Shown here: positions 1 through 64,000 of the stretch, piece after piece | Numbering within the stretch: position 1 is the first letter of the stretch | Layout: the number at the start of each line of letters is the position of its first letter | DNA from: Candidatus Bathyarchaeia archaeon | GTDB taxonomy: Archaea > Thermoproteota > Bathyarchaeia > 40CM-2-53-6 | NCBI GenBank assembly: GCA_049513715.1 | Contig: JBEKVV010000003.1 | Coordinates: 352,001-416,000 of the forward strand | DNA: 64,000 bases | Direction of reading: 5' to 3' | The notes under the pieces: generated by a model | Told to the model about the DNA's origin: nothing | What the model saw: the letters and a program-made list of their open reading frames with translations, nothing else | The model's database searches: none | Position numbers and translations under genes: made by a program

Positions 1-98
1 TTTGCAATTGCGGCATCGAAGAAGTTTAGATCTCTTATTAGTCCACTCGCTTTCCTGACAAAGACTTTTTCAGTCGTAGCTTCAATTCTCCGCGAAAT
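1..98 (-). CDS. 5' end of APC-family amino acid permease (runs off window; start uncertain, ATT at 98 proposed)
   Basis: Not in ORF track. Minus frame reads ..EATTEKVFVRKASGLIRDLNFFDAAIA, the typical N-terminal FVRKASGLxR motif of archaeal amino acid permeases. No in-frame ATG/GTG/TTG after the TGA at 137-135. Confidence 0.7.
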   Translation of the reverse strand, partial: MSRRIEATTEKVFVRKASGLIRDLNFFDAAIA

Positions 99-147
99 TG
101 ATGCCGCCTCACTGCTAATAAGACTTTGGACAGTTCACTTGCATAAC

Positions 148-172
148 TATACATATAGTATACATATACTAT
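148..172. promoter_or_regulatory. Candidate operator in divergent promoter
   Basis: Perfect inverted repeat ATAGTATA-ca-TATACTAT (155-172) plus direct repeat TATACATATA (148-157, 159-168). Confidence 0.45.
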
Positions 173-256
173 TGAGTATAACTACGGGACTTATTCTCAT
201 TATCTAAGGGATAAGTATGAAATCGAACGCCCCATCCACTATATCTCGTGACTCCT

Positions 257-1486
257 ATGCCGCAAGCAAATGACCTGCAAGAACTGATTGAGAAGGATGC
301 GCGATATGTCGCTCAGATACTTCCCGGTAACAAGCGACCCATGGTCATGGAGGAAGGCCACGGAATCTACGTGAAAGACAGCTTGGGGAAAGATTACCTC
401 GATTGTACCGCTGGAATCTCCGTAAATAACCTGGGCCACAGTCACCCCAAAATACTAGAAGCCATTCGCACGCAATCCCAAAAGATTCTACACACATACC
501 CATTTGGAAATTTCATCTGCAGACCACAAGTCGAATTAGCAGAATTACTCGCCAAGATTACACCGGGACGATTATCAAGGAGCTTCTTCGTAAACAGTGG
601 AACTGAAGCCGTCGAAGGCTCCCTGAAACTGTCAAGAAAATACACTATGAAGAAGGTACTGATTTCATGTGAAAAGGCGTTTCACGGAAGAACATTCGGT
701 TCAGCGAGCGTGACTTGGAAGGAGATTTACCGAAAGCCCTTCGAACCCTTGCTCCCTGGCACGCAGTTTGTTCACTTTGGAGACGCTGACGCACTAGAAC
801 ATGCGATGACGGACGACACTGCGGCTTTCATTGTCGAACCCGTGCAAGGAGAGGCCGGGTTCATCGTTCCTCCCGACGACTACCTACCCAGAGTCAGAGA
901 AATCTGCTCCGACCATGGTGCCCTACTTATCTTAGATGAGATTCAGACAGCCTTCGGGAGAACTGGGAAGATGTTCGCCTGCCAACATTGGGGAGTAACA
1001 CCAGACATCATGGCAGTAGCAAAGGCGATAACATGTGGAGGCGTTCCGATGGGTGCCTTCATCTCAACCCCAGAAATAATGGATGCGTTCAGATGGCCGC
1101 CCCTCTCTCACACGACAACTTACGGTGGCCACGCCCTCGCATGTGCAGTTGCAAAGGCAGCCATAGAGGTGACGATCGCTGAAAAGCTGCCTGAACAGGC
1201 TGCCGAGAAAGGTGCCTACTTCAAGAAAAGACTGGTAGAGCTACAGAACGAGTTTCCAAACCTCATAAAGGAAATACGAGGGCTAGGCCTCATGTTGGGC
1301 ATCGCCTTCAGAGATACAGGTGTTGCAGACTCCTTCGTAGATGGATGCTTTGAGAAGGGCGTCATCGTCATTTGGACCATAAACTCAGCAAATGCAATAC
1401 GAATATCGCCACCACTAATCATAACGCGAGAACAGATCGACGAAGCAGTGTCAAGGTTCAGGCTGGTGCTGAAAGGCATTCGTTAG
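257..1486 (+). CDS. Class III PLP aminotransferase (acetylornithine/putrescine aminotransferase family)
   Basis: NSGTEAVE, AFHGRT, IVEPVQGEAG, DEIQTAFGRTG, AKAI (PLP Lys), TYGG. ATG at 257 preferred over GTG at 248. Confidence 0.92.
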   Translation: MPQANDLQELIEKDARYVAQILPGNKRPMVMEEGHGIYVKDSLGKDYLDCTAGISVNNLGHSHPKILEAIRTQSQKILHTYPFGNFICRPQVELAELLAKITPGRLSRSFFVNSGTEAVEGSLKLSRKYTMKKVLISCEKAFHGRTFGSASVTWKEIYRKPFEPLLPGTQFVHFGDADALEHAMTDDTAAFIVEPVQGEAGFIVPPDDYLPRVREICSDHGALLILDEIQTAFGRTGKMFACQHWGVTPDIMAVAKAITCGGVPMGAFISTPEIMDAFRWPPLSHTTTYGGHALACAVAKAAIEVTIAEKLPEQAAEKGAYFKKRLVELQNEFPNLIKEIRGLGLMLGIAFRDTGVADSFVDGCFEKGVIVIWTINSANAIRISPPLIITREQIDEAVSRFRLVLKGIR

Positions 1487-1506
1487 CTAAGCAAGAAAAG
1501 GAAAAC

Positions 1507-2460
1507 TTAGCCTGAAGTAAACACGTAGTCCTTGAAGCCTTTCTCGTGAAGATCCACTATTATTCCCCTCAGCACACCCTCCGAGTATTCACTCCCCGCA
1601 TTCAGACACAAGGTTCTACCAATTTTCGCACTCCCTTTGGATTCGTGAATGTGCCCGTGGAGCCCTAGTAGGGGTTGATACTTCTCAATAGCCTTTCTCA
1701 CCGCCGTTGAGCCCACATGATCCATCTTGAGCCCCCCTCGCTCCACGACAGGCCGTAAGGTGGCATCTAGTTTCGGCGCAACATCCAATTCAGTATCCAC
1801 CGGAGGGCAGTGCAAAGCGAAAATAGCATTCTTTGTGTTTTTCACACGAGAGGCCATGTCCTCTATTCGTTTCTCTAGGTCACTCTCCTCTATGTCTCTG
1901 GGACACTTCCAAGGGGTCATGTTGGCGTACCCAGTTGCAATCATCTCATGATGCGGATCAATCTCCGTGACCTTTCCCTCTGGATTGACCGCGAACTCTG
2001 ACTTCTCAAGAATAGCATCAATTTCGTGGCGATCGTCATTGCCTGGAACTATGTAGACCTTTATCCCTGTTCCCTTCAACTTCTCCCCAATAATCCCCAG
2101 CCATCGACCCAAAGTTTCGTTCATTAGTCTCGAAAATAGTGCGTCAACCTTGGCAGGGTCCGCGTTCAGTTCTTCCATTTCTTTCTGGGTCGTTCTGTAT
2201 GGATAGTATCCTGAATCTCTTATCATCTTCTCGAGCTTTAGTGCCTCTTCCTCGTTCTTCAGAATATTGTCTAGTCCCTGAAAATTCGCCGTGCGAGTTC
2301 CATCGGGCATCTTGACGAGTGGCACTATCATCTTGCCAGTTATGTCTCCACCAAATACAATCACGTCTGCCTTGTAGAACTTGCCCGCACTAACGAACTT
2401 CAAGAAGCAAAGTTCTGAGCCATGAATATCAGTCGTGAAATAGAGTCTAGTATTGACCAA
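1507..2460 (-). CDS. Calcineurin-like metallophosphoesterase (Icc-related)
   Basis: TDIHG, GGDITGK, PGNDD, LHCPP, LHGHIHE motifs. Confidence 0.88.
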   Translation of the reverse strand: MVNTRLYFTTDIHGSELCFLKFVSAGKFYKADVIVFGGDITGKMIVPLVKMPDGTRTANFQGLDNILKNEEEALKLEKMIRDSGYYPYRTTQKEMEELNADPAKVDALFSRLMNETLGRWLGIIGEKLKGTGIKVYIVPGNDDRHEIDAILEKSEFAVNPEGKVTEIDPHHEMIATGYANMTPWKCPRDIEESDLEKRIEDMASRVKNTKNAIFALHCPPVDTELDVAPKLDATLRPVVERGGLKMDHVGSTAVRKAIEKYQPLLGLHGHIHESKGSAKIGRTLCLNAGSEYSEGVLRGIIVDLHEKGFKDYVFTSG

Positions 2461-2651
2461 TTGCAGACTCCCCCACGCGCGCAGACGTTGAGCGCATATT
2501 AGCCTTTCGAACCTTCAATCCTTACAATCTATAAGTTAGGGACTCCTTGACTCATTGTTTCCCAAGGAAAAAACTGCAGAGAAATAACGCGTAGAGGAAA
2601 TCCGGAGAAACATTCGATTCGAGATTCTCAGATTTCATTTTGACAAGAATC

Positions 2652-2660
2652 ACTTATATA
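2652..2660 (+). promoter_or_regulatory. TATA-like box
   Basis: ACTTATATA about 35 nt upstream of ATG 2695; the same ACTTATAT occurs at 55512-55519 before the ylbE-like gene. Confidence 0.45.
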
Positions 2661-2694
2661 TCGTATTCCTGTGAAGTCGTCGCGTGGAATTCTA

Positions 2695-3537
2695 ATGCCG
2701 AAATACACGCCCCAAGACATGATTAGCGACAAGGGATACTTGGGTATGCTTTGGGACGTCGGGCTAAGAGTAAAACCTGACGAAAACCTTGGAAAGTACG
2801 CGATCGTATGGCGAGATGAGTTCGGCGAGAAGGGAAAACTTGCCGTAGACTACCTCAAGGATGCTAGGATGGTCCAAGACTTCAGGGGAAATACGACGTG
2901 GACGGGACTCTATGATGGAATCAGAGTCACAGTGGCAGCGACCAATTGGGGTTCGGCCGCTGCTGCAGTTGCAGTAGAAGAACTTGCTAATGCAGGAGTT
3001 GAAACGTTCATAAGATTCGGAACATGCGGATCCCTTCATAATTGGCTAAATCTCAATGACTTGGTCATAAGTGAGGGATTCGTCAGGGCAGACGGTGCGT
3101 CAGCCGAATACATACCTCTCGAATACCCGGCAATCTGCAACCTGGAAGTTACAAGGGCATTGGTTGACTCTGCCGAGAAACTCGGAGAGAAATATCACTT
3201 GGGGATCCTAAGAACTCACGATTCATACTACGTTGAAACCAACGCCGCGCTGAGCGACCCAACTGGAGGCGCTGGGCCAAGAGCAATGTCCCACGTCGAC
3301 AAGAGAATTGCGAGGACGTCGATATACGCCAAGGCGGGAGTACTTGCTGTGGACAACGAAGGAGCAGCGACTGTTGTGCCTGCGAGGCTTCGAGGACTCA
3401 AGAGTGGCTCCTTCCATTGCGTCACTGGCAACATGGCTACCAATGAAGAAGTTATCCCGCGAGACTGTGAACAGCGAATCAAATCATTATTCAAAGTCGG
3501 ATTTGAAGCAATCAAGAAACTCGAAAATAGGAAATGA
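2695..3537 (+). CDS. Nucleoside phosphorylase (uridine phosphorylase/PNP_UDP_1 family), divergent
   Basis: AVEEL..G..TFIRFGTCGSL, RADGASAEY..LEYPA, HLGILRTHDSYY motifs. Confidence 0.82.
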   Translation: MPKYTPQDMISDKGYLGMLWDVGLRVKPDENLGKYAIVWRDEFGEKGKLAVDYLKDARMVQDFRGNTTWTGLYDGIRVTVAATNWGSAAAAVAVEELANAGVETFIRFGTCGSLHNWLNLNDLVISEGFVRADGASAEYIPLEYPAICNLEVTRALVDSAEKLGEKYHLGILRTHDSYYVETNAALSDPTGGAGPRAMSHVDKRIARTSIYAKAGVLAVDNEGAATVVPARLRGLKSGSFHCVTGNMATNEEVIPRDCEQRIKSLFKVGFEAIKKLENRK

Positions 3538-3601
3538 GCGGCGGAACTAGCCGCCTCTCCCACCTTTCGCCACCAACGCAGAACCCGGAGGCGCGAACCT
3601 A

Positions 3602-4615
3602 TTGAAGGCTGCAGTTTTCTATGGACCAAGGAACATTAGACTTGAAGAACGTGCGAAACCTAAACTCGCAGACGATTCGATTTCGATAAGAGTGAAATGG
3701 AGCAGCCTTTGCGGAACGGACAACCACATATACCGTGGAAACTTCGACGTGAAGACCCCGCTAATTCTCGGACATGATTTCTCAGGAACTGTGGACGAGG
3801 TTGGGAGCAAGGTCACTAGACTATCTGTCGGAGACAAGGTTGTTGCTGAGCCGATTAGGTATTGCGGAACTTGCCCCACTTGCTTGAAGGGTAGGTACAC
3901 CATTTGCGAGAACAGAGCAATCATGGGGATACAGATCGACGGCTCCCTAGCTAAGTATGTAGTCGCTCCTGAGAAAAACGTCTTCGCGATACCAAACGGT
4001 GTTTCATTCCAAGAAGCAGCAACCATGGAGCCCGCCGCTGTGGCCCTCCATTCAATGGACTATGCAAAACCTGTGGCCGGCGAAACTGTGGTAATACTAG
4101 GGCAGGGACCAATTGGGCTTCTGCACACGCAGGTGGCCAGAATTTCGGGATTGACTGTAACAGCGGTAGACATCCTAGACCATCGCTTGGAGCTCGCGAA
4201 GAAGCTTGGGGCGGATTATGCGATAAACCCTTCCAAAGAAGACCTAGTGGGGAAAGTCAGATCCTTCACTAATAGAGGAGCCGACATCATTATCGATACA
4301 AGCGGATCGGTCAAGACGACTGAAATCACACCGTTCCTAGCCAGTCCTGCAGGCAGAATCATTGTCGTGGGCTCGTCCAAGGAGTTGATGACCCACGGTC
4401 CACCAGCAGAGATGATTTTGACTAAAGAACTGTCCATATACGGGGTCGCAGGAGCGCCTCTAAAGTATCCAAGGGCACTCGCGTTAGTTGGGAATAAGAA
4501 GCTTGACGTTAAGACGCTGATTACTCATAGAATCAAGCTTTCGATGATAAATGAGGCTTTCAGACTGTTCGACGATCCCAGAATGATTAAGACTTTAGTT
4601 GAGTCCTCTGGCTGA
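3602..4615 (+). CDS. Zn-dependent MDR alcohol dehydrogenase (sorbitol/threonine dehydrogenase-like)
   Basis: LCGTDNH, GHDFSG, structural Zn CGTCPTC..C, GQGPIG nucleotide-binding motif. Confidence 0.9.
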   Translation: MKAAVFYGPRNIRLEERAKPKLADDSISIRVKWSSLCGTDNHIYRGNFDVKTPLILGHDFSGTVDEVGSKVTRLSVGDKVVAEPIRYCGTCPTCLKGRYTICENRAIMGIQIDGSLAKYVVAPEKNVFAIPNGVSFQEAATMEPAAVALHSMDYAKPVAGETVVILGQGPIGLLHTQVARISGLTVTAVDILDHRLELAKKLGADYAINPSKEDLVGKVRSFTNRGADIIIDTSGSVKTTEITPFLASPAGRIIVVGSSKELMTHGPPAEMILTKELSIYGVAGAPLKYPRALALVGNKKLDVKTLITHRIKLSMINEAFRLFDDPRMIKTLVESSG

Positions 4616-4675
4616 GCTGTCGGTCAGGCTGGGTGGTCGGACTAGGCCCTCGTATTCTGCGAAAGGCTTCCTGCA

Positions 4676-5617
4676 TCAGAAAGGCGTGCCGCTGCCGACA
4701 TAGCACTTGATTTGATTTTGCTCGAAAATTCTGGCCACATGCATCATTTTGTCGTCCAAGGGAGCGGTGACGCTCCTGTACTTGTATTCCCAACCAAGCT
4801 GCTCGTACTTGGTTGTCCCTAACCTGTGAAAAGGAAGTAGGTTCACCTCCTTTTTCCTAATCTTCTTCATGAAAGTAGCCGTAGCTTTCATGTTCTCATC
4901 AGAGTCATTGAAACCAGGCACTACTGGAATACGGACGACAATTCTCGAATCGTTCCTTTGTGCGATTATGCCCTCTATGTTCTTGAGAATTAGCTCGTTG
5001 GTAACGCCTGTTCCTTCTCTATGCTTTTCTGGATCCATGTGTTTGATGTCAACGAAAACCCAATCAGCATAATTCAACGCTCTCTCCAAAATCTTTGGAG
5101 AAACATGCGCGCATGTCTCTATGGCTGTGTGAACGTAGGAATTGTAGAGCCTCTCAAGCATGGCAGTAGTGAATTCAGGTTGGGCTAGAGGTTCGCCGCC
5201 ACCGAACGTGACGCCGCCTCCTTGTCCCCAATAGGCCCTGTCTCTGGTCACGATCTCCATGGCTTCCTCTACGGTGACATCGCGGCCGACGACCCGTAGT
5301 GCTCCGTTGTAACAGCTGTTCACGCAGCTGAATTGGTGGCATTTTTCGCATTTTGACCAATCGAGGGTGATGGAATCTGCATTATTCGCCTTGCTGATAG
5401 CCCCGACGGGGCATGCTCCCACGCAGCTGTAGGTTTCTGCCTTGCATTTCCTTTGACTGTACATCAACTGAGGTTTGAACGATTGCCCTTCAGGGTTACA
5501 GCACCAGCTGCACTTGAGCGGGCACCCCTTCATGAAAAAGAGTGTTCTGCATCCGGGTCCGTCATGAACAGAGAAGCCCTGAACATCAAAAACAAGACCC
5601 CTCAGACTATGTGCCAT
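4676..5617 (-). CDS. Glycyl-radical enzyme activating enzyme (radical SAM with ferredoxin insert), HpdA-like
   Basis: HDGPG, GCPLKCSWCCNPEG (CxxxCxxC), Cys-rich ferredoxin insert, GGVTFGGGEP, IETC, VPGFND. Confidence 0.95.
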   Translation of the reverse strand: MAHSLRGLVFDVQGFSVHDGPGCRTLFFMKGCPLKCSWCCNPEGQSFKPQLMYSQRKCKAETYSCVGACPVGAISKANNADSITLDWSKCEKCHQFSCVNSCYNGALRVVGRDVTVEEAMEIVTRDRAYWGQGGGVTFGGGEPLAQPEFTTAMLERLYNSYVHTAIETCAHVSPKILERALNYADWVFVDIKHMDPEKHREGTGVTNELILKNIEGIIAQRNDSRIVVRIPVVPGFNDSDENMKATATFMKKIRKKEVNLLPFHRLGTTKYEQLGWEYKYRSVTAPLDDKMMHVARIFEQNQIKCYVGSGTPF

Positions 5618-5654
5618 GTTCGCTACGGACCCAGACCGTTCTTTGTAATCGACT

Positions 5655-5945
5655 TCACTCCCGGTCGTGTCGGGTTTTGGGCTCAGACTTCCACTCGAAT
5701 ATTTCGCATGTTCGTGTTCTGAGTTCGGGGAATGTCACGGTTATTCCTTTGCAGAGGCCCAGGGCATCAGTTTTGCTCGTGTAATTTGCGCAGAACTTAC
5801 ATTTCTTGGTTGGGACGCATTCAGTGCATGCATTTTCGTCTGTCAGAACGGAGCGCTTGTTGAGGTGACAGATTCCCTTGAAGACGTCTACTGGGGTGAA
5901 ATAGTCGCAGTCGCCACATTTCGAAACTTGGAGTTGTGTCAGCAT
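5655..5945 (-). CDS. Fe-S small subunit of GRE decarboxylase, HpdC-like
   Basis: Duplicated CxxC..GxC..C unit (CGDC..GIC..AC / CKFC..GLC..TC); lies between the GRE and its activase and abuts the GRE stop. Confidence 0.88.
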   Translation of the reverse strand: MLTQLQVSKCGDCDYFTPVDVFKGICHLNKRSVLTDENACTECVPTKKCKFCANYTSKTDALGLCKGITVTFPELRTRTCEIFEWKSEPKTRHDRE

Positions 5946-8687
5946 TTACATCAGCTCTTCGTATTCGGTTCGTGCGATGATCTCGTCCTGAATGGGTTTA
6001 GGAAGCTCTACCCAGTAATGGGTGAACCCGGCTACTCTGACGAGGAGGTCTCTGTAGTTTTCAGGATGAGCCTGGGCCTCCCTGAGCATCCTGGTGTCGA
6101 CCACATTGAACTGAATATGAAAGCCTCCCTTCCTCATGTATCCTCTAATCAGTTCGAGGAGTTTTCTTGCTCCTTCCCTTCCTCGAATTGCTGATGGATG
6201 TACCTTGAGATTCATCTGTGTGCACTGAGATTCAGAATGGTCGAAGCATGTGGCAGAGTTGAACAGGGCGTAGGGTCCATTGAGATCTGTACCGGGATAA
6301 GCGGATAAGGAAGCGTCAGCGTATGTGGTGCCGTGCAATCGTCCGTCAGGTGTGGCAATCGCTGCGGCTCCCATCGGACCATGAGTTGACACGGAAAGTT
6401 GAAGCGCATACAGTGGTTTGCCGTACAGGGATTTGTACTCGTGCGGGACCGAGCAGTAGAATTGCTCGAACGTCTTCAGGATTTCATCTGCGAAGGCATC
6501 ATCGTTTCCATATTTTGGTGCATTCAAACACCGGTAATGGGTCTCATTCCATTCTTGTGAAATTCTCTCTTGTTCCAGAAGTGAGTACGAGCCTACTTCT
6601 TCCGCGGTCTTGTACCCGAAATTACTGCGCAGTGCTTCTTTCAAATGATCGAGTGTCATCGATTTGTCTGTGTAAACGTTCTTTTTCAGCGAAGCCAGCG
6701 AGTTAACCAAGTTCATTCCGCCACAGATGTTGACGCTGAAGGTTCTGTTGTACCTGGACCCCAGCATCCCGATATGCATGCCTTTGTCGAGGCAATCGGG
6801 TTTCAATATTGAGTTGACTAATGGTGGGGTTAGTTTTCTCCAGATATCATGCTGGACATTGTTGCAGCGTATGAGGACGTCCATGATTCTTCTGAAATAG
6901 GCCTTGTATGCATCCCAGACTTCCTCGTAAGTCTCCAACTTGTAGCCGTGTGGCGGCAACACACGTCTACCTGTCCTCTGGTCAACTCCATCAAAGAGCA
7001 CTAGCTCAAGGATCTTTGGAAGGTTTAGGAAGTGGACTCCCACATCGGTTGCCGGTGCTGCCCCGCCTCTGGGAATAGTGTACTTCTTCCCGTTCAGTTC
7101 TAAGTCGACCCAAGTGCAGGCAGATGTCTGCAGGCAACCGCCTATAGCGACAGCCCTCGCTTCCTCCAGAGTCATTCCTTCTGGTCCGAAGTTCTTAAGG
7201 AGGAATTCTGTGGCAATTCGGTTGTTGACCCACGCAGGATAACCTGTCCCCGTCTTATTGCACTCAATGGCTTTCATGAGGAACTCTTCAGGCAATACCT
7301 CATCGTAGAGCAAGGTGAAGGTAGGTTGCGGGGTTTCGCAGGTGATACCAGATTCTATCATTAGCATTTCAAGTTCGTTTGCGGCGCTTTGACCGTCTTT
7401 TGTTAAGCCTCCCAAACTGACGTTGTTGAAGGTGCTTCCTGACTGTATTCCCTCAATGACGGATTTGGGTCCGAACAGGTCGATTTCGGTGAATTTCATT
7501 CTCATGCATTCTAGAAGCTCCATGGTTCGGTCTTGATCAATTCTCCCCGCGTCGACATCTTCCTTCCACCAAGGGTAGAGGACCTGCCCCAGCCTGCCCG
7601 GCGCTAAGCCAGAAAAATTGTCTTCGTTCAATACAGCGATGTGGAAAGTCCAGCACAACTGCAATGCCTCACGGAACGTCCGGGGCGGCTTTGATGATAC
7701 CCATTTCAGGATATCACGAATCTCTTCGTACTCTCTTCTCTGCTCCGGGTCCTTCTCTGTCCTCGCTAGTCTCTGCGCCTCGTCTGCAAAGTTGAGGATC
7801 CATTTCTTGATACCTTCGAGGATGATTGTTGCGGCTTTGTAGAAGTATAGGCGGTCCATTCCGTTTATTCCGTCATTCCCCGGATCGCCGCCGACTTCTG
7901 CCATCTTCTTCCTGCAAATCTCGATGATGCCGTCGATTCCGAATTGCAGGGGGTAGTAGTAGCTGATCACTTCCCTTCCTTGTGGTAATGTGTATCCTGA
8001 ATCGTACATGCAGACTAAGCTGCGCATTATCGCTTCTTTTTCGTCGTACCCCTGAACCAGCTGCTCATACTGATGCGAAACATCTTCGACGGACTTGTCA
8101 TCCCACATCGTGCTGATTTCTTTGAGGATTGGGAATTCCTCTTTTCTTAAACCGAATTTTCCTGCAATCGGAATTACGTTTCCAGTTGCGATGGTTACGT
8201 TGCCCCCGCCCTTCGCCACCTTTACTACTTCTTCAGCCGCCAGACCTCTCTTCTTAGCTTCCTCGTACCTCTTCTCAGTCTCGATAAGATAGGTTTGCGA
8301 CAGCCATGGCATGGGGAAGGACCCTCTCAAGTAAACAGTCCTCTCCATCACGAGCAGCTCTCCCTGGAAGATGCTTGGCGTTAGGTGGGAGTATGCGTAA
8401 CTGAGAGCCTTTGCCCTCCTGACTAGTGGAATCTCACCTTCAAGTTCATTCCATCTCCTCGTATACCAGTAAGGGAACTCAACGCTCGCTGAAGACTTTG
8501 TCTGGAGATAGCGGTCTCTGATGTTTCTGGCACGAAGGGTCGGTTGCTTCTTGGTTTCGCGCGACCCGATTTGCTCGGAAGCCTGTTTTCCGTATTGAAA
8601 GGATAGTTTGAGGCCTCTGCTCACTTTACTCTCCGCAAGTCTTTCATGCGTTTCCTTTTGCTTTGTTTCCTCTAACATTCCAATCAC
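5946..8687 (-). CDS. Glycyl-radical enzyme, 4-hydroxyphenylacetate decarboxylase (HpdB)-like large subunit with altered active site
   Basis: RVAGF glycyl loop (Gly887), GGCL Cys loop (Cys518), HpdB-type blocks GGGNVT, PQGREV, GRLGQVL, TFNN, GVHF, SVSTHGP. Start may be ATG 8678. Confidence 0.93.
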   Translation of the reverse strand: MIGMLEETKQKETHERLAESKVSRGLKLSFQYGKQASEQIGSRETKKQPTLRARNIRDRYLQTKSSASVEFPYWYTRRWNELEGEIPLVRRAKALSYAYSHLTPSIFQGELLVMERTVYLRGSFPMPWLSQTYLIETEKRYEEAKKRGLAAEEVVKVAKGGGNVTIATGNVIPIAGKFGLRKEEFPILKEISTMWDDKSVEDVSHQYEQLVQGYDEKEAIMRSLVCMYDSGYTLPQGREVISYYYPLQFGIDGIIEICRKKMAEVGGDPGNDGINGMDRLYFYKAATIILEGIKKWILNFADEAQRLARTEKDPEQRREYEEIRDILKWVSSKPPRTFREALQLCWTFHIAVLNEDNFSGLAPGRLGQVLYPWWKEDVDAGRIDQDRTMELLECMRMKFTEIDLFGPKSVIEGIQSGSTFNNVSLGGLTKDGQSAANELEMLMIESGITCETPQPTFTLLYDEVLPEEFLMKAIECNKTGTGYPAWVNNRIATEFLLKNFGPEGMTLEEARAVAIGGCLQTSACTWVDLELNGKKYTIPRGGAAPATDVGVHFLNLPKILELVLFDGVDQRTGRRVLPPHGYKLETYEEVWDAYKAYFRRIMDVLIRCNNVQHDIWRKLTPPLVNSILKPDCLDKGMHIGMLGSRYNRTFSVNICGGMNLVNSLASLKKNVYTDKSMTLDHLKEALRSNFGYKTAEEVGSYSLLEQERISQEWNETHYRCLNAPKYGNDDAFADEILKTFEQFYCSVPHEYKSLYGKPLYALQLSVSTHGPMGAAAIATPDGRLHGTTYADASLSAYPGTDLNGPYALFNSATCFDHSESQCTQMNLKVHPSAIRGREGARKLLELIRGYMRKGGFHIQFNVVDTRMLREAQAHPENYRDLLVRVAGFTHYWVELPKPIQDEIIARTEYEELM

Positions 8688-8695
8688 GTTCTAAT

Positions 8696-10981
8696 TCAGC
8701 AATATTCGGTCTTTCCTTCATTTAGGGCGGCCAGCACTTTGGCCGGTGATATTGGCAAGGACCTGAATCTGATGCCTATTGCGTCTTTTATCGCATTAGC
8801 TATGACTGGTGCCACCGGGTGCAATGATGCCTCGCTTATGCTCTTTCCTCCCACTCCAGATGGCTCGTTGGTTTCAACCAGTATTACTTGGGCTTCTGGC
8901 ATGTCTGAGACTGTAGGAATCTTGTAGTCCGTTAGGTTTGAATTGAGAACCCGTCCTCGTTCATCGAACTTCACTTCTTCCATCAAGGTCTGGCCGATTC
9001 CCTGCCCAATCGCGCCATACACCTGTCCTTTCGCTCCAGCCGGGTAGATTGCCTTCCCCAGATCTTGGGCCGCGACGTATCGGGTTACGAACACTTGGCC
9101 GGTGAGCATGTCTACATCTACTTCTGCGAAATGTGCTCCGAATGGTGGTGGATTGTCGGGCGGTTCAGCTGCCAGCGAGACGACCAAGCTCTTGTTTAGA
9201 TGGAATCTGGCAAACAGTCCAAGCTCTGAAAGAGGAAGGTGAACAGTGGGATCTTGTGTCGAGACCAGATGTTTGCCTTGAATCTTCAACGACTCGGGGT
9301 TCTTGTTCAGCATCTCTCCAGCTGCCTTAAGGACCTGTTCTCTCAGTTGTTCGCAGGCTGACTTTATGATACTACCAACAACATACGTCCCTCGACTGGC
9401 ATGGATCGCGCCTTCGAAAAGGGTTGTATCTGTATTGCCAGTCTCAAGGTCGATCATGTCGGCGTCGGTTCCGAGTGTTTCTTGCGCAATATTGCGATAT
9501 ACAGTGTGTTGGCCGCATCCCATGTCTATCGCGGCAGTTAGCACGATGAACTTTCCATCCTCATTGAACTTCACGGTCACGCCAGAATGCTCAATTATCT
9601 TTTCCACCGTTGACTTGGTTCCAGTTCCCGATCCTCTTATGGTCTGAAAAGCGACGCCCCTACCTCTTCTCCTGTTTGGATCAAGTGGCTGCTGAATCGG
9701 TTTACCCCATCCGAATGCTTCGCCTGCTCTTCTCGCCGATTCTTCCAGCCCACAAGAGTTAATCGTGTAGCCACTTCGGGGGTTCACGTCGCCAAGTTTG
9801 AATGAATTCTTGAGCCTGAATTCGATTTGGTCAAAACCCATTTTGTCTGCGATATCGGTCATCTGGCTTTCTATAGCGAAGGCACATTGTGCGCCACCGT
9901 ATCCTCTCATCGCTCCCGGAGAGTACGTGTTGGTGTAAGTTGCATAGGCTTCGAAAAGGCGGTGGGGAGCATTGTAAGCCGCATCAAAGTACATACCTCC
10001 AACGATTGCAACGCTTGGCCCATGCGTCGCGTAGGCTCCTGTGTTGGCAACACATTTGCAGTAACGAGCAGTGATCGTTCCATCCTTCTTGACTCCTGTC
10101 TTAATCGTCAGGCGCATGTCATGCCGCGAGGTCGTGACGAAGACCTCAGATCTGTTAAGCCCAAGCCTCACAGGCTTCCGAGCCTTCCCCGCGAGAAGGG
10201 CGCAAATCGGTTCAACATCGCTCATCTGCAGTTTTGATCCGAAAGAACCTCCCAGGTATGTGTTGTGGACCCTTATCGTAGAGACCGGGAGAGCTAGAGC
10301 TTCAGACAGGCGTTCCCTCAGAAGGAATATACTCTGGGTTGATGACCAAATGTTCAGCTTCCCTTTCTCATCCCAGTGAGCGATCGCACAATGGGCCTCA
10401 AGCGGAACTTGGTTCTGCCTCTGCGTTCTGTATTCGTCCTCAAAAATCTCATCAGCGAGTCGAAAACCTTCGTCGATGTTACCATAGCGTATGCTCATGG
10501 GGTTGCCGCCCTTGGCATCCCATGCCTCGGCGACATTCGACTTCAACTCAGTCCTTACTTTTGGTGCGCCTGGTTTGAGTGCTTCAACTGGGTCTGTAAC
10601 ATACGGTAAGTTCTGATAATCGACATGGATTCTCTCTGTTGCCTCCTCAGCCAATTCCTGAGAAGTCGCTGCTACCGCCGCAATTGGTTCGCCGACGTAG
10701 CATACCTCCTTCCTCATAATCGATTTATCTTTGGGCAGAAGGCCGGCTTCGGGGTACGGGGCGTTGAAAATCGGGTTGTACCTCGTATCGGGCACGTCGG
10801 CAAATGTAACGATGGCCTTGACGCCTTCCAACTTCAAGGCCTCTGACGTGTCAATTGATTTTAGTATGGCATGGGGTTTGGTGCTTCTCAGAATCGCACC
10901 GTATAGCATCCCTGGAAGCTGCATGTCCGAGGTAAACTTCAGCTTTCCAGTTACCTTCTGAACAGCCTCAACTCTCGACAA
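8696..10981 (-). CDS. Xanthine dehydrogenase-family Mo-cofactor large subunit
   Basis: KVTG N-terminus, STQS, GGSFGSK, AMRGYG, ASRG, DYKIPT, KSISE (catalytic Glu). Confidence 0.92.
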   Translation of the reverse strand: MSRVEAVQKVTGKLKFTSDMQLPGMLYGAILRSTKPHAILKSIDTSEALKLEGVKAIVTFADVPDTRYNPIFNAPYPEAGLLPKDKSIMRKEVCYVGEPIAAVAATSQELAEEATERIHVDYQNLPYVTDPVEALKPGAPKVRTELKSNVAEAWDAKGGNPMSIRYGNIDEGFRLADEIFEDEYRTQRQNQVPLEAHCAIAHWDEKGKLNIWSSTQSIFLLRERLSEALALPVSTIRVHNTYLGGSFGSKLQMSDVEPICALLAGKARKPVRLGLNRSEVFVTTSRHDMRLTIKTGVKKDGTITARYCKCVANTGAYATHGPSVAIVGGMYFDAAYNAPHRLFEAYATYTNTYSPGAMRGYGGAQCAFAIESQMTDIADKMGFDQIEFRLKNSFKLGDVNPRSGYTINSCGLEESARRAGEAFGWGKPIQQPLDPNRRRGRGVAFQTIRGSGTGTKSTVEKIIEHSGVTVKFNEDGKFIVLTAAIDMGCGQHTVYRNIAQETLGTDADMIDLETGNTDTTLFEGAIHASRGTYVVGSIIKSACEQLREQVLKAAGEMLNKNPESLKIQGKHLVSTQDPTVHLPLSELGLFARFHLNKSLVVSLAAEPPDNPPPFGAHFAEVDVDMLTGQVFVTRYVAAQDLGKAIYPAGAKGQVYGAIGQGIGQTLMEEVKFDERGRVLNSNLTDYKIPTVSDMPEAQVILVETNEPSGVGGKSISEASLHPVAPVIANAIKDAIGIRFRSLPISPAKVLAALNEGKTEYC

Positions 10982-11100
10982 AGGAACACCAATCTAATGA
11001 GCTAATTTCCGGCCCTAGGATATTGGTTTTCTACTAGTTATCTATGTTCTATTTTCTATTTCGTTAAGTATAATGGTCCGAGTAGATAGAAGGACCGTCT

Positions 11101-11979
11101 ATGAGGGCAACAGTACCATTAGTTGACTATTACACTCCAAAGACAGTCGCGGAGACCGTGAGACTTCTCACGAAGCTGGAAAAAGCCAGCATTTTGGCTG
11201 GTGGGACGGATTATGTTCCTGCAACTAGGATGAAGGGATTCAGGCCGAAGAATCTAGTCTCATTGAAAAACCTCGGAAAGCACCTGCGCTATATTTCCTT
11301 CAAGAATGGGGTCATTAAGATTGGGGCCCTCACACGAATGAGGGATATAGAGAAATCGGAAGTAATACGGAAGCATGCGCCCCACCTTTACGAGGCAGCA
11401 GCGCAGGTGGGAGCCATCCCGATTAGGAACAGGGCTACGCTCGGAGGGAACCTATGTAACGCCAGTCCGGCCGCTGATACTGCTCCTCCATTGCTGACGC
11501 TGGACTCTGTCGTTGAGATTGTTGGACCTCGCAAGAAAAGAACCGTTTCCATCGACGACTTCTTTGTGGGCGTTGGAAAAACTGTATTGAAGAAGGGCGA
11601 GATTGTGAGCGGGATCTCGTTTCGACCGTGGAAGGGGGGCTTCGCATTCATGAAGATTGGGCGACGGCAGGGTGAGGATATTGCAGTAGCATCGGCAGCT
11701 GTTTCAATCAAGATGAAGGGCGAGAAGATTTCGGATGTGAAGATAGCTCTGGGAAGTGTTGCTCCAACACCCATTAGAGCACGTAAAGCAGAAGCCGACT
11801 TGTTTGGGAAAGAGCCAACCAAGGAAGCATTGGAATCTGCAGCCAGGAAAGCTGCGGAGGAATCTAGCCCCATAGATGATGTTAGAGCCAGCGCTGACTA
11901 TCGTAGGAAAATGGTAAAAGTACTGGTAACATCGACTCTCTCACAGGCAGTTAAGAAAGCAAAGGGTGATTCATCATGA
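11101..11979 (+). CDS. Xanthine dehydrogenase-family FAD (medium) subunit
   Basis: LAGGTD, IRNRATLGGNLCNASPAAD, PIDDVRASADYR. Confidence 0.93.
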   Translation: MRATVPLVDYYTPKTVAETVRLLTKLEKASILAGGTDYVPATRMKGFRPKNLVSLKNLGKHLRYISFKNGVIKIGALTRMRDIEKSEVIRKHAPHLYEAAAQVGAIPIRNRATLGGNLCNASPAADTAPPLLTLDSVVEIVGPRKKRTVSIDDFFVGVGKTVLKKGEIVSGISFRPWKGGFAFMKIGRRQGEDIAVASAAVSIKMKGEKISDVKIALGSVAPTPIRARKAEADLFGKEPTKEALESAARKAAEESSPIDDVRASADYRRKMVKVLVTSTLSQAVKKAKGDSS

Positions 11980-12458
11980 ACATAGATCTCAAAATTAACG
12001 GTGAAACCGTTAGGCTGGACATACCGCCAAACGAAATTCTGCTGGACACACTGAGAACCAGAATTGGTTTGACCGGCACCAAAGATGTGTGCAGGACGGG
12101 AGATTGCGGGGCCTGCACTGTGCTGGTTGATGGTGAAGCCGTACACTCATGCTTGGTATTGACAGTCGAAGTCCATGGATCCAGAATTCTTACGGTGGAG
12201 GGACTTGCCGAGAACGACAAGCTCCACCCATTGCAGCAGGCGTTTATTGAAGAAGACGCCACACACTGCGGGTACTGCACACCAGGAATTTTGATGGCTG
12301 GCGTGGCGTTGCTTAATGAAAACAGCAACCCCAACCGTAGCGACGTTGAGGAGGCATTGAAAGGAAACCTATGCCGGTGCGGGACCTACTATGACGCAGT
12401 AAACGCCATTCTGAAGGCTAGCCAGAAGATTGGAAAGAGCAAATCGAAGACTCACTGA
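11976..12458 (+). CDS. Xanthine dehydrogenase-family 2Fe-2S (small) subunit
   Basis: CRTGDCGACT..SC, CGYCTPG, NLCRCG; ATGA overlap with the FAD subunit gene. Confidence 0.95.
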   Translation: MNIDLKINGETVRLDIPPNEILLDTLRTRIGLTGTKDVCRTGDCGACTVLVDGEAVHSCLVLTVEVHGSRILTVEGLAENDKLHPLQQAFIEEDATHCGYCTPGILMAGVALLNENSNPNRSDVEEALKGNLCRCGTYYDAVNAILKASQKIGKSKSKTH

Positions 12459-12515
12459 AGATCACCTAACTGCATTACATTCCTTCTTGTAATCCAATTT
12501 ACAGAGTCCCAGCAA

Positions 12516-13976
12516 ATGGCAGATTTGATTCTGAAGAATGGAAAACTCGTCCTACCTTCCGGCGTAATGGAGGGGGGTGTTTCAATCGCGGATGGAGTCA
12601 TAGAGAAAATCGCGAAGGATGCAAATCTCCCAAAGGGTGACAAGGAAATCGATCTGCAGGGCAAATTGGTTCTCCCTGGAGCAGTTGATATCCACACGCA
12701 TCCTGGGGGGAAACATCCACTCGGTGACGACTTCAAAACAGAGACTCCAGGCGCGTTGATGGGAGGCGTCACTACAATGGGCGGAATAGTCCGGGTTCCC
12801 AGAATGGGGCAACCGTTCAAAGAGGACACGGACCCCGCGGAGGTTGTGTCATGGTTTGACGTTTTTGAGTTGGGTAAGAGAACTGCTCAGACGAATTCTT
12901 GCGTCGACTTCTTCTTCATCTTCACTTTGAACTCGATGCAACACGCTGAGGAAATCCCCAAGTACGTTCGAGAGCTGGGTGTTGCAGCTTTCAAGTATCA
13001 TGGAAACCTGAAGAACTTAGCAGACCACCCTATGGGACAAAAGTGGGCAAGGAGAATGGCGTTGCCTGCACCTTACGATGACAGTCTCGCCTTCCGCGCC
13101 ATGGAACAGGTGGGAAAGACAAAGAAGGCGATTCTACTACTGCACTGTGAGAACTCAGAGATATCGAAGCTATTCAGAGAACGCGTGAGGTCGCAGGGAA
13201 GGGCGGATCCTGAAGCATGGACTGAAACTCTACCGGGCTTCTTGGAAGCTGAACACGTCAGGAGATACTCGTACCTTGCCAAAGCGACTGGCGCCCCAAT
13301 TCATGTGGTGCACATAACTTCGCGCGAAGGCCTTGAGGAAACGTTTGAGGCGAAGAGCCAAGGAGTCAAACTAACGGTCGAGACTTGCCCGCAATACTTG
13401 ATGGTAGACCCCGCGAAAGCGGGATACTTGGGCAAACTCAACCCTCCTCTCCGAAAACAGGAAGACCGAGAAGCACTCTGGAAAGGTGTGAAGGATGGGT
13501 GGGTCGATTCGATTGGGACGGACCATGTGGTGAGCAACAAATACGAAAAACTGGTTTGGGGAGACGGCGCACCTCCCGGAGGAGACCCTGCCTCAAACAT
13601 ATGGTTCACCGGTTCTGGAAGCGTAGGCACACAAACGATGCCCATAACGATGTTCTGGGAGGGTTACGGTAAAAGAGGGATGTCCCTCAGCAGATTGGTT
13701 GAACTAATCTCCACAAACCCCGCAAAAATTGTGAGAATATACCCGAAGAAGGGCGTCATTGAGACTGGCTCGGATGCCGACCTGATGATAATCGACCAGC
13801 AGAAAGAAGGTAAGATTACGGCCGAGTGGATCAAATCCTATGGAGATTTCACCCTCTTCGAAGGAATGACAGGGAAAGGATGGCCATACATGACTATCCT
13901 CAGGGGGCAAATCGCAATGCAGGAAGGAGACCTGCAGGTAAACCCAGGGTACGGCCAATTCGTGAGATGCGTATGA
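12516..13976 (+). CDS. Cyclic amidohydrolase (dihydropyrimidinase/hydantoinase/allantoinase family)
   Basis: DIHTH, FK (carbamylated Lys), HCEN, VVHITS, ETCPQYL, NPPLR, GTDH, GSDADL. Confidence 0.88.
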   Translation: MADLILKNGKLVLPSGVMEGGVSIADGVIEKIAKDANLPKGDKEIDLQGKLVLPGAVDIHTHPGGKHPLGDDFKTETPGALMGGVTTMGGIVRVPRMGQPFKEDTDPAEVVSWFDVFELGKRTAQTNSCVDFFFIFTLNSMQHAEEIPKYVRELGVAAFKYHGNLKNLADHPMGQKWARRMALPAPYDDSLAFRAMEQVGKTKKAILLLHCENSEISKLFRERVRSQGRADPEAWTETLPGFLEAEHVRRYSYLAKATGAPIHVVHITSREGLEETFEAKSQGVKLTVETCPQYLMVDPAKAGYLGKLNPPLRKQEDREALWKGVKDGWVDSIGTDHVVSNKYEKLVWGDGAPPGGDPASNIWFTGSGSVGTQTMPITMFWEGYGKRGMSLSRLVELISTNPAKIVRIYPKKGVIETGSDADLMIIDQQKEGKITAEWIKSYGDFTLFEGMTGKGWPYMTILRGQIAMQEGDLQVNPGYGQFVRCV

Positions 13977-15379
13977 CTACGATAATCAAGAACGCCGTAA
14001 TCTACACTAACGACCCGTCTGTAGGAACAATCTGGGACGGAGCCGTCGTCGTTGACGGCCCCAAAATAGTTGCCGTTGGAAAAACGGAAGAAATCCTGCG
14101 AAAACATCCCACCAAGGATAATGTGATAGACGCAAAATGGAAACTCGTCATCCCAGGACTAATCGACGCACACATGCACCTTGATTCAGCTTACCTGCGG
14201 GGCCTCATTCCGCCAAAATGGATGGGATGGCTAACAACGTACTTTGGTTGGTACTTCGACATAATGACTGAGGAGGACTTCTACTATTCCAGCCTGTTCA
14301 GCATTGGAAAGAGACTCCTGACGGGCACAACCACCATTGTTGACTCAGGCCCTCTTCCTGGCTTCGAAAAAGCAGCCATACGGGCAGTCGAAGCCAGCGG
14401 TGCAAGAGCCAACTTGAACAGAATAACGATGGATGTCTACGATGAGGTCCTAGGAAAAGATGGCTTTTCCGGAAAACACAGAGAGGATACGGAGACGGCA
14501 CTCAAGAATGGTCGCGAGTTCGTCCAGAAATACAAAGACCGCTTGGGCCGGGTCAAGACCGGGCTTTGCATGATGCAGGTCCCAACTTCAAGCGAGGAGT
14601 TAGGAAGAGGGGCACGAAAGATAGTAGATGAGTTTGGAGGTACATTACATACCCACGCGGGTGTGCATGGCGAGCTCCTTGAGAAGACCAAGAAACTTTA
14701 TGGAATGACAGACATAGAGTACCTTGACAAAACGAATCTACTATGTGACAAATTGACGGCCGCGCATATGGGTTGGGTGACAGATGACGAGATAGCCCTT
14801 GTGGCCAAGAAGATGGTGAACGTTGCTCACTGCCCAACCTCCACAACGATCAATGGAAAGGGCATCTTGTCTAAGGGCAATATTGTGAAAATGGATCGAT
14901 CGGGCGTCAACTTGGCACTGGGTACCGATGAATTAGATATCACAGATATCGTGAGGGTCATGTTTGCCGTATTGATTCACAGAGACGTATGGATGGACTC
15001 TACTCTCTTCCCCCTTGATAAGGTGCTAAACATGGCTACGGCTAATGGTGCCAAAGCAGTTGGAATGAGAGACAAACTCGGGAGTATCTCGCCAGGGAAG
15101 CTAGCAGACATGGTCCTCCTCGATCTCAAGAACCCCGATTTGCTGCCAGTCTATGACTATTCTTTGCTACCGAACCTGATAACTTCAGCATCAGGCTCTA
15201 GTGTTGACACAGTTCTTGTGAATGGGGAAGTTGTCGTAGAGAACAGGCGGATAAAGACTTTCGACATGGATAAGGTCTCGACGGAAGTGCAGCGGCGAGC
15301 AAAGAGATACGTAGAATCCGCCGTCGAAAGAGGAATGCATGCAAAAGGAGCCCAGCTCTCACCTCCCTACCCGTTGTAA
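13973..15379 (+). CDS. Amidohydrolase (MtaD/SsnA-like fold), atypical active site
   Basis: PGLIDAHMH, GTTT, AAH, AHCP, LGTD, GKLAD. True start ATG 13973 (ATGA overlap), not 13826. Confidence 0.85.
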   Translation: MTTIIKNAVIYTNDPSVGTIWDGAVVVDGPKIVAVGKTEEILRKHPTKDNVIDAKWKLVIPGLIDAHMHLDSAYLRGLIPPKWMGWLTTYFGWYFDIMTEEDFYYSSLFSIGKRLLTGTTTIVDSGPLPGFEKAAIRAVEASGARANLNRITMDVYDEVLGKDGFSGKHREDTETALKNGREFVQKYKDRLGRVKTGLCMMQVPTSSEELGRGARKIVDEFGGTLHTHAGVHGELLEKTKKLYGMTDIEYLDKTNLLCDKLTAAHMGWVTDDEIALVAKKMVNVAHCPTSTTINGKGILSKGNIVKMDRSGVNLALGTDELDITDIVRVMFAVLIHRDVWMDSTLFPLDKVLNMATANGAKAVGMRDKLGSISPGKLADMVLLDLKNPDLLPVYDYSLLPNLITSASGSSVDTVLVNGEVVVENRRIKTFDMDKVSTEVQRRAKRYVESAVERGMHAKGAQLSPPYPL

Positions 15380-15437
15380 TCACCAAAAACCGAAACTCAA
15401 CGTAGCCCGGCAAGAGACACTATTCGAGTGAAAGCTC

Positions 15438-16664
15438 GTGAAGACCGAGGAACCTGAGAAGAGTGTGCTGAGCAAGATCAAAAGCGAAGACGTGATCAGC
15501 CTTACCCAACAGCTTATCAGAATACCCAGCCACAGAAATTGTGAAGGACAGGAAAAACAAATCGCGGAGTTCATCGCGGACGCGTTAGAGACGATTGGCG
15601 CCGAAGTCTCGCTGCAAAGGGTCGTCAATGACCGATTCAATGTCATTGGAAAGATTTCGGGCGAGGCTGACGGTCACAGCTTAACTTTGACCGGCCATTT
15701 GGACACCGTGCCAGCGGGTAATATGGAAATAGAGCCCTTTGCCGGCACCATACGTGACGGCAAAATCTACGGGAGAGGGGCTTCAGACATGAAAGGCGCA
15801 TTGGCAGCGATGATTTGTGCTCTGCGAGCAGTGAAGGAATCTCATGTGCACCTAAAAGGCGACCTAGTCTTCGTTGGCGCAATCGGAGAAGAAACAACAA
15901 GCGAAGGTACCACGTATCTCGTAAGAAATGGCCCGAAGACCGATTTTGCGATCAATGGCGAGCCAACCAATATGGACCTGGCGGTCGCGCACAAAGGCTC
16001 AGTACTCATTCAAATAACTGCAAGCGGGAAGGCCGCCCATTGTGACACACCCTGGCTCGGAATAAACGCCGTAGAAAAGATGAGCAAGATTGTTCAAACG
16101 ATAGCAGACCGAGTACCAAACGAACTAAAACAGAAGACTCACAAGTACACCGGACCGCCGACAATCAACATAGCCTACATCAGTGGAGGCGAATGGCCCT
16201 ACACAGTCGTACCGGACGAATGCAAAATAGTAATCATAACAGGACTCCTGCCAGAGGAAAAAAGAGAATCAATACCGTTACTGTATGAGAGAATTATTAA
16301 GGAATTGCAGACCCACGACCGCGAGCTTTGCGCAAAGGTCGACATCATACCTATTGAAACAATACCGGAGGGGTATAACCTGTCTTTTGAGATACCGGAA
16401 TCTTCACCGATTGTCAAGTCGTTAAAGCATTGCGCGATGCGAGTACTTGGCACGGGGCCCAAATTGGTCGGCGTTCCTTACTGGTGCGACGCGTCGATTC
16501 TCTCCTATGCTGGCGTTCAGACAATCATTTTTGGTCCAGGTAATATCGGCGTCGCTCATTCATCGGTGGAATACGTTCCAGTGAAGGACCTGATTAACTC
16601 ATCAAGAGTGTACGCTTTGTCAGCGCTCGATATATGTCAGCGCGATAGAAGCCCGATGAAGTGA
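15438..16664 (+). CDS. M20 family metallo-amidohydrolase (ArgE/DapE/YgeY-like)
   Basis: GHLDTV, YGRGASDMKG, GEE, GEPT, AH..P..GINA, FGPG..AHS. Confidence 0.9.
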   Translation: MKTEEPEKSVLSKIKSEDVISLTQQLIRIPSHRNCEGQEKQIAEFIADALETIGAEVSLQRVVNDRFNVIGKISGEADGHSLTLTGHLDTVPAGNMEIEPFAGTIRDGKIYGRGASDMKGALAAMICALRAVKESHVHLKGDLVFVGAIGEETTSEGTTYLVRNGPKTDFAINGEPTNMDLAVAHKGSVLIQITASGKAAHCDTPWLGINAVEKMSKIVQTIADRVPNELKQKTHKYTGPPTINIAYISGGEWPYTVVPDECKIVIITGLLPEEKRESIPLLYERIIKELQTHDRELCAKVDIIPIETIPEGYNLSFEIPESSPIVKSLKHCAMRVLGTGPKLVGVPYWCDASILSYAGVQTIIFGPGNIGVAHSSVEYVPVKDLINSSRVYALSALDICQRDRSPMK

Positions 16665-16699
16665 GCTCTGCCCAAACCAGAGGCGTTTACACGTTCAGC

Positions 16700-18118
16700 T
16701 TAGGGAGCTCTAGAGCGCCAAGGTCTGTTCTTGAGGTTTGAAATACCCGAAATCTCCACGAGCTCATCCGCAGCGGCTCTGCCTTCGCCCAGAATTTCAT
16801 CTTCATCAACCGTAATCAACCTCCTTCCCCTCATTAGGATTTGTCCGTCGACGATCGTCGTGTCTATGTTTTCGCTCGTGGCGCTGTAGACCAACGCTGA
16901 AACGGGGTTGTGGGCGGGTGCAGCGAAAGTTTTTGATAGGTCGATTAGAAACAAATCGGCCTTCTTTCCTGGTTCAATCGAGCCGACTTCATGCTCAAGT
17001 CGAAGAGCCCTGGCCCCGCCAATTGTCGCCATTTCAAGAACATCTTCTGCAGTAATGATTGTGGGGTTGCCAGGGTGAGCAACCTTGTGCAAAAGCGCCG
17101 TAACCTTAACTAACTGCAGCATGTCCTGGTTATTGTTGCTCGCTGCGCCGTCCACGCCCAAGCCGACGGTTATGCCTGATTTTAGCATTTTTGGGATAGG
17201 AGCTACTCCTGACGACAGGTACATGTTACTGGTGGCATTGTGGGACACCTTGGAGTCCGATTTCTTCATGATTCCAATGTCGTCATCGTCGAGATAGACG
17301 CAGTGAACCGCCAAGAAGTCAGGTCCGAGAAGTCCGATCCTGTCAAACAACTCCAGTTCCCTGCAATGAAAGCGGGACCTGCAGTTCTCAACCTCAAACG
17401 GTGTTTCTGCAACATGCATCGTTATCCCTATTTTCAATTCGTCTGCCAGTCTTCTGCAGCCTTTCAGTGCCTGCTCGGTGACACCCCAAATTGCAACTGG
17501 AGCGATCCAAACTCCCAGTCTCCCGTTGTGATTCGCTGCGAACTTGCGATGCATGCGTCGAATCTCGTTGAACGATTCATCTGAGTTGTGGATGATTTCG
17601 GAGGGCAAACCTACCTCAAGCCCAGTGTCGATGACTCCATGACCGACGATCCCTCGAATGCCTGATTCTTGAAACGCTAGAAGTACTGCCTCCGATAGTT
17701 CGGGAACGGGATGTGCGTACATGTAGTCCAACGTTGTGGTCGTGCCGGATTTGATGGCCTCAACGACTCCGAGAAGGGCGCTGGCGTGAACATGTTTATA
17801 GGTTAGTTTGCGGGAGCTCGGAACAATTATCGTCCTTATCCAGTCCGCTAAGACTCGATCATCGCCTAACCCTTTGAGCATGACTTGAAATAGATGGGTG
17901 TGGGTGTTGACAAACCCCGGGAACACGGTTTTCCCGTTTGCCTCTATCACTTCGTCGGCCCTTGGGTGGCTTTCAATAACCTCCCTAGTTGGGCCGACAG
18001 CGCGAATGCGATTGCCCTCAACGTAGACCGCGCCGTTCCTGATGATGTTTCGCTTCGGACTTACAGTAACGACTGAATCTGCATTTCTAATGAGTATGCT
18101 GGATGCCTTTAACGGTAC
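16700..18118 (-). CDS. Amidohydrolase, MTA/SAH deaminase/SsnA/8-oxoguanine deaminase-like (start codon unresolved)
   Basis: PGFVNTHTHLFQ, HVAET, AVHC, GVDG. Frame stays open from 17950 up to 18118 and encodes the family N-terminus (SILIRNA..VVTV..GAVYVEGNRIRAVG) with no ATG/GTG/TTG. Confidence 0.85.
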   Translation of the reverse strand, partial: VPLKASSILIRNADSVVTVSPKRNIIRNGAVYVEGNRIRAVGPTREVIESHPRADEVIEANGKTVFPGFVNTHTHLFQVMLKGLGDDRVLADWIRTIIVPSSRKLTYKHVHASALLGVVEAIKSGTTTTLDYMYAHPVPELSEAVLLAFQESGIRGIVGHGVIDTGLEVGLPSEIIHNSDESFNEIRRMHRKFAANHNGRLGVWIAPVAIWGVTEQALKGCRRLADELKIGITMHVAETPFEVENCRSRFHCRELELFDRIGLLGPDFLAVHCVYLDDDDIGIMKKSDSKVSHNATSNMYLSSGVAPIPKMLKSGITVGLGVDGAASNNNQDMLQLVKVTALLHKVAHPGNPTIITAEDVLEMATIGGARALRLEHEVGSIEPGKKADLFLIDLSKTFAAPAHNPVSALVYSATSENIDTTIVDGQILMRGRRLITVDEDEILGEGRAAADELVEISGISNLKNRPWRSRAP

Positions 18119-18150
18119 TCAACTCTTCAAAGGATTCTTCTAGTTCCAAG

Positions 18151-19080
18151 TTATTTCTTGAATGGTTTGCCCAAGAACTCTGGAGCTGCTGCATGTCTTC
18201 CCGCTATTGCAAGAACGGCGATTACAAAGATGTAGGGCAGAGCGTTGAAGAATTGTGGAGGTAGCGGAACCTTGAGTGCTTGGAGAAGATAGTCAAGGGC
18301 CTGCATTCCACCAAAGAAAAAGCATCCAAGAGCAGTACGAAGTGGACGCCATTTGCCAAAATAGACTAGGCCGATGGCAATGAATCCAGTACCGGAAATA
18401 ATTGGCGTCGCTGTATAGATCTTCACGAGCGCAATAGCGATGTACCCTCCTGACAAGGACGCAAGAATGCTGCCGACAATCACGCTCACGTACCTAACCA
18501 AGTTGACATTGGATCCCATAGCGTAGGCCGCGTGCGGATTTTCACCTGCCGCCACAATCCGCAAGCCAAGGGGAGTTTTGAACAAACAAAATACTACCAC
18601 GATTAGGATGATAGCCGCATAGGTGAGGGCAGTCTGCGAGAACAAAGCTTCTCCAATGACAGGGATGTCGGCCAAGATCGGAATTCTGATATCCGGCATT
18701 CCCGAAACTTGAGGTTGCACGGAAGCGACTCCGAAGACCACCCGGTACAAAAAGAAAGTTATACCCAAACCCGCGAAGTAAACCCCCAGTCCAGCTAAGA
18801 TCTGATCCTGCATTAGCGTTATCGTGAGCGGAGCTACGACGAGCCCCACAAGGGCGCCAGCTACGATTCCTCCTATGAGACCGAAGGCCAAACTGCCATT
18901 GAAGTAAACGATTGTAAACGACACAAAAGAGCCCAGAACCATGATGCCCTCTAAGCCCAGATTGATTATTCCTGCCCTTTCCACGATGACCTCACCAAGG
19001 GAACTCAGAAGAAGCGGTGTCGCGAACACGAGCGTTCCTGAAATCAAATAGGTTACGGCTTCAAACGCCACCAGAATCAC
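18151..19080 (-). CDS. Nucleoside-type ABC transporter permease
   Basis: ERAGIINLGLEG, GLRI.AAGENP, FIAIGLVYFGKWRP, LGKPF; hydrophobic. Confidence 0.9.
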   Translation of the reverse strand: MILVAFEAVTYLISGTLVFATPLLLSSLGEVIVERAGIINLGLEGIMVLGSFVSFTIVYFNGSLAFGLIGGIVAGALVGLVVAPLTITLMQDQILAGLGVYFAGLGITFFLYRVVFGVASVQPQVSGMPDIRIPILADIPVIGEALFSQTALTYAAIILIVVVFCLFKTPLGLRIVAAGENPHAAYAMGSNVNLVRYVSVIVGSILASLSGGYIAIALVKIYTATPIISGTGFIAIGLVYFGKWRPLRTALGCFFFGGMQALDYLLQALKVPLPPQFFNALPYIFVIAVLAIAGRHAAAPEFLGKPFKK

Positions 19081-20144
19081 CTGACTACAACACGGTAATT
19101 CACGAAGAATTCGAAAATCAGTAGAGTCAGTATCATTAACGCTTCTAGGAATGTGATAACGCCAATGGAAATTCCCGCCTGTTCCATGAATTGGGCGCCA
19201 TTCAGCAGCCCGGCGAACCCAAGCGCCGCTGGAATGCAGTAGAGTGGATTCAACTTCGCCAGCAGGGCCACGACTATTGCTAAGAATCCGTACCCAGCCA
19301 ATGACGAGCCCGAAAAGCCAAGCAAAAGGAAATGCTGTACACCACTAACTTCCATCATGCCTGCCAAGCCGCTCATGCCACCTGTTAGAAGTGAGGTCAG
19401 GACAACTGTCTTCGCAATGCTAATACCGCTATAGCGGGCTGCACGTATATTGTACCCTACAACTCTGATATTGTAACCGATACGTGTGTGCCAAAGCAAA
19501 AAGTAGAACACGAAGGCAAGAAGAAACGGTAAGACGACTCCAACATGGAGACGCGTGCCTGGTATCATGTTGGGAAGCTGTGCATTCAAGCCAAGGATCC
19601 GAGTCTCCGGGTATAGAGCGGCTGGGTCCTTCCAATTGTAGTAAAGCAGATACTCAAGAAAATACCCAGCGACGAAATTCGCGAGTATGGTAACAATAAT
19701 CTCGTTTACGTTTAGGTAAGCCTTCAGCATTCCAGCTACAAGAGCAAATAACCCGCCAAAAATCACACCGAACAGTATCATTAATGGAATCAGTATTACC
19801 GCTGGCAGATTTGGAAGAGATAGCGCTACCCATGTCGCCCCGATCCCCCCAAAGATGAACTGCCCGTCTGCTCCGATGTTGTAGAAGCTCGCCCGAAAGG
19901 CGACAGAAAGTCCAACTGCGATGGCCAGCAAAGTGGAGCACTTGAGTAAGGTCTCAGATAATGAAGTCACATTGCCAACGGCGCCGTAAATCAGAAGGCC
20001 ATACGCTTCTCGTACGTTGACGTGCAAGTACACCATTATGATCGTCGTTATTGCAAGCGAACTGGCCAGCGCCAGAATGGGTGTTAGCCCTCGAAGATAT
20101 GGGCTCACGTCCCCTTTAGGCTGGATTTCGAAGCGTCTCTGCAA
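19077..20144 (-). CDS. Nucleoside-type ABC transporter permease
   Basis: YNIGADGQ, NEIIVTI, GYN.RAARYSGI, GYGF.AIVVALL. Confidence 0.9.
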   Translation of the reverse strand: MQRRFEIQPKGDVSPYLRGLTPILALASSLAITTIIMVYLHVNVREAYGLLIYGAVGNVTSLSETLLKCSTLLAIAVGLSVAFRASFYNIGADGQFIFGGIGATWVALSLPNLPAVILIPLMILFGVIFGGLFALVAGMLKAYLNVNEIIVTILANFVAGYFLEYLLYYNWKDPAALYPETRILGLNAQLPNMIPGTRLHVGVVLPFLLAFVFYFLLWHTRIGYNIRVVGYNIRAARYSGISIAKTVVLTSLLTGGMSGLAGMMEVSGVQHFLLLGFSGSSLAGYGFLAIVVALLAKLNPLYCIPAALGFAGLLNGAQFMEQAGISIGVITFLEALMILTLLIFEFFVNYRVVVR

Positions 20145-20146
20145 GT

Positions 20147-21670
20147 TTAGTGCCCAGTCTTGGAGCCTAACGTCATCATATACCCCAGAGTCTCGACAGG
20201 AGTGTTGGATGGCACTATGTCAACAATTCTTCCCTTATAGATGACTCCGATTCGAGTACCAAGCTCTCGAATCTCATCTAAATCCTCGCTTACCAATAGA
20301 ATTGCAGAGCCCGTTTCGGAAACTGCTCTTAGTCTTGAACGTATGCGGGCCGTTGCGGCCGCATCGAGACCGTGCGTGGGATTAACCGCGATCAGAAAGT
20401 TAGTGTCTTTCTTCAATTCGCGCCCAACAACCATTTTCTGGATATTTCCGCCAGAGAGAGTTTTGACTTCGCTGCGGACACTGCTGGCCTTGATGTTGAA
20501 TTGGTCCACAAGATCCTTTGCGAAGCCGAGTATACGGCCAACTTGCAATTGGCCCATGCGAGTGGTAAATTTCCCAATTTCCAGATAGCCCATAACTGCG
20601 TTTTCATATAGACGCATATCAACAACGGCACCGGTCGCCATGTCTTCAGGAATAAAGGCTAACCCTTCTTTGAGCCGTGTCGTGACAGAGGCGTTGGTGA
20701 TATCGAGGCCGTTCAACATGATCTTTCCTTTAGTCGCTTTGCGTAGACCTGAGAGCGCCTCAACCATTTCCTTCTGGCCGTTTCCTGACACACCGGCGAT
20801 CCCTAGAATCTCGCCGTCCTTGATTTCGAACGATATATCTTCGAAGGCAGGCAAACCGTTGTCGCGAAAGGCGCATAAACGTGATACTTGTAGGACATCC
20901 TTACGCAGAATATCGGATTTCGACACTGTCTGTGTCTGCCGTTCGTTGAGAGGCGAATAATCGGCGAACATATGAGCAATGAGTCTCTCCTTCGACTCTT
21001 TCGCCGTTCCCTCCCATACCTTCTTGCCCCGACTAAGCACAGTCACGGTGTCGCTTATTCGTTTCGCCTCGTCAATCTTGTGGCTGATGAAGACGACGCT
21101 CACGCTTTCGTTTTTCAGACTTAACAATGTTTGGAAGAATGGTTCGATTTGTTGCGGTGTCAGTACTGATGTTGGCTCATCTAAAATTAAGATAGATGCG
21201 TGCCGAAAGAGGGCTTTCAGTATCTCAACGTGCTGTTGCTCGGCGGCCGACAATTGCCAAATGTATGCTTCTGGATCAATTGAAAAACCGAATTTTTTCG
21301 CAAAATCCACGATTTCTTCTTTTATGTTGTGATGAGCATAGTCCTCCTTTATCCCGAGGCTAAGCAGGAAGTTCTCGTAGACTCTCAAATTGCGAATTAG
21401 AGAGAAGTGTTGGTGGACCATGCTAATACCCTGCGCGGCCGCGTCACGAGGAGAACGGAAGCGGACGCTTGTATCGTGTATCAGGATTTGTCCATCATCG
21501 GGTGCGAAGTAACCGCTCAAGATATTCATGAGGGTTGTCTTGCCAGCACCATTTTCGCCTAATAGAGCGTGGATTTCACCCTCGCGTAGGGAGAAATCCA
21601 CGTCGGCAAGAGCCTGGACTTGAGGGAAGCTCTTTGTTATGTGCTGCATCTCTAACTTGAGATGCGGCAC
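20147..21670 (-). CDS. Nucleoside/sugar ABC transporter ATPase (two NBDs)
   Basis: GENGAGKT Walker A, LILDEPT, LSGGNIQK, SEDLDE. Confidence 0.93.
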   Translation of the reverse strand: MPHLKLEMQHITKSFPQVQALADVDFSLREGEIHALLGENGAGKTTLMNILSGYFAPDDGQILIHDTSVRFRSPRDAAAQGISMVHQHFSLIRNLRVYENFLLSLGIKEDYAHHNIKEEIVDFAKKFGFSIDPEAYIWQLSAAEQQHVEILKALFRHASILILDEPTSVLTPQQIEPFFQTLLSLKNESVSVVFISHKIDEAKRISDTVTVLSRGKKVWEGTAKESKERLIAHMFADYSPLNERQTQTVSKSDILRKDVLQVSRLCAFRDNGLPAFEDISFEIKDGEILGIAGVSGNGQKEMVEALSGLRKATKGKIMLNGLDITNASVTTRLKEGLAFIPEDMATGAVVDMRLYENAVMGYLEIGKFTTRMGQLQVGRILGFAKDLVDQFNIKASSVRSEVKTLSGGNIQKMVVGRELKKDTNFLIAVNPTHGLDAAATARIRSRLRAVSETGSAILLVSEDLDEIRELGTRIGVIYKGRIVDIVPSNTPVETLGYMMTLGSKTGH

Positions 21671-21715
21671 GGTCAGTGTGCCTCAGGCCTGGAAAGTAGG
21701 GAGGGTAGGCTCCGT

Positions 21716-22762
21716 TCAGGACCCGCTTACTTCGGCCGCGGTGACTATGTGGATCTTGCCAGACTTAAGATCCGCGAGCGCTTGGTCGTATTGTGCTTGC
21801 ACGTCTGCCGGTAGCTGGATGTGAAGCAAAGGAACGCAACCACCATTGTTCAAATCTATCGGATAGACTTTCATTGAGAATTTTCCGTTGGTCAGAACGT
21901 CGTGAACCATTGCTTCAAATGCGACCGTAAAGTTCCAGACTGTTGACATGTATAACTTCCCGGGGTACAATGCGCTTTGGTCCCACTCTGCCCCAGTGGT
22001 CCAAACGCCTGCATCCTTGGCTGCGGAGATAACGCCTACGCCAAGTCCGTCTCCGCCGTTGACTATTACATCATACCCTTGGCTGATGAGCGCCTGTGTT
22101 GCCTCTTTCGCTTTCGTGACATCGTTGAAATCGCCTGTCGCGACGCCCGTGAAAGTCAAGCTCTTGTTAACCGCTTCTACGCCCAATTTGGTATTCTGGA
22201 ACCAAGCCTTGTAGGATGGAATGTCCAATGCGTACACAAACCCAATCTTACCGGTCTTCGTCAAATGAGCTGCCACAAGGCCCACTAAGTACCCATCCTT
22301 GTAGAAGCCGGGCTCAGTGTACGCCACGTTATCAGTTGAATTCCCGAATCCAGCTGATACCGTGAAGAAGACGTTCGGAAAGTCCTTTGCAACTCGAATC
22401 GTTTGGTCTTGGAATTCCACTCCGTGCGCGACGATGAAGTTGTAGCCCTGTTGAGCATACTGTCGCTCCAGTCTCTCAACGTCTGAGACCGCCACGTTCT
22501 CATTCACAACATACTGTACGTTCAAGGACGATGAATTCAAGGCGCTTGCTACGCTTTTGACTGCAACGTAGCCACCTTGGTTGAATGAGACATCATTCGC
22601 AGGGCCAGGCAAGAGGAGGGCCATCTTAAACTGCTTGGCTGCCACCGTCGTAGTCGTAGACGCCGTCGGAACCGTGGACTGATAGTAGAAGTATCCTGCT
22701 GCAATCACAATTAGAACGATCACGACAGCTGCAACGTAACGATAATTCTTTCGAGCTGACAT
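21716..22762 (-). CDS. BMP-family (purine nucleoside) ABC substrate-binding protein
   Basis: N-terminal TM anchor plus Thr-rich linker, PG..ND.SFNQ, AAHLTKTGKIGF, GDFND..KAKE, QGYDVI. Confidence 0.9.
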   Translation of the reverse strand: MSARKNYRYVAAVVIVLIVIAAGYFYYQSTVPTASTTTTVAAKQFKMALLLPGPANDVSFNQGGYVAVKSVASALNSSSLNVQYVVNENVAVSDVERLERQYAQQGYNFIVAHGVEFQDQTIRVAKDFPNVFFTVSAGFGNSTDNVAYTEPGFYKDGYLVGLVAAHLTKTGKIGFVYALDIPSYKAWFQNTKLGVEAVNKSLTFTGVATGDFNDVTKAKEATQALISQGYDVIVNGGDGLGVGVISAAKDAGVWTTGAEWDQSALYPGKLYMSTVWNFTVAFEAMVHDVLTNGKFSMKVYPIDLNNGGCVPLLHIQLPADVQAQYDQALADLKSGKIHIVTAAEVSGS

Positions 22763-23037
22763 AACATCAAAACTTCACTGAGTCCGTATTTAACACTTGC
22801 ACATATACTTTGCGAGCGACTGACCGAAAATAAGAGCGGCGCGATGATGTCAATACCGAATTTACTCGAAATTTACTCTACATAATGGCTCCGATAGGTC
22901 CAGCAGCTGATTCAGAAAACTCGATTGTACTCTCACCAACGATGATTCCTATTAATCATCTCAACTTTTTCAAGGATTCGAGAACCAGAGAATGTTTTAG
23001 GGACATCAACGAGTGGTAACTGCATAGGTAGACCGTT

Positions 23038-23862
23038 GTGAAAGTTGATGTAGCCGCAGTCTCACCGCTGAAAAAACCGACCGACGAGGAAAACATACCG
23101 AGAGCAATTCAATATCTCGACGAAGCCGTGCGGCAAGGAGCGAAAATCATTTGTTTTCCAGAAAATTATCTATACTCAGATATTTCCAGAGTTCCAAAAA
23201 GCGACATCGAATCATATCCTGGTGTTTTGCAGCTACTTAACAAGGCACGAGAGAGCGGAGTATACGTCATTCCCGGCACGATGGCGGAGAGAACTAATTA
23301 CGGGAACAAGTTCTACAATACTGCTCTCCTTCTGGGGCCAAATGGAGCAGTCATCGGAAAATACAGGAAGACCCATCTCGCTGTGGAAGAGAGCGAAAAG
23401 CAGAGAATACCCGGTGGAAAGGAGGAAGTTCTCAAAGTGTTCAAAACTGAATATGGGAATATGGGCATCCATATTTGCTACGAGATTTGTTTTCCAGAAG
23501 TCGCGCGCATAACGGCTCTAGCGGGGGCAGAAATGATGTTCTGGCCAAGCGGGGGCAAATACTACGAAATTCGCGAGACTTGGCGACATTTAATTTGGGC
23601 GAGGGCAATCGAGAACCTCGCGTACGTTGTGAGCTGCTCAAACATATTTGGGATGGAACGTGGCATTACAATCATTGCCGGGCCCGAGGAAGTCCTAGCC
23701 GAACGGGACAACGAAGGCGTCGTCACAGCAACCCTAGACATCGACCGAATCCACTGGTTGAGGAAGACACCGGAATCATTCGACATACCCAAACCCTTCA
23801 AATGCGTACCCGGCACACTCATGGACCGGGAGCCAGATCTGTATCACGCTCTGATTCAGTAG
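23038..23862 (+). CDS. Carbon-nitrogen hydrolase (nitrilase superfamily)
   Basis: E-K-C triad: FPE, YRK, ICYE; ARAIEN. Confidence 0.9.
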   Translation: MKVDVAAVSPLKKPTDEENIPRAIQYLDEAVRQGAKIICFPENYLYSDISRVPKSDIESYPGVLQLLNKARESGVYVIPGTMAERTNYGNKFYNTALLLGPNGAVIGKYRKTHLAVEESEKQRIPGGKEEVLKVFKTEYGNMGIHICYEICFPEVARITALAGAEMMFWPSGGKYYEIRETWRHLIWARAIENLAYVVSCSNIFGMERGITIIAGPEEVLAERDNEGVVTATLDIDRIHWLRKTPESFDIPKPFKCVPGTLMDREPDLYHALIQ

Positions 23863-23891
23863 CCATCTGAGTTCTCTTCGGCGAACTGGTT

Positions 23892-25199
23892 TCAGGAACT
23901 TGAAGCCTTGAATTTGTCCAAGCTCACATATTCTACTCTCTTGAAGAGCTTCCTCTTGTCTGGTGGAAAGGTTGCGTCTATTCCCAATTTGGTGACGAAT
24001 CCTCCTATGCTTGCGGGGTCCAAGGCGTGGTTGAAAGCGCGGGGCACGATCACCAGATCTTCATCGCCACCACTGCGCGTTGCCATCGCCCACAGAACTT
24101 CTCTTTCGTCATGTATGTTCACGTCCTCGTCTACGATAATTGCGTATTTTACGACAGGATGAGCTGATAGAGCAGCGAGAAGAGCATTCTTGGCCATCAT
24201 CACGTATTCCTTTCTAACGGACAAGAAGGCGATGAAACCGCAGCCAAAAGGCGGTAAATGAACATCGACTATTCCAGGGACAGCTCTCTTCAGAGAATCG
24301 TATAATGAGGCCTCACGCCCGACATTGTTCAAAGCCAAGTGCTCCGCAGATGCGCCTATTACGGTTCTGAAAACAGCGTCGGACCTCATGGTGATCTTCT
24401 TCACCTGGAATGTGGGCATGGGTTCTGAGGGGCTATAGTAGCCAGTAAATTCGGCGAAAGGCCCCTCCGGTTCCGTGTTTCCCCTGTCCATCACACCCTC
24501 GATCACTATTTGCGACAGCGCGGGAACTTCGCAGTTCACAGTGTCGCAATTCACTAGGTCCACACTACTGCCCTGTAAGGAACCAGCCATTTCGAGCTTG
24601 TCGAACGTCGAGCCCCTCACTGACGCTGCGAATTCCACAGAAGGCGGAGCTCCTATTATTAGGGCCGCATCAAATCTCTCCTTATCCTTCGTTACGTCCC
24701 ACAATCTACGCCCAGGATCAACCCTTACCGCAACCTTGCTTGCTGATTTCACCTCAACTCTCGCCCACTGAAAGACCCGCACTCCGGACTCTTGGGTGGT
24801 CAGTATGCTTGTTATGTATCTCCCTGCATCATGCTGGGTATTCTCTGGTATCGGCAAGGCGTCAAGTGAAGCTGCCTCCTTCTCCTGAACTCTACCCACA
24901 TCAACGAGTGTTGGTTTTATGCGGCTGTTCATGGCTGACGAGAAATGGTTGTGCAGCTCGTCCTGTCTTATTCCAAAAGCGAGTGAGGTTCTCTCGAGTT
25001 CGCTGAAAAGGTTGGTGACTACCGGGATGTTGCTCCCTTTGACGCATTCGAAGAGAAGTGCTCCTTGTCTCTTTTTTTCAAAGTCAAAGGCGAGGCTTGC
25101 CAGTTGATACTTGTGGTCCACTTGGTGTGAGACGCGTGTAAGCATGTTTGCGGTAGACAGCCTTACCAAGAATTCATTCAGATCTTTGGTTGGTTTCAA
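23892..25199 (-). CDS. UbiD-family (prFMN-type) decarboxylase, atypical
   Basis: D.GRYIT, VIEG, EGPFAEFTGYY, IVDEDVNI..V.WAMATR, LDP..KLGIDAT. Confidence 0.88.
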   Translation of the reverse strand: MKPTKDLNEFLVRLSTANMLTRVSHQVDHKYQLASLAFDFEKKRQGALLFECVKGSNIPVVTNLFSELERTSLAFGIRQDELHNHFSSAMNSRIKPTLVDVGRVQEKEAASLDALPIPENTQHDAGRYITSILTTQESGVRVFQWARVEVKSASKVAVRVDPGRRLWDVTKDKERFDAALIIGAPPSVEFAASVRGSTFDKLEMAGSLQGSSVDLVNCDTVNCEVPALSQIVIEGVMDRGNTEPEGPFAEFTGYYSPSEPMPTFQVKKITMRSDAVFRTVIGASAEHLALNNVGREASLYDSLKRAVPGIVDVHLPPFGCGFIAFLSVRKEYVMMAKNALLAALSAHPVVKYAIIVDEDVNIHDEREVLWAMATRSGGDEDLVIVPRAFNHALDPASIGGFVTKLGIDATFPPDKRKLFKRVEYVSLDKFKASSS

Positions 25200-25377
25200 C
25201 TGGCCTTAATCCGTCCTGTTTGTTGTTCATGAATGAGGGAGGCTGGATAATAGTTTTGAGATAAGAAAAGGCAAGCGGCAAATGGGCGGAAAGAATAACT
25301 TTTACTCCACAGAAGAACGATTGTGACTCTTCTGATTCGTATAGAGAAATCAAAATCGAGCAATTGAGGTTATTTGA

Positions 25378-26199
25378 ATGAAAATTGGAGTCGTTCAACC
25401 ACGAAGGGACTCAAACGACTATAAGCTCAACATAGAAACTGCGCTGGGGTACATCGACCGTGCTTCAAACGATATCGACCTTCTGTTCTTTCCAGAGGGA
25501 TTCCCTGGACCGTGGTGGCTGGCGCCGGACGAGAAAGCGAAAGAACTTGTATCCGTGAATATCGAAAGGTCCGAGGCTTACTTATCAATAAAGCAGGCTT
25601 TGAAAGGCAAACGTACGCTTGTTGGCTTCGGCGTCACCGATAAGTCTGCGGATCGCTTGTACAATGCCTATGCGATAACTGGATCTGAAGGCCTCTTGGG
25701 CATCTATAGGAAGATGCTTCCAGCGGCCTTCGAATTGCTTGCACCTTCCCCCATATCACAAGCGAACGAAGTCAAGGTCTGGGACATAGAGGGAACAAAA
25801 GTGGGCGTATCGATTTGTTGGGAAGCCCTCTTCCCTGAGATTCCACGGGAACTGGCAAAGAGAGGCGCTGAACTAATCATCTTTCCAACAGGCGGCATGC
25901 TCTACGATCTGAAGACATCGTGGAGGAATGTCTGGTTAGCAAGGGCGGTGGAGAATGTGTCCTACGTTGCTGGCAATGTCAGCATATACGGTAAGGAAGA
26001 AGGCATGTCCCTGATAACTAGTCCTGAGGGTGTTGTCATCGAGAGCAGTACGGAAGGCGTCATCACCGCAGAGTTAGACGTGGAGAGAATAAGGTGGCTA
26101 AGAAGCCAAGATGAAGAACTCACGATGCCGAAGAAGTACAAGACCGTTCCAGGATTACTTAGATGGGCCCAACGAATACCAGAAGTCAAGTCAGCATAG
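25378..26199 (+). CDS. Carbon-nitrogen hydrolase (nitrilase superfamily)
   Basis: FPE, YRK, ICWE, ARAVEN; paralog of 23038-23862. Confidence 0.9.
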   Translation: MKIGVVQPRRDSNDYKLNIETALGYIDRASNDIDLLFFPEGFPGPWWLAPDEKAKELVSVNIERSEAYLSIKQALKGKRTLVGFGVTDKSADRLYNAYAITGSEGLLGIYRKMLPAAFELLAPSPISQANEVKVWDIEGTKVGVSICWEALFPEIPRELAKRGAELIIFPTGGMLYDLKTSWRNVWLARAVENVSYVAGNVSIYGKEEGMSLITSPEGVVIESSTEGVITAELDVERIRWLRSQDEELTMPKKYKTVPGLLRWAQRIPEVKSA

Positions 26200-26251
26200 C
26201 CGAATGTTCCTGAAGTGGTACAACCGCCACCACGCGTTCGCACGTGCGAAG

Positions 26252-27076
26252 CTACCGAACCGACAAGAGCTTGCGTTCAGCTATTTTTCTTCCTCTTCTT
26301 TTGGGTCTAATCGCGTTCTCAAGAATCAGTTTCTTGCCACGCCTATACACGTAGACGTATTGCCCTCGCTCGAACCCCATCGACTCCATGAATTCGTCAG
26401 GGATACGAAGATAGGAGCCCCCTGATATATCCTCGACAAGTACTTTCGCTGGTGGCGGGGCTGCATTCAACATATCTTCCAAAGATCTAACGCTGAGCCT
26501 TTTTCTCTCGATCAATCCAGCAACTTCGCGCTGTCTCGTGACATCTGAAATACGCGATAGAAGTTCACCGTGACTGGGGCTCAAGAATCCCCCCTTCGAA
26601 ATCTCGAGACGTAAACTATCATCCAAACGCTCTAGGATAGCCAATCTCTCGCAAATGTAACTGTCACATTTGCCCACCTTTCGGGCGATTGCGTTGATCG
26701 TCCAGCCCTTGCCAAGTAACATCTTGTAGCCTTCGGCTTCTTCTATTGGGTTGACACGCATGTTTCTGAGGAGATTTTCAGAGACACGTGCAATAAACGA
26801 TTCGTCATTGCTCAAGTTGCTGACTATCGCTTGGACATGCCGAAGGCCTAGGCGCTTGCATGCTTCGAGCCGATGATTCCCGAACACAACTTCGTATCTT
26901 TGTCCCGCTCTGCGCACCATAATAGGTTGAAGCAGACCAATGTTCTCTATTGACCGCGCCAGCTCGGTGACAATGTCACCGTCGACAGGCCTCAAGATCC
27001 ATCTGGGCGGGTTCAGTCTTTCGATTTCCAAATTGACAGGCGCGTTGTTCTGTAAACGAGTGTCCTGCACGAGCAT
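26252..27076 (-). CDS. ParB/Spo0J-family protein with C-terminal AbrB-like domain
   Basis: LARSI..IGLLQPI.VR, FGNHRLEA, ENL.R..NPIEEAEGY, HTH IARKVGK..YI; C-terminal LRIP.EF..MG..G..V.V....LILE. Confidence 0.85.
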   Translation of the reverse strand: MLVQDTRLQNNAPVNLEIERLNPPRWILRPVDGDIVTELARSIENIGLLQPIMVRRAGQRYEVVFGNHRLEACKRLGLRHVQAIVSNLSNDESFIARVSENLLRNMRVNPIEEAEGYKMLLGKGWTINAIARKVGKCDSYICERLAILERLDDSLRLEISKGGFLSPSHGELLSRISDVTRQREVAGLIERKRLSVRSLEDMLNAAPPPAKVLVEDISGGSYLRIPDEFMESMGFERGQYVYVYRRGKKLILENAIRPKRRGRKIAERKLLSVR

Positions 27077-27099
27077 GAGCGAAGGCTTCTATATCGACT

Positions 27100-27110
27100 T
27101 GTAACTTACA
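27100..27110. promoter_or_regulatory. Palindrome TGTAA-C-TTACA between divergent parB-like and trmB genes
   Basis: Perfect 5-1-5 inverted repeat in an 88-nt divergent intergenic region; short enough to be chance. Confidence 0.3.
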
Positions 27111-27164
27111 GTACCTATCAACGGAATCGGTAATAATCCATTGTCTGAAGGTAGGCATACTACA

Positions 27165-27968
27165 ATGTCCCAAGACGATATCTCAAGACTAATGGACTTC
27201 GGCCTCACGTCGCTTCAATCGAGGGCATACCTTGCCCTTCTCCGGCTCGGCACAGCGCGAGCTAGCCAAGTAAGCTCCACGATTGGAATCGTCCGTCCTG
27301 AAGCATATCGCGTGCTTCGAGAGCTATCATTGAGAGGGCTCGTCGAACGCAACTCGGGCTTGCCTTCCACCTATACAGCAAGACCTCCAAAAGAGGGAGT
27401 TTCCTCCTTGCTTCATGCGTATACTCAGAAAGTGTCTCATTTGGAGCAGAAGAGATTGAATCTGATCCAATGTCTTTCGTCCTACGCTTCTCACGTCGAA
27501 GCAGAACCTCGCCAGCGATTCAGCGTCGTTATCGGGGCGGCGAACGTCATTAGCAAAGTGGAGGAGATGATAGTGACCGCGAAAAGTGACTGCGTCGGAA
27601 TCATGAGCAAACACGGTCTCAGAAGATTGAACAGAGAGTGGGCATCAGCAGCAAAGCGGGATGTGCGTGTCAGATTGATCGCAGAGATTGATGCTTCAAA
27701 CATCGCAAACGCCGATATTCTATCGCGTCATATCGAGTTACGACGAAGTCGAGACGTTTTGATCTGTTTCAAAATAGTTGACAAGAAAGAAATGGTTCTC
27801 GGACCACCCGTCACAGATGAAGAAGCAAGTAGACGCAACTGGAGGGAAGACGATCTCTGGACGAACAATCTCAGATTCATCGGAGGAATGCACGCACTAT
27901 TTGAGAGACTCTGGAAAACTTCTCCACGATACGTCCCGTCTACTTCTCGAGCTAAGACTAGACAATGA
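27165..27968 (+). CDS. TrmB-family transcriptional regulator
   Basis: L..FGLT..QSRAYLALL..G..AS.VS...I.RPEAYRVL..L..RGLV wHTH plus PLD-like effector domain (IVDKKEM; LFERLW). Confidence 0.9.
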   Translation: MSQDDISRLMDFGLTSLQSRAYLALLRLGTARASQVSSTIGIVRPEAYRVLRELSLRGLVERNSGLPSTYTARPPKEGVSSLLHAYTQKVSHLEQKRLNLIQCLSSYASHVEAEPRQRFSVVIGAANVISKVEEMIVTAKSDCVGIMSKHGLRRLNREWASAAKRDVRVRLIAEIDASNIANADILSRHIELRRSRDVLICFKIVDKKEMVLGPPVTDEEASRRNWREDDLWTNNLRFIGGMHALFERLWKTSPRYVPSTSRAKTRQ

Positions 27969-28039
27969 AAGACCGTAATTTGGGCGGCCTCCCCTAAGGT
28001 GAAAAGCCATAGAGAGATTTCTAGTAATGTCTGGTTTTG

Positions 28040-29377
28040 CTAGGCACCAAATCCTAATTTCGAAGCGATTCTTTCGCTTCGGCGCATAGCTTCCTTGTAC
28101 AAGGATTCCTCGTCGACAGTGAGTATGCGGCCGCCCTCTGCGATTATTCTGCCATGTACAACTGTCATGCGTACGTTTCCTCCGTGGGCGGATAGGGCAA
28201 ATTGCTTAATGGGGTCGATGGCCGGCGCGAGGTTTGTGCTCTTCAAGTCTACGAGAATGAAATCAGCCCACTTTCCTTGTTCCAGTGTGCCACAGTATTT
28301 CTCCAGACCCAGCGCTTTGGCACCGTTTGTCGTTGCCATCTCAAGCAGCTGCCATGATGGAAGCACTGTCGGATCTTTGAGGTACGCTTTCTGTAGCAAG
28401 CCACCGAACCTCATTGCAGAGATCAAGTCCTGATTGTCGCTACTCGCCGAGCCATCGGTTCCTAAGGCGACGACAATTCCTCTCTTCATCAATTCAGGAA
28501 TAGGCGCAACACCGTTACCCAACTTGGCATTGCTGGTGGGGTTGTAGACCACGCAGGCATGCCCTTTCGCTAGCAGTTCTATGTCGGAATCAGTCAACCA
28601 AACGCAATGCGCCGCGACCAGTCTAGGGGTTAGAAACTGCAACTTGTCCAGGAACTCGACCGTGGTGACTCCATATTTCCCCCTCATCCTCGCGACCTCA
28701 TGAGAGGTTTCTTGAATGTGGGTGTGAATTCCAGTACCCATCTTCTCGGCCTCCTCCCAAAGTCTCATGAGGTAGTCCCTGCTGTTCACGAAGATGAGTG
28801 TAGGAGCCATGCGAAAGAGAATCCTGCCCTCAAATCCTCCGTACACTCTGTTCGCATCCCTGGTGTCGTTGAGGACTAGCTCGGCGAAGTCCTGCCCCAG
28901 GTCATCTCTGGCTCCCCGGGCCAGCACGGCGGTAAGGCCAGAATCTTTCACTGCGTCGGCAACCCTGCTTAGAATTTTGTCTTTGCCGTGATGAACAAAC
29001 ATATCATTGAACAACGTAACACCGCCCTTCGCCATTTCAGCGCATGCGAGCAACGAGGAAACGTAAACGTCCTCCGAATCAAGCATCAAACCAGCCGGCC
29101 ACACTAGTTTCTCTAACCATTCCATGAGGGGGAGGTCGTCGACGAAGCCAGCGAGAAGACGCTCGGACAAATGCGTATGGGCATTGACTAGCCCTGGGCA
29201 AACCAGGCAATCAGAGGCATCAATCTCAACATTCGCCCTGTGCTCAGAGAGAATCTGCTTTTTCGGGCCAACAGCAACAATTCGCCCATCCGTTATTGCC
29301 ATCGCGTAGTCGCGAAAAATCTCCCCGGATTGCTCCATGGTAGCGAAGAAGCCGTTTGCGACAATCATGTCCGCCAT
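28040..29377 (-). CDS. MTA/SAH deaminase-like amidohydrolase
   Basis: PGLVNAHTH, DDLPLMEWL..VWP, HIQET, AAHCVW, PTSNAKLGNG, GTDG..S; ATG 29377 preferred over 29419. Confidence 0.88.
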   Translation of the reverse strand: MADMIVANGFFATMEQSGEIFRDYAMAITDGRIVAVGPKKQILSEHRANVEIDASDCLVCPGLVNAHTHLSERLLAGFVDDLPLMEWLEKLVWPAGLMLDSEDVYVSSLLACAEMAKGGVTLFNDMFVHHGKDKILSRVADAVKDSGLTAVLARGARDDLGQDFAELVLNDTRDANRVYGGFEGRILFRMAPTLIFVNSRDYLMRLWEEAEKMGTGIHTHIQETSHEVARMRGKYGVTTVEFLDKLQFLTPRLVAAHCVWLTDSDIELLAKGHACVVYNPTSNAKLGNGVAPIPELMKRGIVVALGTDGSASSDNQDLISAMRFGGLLQKAYLKDPTVLPSWQLLEMATTNGAKALGLEKYCGTLEQGKWADFILVDLKSTNLAPAIDPIKQFALSAHGGNVRMTVVHGRIIAEGGRILTVDEESLYKEAMRRSERIASKLGFGA

Positions 29378-29420
29378 TAGCACACCCCGAACCGCGATTT
29401 GTAAGCCCGACACGTACATC

Positions 29421-29444
29421 GATTGTAAAGCTTAAAATACAATC
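29421..29444. promoter_or_regulatory. Inverted repeat enclosing a minus-strand TATA-like box
   Basis: GATTGTA-aagcttaaaa-TACAATC upstream of the amidohydrolase gene. Confidence 0.3.
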
Positions 29445-29690
29445 CGACTGAGACCCTCTTCAATCAAATTTGGCATCACGTAGTTCAATACTTGGTGACC
29501 CCGATTGCGGCAACAGGGGGCCCTCCAAGAGCCTTCAGCATTGTGATTGATGATATGCTACAAAATCCGCGAGAGTTTGGAGAATATTTCGGTTCCGTTT
29601 GGATTTACTCGAGGCATTGACAAGAATCGGTATTAAGCTGTAACTCGTTAGCACTTTCGCACCTGAACATCTCGTTCAGGGGGATGTAAA

Positions 29691-30947
29691 ATGCCAGACA
29701 TTAAGGAAACTATCGAAACGGCCAACGCGAAAGTTGTCGATATTATCATAAATTCCAAACCTGCGCTTGTAGATGTGAGGCATGCGGTAGACGTTATTCC
29801 AGGCATGAGCAAAACGCTAATTCTGCATTCTGGTCCGCCCGTTCGCTGGGACGAAATGTGTGGGCCTCAGAAGGGTGGAGTCGTCGCGGCCGCAATCTAT
29901 GAAGGCTTGGCGAACAATTGGAAAGAGACTGAAGACCGGGTCCGGTCTGGGGAGATCAAGCTCGGCTCGTGCCATGAGCACGGTTCTGTAGGTTCTATGA
30001 CGGGCATTACCTCGGCTTCGATGTGGGTTCACTGTGTTAAGAACGATGATACAATGGGCTATTGTGCGATTTACGAGGGAAGAGGAAACACAAGCGCCTT
30101 CGGAGGCTACAACAACGAAGTCATCGACCGACTCAGATGGATGGATCGAGTGTTAGGGCCCGCTCTCCATGATGCGATGACAAATGCCGGGGAAATTCTG
30201 TTAACACCCATAATTTCAAAGGCGCTGATAATGGGAGACGAATGCCACAACCGAAACTGGGCCGCCACTCTCCTCTTTGTTGACGCAATAAATCCCTATC
30301 TTGCATCTACAGACCTTTCGAAACTTGAGATCTCGAAGATTCTGGACTTCATCACTAAACCCCATTACAACTATTTCTTGACGCTGTCCATGCCTGCCTG
30401 CAAGTCCGTTCTGGACAAGGCCACGAATGTGCCACATAGCACCATCGTAACAACGATGGCCCGAAATGGATTCGAATTTGGAATCAGGGTGAGTGGATTG
30501 GGCAGTCAATGGTTTACGGCCCCAGCGCCAGTAATTGCTGGCTCCTACTTCCCAGGGTTCAGTGCGAAAGATGCGAACCCCGACATGGGGGACAGTGCGA
30601 TAACAGAAACCGGCGGGCTCGGGGCTTTCGCCCTCGCAGCTGCTCCAGCCCTAACCCAACTCGTCGGGCAGACGGCTGCCGACGCAATTGACTATACGAT
30701 GCAGATGGGAGAGATCACGGCCACTCAAAACCCGAACTACCAAATCCCATACTTGGGATTTCAAGGGACACCAACAGGAATCGACATCCGAAAAGTGATT
30801 CGCACAGGAATCGCGCCCGTAATAGATACTGGCATTGCGCATAAGGAGCCTGGGATTGGGCAGATTGGCGCCGGAATAACGCGAGCCCCGATGGAGGCTT
30901 TTCGCAAGGCCTTCGAGGCATTCGCGAAATTAGAGGGCTTGGCCTGA
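29691..30947 (+). CDS. DUF1116 protein (YlbE/AllG/YahG-like)
   Basis: LHSGPP, MGDECHNRN, RNG..FGIRVSG, DANPDMGDSAITET.G.G, PTGIDIRKV, GQIGAG. Confidence 0.9.
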   Translation: MPDIKETIETANAKVVDIIINSKPALVDVRHAVDVIPGMSKTLILHSGPPVRWDEMCGPQKGGVVAAAIYEGLANNWKETEDRVRSGEIKLGSCHEHGSVGSMTGITSASMWVHCVKNDDTMGYCAIYEGRGNTSAFGGYNNEVIDRLRWMDRVLGPALHDAMTNAGEILLTPIISKALIMGDECHNRNWAATLLFVDAINPYLASTDLSKLEISKILDFITKPHYNYFLTLSMPACKSVLDKATNVPHSTIVTTMARNGFEFGIRVSGLGSQWFTAPAPVIAGSYFPGFSAKDANPDMGDSAITETGGLGAFALAAAPALTQLVGQTAADAIDYTMQMGEITATQNPNYQIPYLGFQGTPTGIDIRKVIRTGIAPVIDTGIAHKEPGIGQIGAGITRAPMEAFRKAFEAFAKLEGLA

Positions 30948-31007
30948 CGAATCCAGCTAGCAAATCCTTTATCATCGAAAAACACTGACAGCCTCGAGTT
31001 CTCAGGC

Positions 31008-31394
31008 ATGAACGACGACAAAGCGCAGAAACTGATCGATAGAATGCGAAGCGAACGCGGCTACTTGCTTCCTGAATGGGCGCTCATGGCTAAACAAGAC
31101 CCAGATTACATGGAAGCTTATGACGAGCTCTACAAGCACACAATGACGAAGGAGAAGCATTTGCCAATTAAGGTCAAGGAATTGGTTGCGATTGTGGGAC
31201 TCTCTGCGCGCGGGGAAGAGGAAGGAATCGAGGCGCACATTAACCGTGCAATTAGACACGGTGCAACCGTAGGTGAAATTGTAGAGGCCCTTCAAGTGGG
31301 TGTTGTGACGACGGGCACACCCACCATGTTTTACGGGCTTAAGGTCTTGCGAAGGATCCTAGAGGCAAAAGAGGAATTGAAGGACCGGGTTTAA
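31008..31394 (+). CDS. Carboxymuconolactone decarboxylase (CMD/AhpD-like) family protein
   Basis: LP.KVKELVAI..H..RA...GAT..EI.EAL; no CxxC. Confidence 0.82.
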   Translation: MNDDKAQKLIDRMRSERGYLLPEWALMAKQDPDYMEAYDELYKHTMTKEKHLPIKVKELVAIVGLSARGEEEGIEAHINRAIRHGATVGEIVEALQVGVVTTGTPTMFYGLKVLRRILEAKEELKDRV

Positions 31395-32778
31395 GGAAAC
31401 GGCCCGACCCGGGCTCTGCGTTGACAACACCTTCTCGGGCGACAATTCGTCCCCTAGAGATTGTGACCAACGGTCTACCGTAGACTCTGTAGCCGTCGTA
31501 GATGATGGCCGCACCTTTGTCTTTGGAGTAGAAATCGTCGACACTGAGTTTGCTTTCGCGGCCGTATTCAACTATGACAAGATCCGCGTCCGAGCCTACT
31601 TGGATTGTTCCCTTCCCTGGAAATAGACCGTAAAGCTTTGCGGGGTTCAGGGCCATCAGTGAGACCAGTTTCTGGAGCGATAGTCTCCCGTTCTTCACAT
31701 GTGTTAGCATGACAGGTAACATGGCTTGGATGCCTGTCACCCCCGCTTGTGCCAGGAAGACATCCTTGCGGCCCCTCTCCTTGTGCTCTTTATCGAACGG
31801 GGCATGGTCGGACCCGATGATTTGAATCTCTCCTTCAGCTACAGCCCGCCACAAAGCCTTCTGGTCGGCTTTCTCGCGTATGGGAGGGCTCACTTTGCCA
31901 TATGGGCCTAGCCTGGCGGCTTCTTCGATAGTGAACGTTAGGTAGTGAGGACATGTCTCCGCCGTTGCGAAGTAATTGATTCCCCTCAGCATCTTGATCA
32001 CCTCGACAACCTCTTTGGCGGAAACGTGGACGATGTGCATTCGGGCGCCTGCAGCCCGCGCAATGTAACCACTCCTCAAAGTGGCTTCGCCTTCAGCGAT
32101 TCCCGGTTTCGATTCGAGGTACGCCTTCAAGTCCCGACCACCCTTCGCCTTGACTTTCTTTGCAAAGTATTCTATCATCTCACCGTTCTCTGCATGTACC
32201 GCCCAGGGGCGGTTCGTTTTCGCCACAGCTGCCAACACGTCGAAGAAAGAACCGTCGTCCGTGGGGTAGATGCCCATCATGTCTTTTTCTCGGCCGGGAT
32301 AAATCATTGTGAAAGTCTTGTAAGCGGCGGCGCCAAGAGTGGCGAGTTTCTCAATTTCCTGAATATTATGTGTGCCCGCGCCGGCGTACAACGCGAAATC
32401 AACTACACTCTTCTTGTTTGCCGCCGCCAACTTAGCTTGAAAACCCTCGACTGTGGAGGTGGGAGGTATTGTGGTGGGCATTTCTATGCATGTGGTTAGC
32501 CCGCCTGCGGCGGCGCTTTTGGTACCGCTTTCGAAATCTTCAAAACTCGACCTTTCAAGGTCGCGAAAATGTGAATGCGCGTCTATGCATCCTGGAAGCA
32601 CCAAGTTGCCTTTGGCGTCGATGACTTCTCCAGCCGACGGTGCTGAGGCATTTTTCGTTATGGATTGGATCTGGCCGTTTCGAATTCCTATCGCGCCGTC
32701 GTATGAGCCTTCGGCTGTGATTATTCGCGCATTCTTGACAAGTAGGTCTACTTGATTCAAATTGAATCGCAGCAGCAA
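31339..32778 (-). CDS. Allantoinase/dihydroorotase-family amidohydrolase
   Basis: PGCIDAHSHFR, AAAGG.TT..EMP, AYK, HAEN, ETCPHYL, SPPIR, GSDHAP; 3' end overlaps the CMD gene convergently. Confidence 0.9.
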   Translation of the reverse strand: MLLRFNLNQVDLLVKNARIITAEGSYDGAIGIRNGQIQSITKNASAPSAGEVIDAKGNLVLPGCIDAHSHFRDLERSSFEDFESGTKSAAAGGLTTCIEMPTTIPPTSTVEGFQAKLAAANKKSVVDFALYAGAGTHNIQEIEKLATLGAAAYKTFTMIYPGREKDMMGIYPTDDGSFFDVLAAVAKTNRPWAVHAENGEMIEYFAKKVKAKGGRDLKAYLESKPGIAEGEATLRSGYIARAAGARMHIVHVSAKEVVEVIKMLRGINYFATAETCPHYLTFTIEEAARLGPYGKVSPPIREKADQKALWRAVAEGEIQIIGSDHAPFDKEHKERGRKDVFLAQAGVTGIQAMLPVMLTHVKNGRLSLQKLVSLMALNPAKLYGLFPGKGTIQVGSDADLVIVEYGRESKLSVDDFYSKDKGAAIIYDGYRVYGRPLVTISRGRIVAREGVVNAEPGSGRFLKPGPSIPLLPLGSFARP

Positions 32779-32928
32779 ACAATAAAGCTCGATAAATGCG
32801 TTTAGGTGTAATCCGTTCGATTATTCGAAATCCTTTCTCAACGGAGGAAACGTCCCATCCAAACGTGTTGGACTCGCAACGAAAACCGTTTCGAGATAAG
32901 TAATTTCCAATTTGCTTCTTGAGTGAGG

Positions 32929-33339
32929 TCAATCCCACCGCGGTACGTAGATGTGGTCAGCGATTATCTTGAGGATGACTCGTTTTTCGCCTGGCTCCCG
33001 GTGTTGCTCCGGGTACTTTTCTACATCCATGTATTTCTTTGCCAGCTTGTCGGCATGGTCTTCAGCTAGCCGGCCCGCGATTTGCGCGATTACTCGCCCC
33101 TGCAGGGCCACAAACCTGTATGGATTAATTTGGTCGATCACGAAGACGGCGACGCGTGGGTCTCTTGTGGTGTTCTTCTGCTTCACCCGACCGATAGCCG
33201 TGTTAATGAGCACATATTCTCCGTCAGTGTCGACCCAGGTTGGTGTTACTTGCGGAGACCCGTCCGGATTGATTGTGGCGAGAGATGCGATGTTCTTACC
33301 TTCCATTAGCTTGAGGGCGGTCGCATCCAGTTTTGTCAT
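32929..33339 (-). CDS. PPOX-class (probable F420/FMN-dependent) oxidoreductase
   Basis: LATINPDGSPQVTPTWVD, GRVKQKN..RDPRVA, LAKKY..YP..E.RVI.KI. Confidence 0.88.
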   Translation of the reverse strand: MTKLDATALKLMEGKNIASLATINPDGSPQVTPTWVDTDGEYVLINTAIGRVKQKNTTRDPRVAVFVIDQINPYRFVALQGRVIAQIAGRLAEDHADKLAKKYMDVEKYPEQHREPGEKRVILKIIADHIYVPRWD

Positions 33340-33446
33340 GACGCATCAATTTGGGAAATCCCATCCTATCCCCATATATGGGATACCTACCGGTGCCCAT
33401 TGTTGAGGGTCGAGGCCCAAATTCTCGTATCCAAGCCCGATTGCGA

Positions 33447-33974
33447 TCAGGAATAAATCGGTATTTCGTTGCCGTTCAGCACAAGCTGTCGTTGAAGTGG
33501 AGGTGGGTGGCGAAGCGTGTTGTAGGCTGGACAACCATCTTCAACGGCCTTCAGCCATTCGCGAATTCGCTCGGGTGACTCAGGTGACTGGATTCGAATC
33601 TCGTATTTTATGTCCTGCATTGCAGCGGAGACTCCCGGGAATCCATAGCAGCCCCTCTCATTGACGAGCCCACGAACCGATATCTCAACACTGTCCAGTT
33701 GGAGGTTCATGAGCGCTGCATGGGCCGCGCCGATGGAAAGCTGACAGAACGCAAATCCCGCAAGAAAGTACTCGAGCGGTGCTGGTCCCTCTCCTCGCCC
33801 ACCGCGTTCATCCGGCTCATCGCTTACGAAAACGAAAGGCCCCGCTTGCGCTTCACATCTGAAGCGCTGAACCAAACGCACCACACGAACACGATTAGGA
33901 TTTAGGCCATACTGCGGCTCAGATTTGAGTCGTCCAATCATGTGCTCTATTTCGGTTTTTGTCGGAAGGTGCAT
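33447..33974 (-). CDS. OsmC/Ohr-family protein
   Basis: SDEP...GG.GEGPAPLEY.LAG.AFC and CP.YNTL (two conserved Cys). Confidence 0.85.
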   Translation of the reverse strand: MHLPTKTEIEHMIGRLKSEPQYGLNPNRVRVVRLVQRFRCEAQAGPFVFVSDEPDERGGRGEGPAPLEYFLAGFAFCQLSIGAAHAALMNLQLDSVEISVRGLVNERGCYGFPGVSAAMQDIKYEIRIQSPESPERIREWLKAVEDGCPAYNTLRHPPPLQRQLVLNGNEIPIYS

Positions 33975-34215
33975 GTTCTGCCGTCCGCGTTGCGTAGCCC
34001 GGTTCTACAATATATTTGTGGGTTTTCTTGTGTGGAACTATACAGATGCACGATCTAAGGCAGACATGCAACGGAAAAATCCATCAGGTCGCATTTCTGA
34101 ATGAGGTATTGAGGCTCACCATGAGTTTCAGCAGTGCTTGCAGAAGTGGGAGGGTAATGGCCTTTGCTAATCCTAGTGCCTCCACAGATTCTCAAGACGC
34201 TCAGTGTTCGCATTT

Positions 34216-34450
34216 TCATTCATGATTGTTCTTACAGCTCGCCCGTCGTGTTGGCCGAGCTTTTTTCTGATTTTGGGTCAGATAGCACAAGTCAAAATTA
34301 CTACACGCGGTAGCATTCAAACAGACCCCAAGAACCTCTCGTGACCTTTTACCCTGCTTTTTTCGTGACCATACTTTCGTCAGAATAACGGTTAGCAGCA
34401 GTGTCCCAGCCACTGAGATTGCTAACGCTCCATATGGAATCGACGTTGGG
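34216..34450 (-). pseudogene. 3' remnant of a membrane-anchored surface protein
   Basis: Encodes only a TM helix and basic tail (IPYGALAISVAGTLLLTVILTKVW-SRKKQGKR), like the C-terminal anchor of 34770-35633. Confidence 0.4.
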
Positions 34451-34753
34451 CCAGCCATGTACTTTGCCAAGATTGAATATGCCCTTGACTACCTGGGCGC
34501 CAAAGAATGGTGGGCCACATTCGAAAGCTACATCGGGCTAAGAATCATGGGAACCGAATGGGCTCCCAAACAGAAACCGTTCCCCGACATGCAACATGAA
34601 CTCGGCGGCTCACGCATCTTCTACACAACCAAAGAAGACTGGGAAAACTTCACGAAAAAGAAGTACGCCCGCTACATCGGTGAGAGACCCCCACCAAAAG
34701 AACTGCTAGCCAAATCGCAGAAATTCAAGATTCCAGAAAAAGCAGACGTCTAA
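34436..34753 (+). pseudogene. C-terminal fragment of GNAT-like N-acyltransferase (paralog of 57843-58565)
   Basis: MYFAKIEYA..LG..EWWAT.ESY.G.R..QKP.P..QHELGG.R.F..TK..W..GERP.P..LL matches the last ~100 aa of the intact copy; N-terminal ~140 aa absent. Confidence 0.75.
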
Positions 34754-34769
34754 CCCAACGACTATCAAA

Positions 34770-35633
34770 TTACGCAGGCCGCTCATGAACACGCCCCCGT
34801 CGCAGAACCACAATCACCGCAATTGCCCCCAACACAACAATAGCGAAAGCGCTGTAAAGTTGCCACGGAGCAACTCCCCCCAAGATCGTGATTGAATCCA
34901 CATTCAGCACCTCCACTTCAGAGTATGCGGGAAGGCTGACATCATTTCCCTCCCAGATGGCTCGGATATGCCATTGCCCCGGCATGTCAGGCGAGAATCT
35001 GCCTTCATAGTACCCTCCAGGGTACGGTCCGCCGGTCGCGTTGAGGGCTACGTGCATCATTATGGATGTGTTGTCAGGACGAATTAGGGCCACAACCACA
35101 TGGTCTTGGAGGCATGGGATGCAAGCAAACAAGAGGCCGTTGAATTCAACTTCTCGCCCATGGCTGGCTTGATTCGTGGATAGGTAGAGTGAGAGGCTCG
35201 GCTGGATCACAACGGTGAATGTCTTTGTGGATGAAGTTGCTTGGTAACCTAGTTGGCTTGAAAATGAAGCATTAACGACCCATGGACCTATTCGTAGAAG
35301 ATAGGTTGTATTCACGATATCTTGAAAGAGACCGCTAGGATTCGACGTAATCATAGACACTTCACGAGTTGCGTTTGTGTCTCCCACCCTATTGTACTGC
35401 AAGCTGACTGACAGAAGAGGTATCGGACGATCATCCGATGTGGATGAAAGTCGTCCATTAACAATCAGGAGATCCCCTCGGAGAGGCCTGTCGTTACTGA
35501 AGGATAGTTCTATCTTCGCGCCTTGAGGCGAGGATGAAACAGCAGATGGCGACCATGACCAGAATACGAGAATCATCAGAGACGCGAATAGGAAAACTTT
35601 GGCGAATTTCACGTACGAATTCCCTAGCTCCAC
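34770..35633 (-). CDS. Secreted, C-terminally membrane-anchored protein with two Ig-like beta domains
   Basis: N-terminal signal peptide, two beta-rich repeats (V.G.L..V.....G.W.V.A.F/W.G), C-terminal TM followed by RRGR. Confidence 0.7.
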   Translation of the reverse strand: MELGNSYVKFAKVFLFASLMILVFWSWSPSAVSSSPQGAKIELSFSNDRPLRGDLLIVNGRLSSTSDDRPIPLLSVSLQYNRVGDTNATREVSMITSNPSGLFQDIVNTTYLLRIGPWVVNASFSSQLGYQATSSTKTFTVVIQPSLSLYLSTNQASHGREVEFNGLLFACIPCLQDHVVVALIRPDNTSIMMHVALNATGGPYPGGYYEGRFSPDMPGQWHIRAIWEGNDVSLPAYSEVEVLNVDSITILGGVAPWQLYSAFAIVVLGAIAVIVVLRRGRVHERPA

Positions 35634-35810
35634 TCCGACCCTCTCCCTTTCTGCTCCTATTTACTTTGCGACCATCGAACCGCTAATATACGTTGCCGGC
35701 TGCCAAATAGAGATTAAAGCACATAGAGTAATTTCCGCAAGTATGATCATTTCAGACGTGCCACAACACTCTTTAGCCCAATCATTGTGTGCAAGATAGT
35801 AGAACCCTGG

Positions 35811-37349
35811 ATGACGAATCCAAACACAACGCCCGAAAACGCACTCGTAGCTGAGGGCATAACGAAACGATTCGGCTCACTCGCAGCAAACGACAACGTC
35901 AATTTTACTGTAAAGCGCGGGGAGGTCCACGCTCTCCTAGGAGAGAATGGAGCAGGCAAAACTACTCTCTGCAACATGCTCTACGGCCTCTTGCGGCCTG
36001 ACTCAGGACGAATCCTGGTCGATGGAAAAGAGACACGCTTTCACTCGCCCCGCGATGCAATGAACGCGAAGATCGCTATGGTTCACCAGGAATTCATGCT
36101 CCTCAATCCAATGACTGTTGTCGAGAACGTTGCGGTAATGCAGAACGAAGGCTGGAGACATCCCCTCATAAAACGCGAAAGCTTGGAAAGCGAGATCGCC
36201 GAAGTCGCGAAACGAAATGGATTGGCCGTGGACCCGAATGCTACGATTCGCGAACTATCGGCTGGGCAGAGGCAGTCGGTGGAGATTGTGAAGGCCCTCT
36301 TCAAGGGCGCAAACATACTGATTCTCGACGAACCCACTTCCGTTCTCTCGCCCTTAGAAACCCGTGAACTTTTCTCTGCTTTGCGTCAAATGGCAAAAGC
36401 GGGGAAGTCTATCGTATTTGTCTCACACAAGATCGATGAGATACTTGCTGTCACTGACAACGTGACAGTCCTGAAACAGGGCAAAGTTGTAGCCACTGAA
36501 AGCACGAAGAAAGTGACGGGACCAGAACTGGCAAAGATGATAGTCGGCCGTGAGGTCCTATTTCGAACCCAGAAGCTAAGCGCCCAGATAACCAGCCCGT
36601 TCCTCGAACTAAATGACATAGATGCAGTTAACAACTTGGGACTCAACGCCCTAGAACAAGTCTCGATTTCCGTCAAGGGCGGAGAGATTCTTGGTATTGC
36701 GGGTATTGCTGGGAATGGTCAAAGGGAACTTGTCGAGGTTGCGACGGGTATCCGGAAACCTACTGCTGGGAAGATTTCTGTTATGGGTAAGGATGTGACG
36801 GGATGGGTTCCTGATGAGATTAGAGAACTAGGCCTAGCCCACATCCCTGAGGACCAGAAAGCAGGTTTGGTATTCGACTTCTCATTATCTGACAATTTGA
36901 TGATTGAACCACATGTGGCACGAATGTTTACAAAGGCTGGATTGCTCGATCGGCGGTCCATCGGCGCTGAACTGACCAAACTCATGTCGGAATATGACGT
37001 TCGCGCTCAGTCGCAAGCAGTTCCCATATGGACACTCTCAGGGGGAAATAAGCAGAAGTTCCTACTGTCAAGGGAACTCTTCTGGAACCCGAAAGTCATC
37101 ATTGCCCATAATCCCACGAAGGGCTTGGATGTAGCTGCCACTGAGTATACACGCAAAATCTTGATGAGAGAGAAGGAGAAAGGAAGGGCGATTCTGCTCA
37201 TATCCACTGAACTTGATGAACTCTTGGACATGAGCGACCGGATCGCGGTCATGTGCAATGGCAGGATTTCTGGAACCTTTCCGATCAATGCCGTCAAGAT
37301 TGAAGAGATAGCTATACTGATGACACAAAGTAAGTCTCATTCATCATAG
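35811..37349 (+). CDS. Nucleoside ABC transporter ATPase
   Basis: GENGAGKT, LILDEPT, LSGGNKQK, STELDE; convergent on its permeases. Confidence 0.93.
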   Translation: MTNPNTTPENALVAEGITKRFGSLAANDNVNFTVKRGEVHALLGENGAGKTTLCNMLYGLLRPDSGRILVDGKETRFHSPRDAMNAKIAMVHQEFMLLNPMTVVENVAVMQNEGWRHPLIKRESLESEIAEVAKRNGLAVDPNATIRELSAGQRQSVEIVKALFKGANILILDEPTSVLSPLETRELFSALRQMAKAGKSIVFVSHKIDEILAVTDNVTVLKQGKVVATESTKKVTGPELAKMIVGREVLFRTQKLSAQITSPFLELNDIDAVNNLGLNALEQVSISVKGGEILGIAGIAGNGQRELVEVATGIRKPTAGKISVMGKDVTGWVPDEIRELGLAHIPEDQKAGLVFDFSLSDNLMIEPHVARMFTKAGLLDRRSIGAELTKLMSEYDVRAQSQAVPIWTLSGGNKQKFLLSRELFWNPKVIIAHNPTKGLDVAATEYTRKILMREKEKGRAILLISTELDELLDMSDRIAVMCNGRISGTFPINAVKIEEIAILMTQSKSHSS

Positions 37350-37366
37350 AAAGAGACAGGCTGCCC

Positions 37367-38371
37367 CTATCCGCCTTTCTTGTAGGGCTCCATTAGAGCA
37401 GCGGGAGCCACCGCTCCTCTTCCCAGAATTGGAATCAAAGCAACAATCGTGATGTAGGGAAGCATGTTCAGAAAGAAGTACTTGACCGGAATCCCCGCGC
37501 CCTGCAAACCGAGCTGCAAGGAATCAACGAAACTGAAAATGATCAACGGTAAGAGCACTCGGTAAGGCTTCCACTTACCGAAGTAGATGAGTGCAAGTGC
37601 GATGAATCCGCGACTGAAAGTGACGTTTAGGATGAAAGTGCCTAGGAGGGTGGTTGTGTAGTATGCGCCGCCTGCGCCGGCAAATGCGGCGCCTATGAGC
37701 ACCGCGATGTATCGAATCTTGTAGACATCGACACCCATCGTTTCAGCTGCCCGCGGATTTTCACCTACAGCTCTAATCTTCACCCCAAGATTAGTTCTAT
37801 TCAGGAAGAAGTCGACAACAGGTATGAGCGCGATCGAAACGTAGACGATAGGGTTCTGTTGAAAGATGAATCTCCCAACCAAAGGCAGTGTTGAGAGAAC
37901 GGGAATATGCATGTCTCCGATTATTGGAATGGTGGCCGTAGCTCCTGAAGTGAAGAACGCCCGGTTCAGTGTGTCGGATAACCCTAACCCAAAAAGCCAG
38001 AGGCCGAGCCCGATTACAACCTGGTTGGTACGTAGGCTAACCGCGAAGAAGGCGAAAACGAGACCTAGAACGACTGTGAATCCCATTGCTGCAATCACCC
38101 CTATGAGAGGATTCCCAGTGAGGAAGGTTACAGCAAAGGCCATGAAAGCACCCATTAACATGAGGCCCTCCACTCCCAAGTTCAGAACACCAGATTTTTC
38201 CGCGATCAGCTCGCCTAGACAGGCTAACAAGAGTGCAGGAACCAACTTGAGAGTCTGGTAAAGAACTGCTTCCAGGAACAACATTCCAAACAGCTGGTAG
38301 ACCACAGCCATTCCCACTATGGCTATGACCGCTGCCAGAGCCAACGTTCTGATCGAATTTTTTCCTAGCAA
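37367..38371 (-). CDS. Nucleoside ABC transporter permease
   Basis: EKSGVLNLGVEG, RAVGENP.AA..MGV, GFIALALIYFGKWKP. Confidence 0.9.
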   Translation of the reverse strand: MLGKNSIRTLALAAVIAIVGMAVVYQLFGMLFLEAVLYQTLKLVPALLLACLGELIAEKSGVLNLGVEGLMLMGAFMAFAVTFLTGNPLIGVIAAMGFTVVLGLVFAFFAVSLRTNQVVIGLGLWLFGLGLSDTLNRAFFTSGATATIPIIGDMHIPVLSTLPLVGRFIFQQNPIVYVSIALIPVVDFFLNRTNLGVKIRAVGENPRAAETMGVDVYKIRYIAVLIGAAFAGAGGAYYTTTLLGTFILNVTFSRGFIALALIYFGKWKPYRVLLPLIIFSFVDSLQLGLQGAGIPVKYFFLNMLPYITIVALIPILGRGAVAPAALMEPYKKGG

Positions 38372-38378
38372 GGAGAAT

Positions 38379-39434
38379 TCACGACTTTCTCCGTCCCATG
38401 AGGTATTGACCGGCTGCTAAGCTGAAGAGGATGATTCCTTCGATTGTGTAGACTAATGCGAAAGGAACTTGGGCAGCGCTTTGCATTGCTTCGGCGCCAA
38501 CGACAAAGTAGCTTATGACAAGGGAAGCTACAGCGGTGCCTATTACAGACGTCCCACCAAGCATCGCGACGACTATTGCAATGTAGCCATAGCCCGACGG
38601 GTAACCTGGGTCGAGAGTGAATATCACGCCGCTTACGTGAATAGCTCCAGCGAGGCCTGCCATCGCACCCGCTAGAAGCAGAGTAACCATGTAGACTCTC
38701 GGAATGCTGATACCCGCATATCTTGCGGCCTCTTGATTCCTTCCCACAGTTCTAACTTGAAGTCCGAATGAGGTCCTCTCACTTAGCAAATAGAAGACAA
38801 GCACCAAACCGACCGCGATCACGATACCGAATCCAAGCCTTGTCGCAGGAATTAGTTTCGGAATTCTCAGGTCAGGGGGTAACATATCTGAGATTAGATA
38901 ACCAAACGAAGCTTTCCCCCGAATGGGTCCGTCGAGAGCATAAAGTAGGAAGTTCGATGCAACAAGATTTAGCAGAAGAGTGACTACGATCTCATTGGCT
39001 CCAAACCTAGCCTTCAGGAGCGCCGGAACAACCATCCACAGCAGGCCCCCTGCGGCGCCTGCCAACATCATCAGAACAACTAGAATTGGGGCCGGTATCG
39101 AGTTGACGTGGAAGGCAACGTACATCGCCATAACGCTCCCAACAATGAACTGTCCTTCGGCGCCAACATTCCAAACTCCAGCTCTCATACCAAGTGCGAT
39201 ACCCAAACCCATGATTAGGAGTACGGTTACTCGAACGAAAATCTCACTAAAAGAGTAGACACTAGATATCGGGCTTAACAAAAGGGAGATCGAGGCTGCT
39301 CTAAGGTCGCCACCTATCGCGGCGACTAGAGTTAGCCCCGAAACTATGCCGACTGCCAGTGCGAGGGCGTTGTAGCCCACGCCACGTAGTCGTGCTACGG
39401 TTTGCACTGCGGTTGGTTTGCGTTGTCGAAGCAC
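38379..39434 (-). CDS. Nucleoside ABC transporter permease (start may be downstream GTG)
   Basis: WNVGAEGQ, LKARFGANEIVVTLLLN, AARYAGI, GYGY.AIVVAMLG. Confidence 0.9.
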   Translation of the reverse strand: MLRQRKPTAVQTVARLRGVGYNALALAVGIVSGLTLVAAIGGDLRAASISLLLSPISSVYSFSEIFVRVTVLLIMGLGIALGMRAGVWNVGAEGQFIVGSVMAMYVAFHVNSIPAPILVVLMMLAGAAGGLLWMVVPALLKARFGANEIVVTLLLNLVASNFLLYALDGPIRGKASFGYLISDMLPPDLRIPKLIPATRLGFGIVIAVGLVLVFYLLSERTSFGLQVRTVGRNQEAARYAGISIPRVYMVTLLLAGAMAGLAGAIHVSGVIFTLDPGYPSGYGYIAIVVAMLGGTSVIGTAVASLVISYFVVGAEAMQSAAQVPFALVYTIEGIILFSLAAGQYLMGRRKS

Positions 39435-40501
39435 GTTGGATCCAACGTGTATGGAAGACCATTCAATCTAATGTTAAATTGTTGTTGTAGGAGCGCAGCC
39501 TGGAAGTTCGCAGGCACTGTAGACCCAAATTCGCCTAGGGAAACCATGCCGGAGAACAGGTCTGCTTGCAGCCAGATGTTCTTGTAATCGCCTCTGACGT
39601 AAGATGCGAGCGCTGAAAGGTACGCAATGTCCCAGTGCACTACGATGCTTTGCATTATGTGTGTTGGATCTAGGTGTGCTGCGTCTGTGTAGCATCCGGT
39701 CATCATTATGTTTCTTTCCGCAGCCGCTTGTCTGACTCCGACGTCAACTCCATCTCCACTGCTGAAAATGAAATCAACGCCCTGGTCTGCCATTTGTTCT
39801 GCTGACTTCTTTGCCCCCGCTACGTCCGCCCACGAGAACGGCATCCATGTTTGAATGAACGTTACGCTTGGGTTCGAGTGCAATGCACCGCGCATGAATG
39901 CCTCGTGGCCTTCCCAGATTGAGGGAACTCGGCCGCCACCAATCAAGCCGAGCTTGTTGGTCTTGGTCATGTTTCCTGCTAGGAGACCCATCAGGTAGGC
40001 ACTGTCAGCCATGTACCACCACACATCACCAACGTTACTTGGATCAGTGCCATCATGGCCGCCTTTGAAGCAGTCGACGCAAAGGAAGAGGGTGTTGGGG
40101 AACTGTGGAGCGATTTTGATGAACATGTCTTGGTATTGAATACCCTGTCCAATGATCACATTGTAGCCCTGGGTTGCCCATTGAGTGGCAACTGGTTCAG
40201 CTTTGGTTCCATCAAACAGGTTTTCTGCTACAGAAGCGTTGAAGCCAAACTGATCGCCCAGTAACTTGATAGAATGATCCGCTTGGTAGTTCCATGAATA
40301 GTCTTCTGGCGTTATTGGCAGAATAAGGCCTACTTTGAGTTTCGCGAAAGCGCTGGCCATCTCACCGGTGACCGTTGTAGTTACTGTAGTCATTGCGCCC
40401 CCGCCTTGACTAGGCATCATAGAGGGGCCGACGAAAATACCGATTACGAGTCCGACGACGAGCATTACGATCATAGCAACCGCTGTGATAGATTGTTTCA
40501 T
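39395..40501 (-). CDS. BMP-family ABC substrate-binding protein
   Basis: TM anchor plus Thr linker, D.SWN, LAG.MTKTNKLG.IGG, W.D..AK..A..QGVD.I. Confidence 0.88.
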   Translation of the reverse strand: MKQSITAVAMIVMLVVGLVIGIFVGPSMMPSQGGGAMTTVTTTVTGEMASAFAKLKVGLILPITPEDYSWNYQADHSIKLLGDQFGFNASVAENLFDGTKAEPVATQWATQGYNVIIGQGIQYQDMFIKIAPQFPNTLFLCVDCFKGGHDGTDPSNVGDVWWYMADSAYLMGLLAGNMTKTNKLGLIGGGRVPSIWEGHEAFMRGALHSNPSVTFIQTWMPFSWADVAGAKKSAEQMADQGVDFIFSSGDGVDVGVRQAAAERNIMMTGCYTDAAHLDPTHIMQSIVVHWDIAYLSALASYVRGDYKNIWLQADLFSGMVSLGEFGSTVPANFQAALLQQQFNIRLNGLPYTLDPTCFDNANQPQCKP

Positions 40502-40918
40502 ATTTTCTCAGAGTTGGGAAGCTCCCCTTTTACATTAAAGGCTTTGCAATGAAAGTCTTACACGAAAAATGAGAATGGGTACTGTAATAATTCACAATAC
40601 TTCCATCTACTATCCGCTGCTCAGAACGCCTTATGAGAGGCTAATGCCAAGGCCAATGCCAGTTTAAGAACCCCAAGAATCGGCACGCACCCCGTCGACA
40701 ATACACCGATAGGACAGTTGCACTTTACGATGTGGAGTCAATGCCGAAAAAGTGGACATCTAAGCACGTACCCGGCCCAACATAGACGCAAGGTTAGTCT
40801 ACGTCGGTTGAGATGGGAATCGAAATTGATTCCATCAAAGGTGCCTCATGTTGTCAGTTTGATGGACGGAAGATAAATCTGGGACTCGGCAGAGTCCTAA
40901 CATGAAAGGGTAAGCAAA

Positions 40919-41218
40919 TTGCCAATCAAGGTCAAACTGCACGGCCGGATTAGAACAGCTGTCGGCTCGGACGAAATAGAACTCCCGGGTGCAGTGAATA
41001 CTGCCGGTGAACTACTAGAAGGACTGGTGCGCAAACTTGGACCCGATGTTAGTCGATACATATTCGACCCTGGAACGAATGAGATGAGCCCAACCCTAGT
41101 TCTGCTTGTAAACGGCCACAGCATCAAAATGCTTGAAGGCTTGAGAACCACACTAGTCGAACGAGATACAGTCTCGATCGATAGCGTTGACATTATGGAA
41201 ATAGTAGGAGGGGGATGA
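40919..41218 (+). CDS. MoaD/SAMP ubiquitin-like sulfur carrier
   Basis: Beta-grasp pattern, LLVNG..I..LEGL.T.L, C-terminal VGGG. Confidence 0.85.
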   Translation: MPIKVKLHGRIRTAVGSDEIELPGAVNTAGELLEGLVRKLGPDVSRYIFDPGTNEMSPTLVLLVNGHSIKMLEGLRTTLVERDTVSIDSVDIMEIVGGG

Positions 41219-41269
41219 CCGAAGGAAGAGAAGGAAACAAAGAAGAGCGAAACCGAAGCCGACGTCGCG

Positions 41270-42037
41270 CTAGTCTACGAAAGCAACGACTCTAGCGAAG
41301 GCTGCTTCTCCTCCACGGAACTTCCAAGGGAAGCATCCAATAGTAACACGCTTGTTCAGGAGTTTCTCAATGTCTCCCCCTAGGTTCTCTATGTGTATGC
41401 AGTCGTGTGGGAAGAGCACGTTGTGTGTGAGTTGGTAATCTTCCTCAGGGAAGAGCTTGTCAACATTCTCCTTCCCAAATTTCTTTTCGCATAGCGCGCG
41501 AACCTTTGGAGCAACCCGTGGCAAGAATCTTCCAATGGGCAGGTTCATGGGGTGATCCGTTGAGACTGCGTCCACTCCCCAGAGTTTGATCTTTCGGCCC
41601 AATATCCAGTCGCACCACTCCCTTGTAGGGCCAGGGTGTCGGTGAATATACCGTTCCTCGTCGGCCATCCCTTGGGGTTGGTACCAGCTATATCTGTGAA
41701 ATCCCGTATGCAGAATCAGGATGTCCCCGTCGTGTAGGTCGACCCGTTTTTCAACCATCTGTGGAGTATAGATGCCGAGATCTCCAACATCGCTTACGTC
41801 AACGATGACTCCTGGACCGTACAGTTGTTCCAGCGGAATCTTCTCAATGTCCTTTCCGCCTGTAACGAAATGTAGGGGCGCATCAAGGTGCGTTCCCATA
41901 TGGTTTGAGGTTTGTATGTACTGAGCGTTTACTCCGTGTTCCGCTTTTCTCTTGATGAATTTGACCTCAAAGGGCGGATATAACGGCCAGAAAGGCGCTT
42001 CTTGATTAAGAGGCTGTGATAAGTCGACCAGTTTCAT
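41270..42037 (-). CDS. Cyclase-family metal hydrolase (kynurenine formamidase-like)
   Basis: HMGTHLDAPLH (HxGTHxDxPxH), GVDAVSTDHP, HIENLG. Confidence 0.9.
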   Translation of the reverse strand: MKLVDLSQPLNQEAPFWPLYPPFEVKFIKRKAEHGVNAQYIQTSNHMGTHLDAPLHFVTGGKDIEKIPLEQLYGPGVIVDVSDVGDLGIYTPQMVEKRVDLHDGDILILHTGFHRYSWYQPQGMADEERYIHRHPGPTREWCDWILGRKIKLWGVDAVSTDHPMNLPIGRFLPRVAPKVRALCEKKFGKENVDKLFPEEDYQLTHNVLFPHDCIHIENLGGDIEKLLNKRVTIGCFPWKFRGGEAAFARVVAFVD

Positions 42038-42216
42038 TTCTGAACCTCACCCTAGGAGCTTCGCGGCAGAATTTAAGAGCTACGTAAATAAAACGACTTT
42101 GGACAGTAGACTGGAATCAACACTTTTCGACAAGGACTACGACGCTATTCTTAACCTTAGAATTCGGGCATCACAGCAATATAGCTGGGTCAGGTGACCT
42201 CTTTCGTGTATCCCTT

Positions 42217-42663
42217 TTGCATTTCGAATCGAAAGCTGTTGTAAAGGCACCTGTCGACAAATTGTGGAACTTTATCTCAACACCTGACTCAATTGCACAG
42301 TGTCTCCCGGGTGTCGTGGAATACAAAGTGCTCGAAGACAAGAGGATCGAAGCGAAAGCGAAAATTGGCATTGGGTTCATCAAGGGGACCTTCAAAATCC
42401 ACAGTCGAGTTACAGAAGAAGACCCTGTGAACCATCACGCGAAACTTCTGGTCGACGGCTCCGGAGTGACAAGCGCGTTCAAAGCGGATATTCTCCTCAA
42501 CTGCAATCCTCACCCTGAAGGCACTGAGTTGAGCTGGGTCGCAGATGCCACAATAAGCGGCCCACTTGGAAGTGTTGCCAAGGGTCTACTTGAGGGCGCT
42601 GCTCAGAAGATTGTGAGTCAGACACTAGAGTGTGTCACGCAGAAAGTGTCCCAGTCGACTTAA
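42217..42663 (+). CDS. CoxG/SRPBCC family protein
   Basis: VKAPVDKLW.F..P...AQCLPG, IG.IKG.F, L.W.AD..ISG.L. Confidence 0.85.
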   Translation: MHFESKAVVKAPVDKLWNFISTPDSIAQCLPGVVEYKVLEDKRIEAKAKIGIGFIKGTFKIHSRVTEEDPVNHHAKLLVDGSGVTSAFKADILLNCNPHPEGTELSWVADATISGPLGSVAKGLLEGAAQKIVSQTLECVTQKVSQST

Positions 42664-42725
42664 CCTGAATTGCTGACCCTCGGCTCTAAGAAGACTAACG
42701 AGCCAACTGAGGTTGTATGTGAGAT

Positions 42726-45074
42726 TTGAGCTACAAGTATGTTGGTAAGGAGATTCCCCGCGTCGATGCTTTCGAAAAAGTAACGGGCATGACGAAGTTC
42801 GTTGCGGATATGGAAGTTCCGGGGATGCTTTATGCAAAGTTCCTTCGAAGTCCGCACGCCCACGCACGAATCGTCAGAATTGACACCAAACGAGCAGAAG
42901 GATTTCCGGGTGTTGTAGCAGCTATCACTGGTCAAGCTTTCCCCTACAGGATGGGGTTGTATGTCAGGGACAAAATGGTCTTGGCCAAAGACAAGGTAAG
43001 ATGGGCCGGGGAACCTGTCGCAGCCATCGCTGCTGAAAGCGAAGAGGCGGCCGAAGAGGCGATAGAACTAATCGACGTTGAATACGAGCCTCTGCCCGCG
43101 GTTTTTGACGTTAATTTAGCGCTCAAACCAAGTTCACCGCTCGTTCACGAGGAACTCGCTCAGTATGAGCATTCCCCCGCGTACACTCCAGTTCCCGGTA
43201 CCAACATAGCGAACATCTTCAAAGTGCGAAAGGGCGACACTAAAGCCGGTTTCGAAAAGGCAAGCACGATAGTCGAAAACGAATTCTCGATGCCGCAGGT
43301 CAGTCACGCCGCCATGGAACCGCGTGCATGCATAGCCCAATACTTCCAAGACGGAAGCGCCGAGGTGTGGACGTGCGCACAGTCGCCTTTTGCTGTGAGA
43401 TACATACTGAGCCACGCGCTCGGAATTCCACTGCAGAAGATCAATGTCCACGTACCCCACGTTGGCGGCGGGTTCGGTGGCAAAGCAGGAATAAACTTTG
43501 AACCCCTCGTAGTTCTCCTTTCAAAATTCTCCGGAGGCCGCCCCGTCAAACTTCTCTTGACTCGAGAAGAGGAATTTACAACGGCCCCGCTCAGACAAGG
43601 ATTCTACGGATGGATCAAAACCGGAGTTGACAGGCAAGGAAAGATAGTCGCCGAGCAAATGAAATACGTCTATGATGCTGGAGCCTACGCTGACTACGGG
43701 GTGAACATCGGCCGCGCCGCAGGATACTCTTGCACGGGTCCCTATGAAGTCCCGAACATCTACTGCGACTCCATTACGGTTTATACGAACCACCCCTATG
43801 GAACCGCCTACCGTGGCTTTGGTCATCTTGAGTTCCTCTGGGCGATAGAAAGACAGTTGGACATTATCGCGAAGAAGACCGGTCTAGACCCTGTTGAAAT
43901 CAGGCTGAGAAACGCTCTGCGCCCAGGCTCAATCACCGCCACCGGTGAGAAGTTGAGAGAGGACTCGGGCAGAGTGGATCAGTGCATCAGGGACGTCGCC
44001 GAAAAGATTGGGTGGGGAAAGAAGCCTGCCGGTGCAGAGAACGGGAAATTATACGGAATCGGAATCGCCGCACTTTGGAAGGCACCCGCGATGCCACCAA
44101 ACGCGGGCTCTTCTGCCATCATAAAATTCAACGAAGATGGAAGCGCCAACCTCGCTGTCGGAGTAACCGAGATCGGACAGGGAACAACAACGAGCCTCGC
44201 ACAGATGGTCGCTGAAGAGTTGGGCATGCCCATCGAGAAAATCAAAGTCATTACAGAAAGAAACACGGACCTAACGCCATACTCCTGGCAGACGGTTGCA
44301 AGCCGAAACCTCTTCATGGAAGGTAGAGCCGTGATCAGCGCTGCACGGGACGCAAGAAACCAAATCATTGAGATGGCATCGCAAGCCCTGAGAGTTCCAA
44401 AAGAAGAACTAGTTCTCGACAACGACATGGTCTTCCCCAAAGGGGAACCCGACAAAGGCATTCCACTCCAGCAATTCGCGATGGGTTATACATACCCGAA
44501 CGGAACCGCAATAGGTGGCCCCGTAATCGGTCATGGATCATATGTTCCACGCGGATTGACATACCTCAACCCGGAGACTGGACAAGGGTTCCCAGCACTC
44601 GACTGGACCTTCGGAGCGCAAGCAGTCAAGATTGAAGTCGACCCAGAGACCGGCGAAGTGAAGGTCTTGAAGGTCGCTTCAGCATTCGATATAGGCAAGA
44701 CCATCAACCCACTCCTGGTGCGTGGACAAGTCTACGGCGGTATGCTCCAATCACTCGGCATCGGCGTGATGGAAGGATACATCTACGACGAAAAGGGCTC
44801 TATGCTCAACAGCAATTTCACTGACTATAAGATCGCAAGAGCTACTGACATGCCTCCAGAACACATCCTCACTCTGATCGAGAACCCACAATCCGACGGA
44901 CCATTCGGCGCTAGAGGTATAGGGGAACTGACAATGCTCTCGATTCCCCCAGCAATTGCCAGCGCCATCTCCAACGCCACAGGCGTGGAAATGTTCAATC
45001 TTCCCATGACACAGGAGCGAATCTGGGCCGCCATTATGGAACAGAAACCAGAACTGCTCAAAGGAGGGAAATGA
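42726..45074 (+). CDS. Xanthine dehydrogenase/CoxL-like Mo large subunit
   Basis: PRVDA.EKVTG, GGGFGGK, AYRGFG, TVASR, GIGE. Confidence 0.93.
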   Translation: MSYKYVGKEIPRVDAFEKVTGMTKFVADMEVPGMLYAKFLRSPHAHARIVRIDTKRAEGFPGVVAAITGQAFPYRMGLYVRDKMVLAKDKVRWAGEPVAAIAAESEEAAEEAIELIDVEYEPLPAVFDVNLALKPSSPLVHEELAQYEHSPAYTPVPGTNIANIFKVRKGDTKAGFEKASTIVENEFSMPQVSHAAMEPRACIAQYFQDGSAEVWTCAQSPFAVRYILSHALGIPLQKINVHVPHVGGGFGGKAGINFEPLVVLLSKFSGGRPVKLLLTREEEFTTAPLRQGFYGWIKTGVDRQGKIVAEQMKYVYDAGAYADYGVNIGRAAGYSCTGPYEVPNIYCDSITVYTNHPYGTAYRGFGHLEFLWAIERQLDIIAKKTGLDPVEIRLRNALRPGSITATGEKLREDSGRVDQCIRDVAEKIGWGKKPAGAENGKLYGIGIAALWKAPAMPPNAGSSAIIKFNEDGSANLAVGVTEIGQGTTTSLAQMVAEELGMPIEKIKVITERNTDLTPYSWQTVASRNLFMEGRAVISAARDARNQIIEMASQALRVPKEELVLDNDMVFPKGEPDKGIPLQQFAMGYTYPNGTAIGGPVIGHGSYVPRGLTYLNPETGQGFPALDWTFGAQAVKIEVDPETGEVKVLKVASAFDIGKTINPLLVRGQVYGGMLQSLGIGVMEGYIYDEKGSMLNSNFTDYKIARATDMPPEHILTLIENPQSDGPFGARGIGELTMLSIPPAIASAISNATGVEMFNLPMTQERIWAAIMEQKPELLKGGK

Positions 45075-45078
45075 GAAG

Positions 45079-45942
45079 TTGCTTCCGAAATTCGATTACC
45101 TCGCACCACAAACCATCGAAGAAACCCTCACACTCCTAAACGAGCACAGAGGTGACGCCAAATTGCTCGCAGGCGGCACAGACATCATCGTTAATCTGAG
45201 AGCGAGACAGGAACACGCCAAATACCTCATCGACATCAAAGATGTGAAGGAACTTCAGCATATCTCATTCGACGAGAAAGGCGGGCTAACTCTCGGCGCT
45301 GCAGTTACCCTGAACCAACTAATTCACCATGACATGGTTTCAAAGATCTACCCAATTCTCGGAGAAGCTGCGAGCACGATAGGTGATTATGAGATTCGTA
45401 ACAGGGCCACGCTCGTAGGCAACATATGCAACGCCTCACCAGCGGCGGACACTGCGCCTGCCCTCTTGATTCTGGACGCAACCGTCAATGTCTCAAGCAC
45501 TGCAGGCAAGCGAAAAGTCCCGATTAGAGAATTCTTCACGGGCGTTAAGAAGACGAGCTTGGTAGGCAACGAACTTGTAACCTCAGTGAATGTGCCCATT
45601 CCCCCTGAAAAATCCCAAGCGGGCTACCTGAAAGCCCGCAGGACAACAGGAGAAGACGTGGCCGTGATTGGGGTAGCAGGACTCGTAGCTCCAAACGGCA
45701 AAGATGCGAAGAGTGTCAGACTCGCATATGCGTCACTGGCGCCGACACCAGTCCGAGCATACGATGCGGAGAAGATCTTTGAGAAAAGGAAACCGGTTAA
45801 CCAGCTTCTAGACGAAGCAATGCCCGCGGTAATGAAAGTGGTCTCACCGATTTCTGATGTAAGAGCCGGCAAAGAATACCGTGCTAACCTAGTCAGGGTA
45901 CTGACGAAGAGATTAGTGCAACGACTGTGGGAGGCAATCTAA
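45079..45942 (+). CDS. Mo-enzyme FAD subunit (CoxM-like)
   Basis: LAGGTD, IRNRATLVGNICNASPAAD, PISDVRA..EYR. Confidence 0.93.
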   Translation: MLPKFDYLAPQTIEETLTLLNEHRGDAKLLAGGTDIIVNLRARQEHAKYLIDIKDVKELQHISFDEKGGLTLGAAVTLNQLIHHDMVSKIYPILGEAASTIGDYEIRNRATLVGNICNASPAADTAPALLILDATVNVSSTAGKRKVPIREFFTGVKKTSLVGNELVTSVNVPIPPEKSQAGYLKARRTTGEDVAVIGVAGLVAPNGKDAKSVRLAYASLAPTPVRAYDAEKIFEKRKPVNQLLDEAMPAVMKVVSPISDVRAGKEYRANLVRVLTKRLVQRLWEAI

Positions 45943-46413
45943 TTGGCTAAACATACGATTGATCTTACTGTGAACGAAAAACACCACAGCATAGAGACAG
46001 AATCAAACAAGACATTGTTATGGGTCTTGCGACACAAAATAGGATTGACTGGCACCAAAACAGCGTGCGAACGCGGTGACTGTGGTCTCTGCACGGTACT
46101 CATTGATGACGAACCAGTGAAATCATGCCTGATTCTTGCAGTCGAAGCTAACGGTCGAAAGATTACAACCATTGAGGGACTTACCAAGGATGGCGCGCTC
46201 TCACCGATTCAAACCAAATTCATTGAACACGGTGCTCTTCAATGCGGTTTCTGCACACCGGCAGCAGTCCTCTCAGCCACAGCCCTACTCAAGCGAAACC
46301 CGTCACCAACACGAGAGCAAGTCATCGAATCCGTAGAGCCCGTACTATGCAGATGCACAGGTTACAGGCAAATCGTTGACGCAATTCTGGATGCGTCAAA
46401 AGCGAAAACCTGA
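45943..46413 (+). CDS. Mo-enzyme 2Fe-2S subunit (CoxS-like)
   Basis: CERGDCGLCT, QCGFCTP, LCRCTGY. Confidence 0.94.
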   Translation: MAKHTIDLTVNEKHHSIETESNKTLLWVLRHKIGLTGTKTACERGDCGLCTVLIDDEPVKSCLILAVEANGRKITTIEGLTKDGALSPIQTKFIEHGALQCGFCTPAAVLSATALLKRNPSPTREQVIESVEPVLCRCTGYRQIVDAILDASKAKT

Positions 46414-46414
46414 C

Positions 46415-46462
46415 TTTTCCACAAATCATCCTGACCTGTCAGATATTGCAAAATGTGGAAAA
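46415..46462. terminator. Nested inverted repeat after first L-M-S operon (possible terminator or operator)
   Basis: TTTTCCACA (46415-23) / TGTGGAAAA (46454-62) enclosing CTGAC-ct-GTCAG. Confidence 0.3.
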
Positions 46463-46583
46463 CGGCCTAGAATCGGTCCACATTAGAATCTCAAAAAGCG
46501 CTGAAATCATCGAGCGCTATCCGATATCATTAAAGCGACAACGTAATTCACTCTAATCACCCGTTCAATCTGAGCCGGTCAAA

Positions 46584-48959
46584 ATGGTATACATTGGAAA
46601 GTCGATACCGCAACTCGATTCATTCCTGAAGGTCACCGGTACCGCAACCTACGCCTTCGATATTGAACTTCCAGGAATGTTGTACGCAAAGCTCGTAACA
46701 AGCCCACACGCCCACGCCCGAATAATGAAGATAGACACCAGCAAGGCGGAAAGCATCCCAGGAGTTGTGGCAGTAGCAACAGGGTCCGAATTCCCTTACA
46801 GATTGGGAATCTACGTTGGGGACAGAGATGTTCTTGCCGTGGACAAAGTCAGATGGGTAGGTCACCCAGTTGCTGCGGTTGTAGCCGAAACGTTGGAGGC
46901 TGCTGAACAGGCAATCGATCAGGTTGAAATTGATTACGAGCCATTACCCACTCTATTCGATCCTTTGGAGGCCCTCAAGCCTGATGCTCCCGTAATACAT
47001 GAGAAGATGTCGGAATACCGAGTCTCCCCCGCCTTCAAACCGATTCCTGGCACGAACATTGCGAATCAATTCAAGCTTGTCAGAGGAGACGTTAAGAGAG
47101 GCTTCCAAGAATGTGATATGATCATTGAGGGCGAGTTTGACATTCCTCACGTCACCCACGGATTCATGGAACTGCAGTCCGTCATAGCCGACTACAAGAA
47201 AGATGGCACTGTGGAGATTTGGACGAGCACACAATCACCATTCTCCACCCGATACCTCATGGCGTTGTCACTCGGAATACCAGTTAACAAGATCATAATC
47301 AAAGCACCACTGTGTGGCGGAGGGTTCGGCGGTAAGGTAGGAATCGGATGGGAGCCACTGGTGGCGCTCCTATCCAAGAAAGCCGGATACAAACCCGTCA
47401 AACTGGTTCTCTCAAGAAAAGAACAGTTCTGCTCTGCGCCTCTCAGAGAGGGATTCCACGCATCAGTCAAAGCGGGATTCAGAAAGGACGGAAAACTGTT
47501 CGCATACAAAGCACGTTTCGTGATGGACGCTGGCGGCTACGCTGACTACACCGTAAACGTTTGTCGAGCTGCTGGATATTCTTCTGAGGGATGCTACGAG
47601 GTTCCTAACATATACTGCGAGTCACTTGCCGTATACACTACAAAGGTTCCTACGTCAGCGATGAGAGGTTTCGGCTACCCAGAAAGCCACTGGGCACTAG
47701 AACGCATCATGGAAATGGCGGCTGAGAAACTGAAGATCGACCCAGTCGATATTCGCATGAAGAACCTCTTGAAACCAGGTATCTCTGAAACTGGGACGGG
47801 GGAGCGACTGCGAGAAGATGCCGGCGACCCTGTAAGCGTCCTGAAATCCGTGGCGCAATCACTCAATTGGGGAAAGCCCTCCGAGAAACCTACCCAACCC
47901 GGGCACTTCAGAGGGAGAGGCCTAGCGCTATGTCTCAAAGGACCAGCGCAACCACCGAACGCTGCTGCCTCAGCCATTTTGAAATTCAATGAAGACGTTT
48001 CCATCGACCTCATAATCGGCACAGGATCCTTCGGCCAAGGAACACCTACGGGCCTAAGTCAAATCGTCGCCGATGAACTAGGCATACCAATAGAGAAAGT
48101 TCGCGTCGGACTCGTCAGAAGCACCGACGTGTCCGCCTACACTTGGCAGACTGTTGGGAGCCGAGGTCTGTTCACGGACGGAATAGCCGTAATGGACGCG
48201 CTTAAGGATGTCAAATCCCAGATCAATGAAGTTGCGTCACAAGTTCTCAAAGTCAGACCTGATGATCTCGAAATTGCGAATGAACGGGTCTCCGTGAAAG
48301 GCAGCCCTTGGCATGGCCTTCCATTAAGCGAAGTTGTTTTCGGATACACGTACCCGGATGGAAGCTCAATCGGTGGACCCATCATTGGACATGGAAAATT
48401 CATGTCCTCACTTACAACTTACCTGAACCCCGACACCGGCCAAGGCGTTCCAACAATCTTCCACACTTTCGGCGGCTCCGGCGTCGAAATAGAAGTCGAT
48501 GTCTTAACGGGAGAAATTAAGATCCTGAAGGCCGTTTCAGCTTTCGATATCGGAAAGGCAGTGAACCCCCTACTGTTGAAAGGCCAGATTGATGGTGGTT
48601 TCATAATGGGACAGAGCGTTGCAATTCACGAAGAAGTCCTGTTCGATGACCAAGGGTGGGTCCTGAATCCAAATCTGTCCAATTACATGATTCTCAGAGC
48701 GAAAGAGGCACCCGACGAGATTGAAGGCATCCTAGTCGAAACACCGCAAAAAGATGGTCCGCATGGTGCTAGAGGAATCGGCGAACTTGTAATGGTGGCG
48801 GTTGCACCAGCCATTGCAAACGCGATCTTCCATGCAATCGGCGTTCAAATCACCAAGCTGCCAATGTCACCAGAAAACGTTTGGAAAGCAATCCAAGAAC
48901 AGAAACCAGAACTCATTGAGCAAGCGAAGCGCCAATTGAAAATGAACGGAGGCGAATGA
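46584..48959 (+). CDS. Xanthine dehydrogenase/CoxL-like Mo large subunit (paralog of 42726)
   Basis: KVTG, GGGFGGK, AMRGFG, TVGSR, GIGE; shares blocks with 42726 (PPNA..SAI.KFNED, GYTYP.G..IGGP.IGHG). Confidence 0.93.
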   Translation: MVYIGKSIPQLDSFLKVTGTATYAFDIELPGMLYAKLVTSPHAHARIMKIDTSKAESIPGVVAVATGSEFPYRLGIYVGDRDVLAVDKVRWVGHPVAAVVAETLEAAEQAIDQVEIDYEPLPTLFDPLEALKPDAPVIHEKMSEYRVSPAFKPIPGTNIANQFKLVRGDVKRGFQECDMIIEGEFDIPHVTHGFMELQSVIADYKKDGTVEIWTSTQSPFSTRYLMALSLGIPVNKIIIKAPLCGGGFGGKVGIGWEPLVALLSKKAGYKPVKLVLSRKEQFCSAPLREGFHASVKAGFRKDGKLFAYKARFVMDAGGYADYTVNVCRAAGYSSEGCYEVPNIYCESLAVYTTKVPTSAMRGFGYPESHWALERIMEMAAEKLKIDPVDIRMKNLLKPGISETGTGERLREDAGDPVSVLKSVAQSLNWGKPSEKPTQPGHFRGRGLALCLKGPAQPPNAAASAILKFNEDVSIDLIIGTGSFGQGTPTGLSQIVADELGIPIEKVRVGLVRSTDVSAYTWQTVGSRGLFTDGIAVMDALKDVKSQINEVASQVLKVRPDDLEIANERVSVKGSPWHGLPLSEVVFGYTYPDGSSIGGPIIGHGKFMSSLTTYLNPDTGQGVPTIFHTFGGSGVEIEVDVLTGEIKILKAVSAFDIGKAVNPLLLKGQIDGGFIMGQSVAIHEEVLFDDQGWVLNPNLSNYMILRAKEAPDEIEGILVETPQKDGPHGARGIGELVMVAVAPAIANAIFHAIGVQITKLPMSPENVWKAIQEQKPELIEQAKRQLKMNGGE

Positions 48960-48960
48960 G

Positions 48961-49842
48961 ATGTCGTTCGGATCATCGTACATGACACTACCAGAATTCC
49001 AATACATGAGGCCAACGTCACTCCAAGAAGCTCTTCAACTACTCGACGAACACAAGGATGAGGCCAAGATTATGGCTGGTGGCGTTGGCTTGCTGGCGTT
49101 CATGAAGGAACGCCTAGTCAGCCCAACGTATGTCGTGGACATTAAAGGAATCAAGGAGCTTGAGACTCTCCGTGACGAGGGTTCCAAAGGAGTGTCGATC
49201 GGCGCGACTCCATCACTCAGCCAATTACTCGACTGGCCTCCACTGAAAGAAAAATATCGAGCGTTGTATGATTGCGTCTCTAAACTAAGCGACCCAGTCC
49301 TGCGAAATCGGTCGACCCTTTTGGGCGACCTCTGTGAGGCGCTGCCTTTCGTTGACTCACCAACTCCACTCTTGATCTTTGACGCAGAAGTCGAGGCTGC
49401 CAGCGTAAAAGGAAGAAGAAGGATACCTGTGAACGAATTCATCAAAGGCCTCGCCGAGGTCGCTCTCGAACCCAACGAGATTGCCGTGGCCGTGCATCTC
49501 AAACCCCCACCCGAGAACTCCAAGAGCCTATTCCTAAAACACACATCGAATAGCGAATTCAGCGTGGTAAACGTAGCCGCACTTTGCGCGAATCCTTCTC
49601 GCCCCGAGGACCGAGTTGTCAGATTCTCTTATGGGGCACTTGCTCCGGCACCAACTCGAGTTCACGAAGTAGAAGAAATTTTCAAGCGCAAGGCTTCAGT
49701 CTCCCAGCTCATAGACGACGCAGTTAATGCCATCAAGAAGTCGGCGGACCCCATGACAGATGTTCTTGCGAAAGCAGAGTATAGAGCGCACATTCTCGAA
49801 GTGTTAGCTGTAAGAGCGCTCGGCAAGTTGTTGGGAGAGTGA
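48961..49842 (+). CDS. Mo-enzyme FAD subunit (CoxM-like, diverged motifs)
   Basis: MAGGVGL, LRNRSTLLGDLC.A.P..D, PMTDV.A.AEYR. Confidence 0.88.
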   Translation: MSFGSSYMTLPEFQYMRPTSLQEALQLLDEHKDEAKIMAGGVGLLAFMKERLVSPTYVVDIKGIKELETLRDEGSKGVSIGATPSLSQLLDWPPLKEKYRALYDCVSKLSDPVLRNRSTLLGDLCEALPFVDSPTPLLIFDAEVEAASVKGRRRIPVNEFIKGLAEVALEPNEIAVAVHLKPPPENSKSLFLKHTSNSEFSVVNVAALCANPSRPEDRVVRFSYGALAPAPTRVHEVEEIFKRKASVSQLIDDAVNAIKKSADPMTDVLAKAEYRAHILEVLAVRALGKLLGE

Positions 49843-49846
49843 GAAG

Positions 49847-50383
49847 ATGACTCAAACGATTGACATAACGGTTAACGGTGCACGAAGGAAAGTCGAAACC
49901 AAGGACAACGCACTCCTGCTCGACCTAATACGGGACAAAATAGATGTGAAGAGCGTAAAAGCAGGGTGTTGGCGAGGAGAGTGTGGCCTTTGCACAGTTT
50001 TGCTCGATGGAAAACCAGTGAAGTCCTGCCTCGTATTGGCTGTGGAAGCGAACGGAAGAGAAGTCAAGACAGCAGAAGGACTAGCGCCAGAAGGACAACT
50101 AGCCCGCATACAGCAGTTGTTTGTTGAGAAAGGGGCAATGCAATGCGGCTTCTGTACGCCCTCCTTTGTGCTAACCGCATACTACTCACTTCAACGCAAT
50201 TCGAACCCAACCGAGCAAGAAATCAGAGAATTCCTGAGTGGCCACATCTGCCGCTGCGGAACCTACAAACAAATCATTGAAGCAATTCTAGAATATGCGA
50301 AGGAAATGAGGCAGGAGGAAAAGATCCCATTGCCTCAGCCCCCTCGTAAGAAGAAAGAAATGAAAAATGAGCAATCCCGCTAG
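49847..50383 (+). CDS. Mo-enzyme 2Fe-2S subunit (CoxS-like)
   Basis: GCWRGECGLCT, QCGFCTP, ICRCGTY. Confidence 0.93.
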   Translation: MTQTIDITVNGARRKVETKDNALLLDLIRDKIDVKSVKAGCWRGECGLCTVLLDGKPVKSCLVLAVEANGREVKTAEGLAPEGQLARIQQLFVEKGAMQCGFCTPSFVLTAYYSLQRNSNPTEQEIREFLSGHICRCGTYKQIIEAILEYAKEMRQEEKIPLPQPPRKKKEMKNEQSR

Positions 50384-50482
50384 AAGACGAACATCCGCCT
50401 ATAATCTAGACTTATCAGCGGTAGAATTCTGCCGAAGCTTACAATAAGCCCAGAATGGAGTGTTTTCAGATAGGGCACCGGT

Positions 50483-52105
50483 TTGAAAACCAATCTTCAA
50501 GCACGCAAGAAGGAAGAGCTACCTCCTCCAGTTTTTGCCACAGATTCCGGACTGTCCGTAAAGCCCCTCTACACAGCCAAGGATGCTACCCCAAACAGTC
50601 TTGATGAACTCTCCGCTCCTGGAGAATTTCCATACACCCGCGGAATATACCCTACGATGTATAGAGAAAGGCTGTGGACGATAAGGCAGTATGCAGGATT
50701 CGGAAGCGCGGAAGAGACCAATCGTCGATTCAAGTACCTCATCACCCAAGGACAGACTGGTCTGAGCATTGCTTTCGATCTTCCCACTCAGCTAGGCTAC
50801 GACTCAGACCATCGCAAGGCTGGAGGTGAGATCGGAAGAGTTGGCGTTCCTATCTCTTCCCTGAAAGACATGGAAACGCTATTCGATGGTATCAAGCTCG
50901 ATCAAGTCAGCACATCCATGACGATCAACGCCACGGCCCCCATCCTACTCTCAATGTACGTTGCCGTCGCGGACCAACAGGGGTTAAACAGTCAACTCTT
51001 GCGAGGAACCACTCAGAATGAGATTCTCAAGGAGTATGAGGCCAGAAACACCTACATCTACCCACCAGGCCCCTCGATGAGGTTGGCAGTAGATCTGATA
51101 GAATACTGTGCGAAAGAGGTTTCCAAGTGGTATCCAATCAGCATTAGCGGCTATCACATGAGAGAAGCCGGCGCGAACGCGATCCAAGAAATCGCATTCA
51201 CGTTAGGAAACGCGATAGCCTACGTGGACGCGTGTCAGCAGCGAGGGTTGAAGGTTGATGATTTCGCACCAAGGCTATCCTTCTTCTTTACCTGCACGAA
51301 TGATTTCATGGAGGAAATAGCGAAGTTTCGCGCGGCCCGACGCCTTTGGGCGCGCATAATGAAAGACAAGTACCATGCAACAAAACCTGAATCCATGATG
51401 ATGCGCTTCCACGTACAGACGAGCGGACAGACACTCACCGCACAGCAACCAGAAAACAACATAATCCGAGTGACCTTGCAGGCGCTGGCGGCAGTCTTGG
51501 GCGGAACACAATCACTCCACACGTGCTCTAGGGACGAAGCACTTTCGCTTCCCACAGAGGAGTCTGTGAAGATTGCCCTAAGGACTCAACAGATCATTGC
51601 TCACGAGTGTGGTGTGACCCACACCGTTGACCCTTTAGGAGGATCCTACTACCTCGAATCCCTCACCTCGCAATTGGAAGAAGCAGCACAACGTGAACTA
51701 GAACGAATCGATGGAAAGGGAGGAATGGTCAAAGCGATAGAATCGGGGTACGTTCAAAGAGAGATTCAGCAAAGCGCATACGAGCACCAGAAACTCGTGG
51801 AAACTCAGAAGAAAGTCATCGTTGGGGTGAACAAATTCGCGGAAAATCAAGAACTAGGCATTGGAATTCATCGCATTACACCTGACATGACCGAAAATCA
51901 ACTCCGACGCCTAAAACGAGTAAAGCAATCTCGTGACGATCAGCAAGTTACCAAAGCATTGCAGAGAATCAAAGACGCCGCATCGCAGGATGAGAATCTG
52001 ATGCCGCACATAATTCAAGCGGTCAAAGCGCTATGCACAACAGGGGAGATCAGCGACTCGTTGAGGACGGTCTACGGAGAATATCACCCTCGCCCAACTT
52101 TCTAG
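50483..52105 (+). CDS. Methylmalonyl-CoA mutase, substrate-binding (large) subunit
   Basis: PGEFPYTRG, WTIRQYAGF (Tyr specificity residue), AFDLPTQLGYDSD, SMTINA, QNEILKEY.AR, ISISGYH. Confidence 0.95.
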   Translation: MKTNLQARKKEELPPPVFATDSGLSVKPLYTAKDATPNSLDELSAPGEFPYTRGIYPTMYRERLWTIRQYAGFGSAEETNRRFKYLITQGQTGLSIAFDLPTQLGYDSDHRKAGGEIGRVGVPISSLKDMETLFDGIKLDQVSTSMTINATAPILLSMYVAVADQQGLNSQLLRGTTQNEILKEYEARNTYIYPPGPSMRLAVDLIEYCAKEVSKWYPISISGYHMREAGANAIQEIAFTLGNAIAYVDACQQRGLKVDDFAPRLSFFFTCTNDFMEEIAKFRAARRLWARIMKDKYHATKPESMMMRFHVQTSGQTLTAQQPENNIIRVTLQALAAVLGGTQSLHTCSRDEALSLPTEESVKIALRTQQIIAHECGVTHTVDPLGGSYYLESLTSQLEEAAQRELERIDGKGGMVKAIESGYVQREIQQSAYEHQKLVETQKKVIVGVNKFAENQELGIGIHRITPDMTENQLRRLKRVKQSRDDQQVTKALQRIKDAASQDENLMPHIIQAVKALCTTGEISDSLRTVYGEYHPRPTF

Positions 52106-52111
52106 AGGCGA

Positions 52112-52516
52112 ATGCGCATGAAAATTGACCACATCGGTATTGCAGTAAAGAACCTTCAGGAAGCTCTCAGGCAGTATGAGAAGATTCTGAACAAGCCGGA
52201 TGTCCAAATCGAAGAGGTCCCTTCTGAGAAGGTGCGTGTTGCAATGATTCCTGTCGGCGAAACACGCATTGAATTCCTTGAACCCCTTAGTGACGAGAGT
52301 GCAATCGCGAAATTCATCGCCGAAAAGGGTGAGGGGATTCACCACATTGCGCTTGCTGTTGAGGACGTCAAAGGTGATATAGGAAGACTTTCAGAGGCAG
52401 GGCTCCGAGTTCTCTACCCTGAACCACGACCGGGCTCTCATGGGAAAATGATTACCTTCATTCATCCAAAGTCCGCGAAAGGAGTATTGCTTGAACTCTG
52501 CCAACTCCCGAAATGA
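52112..52516 (+). CDS. mce: Methylmalonyl-CoA epimerase (VOC family)
   Basis: IDHIGIAV, IEFLEP, GEGIHHIA, FIHPKS.KGVLLELCQ; next to the mutase. Confidence 0.92.
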   Translation: MRMKIDHIGIAVKNLQEALRQYEKILNKPDVQIEEVPSEKVRVAMIPVGETRIEFLEPLSDESAIAKFIAEKGEGIHHIALAVEDVKGDIGRLSEAGLRVLYPEPRPGSHGKMITFIHPKSAKGVLLELCQLPK

Positions 52517-52571
52517 GCGGAACTCATTATATTCCACTCGAACAGGGAACTGAGGTTACCAGGTCTCGGCT

Positions 52572-53138
52572 TTGCCCTCTAAAACTCAAGAGAGTAAGCG
52601 CGTCGTTTTCGTCGCACACTGCCTCTTGAATCAAAACGCGAAAGTCGCGGAGTTTGCCCGATATCCAGGTGTCGTATCCCCAATAATAGAGTTAGCCCGC
52701 CAGAAGGGCTACGTGGTTGAACAACTCCCTTGCCCCGAACTTCTCGCAATGGGCATTACGCGGTGGTGGACGACTAAGGACATATACGACAATCCGGGCT
52801 ACCGGCGGCATTGCGCTGGGCTTGCCAAATTCACTGCGGACATCATTGAGCGATATTCAAAGAAGGGCTTCGATGTCAGGCTAATAGGATTGGACGGCAG
52901 CCCGTCAAGCGGAGTCAGATTCACAGGAACATCTGAACCAATCTGGGGCGGCAGACCCAGAGCAACAGTTGAAGAATACAAGATCGTCCCCGGCAAGGGC
53001 GTCTGGATTGAAGAACTCGAAAAAGAACTCCAACGCAGAGGCCTCCCGCTTCCCAAAGCCACCGGTGTTCCCATGGATGACCCAAAATTCAGCATGGAAA
53101 AGTCAGTTAAGGAAATCGAGGATTTTCTGGAGGAATAG
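52572..53138 (+). CDS. DUF523/TudS-related (putative thio-nucleobase desulfidase) protein
   Basis: HCLLNQNA, QLPCPEL, GLDGSPSSG (canonical SPSCG), GKGVWIEEL. Confidence 0.78.
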   Translation: MPSKTQESKRVVFVAHCLLNQNAKVAEFARYPGVVSPIIELARQKGYVVEQLPCPELLAMGITRWWTTKDIYDNPGYRRHCAGLAKFTADIIERYSKKGFDVRLIGLDGSPSSGVRFTGTSEPIWGGRPRATVEEYKIVPGKGVWIEELEKELQRRGLPLPKATGVPMDDPKFSMEKSVKEIEDFLEE

Positions 53139-53141
53139 GTA

Positions 53142-53537
53142 GTGGAAATCAATTTTGGCGACGCACGATCCTTCAAGATGGCGGTCGTTGCAGACTACTA
53201 TGTGAATCCGCAAAGCTACCCGAAACTTCCCAAAACGAACACTGTCTACGAGCAATTGCGCGATGCGGGATACGGGATAATCAAGATGCCCCCCTCTTCA
53301 ATGGTCGGAAAAGATCTGAAGGAGTGGATTATGACGACGGTTGATCAGATTCAGGAATATTCGAAACGGGGGTTCCAGGTCCTTTTGCTAGGAGCCGAAG
53401 GAATAACTGGCAAGGGTATATGGATGCCTGAAATGAAGAAGGAAATTTCGAAACGAGGAATGCCTAACCCGAAGTTCACCGTTCTGACGAAGGACCAGTT
53501 TCAGAGGCCCGAAGCCGTCCGGTCAATGCTAGAATAG
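53142..53537 (+). CDS. Cys-free degenerate paralog of the preceding DUF523 protein
   Basis: DQIQEYSKRGFQVLLLG..G..GKGIWMPEMKKEISKRGMPNPK vs DIIERYSKKGFDVRLIG..G..GKGVWIEELEKELQRRGLPLPK. Confidence 0.7.
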   Translation: MEINFGDARSFKMAVVADYYVNPQSYPKLPKTNTVYEQLRDAGYGIIKMPPSSMVGKDLKEWIMTTVDQIQEYSKRGFQVLLLGAEGITGKGIWMPEMKKEISKRGMPNPKFTVLTKDQFQRPEAVRSMLE

Positions 53538-53584
53538 CATCCACCCTTCCCCGCCTAAGACGCCCCTTTACGCGACCAGCGTCT

Positions 53585-53758
53585 TCAGAGTATCTTTGAG
53601 AGTATGTCTTCGTACTCTTTCTCAAGTTTCGGTGGTTTCTGCCATGAGACTTGGGCCACGTCGACACCCTGAGCTTCCAAGGCATCCTTGAACAATTCAA
53701 GCCCAATGTTGATGACCTTCAGCTCCGAGCTGAAGAGCCGCAGAATATTCTCAGACAT
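53585..53758 (-). CDS. Small FdrA-domain protein (57 aa)
   Basis: Not in ORF track. MSENILRLFSSELKVINIGLELFKDALEAQGVDVAQVSWQKPPKLEKEYEDILSKIL carries the VIN.GL..F...L..Q..V..V.W.PP motif; GGAGG SD upstream. Confidence 0.85.
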   Translation of the reverse strand: MSENILRLFSSELKVINIGLELFKDALEAQGVDVAQVSWQKPPKLEKEYEDILSKIL

Positions 53759-53773
53759 GCACTCAACCTCCTT

Positions 53774-55393
53774 TTAGAATCCCGCTAGGAAATGCGCGTA
53801 GATATCCTTCAAGACCTCGTCCTTGAGGGTTTCTCTTTTGGCTATCATGGCACCCGTGATGGCCATGATGGCATTGGTTCCAAAGAGGTGAACTCCTGCC
53901 TTGCTCAATTTCGCTTGTTGATCTGAGAGGGGCTGTGGATCCTGCTCCGTTCCACAGACGTGCGCCAGAATCGGGAGAGCTCTGCCGTCTGTCTCTGCCA
54001 TGCGCTTTGCATCTGCGATAGCACTCAGCATCGCGCCTGCGGGATCTGCGTGAGAGCCATACCCGAGCATGATGTCCATGAGAATCACGGCAACCTCAGG
54101 GTCCTTCGCCTCTTCGACAAGCCTCATCCTGCGAATGGTCGGATCGATCATCGGGTGAGCTCGGCCCGCTGTAAATTCTTCCTCCCCCAAATCTACTATT
54201 GAATCCTTCACGCTCTGGTTAGAGTCAACCAGTTTCAGTCGAGAGTCGAGAGGAGCGTTAGAATACACGTCGCCAATCATGCGACCAAGCAGTATGAGTG
54301 TTTCGTATGCGAGTGTTCCACCGGTGTAGAGGCCTCGGATATACCGCTGCTTCTCATTCAAATCTTTAGACGCTTCTTCAGCAAGCGACTTCAATTCGCC
54401 TTGCGTTGGGGCGAATTTTCTTATGATCTCAGTCTGACGAGCAGGCTCAGCGCTACGAATTGCTTCTGAGAAAGCGGCGTGGAGAGTCTTTGTTCCCTTC
54501 ACGCGCGAGCGTGCGTCTGCAGGAATATCGTAGTTCTCGGGTCCAAGAAAGCAGGTGACATACTGTTTCTTGGTGTGGCGAGTAATGTGTTCGAGCATGA
54601 GAAGTTTCACATTCTGATCCGGTGGTTTCGACACAACAACAATCGTGCTTGTCTCGGGATTCTTTTCCAGTGCGTCGATAGATTGAAGCATCATTAGCCC
54701 TCCGATCTTTGCTTTGACGTCTCCGCCGCCTGTCCCTAATCCTTCCGATACGCCTATCCCCGCCTCGCTTAGCAGGACGCTGACCTCTTGCAGACCAGTT
54801 CCTGCTGCCGCAACGATCCCGATCTTGCCTCTCTTGATGACGTTAGCAAATGCGATCGCCTTACCTCCGATAAGCGAGGTTCCGGCTCCAGGTCCCATAA
54901 CTAGCAACCCTTTGGATTTCGCGTGCTGCTTGAGTTCGAGTTCATCCTCTGGCGGAACATGGTCACTGAACAAATGGACGCTGATGCCTTTGTCAAGCAG
55001 CCTGATCACGATGTCTCTGGCATATTCTCCAGGAATGGAGACAATCGCCAAGTTGGCGTCGGGCAGAGCTTTCAGGGCGGCGTCAACACTGTAGTAACTA
55101 CGCCCCTTAATCTCAGGCGGCTTGAGAACGATTTCCTCGACCTGCTGCAGGCCCTTCTCAATTGCGGATTCTGTGTCAGCAATCACGGCAAGGATCATAT
55201 CATTTTCAGTCGCTGCTTTCCCTTCGCCGGTCAAGAGGCCGAGTTTGGTTAGTATCTCCTTGTTAGTCGAAGTTCCCATGACCACTGCGGCGTCTTTGAT
55301 TCCCCCAATCTTCTTGGCTTCTTCGGAAAGGTGGAGGAGCTGGACTGAATCTCTGTGGAAATTTTTCTTCACAACATTTCTAACTAAGATCAA
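53774..55393 (-). CDS. fdrA: FdrA (AllF/YahF)-like acyl-CoA synthetase family protein
   Basis: RDSVQL, VMGT..NK..L, NLA.VS.PGEYA, FSD.V, MGP..GT, GTGLQE, SKPP, GLY.GGTL, DLG.EEFT.GRAHPMIDP, CGTEQDPQ. Confidence 0.9.
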   Translation of the reverse strand: MILVRNVVKKNFHRDSVQLLHLSEEAKKIGGIKDAAVVMGTSTNKEILTKLGLLTGEGKAATENDMILAVIADTESAIEKGLQQVEEIVLKPPEIKGRSYYSVDAALKALPDANLAIVSIPGEYARDIVIRLLDKGISVHLFSDHVPPEDELELKQHAKSKGLLVMGPGAGTSLIGGKAIAFANVIKRGKIGIVAAAGTGLQEVSVLLSEAGIGVSEGLGTGGGDVKAKIGGLMMLQSIDALEKNPETSTIVVVSKPPDQNVKLLMLEHITRHTKKQYVTCFLGPENYDIPADARSRVKGTKTLHAAFSEAIRSAEPARQTEIIRKFAPTQGELKSLAEEASKDLNEKQRYIRGLYTGGTLAYETLILLGRMIGDVYSNAPLDSRLKLVDSNQSVKDSIVDLGEEEFTAGRAHPMIDPTIRRMRLVEEAKDPEVAVILMDIMLGYGSHADPAGAMLSAIADAKRMAETDGRALPILAHVCGTEQDPQPLSDQQAKLSKAGVHLFGTNAIMAITGAMIAKRETLKDEVLKDIYAHFLAGF

Positions 55394-55550
55394 TTCGCGA
55401 AGTCACGCCTAGGGTTAAGCACGTCACTCAACTGAAATCCGGAAGCCCCCTGCGCGTAATTAATGATTAGCCGTGATTTCAATTCGCACGATTGAGAGTT
55501 CGCCAAAATCAACTTATATCCTGGCTGGGCTCAGCGAGCGGGTGGTTCTT

Positions 55551-56834
55551 GTGGCCTCGCGTAATCCTGCTGAAATCAAGGATGAAATCGAGAAGGCCAA
55601 TCAACTCGCAGTTACTAGAATGATGGATTCCGACCCATTCTGGGTTGGTATTGGACTCGCTCGAAAAGTCATAGCAGGCATGAAAGAGAAGATGTTCCTC
55701 CACGCTGGACCCCCCATTGAATGGGACGGGATGAGTGGGCCGATGAAGGGGGCCATCATGGGTGCTGCGATTTACGAAGGTTGGGCGCGGGATGGAGTTG
55801 AGGCGGAGAAGCTCGCGAAATCCGGCCAGATCACATTCGCTCCAAATCACCACTATGACGCGGTAGGCCCCATGGCTGGTGTAATATCCCCAAACATGCC
55901 CGTATACATTGTCAAAGACCGAAAGCACGGCTACCAGACGTATTCAAACCTGAACGAAGGAATCGGGAAGGTCCTGAGATATGGCGCCTATTCAAGCGAA
56001 GTAATCCAGAGGCTGGCCTGGATGCGCGATACTCTCGCAACAACCCTCGACTCGACCCTCAAGGAAATCCTGAAAGACAAGGAGGGAGTTGCCATGAAAC
56101 CGATAATCACTCAAGCTTTGACAATGGGCGACGACTGCCACAACCGATACAACGCCGCAACATCACTCTTCCTCAAAGAGATCACGCCCTACATGATGAG
56201 CACTGGAATCGACAAGAAGACACTGATCGAGGCTTTCAATTTCATGAGCCAGAACAATTTCACGTTGCTCAACCTAGGCATGGCGAGTGGGAAGGCCATC
56301 ACCTTAGCCGCTCACAAAATCAAGTACAGCACGATTGTGACGGTGCTTACGAGAAATGGAACCGATGCTGGAATTTGGGTGAGCGGCCTTGACAATGAAT
56401 GGTTTACCGCTCCTGCCCCTGTGCCGAAGGGTGTCTGGTTCCCAGGGTTCACTGAAAAGGACGCTAACCCGGACCTAGGAGACAGCGCAATAACGGAAAC
56501 AGCCGGATATGGTGGCTTCGCAATGGCCGCTGCACCAGGCATCGTTTCCTGGGTTGGCGGAAGCGTCGCCTACGCCGTTGAGAACACCCAGAAAATGTAC
56601 GAGATCACCTACACAAAGAACAAGGATTTCATAATCCCGTTCCTCGACTTCCAAGGAACACCAACAGGAATTGATATTCGCAAAGTCGTTAGGACAGGAA
56701 TCACACCGACAATAAACACCGGAATAGCTCACAAAGAAGCTGGAATCGGACAGGTTGGCGCAGGCATCGTAGCTTTCCCAATGGAAACCTTCAAACAAGC
56801 ACTCAAATCGTACGCGCAGAAATACGGCCTCTAA
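55551..56834 (+). CDS. DUF1116 protein (YlbE/AllG-like)
   Basis: LHAGPP, VGPMAG, LNEGIGKVLR.GAY, MGDDCHNR, DANPDLGDSAITET, PTINTGIAHKEAG.GQVGAG; GTG 55551 follows TATA (55512) and GGGTGG SD. Confidence 0.92.
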   Translation: MASRNPAEIKDEIEKANQLAVTRMMDSDPFWVGIGLARKVIAGMKEKMFLHAGPPIEWDGMSGPMKGAIMGAAIYEGWARDGVEAEKLAKSGQITFAPNHHYDAVGPMAGVISPNMPVYIVKDRKHGYQTYSNLNEGIGKVLRYGAYSSEVIQRLAWMRDTLATTLDSTLKEILKDKEGVAMKPIITQALTMGDDCHNRYNAATSLFLKEITPYMMSTGIDKKTLIEAFNFMSQNNFTLLNLGMASGKAITLAAHKIKYSTIVTVLTRNGTDAGIWVSGLDNEWFTAPAPVPKGVWFPGFTEKDANPDLGDSAITETAGYGGFAMAAAPGIVSWVGGSVAYAVENTQKMYEITYTKNKDFIIPFLDFQGTPTGIDIRKVVRTGITPTINTGIAHKEAGIGQVGAGIVAFPMETFKQALKSYAQKYGL

Positions 56835-56840
56835 GGACCA

Positions 56841-57755
56841 GTGTTGCGAACACGTATTCACGCGATCCATGTTGGCCGACTAGCAGCGCAAGCACTCTCA
56901 GGTCCCGGGCCAAGAGACATTGGAGAAATAGTCGCGGCCTTTCCAAATTCATTCTACCTGAAAACTAGGGATCATGAACTCATCTTCGTAACTAATCGCG
57001 AGTTGAAATCTCCAATAACGATTAATCTTAACTCAAAAGCAGACCTGGTTCAGATTGCAAAACCATCTGAAGTTGTGTCTCTGCTTGAAAATGAAATTCG
57101 AATAGGCGAATTAGGATCCATTGACCTTAATGGAGCATCATCATACGAGCGCTATCTGGTCCCCCAAGTTAACCAATTCGCGGTGGCTCGAGAGTCACTC
57201 CAACTCGGATCACTGATTCTAATGATAGTCGACACACATCTTAGTGTGCTCGACCCTGCTGGCTTCGCGTATTCTGGCGCCCTTGAATTTGTTTCAAAAG
57301 GTGTCGTCCCATTTCGTCGGTCGGGTGACGCGGAGCATTTCTGTGATGCAGCCCGGAAAATTGTGGGTTTGGGTGGGGGATTCACACCATCAGGAGACGA
57401 CTTGCTAGGCGGTTTCCTCGCAACCTACAACTCGTTTGCACAACAAAAGGGTGGCCAGATAGTCCTGTTAAATTTCGACCTCATCGAGAGCAAAACGAGT
57501 TGGATAAGTGCGAAACTGTTGGACTATATGCAACGACGTGTACTCGATGACCAAATCAGCGAACTGATACGCTCTGCTGCCTCAAGCGATACAGACAGCT
57601 TTATTGTGGCTTTGGAAACTCTGCTGCCGAGGGGCCACACTTCCGGAATTGACATTCTGGTTGGAGTAATCCTTGCTCTCAGCTTGACGTATGACATTCA
57701 ATCGAAAACGAATGAAACGCGCGCTGTTGCTGATAGGTTAGGGTTGCTATCTTAG
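56841..57755 (+). CDS. DUF2877 protein (YlbF/AllH-like)
   Basis: VGLGGGFTPSGDDLLGG, TS.IS...L, GHTSG.D...G. Confidence 0.88.
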   Translation: MLRTRIHAIHVGRLAAQALSGPGPRDIGEIVAAFPNSFYLKTRDHELIFVTNRELKSPITINLNSKADLVQIAKPSEVVSLLENEIRIGELGSIDLNGASSYERYLVPQVNQFAVARESLQLGSLILMIVDTHLSVLDPAGFAYSGALEFVSKGVVPFRRSGDAEHFCDAARKIVGLGGGFTPSGDDLLGGFLATYNSFAQQKGGQIVLLNFDLIESKTSWISAKLLDYMQRRVLDDQISELIRSAASSDTDSFIVALETLLPRGHTSGIDILVGVILALSLTYDIQSKTNETRAVADRLGLLS

Positions 57756-57842
57756 AACTCGTCCGTTTGGCTTTACCAATTCTGAACTCATGTCGGAAGT
57801 TCTAAAAGCATGCCTAGAAAACGTCCTCTTGGAGTTATGTTT

Positions 57843-58565
57843 ATGTCGTTTAAACCTCCATGCCCGGTTACGCTTACTGAAGTCAAAATAAACGTCGAAG
57901 ACTTGGAACCAATTCTGCGGCCTCCAGAATCACCTCTTCTTGCTAGACCTTACAGTCCGAGGCTGCTCAAGCTTCCGGACGGCAAGAGAATGGTCGTCAG
58001 GATGGCAACGGCCGAAGACACCGATGTCATTCTGAAGACCACGCGCTCCATCATGGATGAGGAGAAGGACTTCTACGACTTGGTTTCGTCCAGGGTTTAC
58101 GGGGAAGTTCTCTCGCACAAGAGGAAACGTGTCAAAGATTACTATTGCCTCGTTGGAGTCCTTGAAGGAGAACTCGCGGCCATAGCCAACGCCCGACTGT
58201 GGGACGAGAAGGTCGCCATCAGCCTTCACACAATGACCTTCAAACGCGGCGCCGGGATAGGCGCACTCATGTACCTAGCGAAAATGGAGCATGCCTTCGA
58301 AAACCTCGGCGTCGAAGAATGGTGGGCCACATACGAGAGCTACACAGGAATCCGGTATTGGGGACTAGGCCTAGCACAGTTCCAGAAACCCTACCCACAA
58401 ATTCAACACGAGCTGGGCGGCGCCAGAGTCTTCTTCAACACCAAAGACCAATGGTACAGTTTTGTAAAACCAAAATACGAAAAACGCCTGGGCGAACGCC
58501 CCGTGCCAGCCGACTTACTCAAACAATCTCAAAACCCGAAACAACCAGCACACATAGACCTCTGA
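57843..58565 (+). CDS. GNAT-like N-acyltransferase associated with the FdrA/YlbE/YlbF module
   Basis: VVR.AT.ED, EKDFYD.V..RVY.E.L, SLHT...RG.GIG, AT.ES..G; ATG 57843 after GGAG (alternative 57810). Confidence 0.72.
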   Translation: MSFKPPCPVTLTEVKINVEDLEPILRPPESPLLARPYSPRLLKLPDGKRMVVRMATAEDTDVILKTTRSIMDEEKDFYDLVSSRVYGEVLSHKRKRVKDYYCLVGVLEGELAAIANARLWDEKVAISLHTMTFKRGAGIGALMYLAKMEHAFENLGVEEWWATYESYTGIRYWGLGLAQFQKPYPQIQHELGGARVFFNTKDQWYSFVKPKYEKRLGERPVPADLLKQSQNPKQPAHIDL

Positions 58566-58575
58566 ACCTCCCGCT

Positions 58576-58593
58576 GAGCGCCTCAAGGCGCTC
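58576..58593 (+). terminator. GC-rich hairpin downstream of GNAT gene
   Basis: GAGCGCC-tcaa-GGCGCTC 10 nt after the stop codon. Confidence 0.3.
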
Positions 58594-58701
58594 TTCCAAA
58601 TGCGGAATGGACTGCATCTACTTCATCAGCTGATCAGCTACCTGTCCTAGAGTTCCGACGGCGACAATCAGAAACGCCTCTTAAATTACCACAAGGCGCA
58701 C

Positions 58702-59868
58702 TTGCCTCGAACGAATTTGAGGGATGTTTACGTTACTGGCGTTGCGTTGACAAAGTTTGGGAAACGCCCAGATATGGGGCTGGTTGAACTTGCCGTTGAC
58801 GCAGGTTTAGGTGCCCTGAAAGATGCAGCGCAAGAGAACTTGAAGGTTGATGCAGTTTATGTGGGCAATGCCGCGTCGGGGCAACTATGTGGAATGGAGA
58901 ACCTTGGCCCCATAGTTGCAGAACGTCTAGGTTTGCTCCCATGTGAGGCTCAGAGAATCGAGGCCACGACCGCCTCGGGCTCATGCGCTTTCAAAGAAGC
59001 CTACCGAGAAATCGCAGGTGGTTTCTTGGATACGGTCCTCGTGGTCGGAGCCGAGAAGATGACGCATATACCCACGGAAGATGCAACCAAGGTGCTCGCG
59101 TCCAGCATGACCCACCCAACCGGCGAAACTGTGCACGGAGCGAGTATGCCCTCTTTGGCAGCTATGTTCACACGAAGGTATCTTGAGAAATTCAACCTCT
59201 CAACCAAGCATTTGGCCCTCGTGGCCGTAAAGAATCACGCCAACGCCCTACTGAACCCCTACGCCCAATTCCAAAAAAAGATTACAATCGAAGACGCATT
59301 GTCCTCCCCCATAGTTGCCGAGCCGTTGCGAGTAACAGACTGCGCACCTATGACCGACGGGGCTGCAGCGGTTCTACTGCAGGCCAAGCCAACATCCAGA
59401 GTGCCAGTTAGGATTCGAGGGGTTGGGCATTCGACTGATAGGCAGATGTTCTACCAGCGATCTGAGGAATTCGCTATTCCTGCTCTGAAAGATGCTGCTC
59501 GGAAAGCGTTCCAAAGTGCTCAGTTAACCCCCAGCGACATCGATGTCGCAGAACTCCATGATGCTTTCACGGTTCTGGAAATCGTGGAAAGCGAGGATGT
59601 CGGTTTCTTCCCGAAAGGTGAAGGCGCAAAAGCCTTGGAAGACGGAGTCACTCAGATTGGCGGTCGACTGCCAATCAACACCGGTGGGGGGCTGAAAGCG
59701 CGTGGCCATCCCCTCGGAGCCACTGGGGTTGCGCAGATTGTGGAATTGACTTGGCAACTGAGGGGCGAGGCGGAGCAGAGGCAGGTCGCCGATGCTAAGG
59801 CCGCGCTCGCATGTAATTTTGCTGGGCTTGGAAACAGTGTGGTCGTAACGATTCTGGATAGGAGTTGA
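58702..59868 (+). CDS. Thiolase-like (SCP-x/archaeal type) protein lacking the nucleophilic Cys
   Basis: VVGAEKM, VAVKNH.NA..NPYAQF, C.P.TDGAAA, ELHDAF, N.GGGLKARGHPLGATG; EATTASG at the EAACASG position. Confidence 0.9.
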   Translation: MPRTNLRDVYVTGVALTKFGKRPDMGLVELAVDAGLGALKDAAQENLKVDAVYVGNAASGQLCGMENLGPIVAERLGLLPCEAQRIEATTASGSCAFKEAYREIAGGFLDTVLVVGAEKMTHIPTEDATKVLASSMTHPTGETVHGASMPSLAAMFTRRYLEKFNLSTKHLALVAVKNHANALLNPYAQFQKKITIEDALSSPIVAEPLRVTDCAPMTDGAAAVLLQAKPTSRVPVRIRGVGHSTDRQMFYQRSEEFAIPALKDAARKAFQSAQLTPSDIDVAELHDAFTVLEIVESEDVGFFPKGEGAKALEDGVTQIGGRLPINTGGGLKARGHPLGATGVAQIVELTWQLRGEAEQRQVADAKAALACNFAGLGNSVVVTILDRS

Positions 59869-60233
59869 GGAACATGGGATCTGTTGCGGAACAAATGATT
59901 CGCGAAAAAAAACTGCTAGGGTCGAAGTGTGATCGGTGTGGGTATGTAGGGTTCCCGGCAATTAGCGTCTGCCCCAAATGCGGGCCTGGATACTTGGACC
60001 ATGTGAAGCTAGCGGAACTTCCCACAAAGGGCGCAGTGGTCACTTGGACGAAACTTAGGGTTGCGCCGAAGGGTTTCCCCTCACCACTGCTTCACTGTGT
60101 TCTTGATTTAGGAATCGTGAAAATACTTGGCACGGTGCAGGGAACTGAGGAAATTCGGCTTGGGGAAAAAATGGTGATCATGGAGGATACGTCTGGTCGA
60201 TTTCCTTACGTATTCTGGCGTCCCACATCGTGA
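59865..60233 (+). CDS. DUF35 Zn-ribbon/OB-fold protein (thiolase partner)
   Basis: CDRCG..FP...CPKCG, G.V.TWT.....P.GF; overlaps the thiolase stop. Confidence 0.88.
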   Translation: MRNMGSVAEQMIREKKLLGSKCDRCGYVGFPAISVCPKCGPGYLDHVKLAELPTKGAVVTWTKLRVAPKGFPSPLLHCVLDLGIVKILGTVQGTEEIRLGEKMVIMEDTSGRFPYVFWRPTS

Positions 60234-60304
60234 CGGCGTATTCCTAAGCTGAACAATGAAAACCCTATCACTCCTCACCCCCTCTACAATCGAGTGATAG
60301 GGCT

Positions 60305-61165
60305 TTGATTCTCGTAACAGGCGCCGCAGGAAAGACTGGCAAAGCAGTCATTAGAGCACTTGTTTCTAAACGGCAACAGATGCGCGCTCTGGTTCACCGC
60401 AAAGAACAGGCGGAGCTTGTCCAATCCTTGGGAGCGAAAGAGGTGGTCGTCGGAGATATGCAGTCATCAAACACAATAGCCGAAGCAACACGCGGAGTGA
60501 GCGCTATCTATCATATTTGCTCAAACATGAACCCAGCTGAGGTTCAGATCGGCAGAGCGATGATTTCCGCATCGAAATCCGCCAAAGTCAACCATTTCGT
60601 TTTCCATTCTGTCTTACACCCACAAGCGGAGACCATGCCACACCATTGGAACAAGATGCGGGTTGAGGAAGCGCTCTTAGAGTCTCAGCTTTCCTACACA
60701 ATACTGCAACCTGCCTCCTACATGCAGAACATCCTAGCCAATTGGCGAGACGTAGTCGAACGCGGTGTCTACTCGGTTCCGTATTCATTGGAAGCGCGTA
60801 TGAGCATGGTTGACTTGGACGATGTGGCCGAAGCCGCCGCAAAAGTGCTCTCGGAGCCGGGGCATGTTGGTGCTACGTATGAGTTGGCCGGGCCGGAGGC
60901 ACTCACTCAAACCCAGACCGCTGCTGTCCTGAGCAAGCAACTCGGGCGCGAAGTTCGCGCGGAACGGATGAGCGTTGAAAACTGGAAGCGCCGCGCTTTG
61001 AATTCTGGGCTCGGACCTTACCAGATTGATACACTCATCAGGATGTTCGAGTATTACGACCGCCACGGGTTCTGGGGCAACCCGCGCGAGCTGAGCGGCC
61101 TCATTCACCGCCCCCCTACTAAGTTCGAGGAATTCGTTCGACGAATCAAAGAGAAAACTGCTTGA
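60305..61165 (+). CDS. NmrA-like NAD(P)-binding protein
   Basis: ILVTGAAGKTG, HH..K..VEE.L, TILQP..YMQN, D..DVA, Y.L.GPE. Confidence 0.88.
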   Translation: MILVTGAAGKTGKAVIRALVSKRQQMRALVHRKEQAELVQSLGAKEVVVGDMQSSNTIAEATRGVSAIYHICSNMNPAEVQIGRAMISASKSAKVNHFVFHSVLHPQAETMPHHWNKMRVEEALLESQLSYTILQPASYMQNILANWRDVVERGVYSVPYSLEARMSMVDLDDVAEAAAKVLSEPGHVGATYELAGPEALTQTQTAAVLSKQLGREVRAERMSVENWKRRALNSGLGPYQIDTLIRMFEYYDRHGFWGNPRELSGLIHRPPTKFEEFVRRIKEKTA

Positions 61166-61197
61166 GGAATACACATTCCAAGTGGATAGTGTTCCGC

Positions 61198-62295
61198 TCA
61201 TTCTAGAGTTGCTGTTGAGACTGAATAGACCGGGGGTAACCATTGAGCCAGCGTCCTCCAGCTCTTACCTTCGTCAGAGCTGTTGAATACGTGACCCATT
61301 CGAGTACCGACGTACAAGCCCGCGGGCTCTAGCTGGTCTGAGGCAAGGCCTTCCCGGTAGCAACCCAAGTACGCGTTTTCAGCAGGCAATCCCTTCCCGA
61401 GTTTCCTCCAAGCCCTACCAGCGTTCGCTGTTCCGTAAACCGTGAATTGGCGTTTTGCGGCCACGCGGAAGAAATCACCCTCCTCCGGAACAACGTAGAA
61501 CCGTTCAGATTTGTGCGGGTGCGCCGCCATCGGAAAACCGAACCCACTTGGCAATCCCTTGGAGACCTCAACCCAACTCTCCGCCGCGTCCTCAGAACGG
61601 TAGACGCCGCAATGATTCTGTTGATACAGATAGTCCGGGTTGTTTGGGTCCATAACGAGTTTGTGTACGCATTGCCCAAACTCAGGGTACTTTTCAGGCA
61701 GGAAGTCTGCGCGCACGTTCTTGTTCTTGGGAACCCAACTCTTCCCCCCATCTTCGGATTTGAAAACTCCGACCGCAGAAATCCCCACGTAGATTCGTTT
61801 TGGTTTTGACGGATCGATTACAATTGAATGAAGGCATAGACCGCCTGCGCCTGGCTGCCACTGCGAGTGAGTAGGATGCGTGTTCAAATTTTCGTTCATT
61901 TTCCAGGAATCTCCTTCGTCGTCGCTTCGAAAGAGCGCTCCCGGGGCCACACCTGCATAAACAACACCTGGCTCGTCCGCGTGACCTGGTTCCACGTGCC
62001 AAACGTGCTCAACCGTCGACCCCGCTCCTTCAGCGAAGCGGGGTGGATTCTTGGCGTTCTCCCATGTTTTCCCGAAATTCTTCGAGCGGAAAACTGTCGG
62101 CCCGAAGTGGCCGCTGTTCACGGCGGCGTAAATTGTCTTCCCATCGCGTCTGTCTAGTGCCATGTGAAAAACTGGAGAATTCTCGAAGTAGGGTCCTCTC
62201 ATCTTCCATTTCTTGCGTCGTGAATCGGATTCAAAGATGAAGGCGCCTTTTCTGGATCCAACCAGCGCTAAGACGCCCCGTTTTCTAGATGGCAT
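61198..62295 (-). CDS. BNR/Asp-box beta-propeller protein (sialidase-fold, function unknown)
   Basis: Repeated S.D.G.(T/S)W Asp boxes; GLCLHSI, GQCVHK, QQNHCG motifs. Confidence 0.85.
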   Translation of the reverse strand: MPSRKRGVLALVGSRKGAFIFESDSRRKKWKMRGPYFENSPVFHMALDRRDGKTIYAAVNSGHFGPTVFRSKNFGKTWENAKNPPRFAEGAGSTVEHVWHVEPGHADEPGVVYAGVAPGALFRSDDEGDSWKMNENLNTHPTHSQWQPGAGGLCLHSIVIDPSKPKRIYVGISAVGVFKSEDGGKSWVPKNKNVRADFLPEKYPEFGQCVHKLVMDPNNPDYLYQQNHCGVYRSEDAAESWVEVSKGLPSGFGFPMAAHPHKSERFYVVPEEGDFFRVAAKRQFTVYGTANAGRAWRKLGKGLPAENAYLGCYREGLASDQLEPAGLYVGTRMGHVFNSSDEGKSWRTLAQWLPPVYSVSTATLE

Positions 62296-62438
62296 TTAGC
62301 GAGTTCCCTCCGAACGCAGCTGAGGGTGTATACTGTATAGTATTTGAATCCTACAGGGATCGAGAGTATAGCTGCCCTAACTTGCGTCCAGCGAAGTAGT
62401 CCCATTTCGCAAGTTATCTTGTATAGGTTGACCTTGCA

Positions 62439-62714
62439 TCAGCCGCCCGCTACAGCGGGGATTATTTGCAGACGGTCACCGTCTTTGAGCTTCGTGTTCA
62501 AGCCTTCCCCTTGTCTGATTTCATTCTTGTTTACGAATATGTTCACGTACCGTCTAACTTGTCTATCTTCGTCCAAAATGAAGGCCTTCAAACCAGGAAA
62601 CATTTCGTCTAGTCTCGAAACTGCTTGCTCAACCGTGACCGCATCTAGGCTGATTTCTGAATTATCTTGAGTATACTGCCGGAGAGCAGCCGGAATTGTG
62701 ACAGTTACTCTCAA
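62439..62714 (-). CDS. MoaD/SAMP ubiquitin-like protein
   Basis: V.IP.ALR.YT, FPGL...ILDE....RRYVNIFVN..EIR, IIPAVAGG; TTG 62714 preferred. Confidence 0.9.
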   Translation of the reverse strand: MRVTVTIPAALRQYTQDNSEISLDAVTVEQAVSRLDEMFPGLKAFILDEDRQVRRYVNIFVNKNEIRQGEGLNTKLKDGDRLQIIPAVAGG

Positions 62715-62789
62715 TTGAACCAAGCCGAAGAATGTCTGTAAGTGATTATTCATATCTAGTTTTTGAAAATGGCCCTCAGAGGCTGTCAG

Positions 62790-63770
62790 CTACTTTTTCG
62801 ACAGGATTTCTGGGTTAACTGGGTTAGGTGGAATTTGCCCTTTCAAGCCTGAGATTAAATTGTCCGCGGCCATCAGACCCATTTTTGTTCTCGTGGCCAC
62901 GGTTGCGCTGGCAATGTGCGGGGTAATGATGACATTGCTTAGTGATAGGAGGGGGTGGTTTGAGGGTATTGGCTCAGGCTCAGTCACGTCTAAAGCTGCG
63001 AACGCAATCTTCCTATCCCTCAGTGCCTCGAACAGAGCTATGTTGTCAACTATCGGGCCTCGTGCAGTGTTAACGAGCACCGCCGTTTTCTTCATCCTGG
63101 CGAGTTCCTTGGCTCCGATTAAATTGTGGGTTTCTGTCGTCAGGTTCGTGTGAACAGTGACGAAATCAGATTCGGTCAGTAACCTCTCGAATTCAGCATA
63201 CTCTACGCCGAGCTCCTTCTCGACCTCATCCGCTCGGCGGAGATCATAGTAGAGTGATTTCATGCCGAAGCCTTGTGCTCGCCGCGCGACCGCCCTTCCG
63301 ATCCTTCCAAAACCAATAATCCCCAAGGTTGCGCCGTGTATATCCTGGCCGAGTAGAATCAATGGGCCCCACGTTTTCCAATTGCCCGCTCTAACTAGTT
63401 TGTCCCCTTCCACGATACGCCGCGCTGCAGCCATCATGAGCGCAAATGCAAGGTCAGCGGCAGTTTCTGTCAGAACATCGGGGGTGTTGGTAACGATTAT
63501 TCCGCGCCTCGTGGCTTCAACAACATCCACGTTATCGTAGCCCACTGCGTAATTGCTGACTACCCGCAGCTTTGGCGCCTTATTCATCAGCTCCGCGTCA
63601 ACTTTGTCCGTAAGAAGACACAATAGGCCTTCAACGTCTCGAACATGTTCAAGCAGCACTTGCCGTCCCGGAGGAACCTCCCCCTCCCACACTTTGGTAT
63701 CGCAGAATGACCGAATCCGTTCCATGGCTTCCTCTGGCAGCAGCCTTGTCACGTAGACTTTTGGTTTCAT
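62790..63770 (-). CDS. gyaR: Glyoxylate reductase / D-2-hydroxyacid dehydrogenase
   Basis: AVGYDNVDV, TNTPDVLTET.AD, GIIGFGRIG, NTARG, LDV.EPEP, TPHIASAT. Confidence 0.88.
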   Translation of the reverse strand: MKPKVYVTRLLPEEAMERIRSFCDTKVWEGEVPPGRQVLLEHVRDVEGLLCLLTDKVDAELMNKAPKLRVVSNYAVGYDNVDVVEATRRGIIVTNTPDVLTETAADLAFALMMAAARRIVEGDKLVRAGNWKTWGPLILLGQDIHGATLGIIGFGRIGRAVARRAQGFGMKSLYYDLRRADEVEKELGVEYAEFERLLTESDFVTVHTNLTTETHNLIGAKELARMKKTAVLVNTARGPIVDNIALFEALRDRKIAFAALDVTEPEPIPSNHPLLSLSNVIITPHIASATVATRTKMGLMAADNLISGLKGQIPPNPVNPEILSKK

Positions 63771-64000
63771 CTAATCTGCCTCGGAAATGATGCGATTGAA
63801 TGCCTCACTTATGGTGATGACCGTTATCTCTTTGCCTCGAAGCCCGAAAGAGTCGGGTACTGCGGAGGCTTTTCAACTCTCACCAAGTGAAGGAGCGGTT
63901 GAACTATGGCAGGCTTGCTAAGCGCCCACGGCCACACATCGAATCCCTCTCAGATTTGATATTCGGGGTTCCTCTGTCGATTGGGGCAACATCCGTAATC

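Follow-up and report, generated by a model that had tools for sequence, protein, structure and literature searches.

What does a radical enzyme of the p-cresol-forming type do once both of the glutamates that handle protons in the known enzyme have been replaced? The question is raised by three adjacent genes in a 64,000-nucleotide stretch of DNA (the window) from a Candidatus Bathyarchaeia archaeon. The original prediction described them as a complete set of large subunit, Cys-rich small subunit and activase, and we found three open reading frames that match the corresponding family profiles:

4676..5617, minus strand: glycyl-radical activating enzyme (radical SAM), 313 amino acids, TIGR02494
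5655..5945, minus strand: small (gamma) subunit, 96 amino acids, NF033716, PF18671 and 2y8n_B
5946..8687, minus strand: large subunit of a glycyl radical enzyme (GRE) of the 4-hydroxyphenylacetate decarboxylase (HPAD) type, Gln/Asn clade, 913 amino acids from the GTG at 8687

The large subunit has the fold of the GRE superfamily, with Pfam hits to PFL-like (PF02901, 459 bits) and Gly_radical (PF01228, 94 bits), and it scores 1365 bits against NF033715 (equivalog cutoff 1150). The gamma subunit matches PF18671, 2y8n_B (E = 0.002) and NF033716 (63.3 bits, equivalog cutoff 50), and its 8 cysteines are invariant across the 6 loci that we compared. As in HPAD systems, the gene for this Fe-S subunit sits between those for the large subunit and the activase. 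The activase matches TIGR02494 (344 bits, cutoff 174) and is slightly below the cutoff for NF033717 (408.6 bits, cutoff 420); it contains CX3CX2C within a CPLKCSWC motif and two Cys-rich ferredoxin-like stretches. A cognate radical-SAM activase and a catalytic cysteine on the Cys loop, which mark the GRE superfamily, are both present. We also considered indoleacetate decarboxylase (IAD), and rejected it: the large subunit scores 742.9 bits against NF033718 (cutoff 1100) and has Gln at the Glu502 site. Together, the predicted proteins make up an intact GRE of HPAD architecture with three components: the catalytic alpha subunit, its Fe-S gamma partner and the radical-SAM activase. Because the public cluster P0005 has 910 amino acids, the true start of the large subunit is probably the ATG at 8676-8678, which would give the same length. 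Residue numbers follow the 913-residue form unless the 910-residue form is named.

The closest characterized system is CsdBC/HpdBC from Clostridium scatologenes (CsHPAD; PDB 2Y8N/2YAJ) with its activase, which has the same three-gene architecture. In HPAD, Glu505 of the Cys loop (GGCxE) relays protons to Cys503, Glu637 binds and deprotonates the phenolic hydroxyl, and Ser344 binds the substrate's carboxylate. Using phmmer, we aligned 858 residues of the archaeal protein (53-910) to 2y8n_A at 974 bits, and CsHPAD residues are numbered by counting along this alignment. Identity is 49-55% over the full length, or 49% in the Foldseek alignment. The radical residues are intact, with Gly887 in RVAGF and Cys518 (in GGCLQ) aligned to Cys503. 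As predicted, both glutamates have become amides:

7128..7130, minus strand: CAG codon for Gln520, aligned to CsHPAD Glu505; part of the Cys-loop motif GGCLQ
6729..6731, minus strand: AAC codon for Asn653, aligned to CsHPAD Glu637; part of YNRTFSVNICG

The predicted retention of the pocket histidine also holds (His552 for His536), and Ser359 and Arg238 correspond to Ser344 and Arg223. A conserved Arg binds the carboxylate in IAD, according to the accessible text of PMC9248008. The more polar pocket is borne out by Phe214 to Tyr228 (CMFDS to CMYDS) and Leu400 to Gln415 (GVLSG to GIQSG), and we found further changes of Gly532 to Asp548, Gly397 to Glu412 and Gln876 to His890. Given the alignment to CsHPAD and published descriptions of a few residues, the changed residues would lie in the substrate pocket. 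The top Foldseek match of an AF2 model of the large subunit is 2y8n_A (TM 0.86/0.90) and further matches are GRE structures; pLDDT is under 50 in the changed loops (224-234, 401-416, 762-799 and 861-886 of the 910-residue form).

These substitutions are shared by a group of proteins. Among the matches listed, 6 of 120 homolog clusters (including the window's own protein) have Gln and Asn at the two sites, and the other 114 have Glu at both. In a tree of 127 sequences, the Gln/Asn proteins are monophyletic (SH-like support 0.97) and sister to 115 Glu/Glu-type sequences; six remoter representatives (37-47% identity) all retain the first glutamate (Glu1). The 6 clusters are separated from the 114 Glu/Glu proteins by 19 of 913 positions, 12 of which are invariant across all 114. 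Most of these positions lie in active-site segments, those that hold Phe214, Ser344, Leu400, Cys503/Glu505, His536, Glu637 or Gly873 of CsHPAD. The changes of Glu505 to Gln, Glu637 to Asn, Phe214 to Tyr, Leu400 to Gln, Gly532 to Asp, Gly397 to Glu and Gln876 to His are all fixed in the clade. The clade is patchily distributed: when 401 genomes of the class were sampled, 2 contained it, and the second (G036) belongs to the same family as the window's. We found no account of the clade in our literature searches. The tree shows a distinct sister group to the p-cresol-forming enzymes, one not previously characterized.

The clade is under strong purifying selection. All 10 related loci have full open reading frames of 887-903 amino acids and retain Tyr228, Glu412, Gln415, Gln520, Asp548, His552 and Asn653. 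dN/dS is 0.026-0.065 for five pairs and 0.146 for one near-identical pair, and every diagnostic residue is kept even though dS is saturated between subclades. Thus, the substitutions are neither private to this genome nor accompanied by decay.

The three genes are flanked by genes of other enzyme families:

8696..10981, minus strand: Mo-binding subunit of the xanthine dehydrogenase (XDH) family, Pfam MoCoBD_1/2 and hammerhead
11101..11979, plus strand: FAD subunit of the Mo enzyme, CutM/CoxM-like, without the HcrB-type Fe-S insertion
11976..12458, plus strand: [2Fe-2S] subunit of the Mo enzyme
12516..13976, plus strand: amidohydrolase A, cyclic (hydantoinase/dihydropyrimidinase/allantoinase-like), TIGR02033, 1gkr_A and 1k1d_A
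13826..15379, plus strand: amidohydrolase B, TRZ/ATZ / 8-oxoguanine-deaminase / SsnA-like aminohydrolase (longest ORF)
15438..16664, plus strand: M20 hydrolase (ArgE/DapE/YgeY-like), by profile match
248..1486, plus strand: class-III aminotransferase (flank module 248..4615)
1507..2460, minus strand: metallophosphoesterase (same module)
2671..3537, plus strand: uridine-phosphorylase-like protein (same module)
3602..4615, plus strand: Zn-dependent alcohol/polyol dehydrogenase (same module)
23038..23862, plus strand: CN-hydrolase (region 23038..26199)
23892..25199, minus strand: UbiD-family decarboxylase (same region)
25378..26199, plus strand: CN-hydrolase (same region)

The gene for the Mo-binding subunit shares the GRE gene's strand and lies 8 nucleotides upstream of it. 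The subunit's best solved relative is the alpha subunit of 4-hydroxybenzoyl-CoA reductase (1rm6_A, 331 bits), and it misses the specific equivalogs for XdhA (591 bits, cutoff 780) and for 4-HBCR alpha (503 bits, cutoff 995). With Mo-binding, FAD and 2Fe-2S subunits and the conserved active-site Glu, the trio is an XDH-type Mo hydroxylase. Amidohydrolase A matches TIGR02033 below the cutoff (261 bits) as well as the hydantoinase structures 1gkr_A and 1k1d_A. Since the longest reading frame of amidohydrolase B overlaps A, B probably starts near 13970. The nucleobase-catabolic neighborhood of the original prediction is borne out: by its predicted enzymes, the surroundings of the GRE are nucleobase- or N-heterocycle-catabolic.

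The same neighbors recur with the clade. An ortholog of the Mo-binding subunit (73-75% identity) adjoins the GRE in 9 of 13 non-self loci. Two of the other four loci end at the GRE gene, and in L005 and L011, which have adequate flanks, the Mo enzyme is absent within the available flanking sequence. Orthologs of the FAD subunit (54-59%) and the [2Fe-2S] subunit (70-74%) are found in 8 loci each, those of amidohydrolase A (67-73%) in 9 loci, one of which is the divergent L011, and those of amidohydrolase B (62-72%) in 7. The GRE's small subunit and activase are conserved alongside it in related loci. The M20 hydrolase is found in the window only, with no ortholog in the other compared loci. Several loci are close relatives (L003, L013 and L016 are near-identical), so these counts overstate independence. 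Among 60 related genomes, the Mo-binding subunit has an ortholog only in G036, the sole other genome with the GRE (74% identity); the rest have 42% or less. Orthologs of the flank module (66-82%) cluster on G036's GRE contig (L025). For the CN-hydrolase/UbiD region, L009 has an 80%/70% pair at a distance of 4 kb from its GRE trio, a 75% ortholog is found in G036 (L024), and CN-hydrolases are also present in L003, L013 and L014.

Among known systems, the reductive uric-acid cluster of E. coli (XdhD-YgfM, YgfK, SsnA, HyuA and YgeY) contains the same kinds of enzyme, as described in the accessible text of PMC12507026: an XDH homolog and SsnA-like, hydantoinase-like and YgeY-like M20 proteins. However, the window's genes all score under the cutoffs for that cluster's equivalogs, we saw no YgfK, YgeW or YgeX in the window's cluster, and the E. 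coli pathway, as far as that text describes it, has no GRE step. HPAD systems share the fold, the Gly and Cys radical residues, His536, Ser344, Arg223 and the small Fe-S subunit with the archaeal set, but they have Glu505 and Glu637, and the archaeal set differs in its host and in its Mo hydroxylase and amidohydrolase neighbors. Also, the archaeal gamma subunit has 8 invariant cysteines, in contrast to the single 3Cys+1His cluster that the accessible part of PMC13450708 gives for HPAD gamma.

Two other decarboxylases are instructive. The toluene-forming phenylacetate decarboxylase (PAD, PhdB), which we know from published description, has a Cys-x-Gln loop, like Cys518 and Gln520 here. In the accessible parts of PMC13450708, PMC9248008 and PMC13232127, the Cys-loop Gln484 of PAD is catalytically essential, an equivalent of Glu637 is lacking, and a hydrogen-atom-transfer mechanism is proposed; phenylacetate and 4-hydroxyphenylacetate are both substrates (PMC13232127). 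The likeness is to PAD as published, of which Tyr691 and Trp495 are further traits. Unlike PAD, the archaeal set has a small subunit: the accessible text of PMC13450708 reports one for HPAD, BSS and MASS and does not include PAD. The polar archaeal pocket would not suit phenylacetate. IAD (OsIAD/OuIAD), an aryl-acetate decarboxylase whose conserved Arg is kept here, fits another ring with Leu616 at the place of Glu637 and Ala396 at the place of Leu400, and both sites are also changed in the archaeal enzyme. It differs in lacking a small subunit and in retaining Glu1 (Glu502), which is essential. The IAD variant E502Q is inactive (PMC9248008, accessible part), so enzymes of this kind do not in general tolerate Gln here.

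Could the archaeal enzyme nevertheless be an ordinary decarboxylase that forms p-cresol from 4-hydroxyphenylacetate or toluene from phenylacetate? The NF033715 and NF033716 scores are above equivalog cutoffs, and a member of the clade (P0006) is publicly named "4-hydroxyphenylacetate decarboxylase large subunit." The acid/base duties could have moved to His890, Asp548 and Glu412, new acidic or basic residues that coincide exactly with the loss of Glu505 and Glu637, and PAD does accept both substrates. However, residues that are invariant in all 114 Glu/Glu proteins shift together to polar ones (Phe to Tyr, Leu to Gln, Glu to Asn and Ser to Asp), the neighbors are enzymes of N-heterocycles, and computation cited in PMC9248008 puts Glu637-coupled deprotonation at the center of 4-hydroxyphenylacetate turnover. 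We consider this explanation improbable. The loss of two residues held essential in HPAD, together with the patchy distribution, could instead indicate an inactive or decaying copy, but the full-length frames, the low dN/dS and the conserved small subunit and activase make this extremely improbable.

A rather unlikely explanation, although a less remote one than either of these, is that the HPAD scaffold catalyzes another radical reaction on an N-heterocyclic intermediate (a C-N or C-C lyase, an isomerization or ring-methyl activation), using a Cys loop that lacks the acidic residue, as the X-succinate synthases do. Both acid/base residues of HPAD are gone; by a rough table, many GRE families of differing chemistry have a residue other than Glu after the Cys; and the genes that are tightly linked to it encode a Mo hydroxylase and ring-opening amidohydrolases, not enzymes of aromatic-amino-acid fermentation. 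Small Fe-S subunits are common to HPAD and the X-succinate synthases (PMC13450708, accessible part). On the other hand, the enzyme is full-length similar to CsHPAD and sister to the HPAD clade, it keeps the equivalents of Ser344 and Arg223, and PAD, a known decarboxylase, works with Gln at the Glu505 site. The original prediction of a new GRE subclass that does not form p-cresol stands in part. Since selection maintains the Gln/Asn form as a conserved subclade, and it is no decaying copy private to one genome, the substrate is likely to be something other than 4-hydroxyphenylacetate. As PAD shows, however, losing both glutamates is not in itself evidence of a new reaction.

From the observed residues, clade, selection and synteny, we infer a pocket location, a reaction type and a substrate class. 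On balance, we lean towards an arylacetate-type decarboxylase with PAD-like chemistry that acts on an aryl acetate with a polar ring that is not a phenol (N-heteroaryl or amino-aryl), within an N-heterocycle catabolic island. The activase would install a radical on Gly887, which would generate a thiyl radical on Cys518. With both proton-handling glutamates replaced, the enzyme is unlikely to follow HPAD's phenol-dependent Kolbe-type route, and the PAD precedent makes a hydrogen-atom-transfer decarboxylation of the PAD/IAD type the simplest chemistry. The thiyl radical would abstract hydrogen from the aryl acetate's methylene carbon, CO2 would leave, and the product radical would regain hydrogen from Cys518. 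Tyr228, Glu412, Gln415, Asp548, His552, Asn653 and His890 may form a polar pocket for a non-phenolic ring with many hydrogen-bond donors and acceptors; N-heteroaryl and amino-aryl acetates are examples. The GRE's constant partners in the island would be a dedicated Mo hydroxylase, the deaminase-like amidohydrolase and the hydantoinase-like one, which would open rings. Both the rebuilt pocket and the adjoining enzymes of N-ring breakdown suggest a different, more polar aromatic acid as the substrate; hydroxypyridyl-, imidazolyl- and pyrimidinyl-acetates and 5-carboxymethyluracil are candidates that are compatible with the genomic context.

If so, the NCBIfam naming of these proteins as 4-hydroxyphenylacetate decarboxylase would probably be wrong, and this uncultured archaeon probably has a p-cresol-type radical enzyme set whose substrate differs from the one in the database annotation.

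We identified four close-packed open reading frames on the minus strand of the window (4676-10981). Three of them form a glycyl radical enzyme (GRE) set, whose large subunit, small subunit, and activase Pfam and NCBIfam assign to the 4-hydroxyphenylacetate decarboxylase (HPAD) type. The fourth encodes the Mo subunit of a xanthine-dehydrogenase-type enzyme (the Mo enzyme); its FAD and 2Fe-2S subunits and two amidohydrolases, A and B, are encoded divergently from it.

The GRE cluster in the window
4676-5617, minus strand, radical-SAM activase, 313 aa (NF033717, 408.6, cutoff 420; TIGR02494, 344, cutoff 174)
5655-5945, minus strand, Cys-rich GRE small subunit, 96 aa (NF033716, 63.3 bits, cutoff 50)
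5946-8687, minus strand, GRE large subunit, 913 aa (NF033715, 1365 bits, cutoff 1150)
8696-10981, minus strand, Mo subunit, xanthine-dehydrogenase family, ending 8 nt before the GRE large-subunit gene
11101-11979, divergent, FAD subunit of the Mo enzyme
11976-12458, divergent, 2Fe-2S subunit of the Mo enzyme
12516-13976, divergent, amidohydrolase A, hydantoinase/dihydropyrimidinase/allantoinase-like
13826-15379, divergent, amidohydrolase B, TRZ/ATZ, 8-oxoguanine-deaminase or SsnA-like

Translation of the large subunit probably begins with the ATG at 8676-8678, since the public cluster of identical sequence is 910 aa long; residue numbers here follow the 913-aa form. Eight cysteines of the small subunit are invariant across the six loci compared. 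The longest reading frame of B overlaps the 3' end of A by 151 nt (13826-13976), and B probably starts near 13970, because its family matches begin at about residue 50 of this frame. A second GRE gene in the window's genome, from a different clade (G000:C5:147605-149362, locus L002), has an open frame of 791 aa; it is 36% identical to the window's large subunit across query residues 285-910.

Using phmmer against solved structures, we aligned the large subunit to the structure of CsHPAD (2y8n_A; residues 53-910, 974 bits) and counted CsHPAD numbers along this alignment. The radical glycine (Gly887, CsHPAD Gly873) and the catalytic cysteine (Cys518, CsHPAD Cys503) are kept, as are His552 (His536), Ser359 (Ser344), and Arg238 (Arg223). 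The positions of Glu505 and Glu637 are occupied by Gln520 (codon CAG, 7128-7130) and Asn653 (codon AAC, 6729-6731). The alignment and a check of both codons thus bear out the original prediction that both catalytic glutamates are swapped while the radical residues are intact. Also changed are Tyr228 (Phe214), Gln415 (Leu400), Asp548 (Gly532), Glu412 (Gly397), and His890 (Gln876). An AlphaFold2 model of the large subunit (29-row alignment; mean pLDDT 75.8, pTM 0.83) has 2y8n_A and 2yaj_C as its best Foldseek matches (TM 0.86/0.90, 49% identity). Several of the changed loops have a pLDDT under 50; the model was left out of our reasoning about pocket geometry.

To place the variant, we took 1,003 homologs at E ≤ 1e-50 from 8,000 scored candidates and compared the best 120 clusters listed. 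Glu is found at both positions in 114 of these 120, and Gln with Asn in the other 6: the window's own cluster, P0006, P0007, P0008, P0009, and P0030 (80-63% identity). In a FastTree phylogeny of 127 sequences, the six form a single clade (support 0.97), which is sister to 115 sequences of the Glu/Glu type (support 0.84). In a MAFFT alignment, the Cys-loop Glu is kept in all of the more distant clusters P0126, P0127, P0129, P0130, P0131, and P0134 (47-37% identity). A pairwise BLAST table of the Cys loop in 150 distant representatives puts residues in the wrong place close to gaps (for P0127 it has GGCLQ where MAFFT has GGCLE), so it gives only a rough sign that non-Glu Cys loops may occur in other GRE families.

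The clade is fixed for residues at 19 of the 913 positions that are present in at most 2 of the 114 Glu/Glu proteins. Across those proteins, 12 of the 19 positions are either invariant (the clade has Y228, A362, E412, I414, Q415, S418, Q520, N653, C822, and H890) or 98-99% conserved (D548 and L764). The changes map to the segments that hold CsHPAD Phe214, Ser344, Leu400, Cys503/Glu505, His536, Glu637, and Gly873. Judged from these alignments, the active site seems to have been remodeled in a concerted way and not to have drifted.

A DNA pattern around the Gln415 motif was used to find further members in genome and metagenome collections. Among 185,579 species genomes it has a single hit (L003, on the GRE contig of G036, a genome from the family of the window's genome), and in the metagenome collection it has 12 (L004-L015, where L015 is the window's own contig). 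Ten of these loci have full-length large-subunit genes (887-903 aa), and all ten encode Gln520, Asn653, Asp548, His552, Tyr228, and Glu412, none of which was part of the search pattern. The dN/dS ratio is 0.026-0.065 in five pairs and 0.146 in L003/L013, a pair that is nearly identical; relative to the window's copy, dS is saturated. The variant is therefore not a private, decaying copy, which the original prediction had named as a way for it to fail: full-length reading frames, low dN/dS, and retention of the diagnostic residues contradict decay, and we give it next to no credence. Within the class, an HPAD-type gene is a rare accessory trait: the window's genome and G036 are the only two carriers both among 61 relatives and among 401 sampled class genomes, and none of the 22 other genomes of the window's genus had a match.

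The neighbors of the GRE are conserved as well. By tblastn, orthologs of the Mo subunit (73-75% identity) adjoin the GRE gene in nine loci (L003, L004, L006, L007, L010, L012, L013, L014, and L016). Orthologs of the FAD subunit (54-59%) and of the 2Fe-2S subunit (70-74%) are each found in eight loci, of amidohydrolase A (67-73%) in nine, and of B (62-72%) in seven; because L003, L016, and L013 have the same or nearly the same sequence, these counts represent fewer independent observations. L008 and L009 are cut at the GRE gene and are uninformative here. With tblastn, the Mo enzyme was not found in the flanks of L005 and L011. L011, which has the most divergent GRE copy (63%), still encodes A and B; after them comes an ABC transporter of the PnrA/Bmp type, which lies directly upstream of the GRE gene. 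In L005 (5236-13839), the Mo enzyme is replaced by a truncated alcohol-dehydrogenase fragment, an aldehyde:ferredoxin oxidoreductase (AOR), a class-III aminotransferase, an ECF-type transporter (CbiQ and two ATPases), and a fragment of an IS110-family transposase, a sign that this locus may have been rearranged. Among 60 relatives, only G036 has an ortholog of the Mo subunit (74%), and every other match is at most 42% identical.

The Mo enzyme has the Glu that is conserved in its family, and the closest solved relative of its Mo subunit is 1rm6_A. We set aside a dehydroxylase of the 4-hydroxybenzoyl-CoA reductase type: the FAD subunit (292 aa) is CutM/CoxM-like, aligns to HcrB only at 117-275 against 153-312, and lacks the extra segment of the reductase's beta subunit (in the N-terminal half of HcrB). 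Given these features of the FAD subunit, we read the Mo enzyme as a probable hydroxylase.

The cluster lies in a wider catabolic island. Besides the genes listed below, the window has two Bmp-type ABC transporters, five further amidohydrolases in all, two CN-hydrolases, and a UbiD decarboxylase; counting the GRE-linked one, it has three Mo-hydroxylase sets. A CoA-ligase-like gene is close to the AllG/AllH genes.

Other genes of the island
29691-30947, AllG homolog (oxamate carbamoyltransferase subunit)
31339-32778, allantoinase-like amidohydrolase (TIGR03178, 360.4, barely above the cutoff of 357.85)
42726-46413 and 46584-50383, two further complete xanthine-dehydrogenase-type trios, after a CoxG-like gene (region 42217-50383)
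50483-52516, genes for the large subunit of a methylmalonyl-CoA mutase and for a glyoxalase-fold (epimerase-like) protein, which follow the third Mo-hydroxylase trio directly
55473-57755, second AllG homolog, then an AllH homolog
G000:C3:339004-339990 (L020:6980-8032), plus strand, window's genome, epoxyqueuosine reductase QueG (NCBI equivalog model, 323.6 bits, cutoff 200)

Downstream of the activase, L003 and L014 encode a TrmB regulator, two isochorismatase-family hydrolases, a PTPS/QueD-like protein, a CN-hydrolase, an AOR, a DUF1989 protein, and a deaminase-like amidohydrolase. The window's TrmB gene (27141-27968) had no tblastn match (1e-20, 50% coverage) to the TrmB that follows the activase in L003, L005, L009, and L014. 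In L003, L006, L013, and L014, the module of PTPS-like, AOR, DUF1989, and amidohydrolase genes shows synteny with the GRE cluster; in the window's genome it is 12-20 kb upstream of the window, at 61-70% identity to L003. The queG gene is 12 kb upstream of the window, back-to-back with the PTPS/QueD-like gene. Among 61 relatives, QueG matches are limited to three genomes, namely the window's, G036, and G046; in G036 the gene is on the GRE contig, about 42 kb from the GRE. G036 also clusters orthologs (60-82%) of other genes flanking the window: two class-III aminotransferases, a metallophosphoesterase, a uridine-phosphorylase-like protein, a Zn-dehydrogenase, an AOR, an SDR, a TIM-barrel protein, and a ferredoxin.

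According to a June 2026 review, there are four GRE decarboxylases (HPAD; PAD and IAD, which act on phenylacetate and indoleacetate; and AAD), their substrates are products of aromatic amino acids, and all functionally characterized PFL-like GREs are bacterial (PMC13450708). The same review describes HPAD's mechanism as Kolbe-type, with Glu505 and Glu637 proposed to be essential, hydrogen-atom transfer as the proposal for PAD and IAD, and Gln484, Tyr691, and Trp495 as essential residues of PAD. PAD is described as lacking Glu637 (PMC13232127), and IAD has Leu616 at that site and Ala396 at the Leu400 site (PMC6181972). The E502Q variant of IAD, made "to mimic PAD", no longer formed skatole (PMC9248008). 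Going by these papers, PAD shares with the window's GRE both the Gln after the catalytic Cys and the missing second Glu. The original prediction took the loss of both glutamates to imply a new reaction; because a working aryl-acetate decarboxylase already has this combination, that step needs correction. What stands is a distinct, selected clade with conserved neighbors. These resemble the enzyme set of an anaerobic purine-ring pathway (a xanthine dehydrogenase homolog, SsnA amidohydrolase, hydantoinase, and YgeY hydrolase; PMC12507026), at sub-threshold scores. The freely accessible literature searched yielded no description of the Gln/Asn clade and no 7-deazaguanine-degrading pathway with a GRE.

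On balance, we lean towards an aryl-acetate-type decarboxylase with a non-phenolic substrate. The enzyme keeps its scaffold, its small subunit, and the residues that align with the carboxylate side of the CsHPAD site. Amides replace the residues that read and deprotonate the phenol, and an Asp, a Glu, a Tyr, and a His are new. The chemistry would follow the hydrogen-atom transfer proposal. The steady partners of the GRE, which are a Mo hydroxylase, an enzyme of the deaminase type, and an amidohydrolase that would open rings, point to an N-heterocyclic or amino-aryl acetate, made or used in the neighboring pathway. Even with these neighbors, a different radical reaction on a heterocyclic intermediate seems unlikely beside the kept carboxylate side and the precedent of PAD, a decarboxylase with Gln at this site. 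An ordinary decarboxylase of 4-hydroxyphenylacetate or phenylacetate, with its acid/base groups relocated, is less likely again: the new polar residues speak for another substrate.

For the favored non-phenolic aryl-acetate, one specific and quite doubtful candidate is a pyrimidin-5-yl-acetate, decarboxylated in an as yet unknown anaerobic pathway for degrading 7-deazaguanine bases (queuine, preQ, or archaeosine base). A nucleoside phosphorylase would release the base, and its side chains would be cut back by the class-III aminotransferase, AOR, CN-hydrolase or amidase, and UbiD. The Mo enzyme would hydroxylate the pyrrole carbon beside the nitrogen, the hydantoinase-like amidohydrolase would open the lactam to give a 2-amino-4-oxopyrimidine with -CH2-COOH at C5, and the GRE would convert this group to methyl. 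Deaminase-like enzymes and further hydrolases would finish the ring. The hints are queG beside the QueD/PTPS-like gene, the presence of QueG in few relatives with both GRE-bearing genomes among them, and the synteny of the PTPS-like module with the GRE cluster. The nucleoside phosphorylase, the transporter, and the guanine/8-oxoguanine-deaminase-like enzymes would fit this route too, and Asp548 could read the 2-amino group of the pyrimidine. T-fold proteins bind 2-amino-4-oxopyrimidines, and DUF1989 proteins act on carboxyguanidine. Archaea are not known to make queuosine.

Three other candidates stand on a level with the 7-deazaguanine route: tRNA-derived 5-carboxymethyl-uracil or -cytosine, 4-aminophenylacetate that would come from the aryl-ribitol moiety of methanopterin, and imidazole-4-acetate. 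The first, which the original prediction had suggested in its uracil form, would give thymine and would pair with a thymine dehydrogenase of the xanthine dehydrogenase family. Each candidate would match parts of the island; the chemistry of the routes is what we infer.

In public databases, P0006 from the Gln/Asn clade goes under the name "4-hydroxyphenylacetate decarboxylase large subunit", and P0070, of the Glu/Glu type, is named "MFS transporter". Both names look like annotation errors. NCBIfam equivalog models and public names label clade members, probably wrongly, as p-cresol-forming, which would inflate the p-cresol potential reported in metagenome surveys.

If our reading is true, this would be a fifth type of GRE decarboxylase, with a polar and probably heterocyclic substrate, and the first from archaea. 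With an HPAD scaffold, neither Glu, and a PAD-like Gln, the clade is a natural experiment on a disputed mechanism and could test whether a few residues set the Kolbe-type or the hydrogen-atom transfer route. It could also link radical decarboxylation to the anaerobic breakdown of N-heterocycles (nucleobases or cofactors) in sediment Bathyarchaeia.

Follow-up and report, generated by a model that had tools for sequence, protein, structure and literature searches.

The window, the whole 64,000-nucleotide stretch that we analysed, comes from an archaeon from peat, Candidatus Bathyarchaeia. Gene identities are based on ORF calls and Pfam and NCBIfam profile searches. Between positions 4676 and 26199 it contains the following features.

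4676..5617, minus strand: HpdA-like glycyl-radical activating enzyme, radical SAM, 313 aa (Pfam Radical_SAM and Fer4_12; NF033717, TIGR02494)
5655..5945, minus strand: HpdC-like small (gamma) subunit, Cys-rich, 96 aa (NF033716; Pfam 4HPAD_g_N)
5946..8687, minus strand: HpdB, large subunit of an HPAD-like glycyl-radical enzyme (GRE) of the Q/N clade, 913 aa (PFL-like and Gly_radical; NF033715)
8696..10981, minus strand: XdhL, XDH-family molybdopterin-binding large subunit, 761 aa, TTG start (Ald_Xan_dh_C, MoCoBD_1 and MoCoBD_2)
10982..11100, unstranded: divergent xdhL/xdhM intergenic region, 119 nt, AT-rich, with TTATAC-type TATA-like boxes
11101..11979, plus strand: XdhM, FAD-binding medium subunit, 292 aa (Pfam FAD_binding_5 and CO_deh_flav_C)
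11976..12458, plus strand: XdhS, [2Fe-2S] small subunit, 160 aa (Pfam Fer2 and Fer2_2)
12516..13976, plus strand: Hyd1, hydantoinase/dihydropyrimidinase-like cyclic amidohydrolase, 486 aa (TIGR02033)
13970..15379, plus strand: Amido2, ATZ/TRZ-, SsnA- and deaminase-type amidohydrolase, ~467-469 aa (Pfam Amidohydro_1; NCBIfam SsnA)
15438..16664, plus strand: M20 ArgE/DapE/YgeY-like deacylase, 408 aa, a looser member of the module (TIGR01910, YgeY)
16700..17950, minus strand: Amido3, second ATZ/TRZ- or deaminase-type amidohydrolase, 416 aa (Pfam/NCBIfam)
18151..22762, minus strand: Bmp/PnrA-type ABC transporter with two permeases, fused ATPase and binding protein (Pfam BPD_transp_2 twice, ABC_tran twice, Bmp)
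23038..26199, unstranded: CN_hydrolase, UbiD-family decarboxylase and CN_hydrolase (Pfam and NCBIfam), probable accessory genes of the same catabolic island

The earlier note had placed the end of xdhL 8 nt upstream of the GRE start, on the same strand and in the order L-B-C-A, and the coordinates agree when HpdB starts at GTG 8687. With ATG 8678, the start implied by database entry P0001, HpdB has 910 aa and the gap is 17 nt. Also as described there, XdhM and XdhS face away from xdhL across the 119 nt and run into hydrolases, with two amidohydrolases and the M20 gene downstream; xdhS overlaps xdhM by 4 nt. An ORF start for Amido2 listed as 13826 is probably too early.

All three GRE components resemble those of 4-hydroxyphenylacetate decarboxylase (HPAD). 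HpdB scored 1365.2 bits against the HPAD equivalog NF033715 (cutoff 1150), a model that does not separate the Q/N clade, and HpdC passed NF033716 (63.3 bits, cutoff 50). HpdA passed TIGR02494 (344 bits, cutoff 174) and lay just below the cutoff of the HPAD activase model NF033717 (408.6 bits against 420). The nine Cys and one His of HpdC (C10, C13, C26, H27, C40, C43, C49, C52, C65, C80) fit the two [4Fe-4S] clusters that the available excerpt of PMC13450708 gives for the HPAD gamma subunit. HpdB aligned to 2Y8N over nearly its full length (E 4e-292), with ~58% identity to HPAD, and retains the glycyl radical site G873 (RVAGF), the thiyl C503 on the Cys loop, S344 and H536. The radical Gly and thiyl Cys are kept in all of the best 120 homologs.

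Two catalytic positions, in contrast, have changed: in the 2Y8N alignment and numbering, E505 is replaced by Gln (Q520 in HpdB) and E637 by Asn (N653). The two substitutions co-vary perfectly among the best 120 homologs (6 with Q and N, 114 with E and E), and all 13 sequences of the Q/N clade carry both, with Glu at both positions in 114/114 others. The clade is monophyletic (support 1.0) and has 22 clade-specific positions; ~16 further changes were counted as accompanying E505Q and E637N. Clade-fixed changes include L400Q, G397E, S/G532D, M393K, F214Y, C748L, I750L and W498V, and the window GRE has new acidic residues, E412 and D548, in motifs near the active site. Glu505 and Glu637 are the proposed catalytic residues of HPAD: in the excerpted text of PMC13450708, Glu637 is proposed to deprotonate the phenol of 4-hydroxyphenylacetate and Glu505, on the Cys loop, to reprotonate Cys503, and the portion of PMC6181972 covered places Leu400 and Glu637 at the substrate ring. 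Judged by these residues, the window GRE is not a canonical 4-hydroxyphenylacetate decarboxylase, despite passing the HPAD cutoff, and its altered active site fits a non-phenolic substrate, probably a heterocyclic one.

We consider it quite improbable that the enzyme still decarboxylates 4-hydroxyphenylacetate, or a close phenolic compound, to p-cresol, with the Gln and Asn changes mechanistically tolerated. The passing scores of the large and small subunits and the retention of H536, S344, C503 and G873 would agree with such an activity, but the complete split between E/E homologs that keep both Glu residues and Q/N sequences that have neither, the replacement of the ring-facing Leu400 by Gln, and a gene context of heterocycle hydrolysis rather than tyrosine fermentation all speak against it. 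The literature points both ways: according to the excerpt of PMC13450708, the roles of Glu505 and Glu637 have not been probed by mutagenesis, and phenylacetate decarboxylase (PAD) is without Glu637 yet accepts 4-hydroxyphenylacetate (PMC13598205, in part), whereas the Cys-loop Glu is reported to be essential in indoleacetate decarboxylase (IAD; PMC13450708, same excerpt).

The same substitutions could instead mean that the GRE has abandoned decarboxylation, for example for C-N or C-O cleavage or ring chemistry on a non-aromatic cyclic ureide, the loss of both Glu residues then marking a different reaction. This is highly improbable. Both proposed acid/base residues are indeed replaced, with new acidic residues nearby, and the range of GRE reactions is expanding (PMC13450708, excerpt), but the identity with HPAD extends over nearly the full length, and the carboxylate-binding Ser344 and a dedicated gamma subunit are kept. 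In the same excerpt, HPAD and X-succinate synthases are the only GREs with known gamma subunits to date (PMC13450708). Retention of the radical Gly, thiyl Cys and carboxylate-binding Ser leads us to infer that the GRE still cleaves aryl-CH2-COO- to aryl-CH3 and CO2; the aryl group would be a polar oxo- or amino-substituted N-heteroaryl ring.

Among known systems, HpdBCA of Clostridium scatologenes and Clostridioides difficile (2Y8N, 2YAJ) shares with the window the large subunit, the Cys-rich gamma subunit and the radical-SAM activase. It differs in that the window GRE has E505Q, E637N, L400Q and the other clade-fixed changes, in the archaeal host of the window, and in the linkage to XDH and amidohydrolase genes. 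IAD, PAD and arylacetate decarboxylase (AAD) are GREs that cleave aryl-CH2-COO-, as we propose for the window GRE. IAD and PAD also lack Glu637, IAD having Leu616 there (PMC6181972, PMC13598205, both in part). Unlike the window GRE, IAD, PAD and AAD have no gamma subunit (PMC13450708 for AAD, excerpt), and IAD keeps the Cys-loop Glu where the window GRE has Gln (PMC13450708, excerpt). The window GRE did not pass the IAD model (743 bits, cutoff 1100), and the portions of the published accounts covered report no Mo-enzyme partner for IAD, PAD or AAD.

XdhL, XdhM and XdhS form a three-subunit L/M/S set with Moco, FAD and 2x[2Fe-2S] domains by Pfam. XDH-family enzymes hydroxylate N-heterocycles with water, without O2. 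The best NCBIfam match of XdhL was XdhA NF043082 (591.3 bits, below the cutoff of 780), and PucD was not passed either (393.9 bits, cutoff 783.65); with its large-subunit scores below the curated cutoffs, we rejected the set as an XdhA/PucD-type xanthine dehydrogenase equivalog. XdhL is 34% identical to E. coli XdhA. Its motif GGSFGSKLQ probably has Leu at the column of Glu802, which together with an Arg binds the substrate in bovine/Rhodobacter XDH; the column is not diagnostic for XDH because E. coli XdhA has Gln there. The best PDB match of XdhL was the alpha subunit of 4-hydroxybenzoyl-CoA reductase (4-HBCR; 1e-97). An assignment as that enzyme was also rejected, since all three subunits fell short (alpha 503 against a cutoff of 994.55, beta 116.6 against 404.55, gamma 157 against 257.8). 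The 4-HBCR beta subunit is enlarged by an extra Fe-S insertion, for which XdhM, at 292 aa against a beta profile of 321, probably leaves no space. The XdhL orthogroup comprises 10 clusters at >=67% identity (at least 67%), after which identity falls to 44%; among 60 relatives the only ortholog is in genome G036 (74%; next best 42%). As far as these identities go, XdhL is a small, isolated (orphan) orthogroup.

The linkage between XdhL and the GRE recurs. XdhL lies directly upstream of hpdB in 8 of the 10 Q/N-clade loci with >=2.5 kb (at least 2.5 kb) of upstream sequence (the window, L087, L088, L091, L092, L093, L095 and L096), each with XdhM-XdhS-Hyd1-Amido2 divergent, but in 0/93 E/E-type (ordinary HPAD) loci with a comparable upstream flank; any XDH subunit occurs anywhere in 1 of 139 E/E loci. 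The count of 8/10 overstates independence because the confirmed independent lineages are few: the window, L088/G036 (L088 is the same contig region as G036/L006) and the L087-L096 group (92-100% alike), with P0002 only probable. XdhM orthologs (54-59% identical) hold the same position in related loci, XdhS orthologs there are 70-74% identical, and HpdA orthologs (65-68%) come after hpdC. The Q/N GRE was found in 2/61 genomes, the XdhL ortholog in the same 2/61, and the Hyd1 ortholog in the same 2 of 301 genomes of the class. The neighbourhoods of close GRE homologs show more than a chance association of the Mo large subunit with the GRE and, in line with what the earlier note said of characterized hpdBCA operons, ordinary hpdBCA loci come without such a partner.

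A further suggestion, that XdhL heads the GRE operon, held in part. Adjacency and strand agree with it in the window. In relatives, xdhL and hpdB are parted by a 178-191 nt spacer that carries a conserved TATA-like box of its own, so the operon may be specific to this genome. An alignment with five related loci showed a CTCTTATAC box that is conserved in the relatives ~30 nt upstream of the xdhL TTG, a conserved start context (CCTTGTC) and ~60 extra nt in the xdhL/xdhM intergenic region of the window. A sigma-70 and terminator scan (6 promoter-like sites against 10.7 expected) was uninformative because the host is archaeal.

Two Q/N loci were of a different composition. In L099, an allantoinase-like gene, Hyd1, Amido2, a Bmp ABC transporter and hpdBCA all lie on one strand, with no XDH within 10 kb upstream or 4.6 kb downstream of the GRE. 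This locus keeps Hyd1 and Amido2 without XDH, and therefore the hydrolases, not the Mo enzyme, are the most constant partners of the GRE. L094 has no XDH in 10 kb upstream; instead it has a class-III aminotransferase, a tungsten AFOR, a truncated ADH and an IS110 transposase.

One alternative is that the genes share no substrate at all, and that a p-cresol-type decarboxylase operon landed in a purine/heterocycle island and now moves as a block. The window is dense in heterocycle genes, with three XDH trios (XdhLMS and two more), IS elements flank some relatives (the IS110 transposase of L094, rve integrases in L092), the genes around the core are arranged differently from genome to genome, and in relatives a promoter-like box apparently belongs to hpdB alone. 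We nevertheless consider adjacency alone an unlikely explanation: catalytic and pocket residues of the GRE changed along with the association, the orthogroups of XdhL and Hyd1 match the GRE clade in rarity and in distribution, the distant L099 keeps the GRE linked to Hyd1 and Amido2 in another gene order, and no ordinary HPAD locus had XdhL upstream.

In L087, L088, L089 (a fragment), L092, L093 and L094 an AFOR gene is found no more than a few kb from the GRE. The Mo enzyme could be an aldehyde oxidoreductase that makes the GRE substrate: an amine or amino acid would be transaminated to a (hetero)aryl-acetaldehyde, which XdhLMS, or the tungsten AFOR of relatives, would oxidise to the acetate for decarboxylation by the GRE (histamine, for example, giving imidazole-4-acetate and then 4-methylimidazole), with the amidohydrolases acting on the product or elsewhere. 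The XDH family includes such enzymes and XdhL matches PaoC, MOP and glyceraldehyde-DH models (E 1e-89 to 1e-114), but its scores on the XdhA and 4-HBCR models exceed those on all aldehyde oxidoreductase models. An aminotransferase adjoins the GRE in L094, and just beyond hpdA the window has a class-III aminotransferase (248-1486) and a Zn-ADH (3602-4615); the two aminotransferases are, however, only 29% identical, AFOR is absent from the window, and it is Hyd1 and Amido2, rather than an enzyme that forms aldehydes, that accompany the GRE most constantly. We regard this alternative as rather unlikely.

Hyd1 did not pass the D-hydantoinase model TIGR02033 (261 bits, cutoff 393); its best PDB match was the L-hydantoinase 1GKR (4e-57), and on reading its sequence the metal-ligand motifs appear to be present (HTH 60-62, K160, H210, H266, D336). 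Only 53 homologs at E<=1e-60 were found among 5.8 billion proteins, with 11 (clusters) at >=58% identity (at least 58%); orthologs (68-74%) are present in every Q/N locus whose sequence extends to this point, L099 included. Amido2 did not pass the SsnA models (170-171 bits, cutoffs 444/455) and best matched atrazine chlorohydrolase in the PDB (2e-38); its orthologs (62-72%) adjoin Hyd1 in related loci, that of L099 overlapping Hyd1 by 4 nt. The M20 protein passed TIGR01910 (267 bits, cutoff 217.6) but not YgeY (191.8, cutoff 321), and its gene was not found beside the module in other related loci. Amido3 has homologs of only 35-37% identity in L087/L088. In L099 the Bmp-type transporter lies between Amido2 and hpdB (binding proteins 31% identical to that of the window), and a UbiD 30% identical to that of the window flanks the GRE; L089 carries, downstream of the GRE, a pair of genes that match the window UbiD (70% identity) and second CN_hydrolase (80%).

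Around the module lie an allantoinase (TIGR03178, 360 bits, cutoff 357.85), AllG/AllH, a second Bmp transporter, UbiD and CN_hydrolases; going by these gene families, the surrounding island is one of N-heterocycle catabolism. The window is a mosaic island, in which unrelated heterocycle genes could sit side by side.

A precedent for such a module is the reductive uric acid cluster of E. coli and C. difficile (XdhD-YgfM/YgfK/SsnA/HyuA/YgeY/YgeW/YgeX), in which, according to the excerpt of PMC12507026, an XDH-family enzyme, an SsnA-type amidohydrolase, a hydantoinase and an M20 enzyme dismantle one purine without O2; as described there it has no GRE, unlike the window. The window itself was rejected as a reductive uricolytic cluster: Amido2, Hyd1 and the M20 protein fall below the SsnA, D-hydantoinase and YgeY cutoffs, and its annotated ORFs include no YgfK/UacX-type reductase, YgeW or YgeX. 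The anaerobic indoleacetate (iaa) pathway of Aromatoleum/Azoarcus follows the same logic as we propose, hydroxylation and then hydrolysis of a lactam to an aryl-acetate-type acid. Ebenau-Jehle et al. 2012 reportedly found that a Mo hydroxylase makes a 2-oxo lactam, which a hydantoinase-like enzyme opens to (2-aminophenyl)succinate. That hydantoinase belongs to the ATP-dependent HyuA/B enzymes and not to the metal-dependent cyclic amidohydrolases. The later iaa steps are CoA-dependent (PMC8360864, in part): the carboxyl group is removed via CoA esters, a B12 mutase and a decarboxylating acyl-CoA dehydrogenase, a task that would fall to the GRE in the window.

From the observed gene content, conserved linkage, co-distribution and changed residues we infer a chemistry, a substrate class and an order of steps. 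The module is best read as a candidate route through an oxo/amino-heteroaryl-acetate. At its centre would stand the GRE (alpha, gamma and activase) with a rebuilt pocket, in which Gln and Asn replace the two Glu residues, a pocket Leu has become Gln, and Glu, Asp and Lys are new. The compound, possibly in nucleoside form, would be taken up by the Bmp-type ABC transporter, XdhLMS would use water to add an oxo group beside a ring nitrogen, and Hyd1 and Amido2 would open the cyclic amide and strip amino groups. The earlier note had envisaged a relay of hydroxylation and radical decarboxylation followed by ring opening. Linkage, co-occurrence and the altered active site support the relay in part, but they do not single out that order, and lactam hydrolysis before decarboxylation fits at least as well. 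In the order that we favour, hydroxylation would be followed by hydrolysis of the lactam, exposing a heteroaryl-acetate, then by radical decarboxylation, which would break a C-C bond out of reach of hydrolases, and finally by deamination and further hydrolysis. Against this reading, hydantoinase-type enzymes usually need a non-aromatic ring, and the module showed no reductase that would dearomatise one.

One speculative and improbable version of this route would make the module the missing catabolic route for 7-deazapurines (archaeosine, queuosine, preQ0, CDG, deazapurine nucleoside antibiotics), which have C7 in place of N7 and are for that reason barred from normal purine breakdown. The base would be supplied by the Bmp transporter together with a phosphorylase; CN_hydrolase and UbiD would remove the C7 nitrile, amide or carboxyl group, and a deaminase would yield 7-deazaxanthine. 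XdhLMS would then hydroxylate C8, as XDH does on xanthine, and Hyd1 would open the oxindole-like lactam to 6-aminouracil-5-acetate. The Q/N GRE, its Gln and Asn reading the uracil lactam edge, would remove the otherwise uncleavable carboxymethyl carbon as CO2, and Amido2 would deaminate the resulting 6-amino-5-methyluracil. What points to these inferred steps is limited to the gene families present, among them a PTPS/QueD-like gene that adjoins the GRE in L087, L088 and L093. The same logic would also allow other starting compounds, namely uracil-5-acetate (cm5U/ncm5U of eukaryotic tRNA), imidazole-4-acetate or oxindole-3-acetate.

Whatever the compound, we judge it somewhat probable that the module is a rare catabolic unit of Bathyarchaeia for the oxygen-free breakdown of an N-heterocycle, probably spread laterally. 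The gene block points to an undescribed route by which a nitrogen-containing ring compound may be broken down without oxygen.

The open reading frames and the Pfam and NCBIfam assignments confirm the layout described in the earlier note. XdhL, the large molybdenum subunit of an XDH-family enzyme, lies directly upstream of the glycyl radical enzyme (GRE) genes on the minus strand, and the FAD and [2Fe-2S] subunits (XdhM and XdhS) are divergent and followed by hydrolases. The ORF list, Pfam and NCBIfam identified the genes below.

Genes of the module, in window positions
4676-5617, minus strand: HpdA, radical-SAM activase
5655-5945, minus strand: HpdC, Cys-rich small (gamma) subunit, 96 aa
5946-8687, minus strand: HpdB, GRE large subunit
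8696-10981, minus strand: XdhL, XDH-family molybdopterin large subunit, 761 aa
11101-11979, plus strand: XdhM, FAD subunit
11976-12458, plus strand: XdhS, 2Fe-2S subunit, overlapping xdhM by 4 nt
12516-13976, plus strand: Hyd1, hydantoinase-like cyclic amidohydrolase
near 13970 to 15379, plus strand: Amido2, ATZ/TRZ-, SsnA- and deaminase-type amidohydrolase
15438-16664, plus strand: M20 deacylase
16700-22762, minus strand: second deaminase-type amidohydrolase, then a Bmp/PnrA-type ABC transporter

The 8-nt gap between the xdhL stop and the hpdB start is borne out if GTG 8687 is used; it is 17 nt with ATG 8678, the start implied by the database entry for the window GRE (P0001, 910 aa). The divergent gap is 119 nt, as reported. 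The Amido2 ORF as listed starts at 13826, 150 nt within Hyd1 (13826-13975). Its true start is probably ATG 13970 or 13976, judging from homology and from an ortholog in a related locus, L099, that overlaps Hyd1 by 4 nt.

The window GRE scores 1365 bits on the NCBIfam equivalog for the large subunit of 4-hydroxyphenylacetate decarboxylase (HPAD; cutoff 1150), so annotation pipelines will give it that name. Compared with C. scatologenes HPAD (2Y8N, alignment E 4e-292), it keeps G873, C503, S344 and H536, but Glu505 is replaced by Gln (Q520) and Glu637 by Asn (N653). According to a 2026 review, these glutamates are the proposed acid/base residues of a Kolbe-type mechanism, with Glu637 taking the proton from the phenol and Glu505 returning one to Cys503 (PMC13450708). 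Among the best 120 homologs, 114 carry both glutamates (E/E), six carry Gln and Asn (Q/N), and none is mixed. The Q/N clade is monophyletic with a support of 1.0 (FastTree).

When 13 Q/N sequences were compared with 114 E/E sequences, 22 columns were clade-specific, with the clade residue in at least 92% of members (all members in 20 columns) and in no more than 3% of the rest. Numbered as in 2Y8N by way of the alignment offsets, the changes include F214Y, S347A, W498V, E505Q, E637N, C748L, I750L and N808C, a loop with A391G, M393K, G397E, V399I, L400Q and N403S, and S/G532D, four residues ahead of H536. Leu400 and Glu637 are named at the substrate's ring in a second source (PMC6181972), and we infer that the remaining positions line the pocket. 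Q/N enzymes thus lose two acidic residues, gain E412, D548 and K408, and exchange a hydrophobic ring contact for Gln, as would be expected if the ring were more polar and hydrogen-bonding or the substrate had extra charged groups. By its sequence, the window GRE is not a canonical HPAD. Full-text term searches of a literature library found neither an HPAD-type enzyme described with Gln/Asn at 505/637 nor a description of a GRE partnered by an XDH-family enzyme. The enzyme has a new active site on a known scaffold. Canonical E/E HPAD operons are widespread well outside Clostridia (L007-L085, L100-L159), with hosts that include, by record titles, Bacteroidales, Prolixibacteraceae, Acidobacteriaceae, Anaerolineae and Lentisphaerae and, among archaea, Methanomicrobiales and Thermoplasmata MAGs.

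To follow the gene partnership, relatives of the GRE were collected from genome contigs (80 loci) and metagenome contigs (74 loci) and scored with the window's proteins. Fifteen loci are Q/N (L006 and L086-L099); L086 is the window, and L006 and L088 both represent one region of a relative genome, G036. Upstream sequence of hpdB reaches at least 2.5 kb in ten distinct Q/N loci, while L089, L090, L097 and L098 are too short to tell. In eight of these ten (the window, L087, L088/L006, L091, L092, L093, L095 and L096), XdhL immediately precedes hpdB in the same orientation and XdhM-XdhS-Hyd1-Amido2 diverge from it; the exceptions are L094 and L099. The other 139 loci are E/E wherever the residues are readable. 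XdhL is upstream in none of the 93 among them with at least 2.5 kb of flank, and any XDH subunit occurs in only one of the 139, a Moorella locus (L055) with a 33% identical S-M-L set ~8 kb downstream. The neighbourhood check proposed in the earlier note thus came out positive for close homologs, and its statement that known characterized hpdBCA operons have no such partner is supported by the ordinary loci collected here. Since the GREs of L087-L096 are 92-100% alike (tree and identity matrix), the count of eight in ten overstates independence. Three independent lineages with the arrangement are confirmed: the window, L088/G036 and the L087-L096 group. A fourth, represented by the GRE P0002, is probable only; this GRE, XdhL P0124 and Hyd1 P0243 all list one longest-contig value, 50371. 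The GRE-XDH partnership is conserved across several lineages and appears to be undescribed so far.

The genes are also co-distributed. Among 60 relatives, the Q/N GRE occurs in G036 only (76% identity), as does the XdhL ortholog (74%; next best match 42%), and among 300 sampled genomes of the class the Hyd1 ortholog is again confined to G036 (72%; next best 41%). In a collection of 5.8 billion proteins, XdhL has 10 clusters at 67-100% identity before a fall to 44%, and Hyd1 has 11 clusters at 58-100%, with 53 proteins in total at E<=1e-60. The gene block, whose Q/N GRE accounts for just six of the best 120 homologs, behaves as a single rare accessory module.

Both exceptions qualify the operon picture. 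In L099 (Q/N GRE, 63% identical), an allantoinase-like gene comes first, then Hyd1 (68%) and Amido2 (62%), then a Bmp binding protein with two permeases and an ATPase, and lastly hpdB-hpdC-hpdA, all on a single strand; a UbiD decarboxylase and a flavodoxin-like gene come next. No XDH was found within 10 kb on the upstream side or 4.6 kb on the downstream side. Because L099 keeps them without an XDH, the two amidohydrolases and the transporter are the most constant partners of the GRE. In L094 (Q/N GRE, 77% identical, 10 kb of upstream sequence), the place of the XDH is taken by a truncated ADH, a tungsten AFOR, a class-III aminotransferase, an ECF transporter and an IS110 transposase, and the locus looks rearranged. 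Mobile-element genes adjoin some copies of the module: L094 has the IS110-family transposase, and L092 has rve integrases. The truncated ADH_N fragment of L094 stands directly before hpdB (L094 1378-2160 and 9619-9981; L092 16261-17763). These genes and the fragment are compatible with recent rearrangement and lateral movement.

In L087, L088, L092 and L093, a spacer of 178-191 nt lies between the stop of xdhL and the start of hpdB and carries a conserved CCTTATACC element ~55-60 nt before the ATG; this element resembles a CTCTTATAC box that precedes the conserved xdhL start codon, TTG, by ~30 nt. Both would be archaeal TATA boxes, and hpdBCA probably has its own promoter in these relatives. 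The window alone has a shortened spacer, of 8-17 nt, so that xdhL and hpdB are likely to be co-transcribed there. A (C)CTTATAC(C) element recurs before both xdhL and hpdB in relatives (L087 6999-7211, L088 9287-9490, L092 9471-9687, L093 7801-8013; intergenic regions between xdhM and xdhL), and a CCTTATTAG-like element precedes xdhM on the other strand. The recurring elements may represent a shared promoter/operator architecture under the adjacent TrmB-family regulator. A scan for sigma-70 promoters and intrinsic terminators gave fewer sites than in shuffled sequences; these bacterial models are not applicable to an archaeal host. Rfam scans of the window, L087, L088 and L099 returned no family at gathering score, hence no riboswitch clue to the ligand.

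What follows hpdA in Bathyarchaeial relatives varies within a limited repertoire: a divergent TrmB-family regulator (L087, L088, L089, L092, L093, L094), two isochorismatase-family hydrolases (L087, L088, L092), a PTPS/QueD-like protein (L087, L088, L093), a CN_hydrolase (L087, L088, L089), an AFOR (L087, L088, L092, L093, L094; a fragment in L089) and a UbiD decarboxylase (L089). L089 and L087 share an identical GRE (100%), yet the genes downstream of it in L089 differ (L089 10915-12352): the AFOR fragment, CN_hydrolase, UbiD, DUF1611 and another XdhM/XdhS pair, 36-44% identical to the window's. This difference shows strain-level shuffling around one GRE. Part of this repertoire lies farther along the window.

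Further catabolic genes, in window positions
23038-26199: CN_hydrolase, UbiD, CN_hydrolase
31339-32778: allantoinase (TIGR03178 360.4, above the cutoff of 357.85)
42726-46413 and 46584-50383, plus strand: two tandem complete XDH-family L-M-S trios, with 50483-52105 after them

Beyond 26199 come a ParB-like gene, a TrmB regulator and more amidohydrolases, and then AllG/AllH, an FdrA-like CoA-ligase protein, a second Bmp ABC transporter, the two further XDH trios and methylmalonyl-CoA mutase, whose large subunit directly follows the second trio. Both trios fall under the XdhA cutoff (548 and 480 bits against 780). Compared with the L089 pair, the window's UbiD is 70% identical and its second CN_hydrolase 80%; between the window's allantoinase and the first L099 gene the identity is 56%. 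The GRE module thus sits in a shuffled but recurring N-heterocycle catabolic gene set. Anaerobic allantoin-branch genes at 29691-30947, 31339-32778 and 53774-57755 include two AllG-like, one AllH-like and the FdrA-like gene, of oxamate carbamoyltransferase type, and point to purine/ureide catabolism in a Bathyarchaeon.

The genome that contains the window comprises 2.79 Mb in 11 contigs. A search of sequencing runs found the stretch in 24 DNA runs, from peat and wetland metagenomes (possibly its source), and in no RNA run. A second, distant GRE (L002; G000:C5:147605-149362, another contig) is 36% identical, with an open frame of 791 aa.

Two readings of the XDH-family enzyme were set aside. 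Its closest PDB match, 4-hydroxybenzoyl-CoA reductase, offered a reductive dehydroxylase model; membership was rejected because of the NCBIfam scores and because of how large XdhM is. Active-site typing through the XDH column of Glu802 was dropped, as an alignment with E. coli XdhA and paralogs showed that even the E. coli protein does not conserve that column.

Linkage, co-distribution and the changed active site lend good support to a functional link and a non-canonical substrate, the part of the earlier pathway proposal that stands. For the general mechanism we lean slightly towards the following. The GRE would still decarboxylate an aryl-CH2-COO-, because the radical Gly, thiyl Cys, carboxylate-binding Ser and gamma subunit are kept; the ring would be an oxo/amino N-heteroaryl group, given the polar retooling and the steady cyclic and deaminase-type amidohydrolase partners. 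Hydrolytic deamination is unfeasible on a benzene ring, which disfavours an aniline-type substrate. The Mo enzyme would hydroxylate the carbon adjoining a ring nitrogen, Hyd1 would hydrolyse the resulting lactam and expose a heteroaryl-acetate, the GRE would take off the carboxyl carbon beyond the reach of hydrolases, and Amido2 and the downstream hydrolases would complete the breakdown. Hosts of the L099 type could import the lactam itself and would therefore need no XDH.

This order is attractive by analogy with the bacterial anaerobic indoleacetate pathway, a model for hydroxylation followed by lactam opening. The later steps of that pathway are CoA-dependent (PMC8360864). The order of the earlier note, with hydroxylation and decarboxylation first and ring opening last, may also apply; imidazole-4-acetate, for example, could pass through 4-methylimidazole and its 2-oxo form to cyclic-urea hydrolysis. 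The reductive uric acid pathway, in which an XDH homolog and SsnA-, HyuA- and YgeY-type hydrolases act on one purine, offers a precedent (PMC12507026). The window proteins fall under all of its equivalog cutoffs, and, unlike in that pathway, no dearomatising reductase was seen at the window module. The GRE substrate candidates, without a firm ranking, are 6-aminouracil-5-acetate (from 7-deazapurines), uracil-5-acetate (from xcm5U nucleosides), imidazole-4-acetate, hydroxypyridyl-acetates, and (2-aminophenyl)acetate or (2-aminophenyl)succinate.

The 2026 review names four GRE decarboxylases only, HPAD, PAD, IAD and AAD, all acting on amino-acid-derived aryl-acetates (PMC13450708). A fifth type, on an HPAD scaffold with both proposed catalytic glutamates missing, would directly test the disputed Kolbe-type and hydrogen-atom-transfer mechanisms against each other and would carry radical decarboxylation into N-heterocycle catabolism. 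For the Q/N clade, p-cresol potential that is read in metagenomes from the name given by annotation pipelines may be wrong. A water-dependent Mo hydroxylase functionally paired with a GRE would constitute a new O2-free way to dismantle heterocycles, and uncultured peat and wetland Bathyarchaea would gain a concrete, testable substrate niche.
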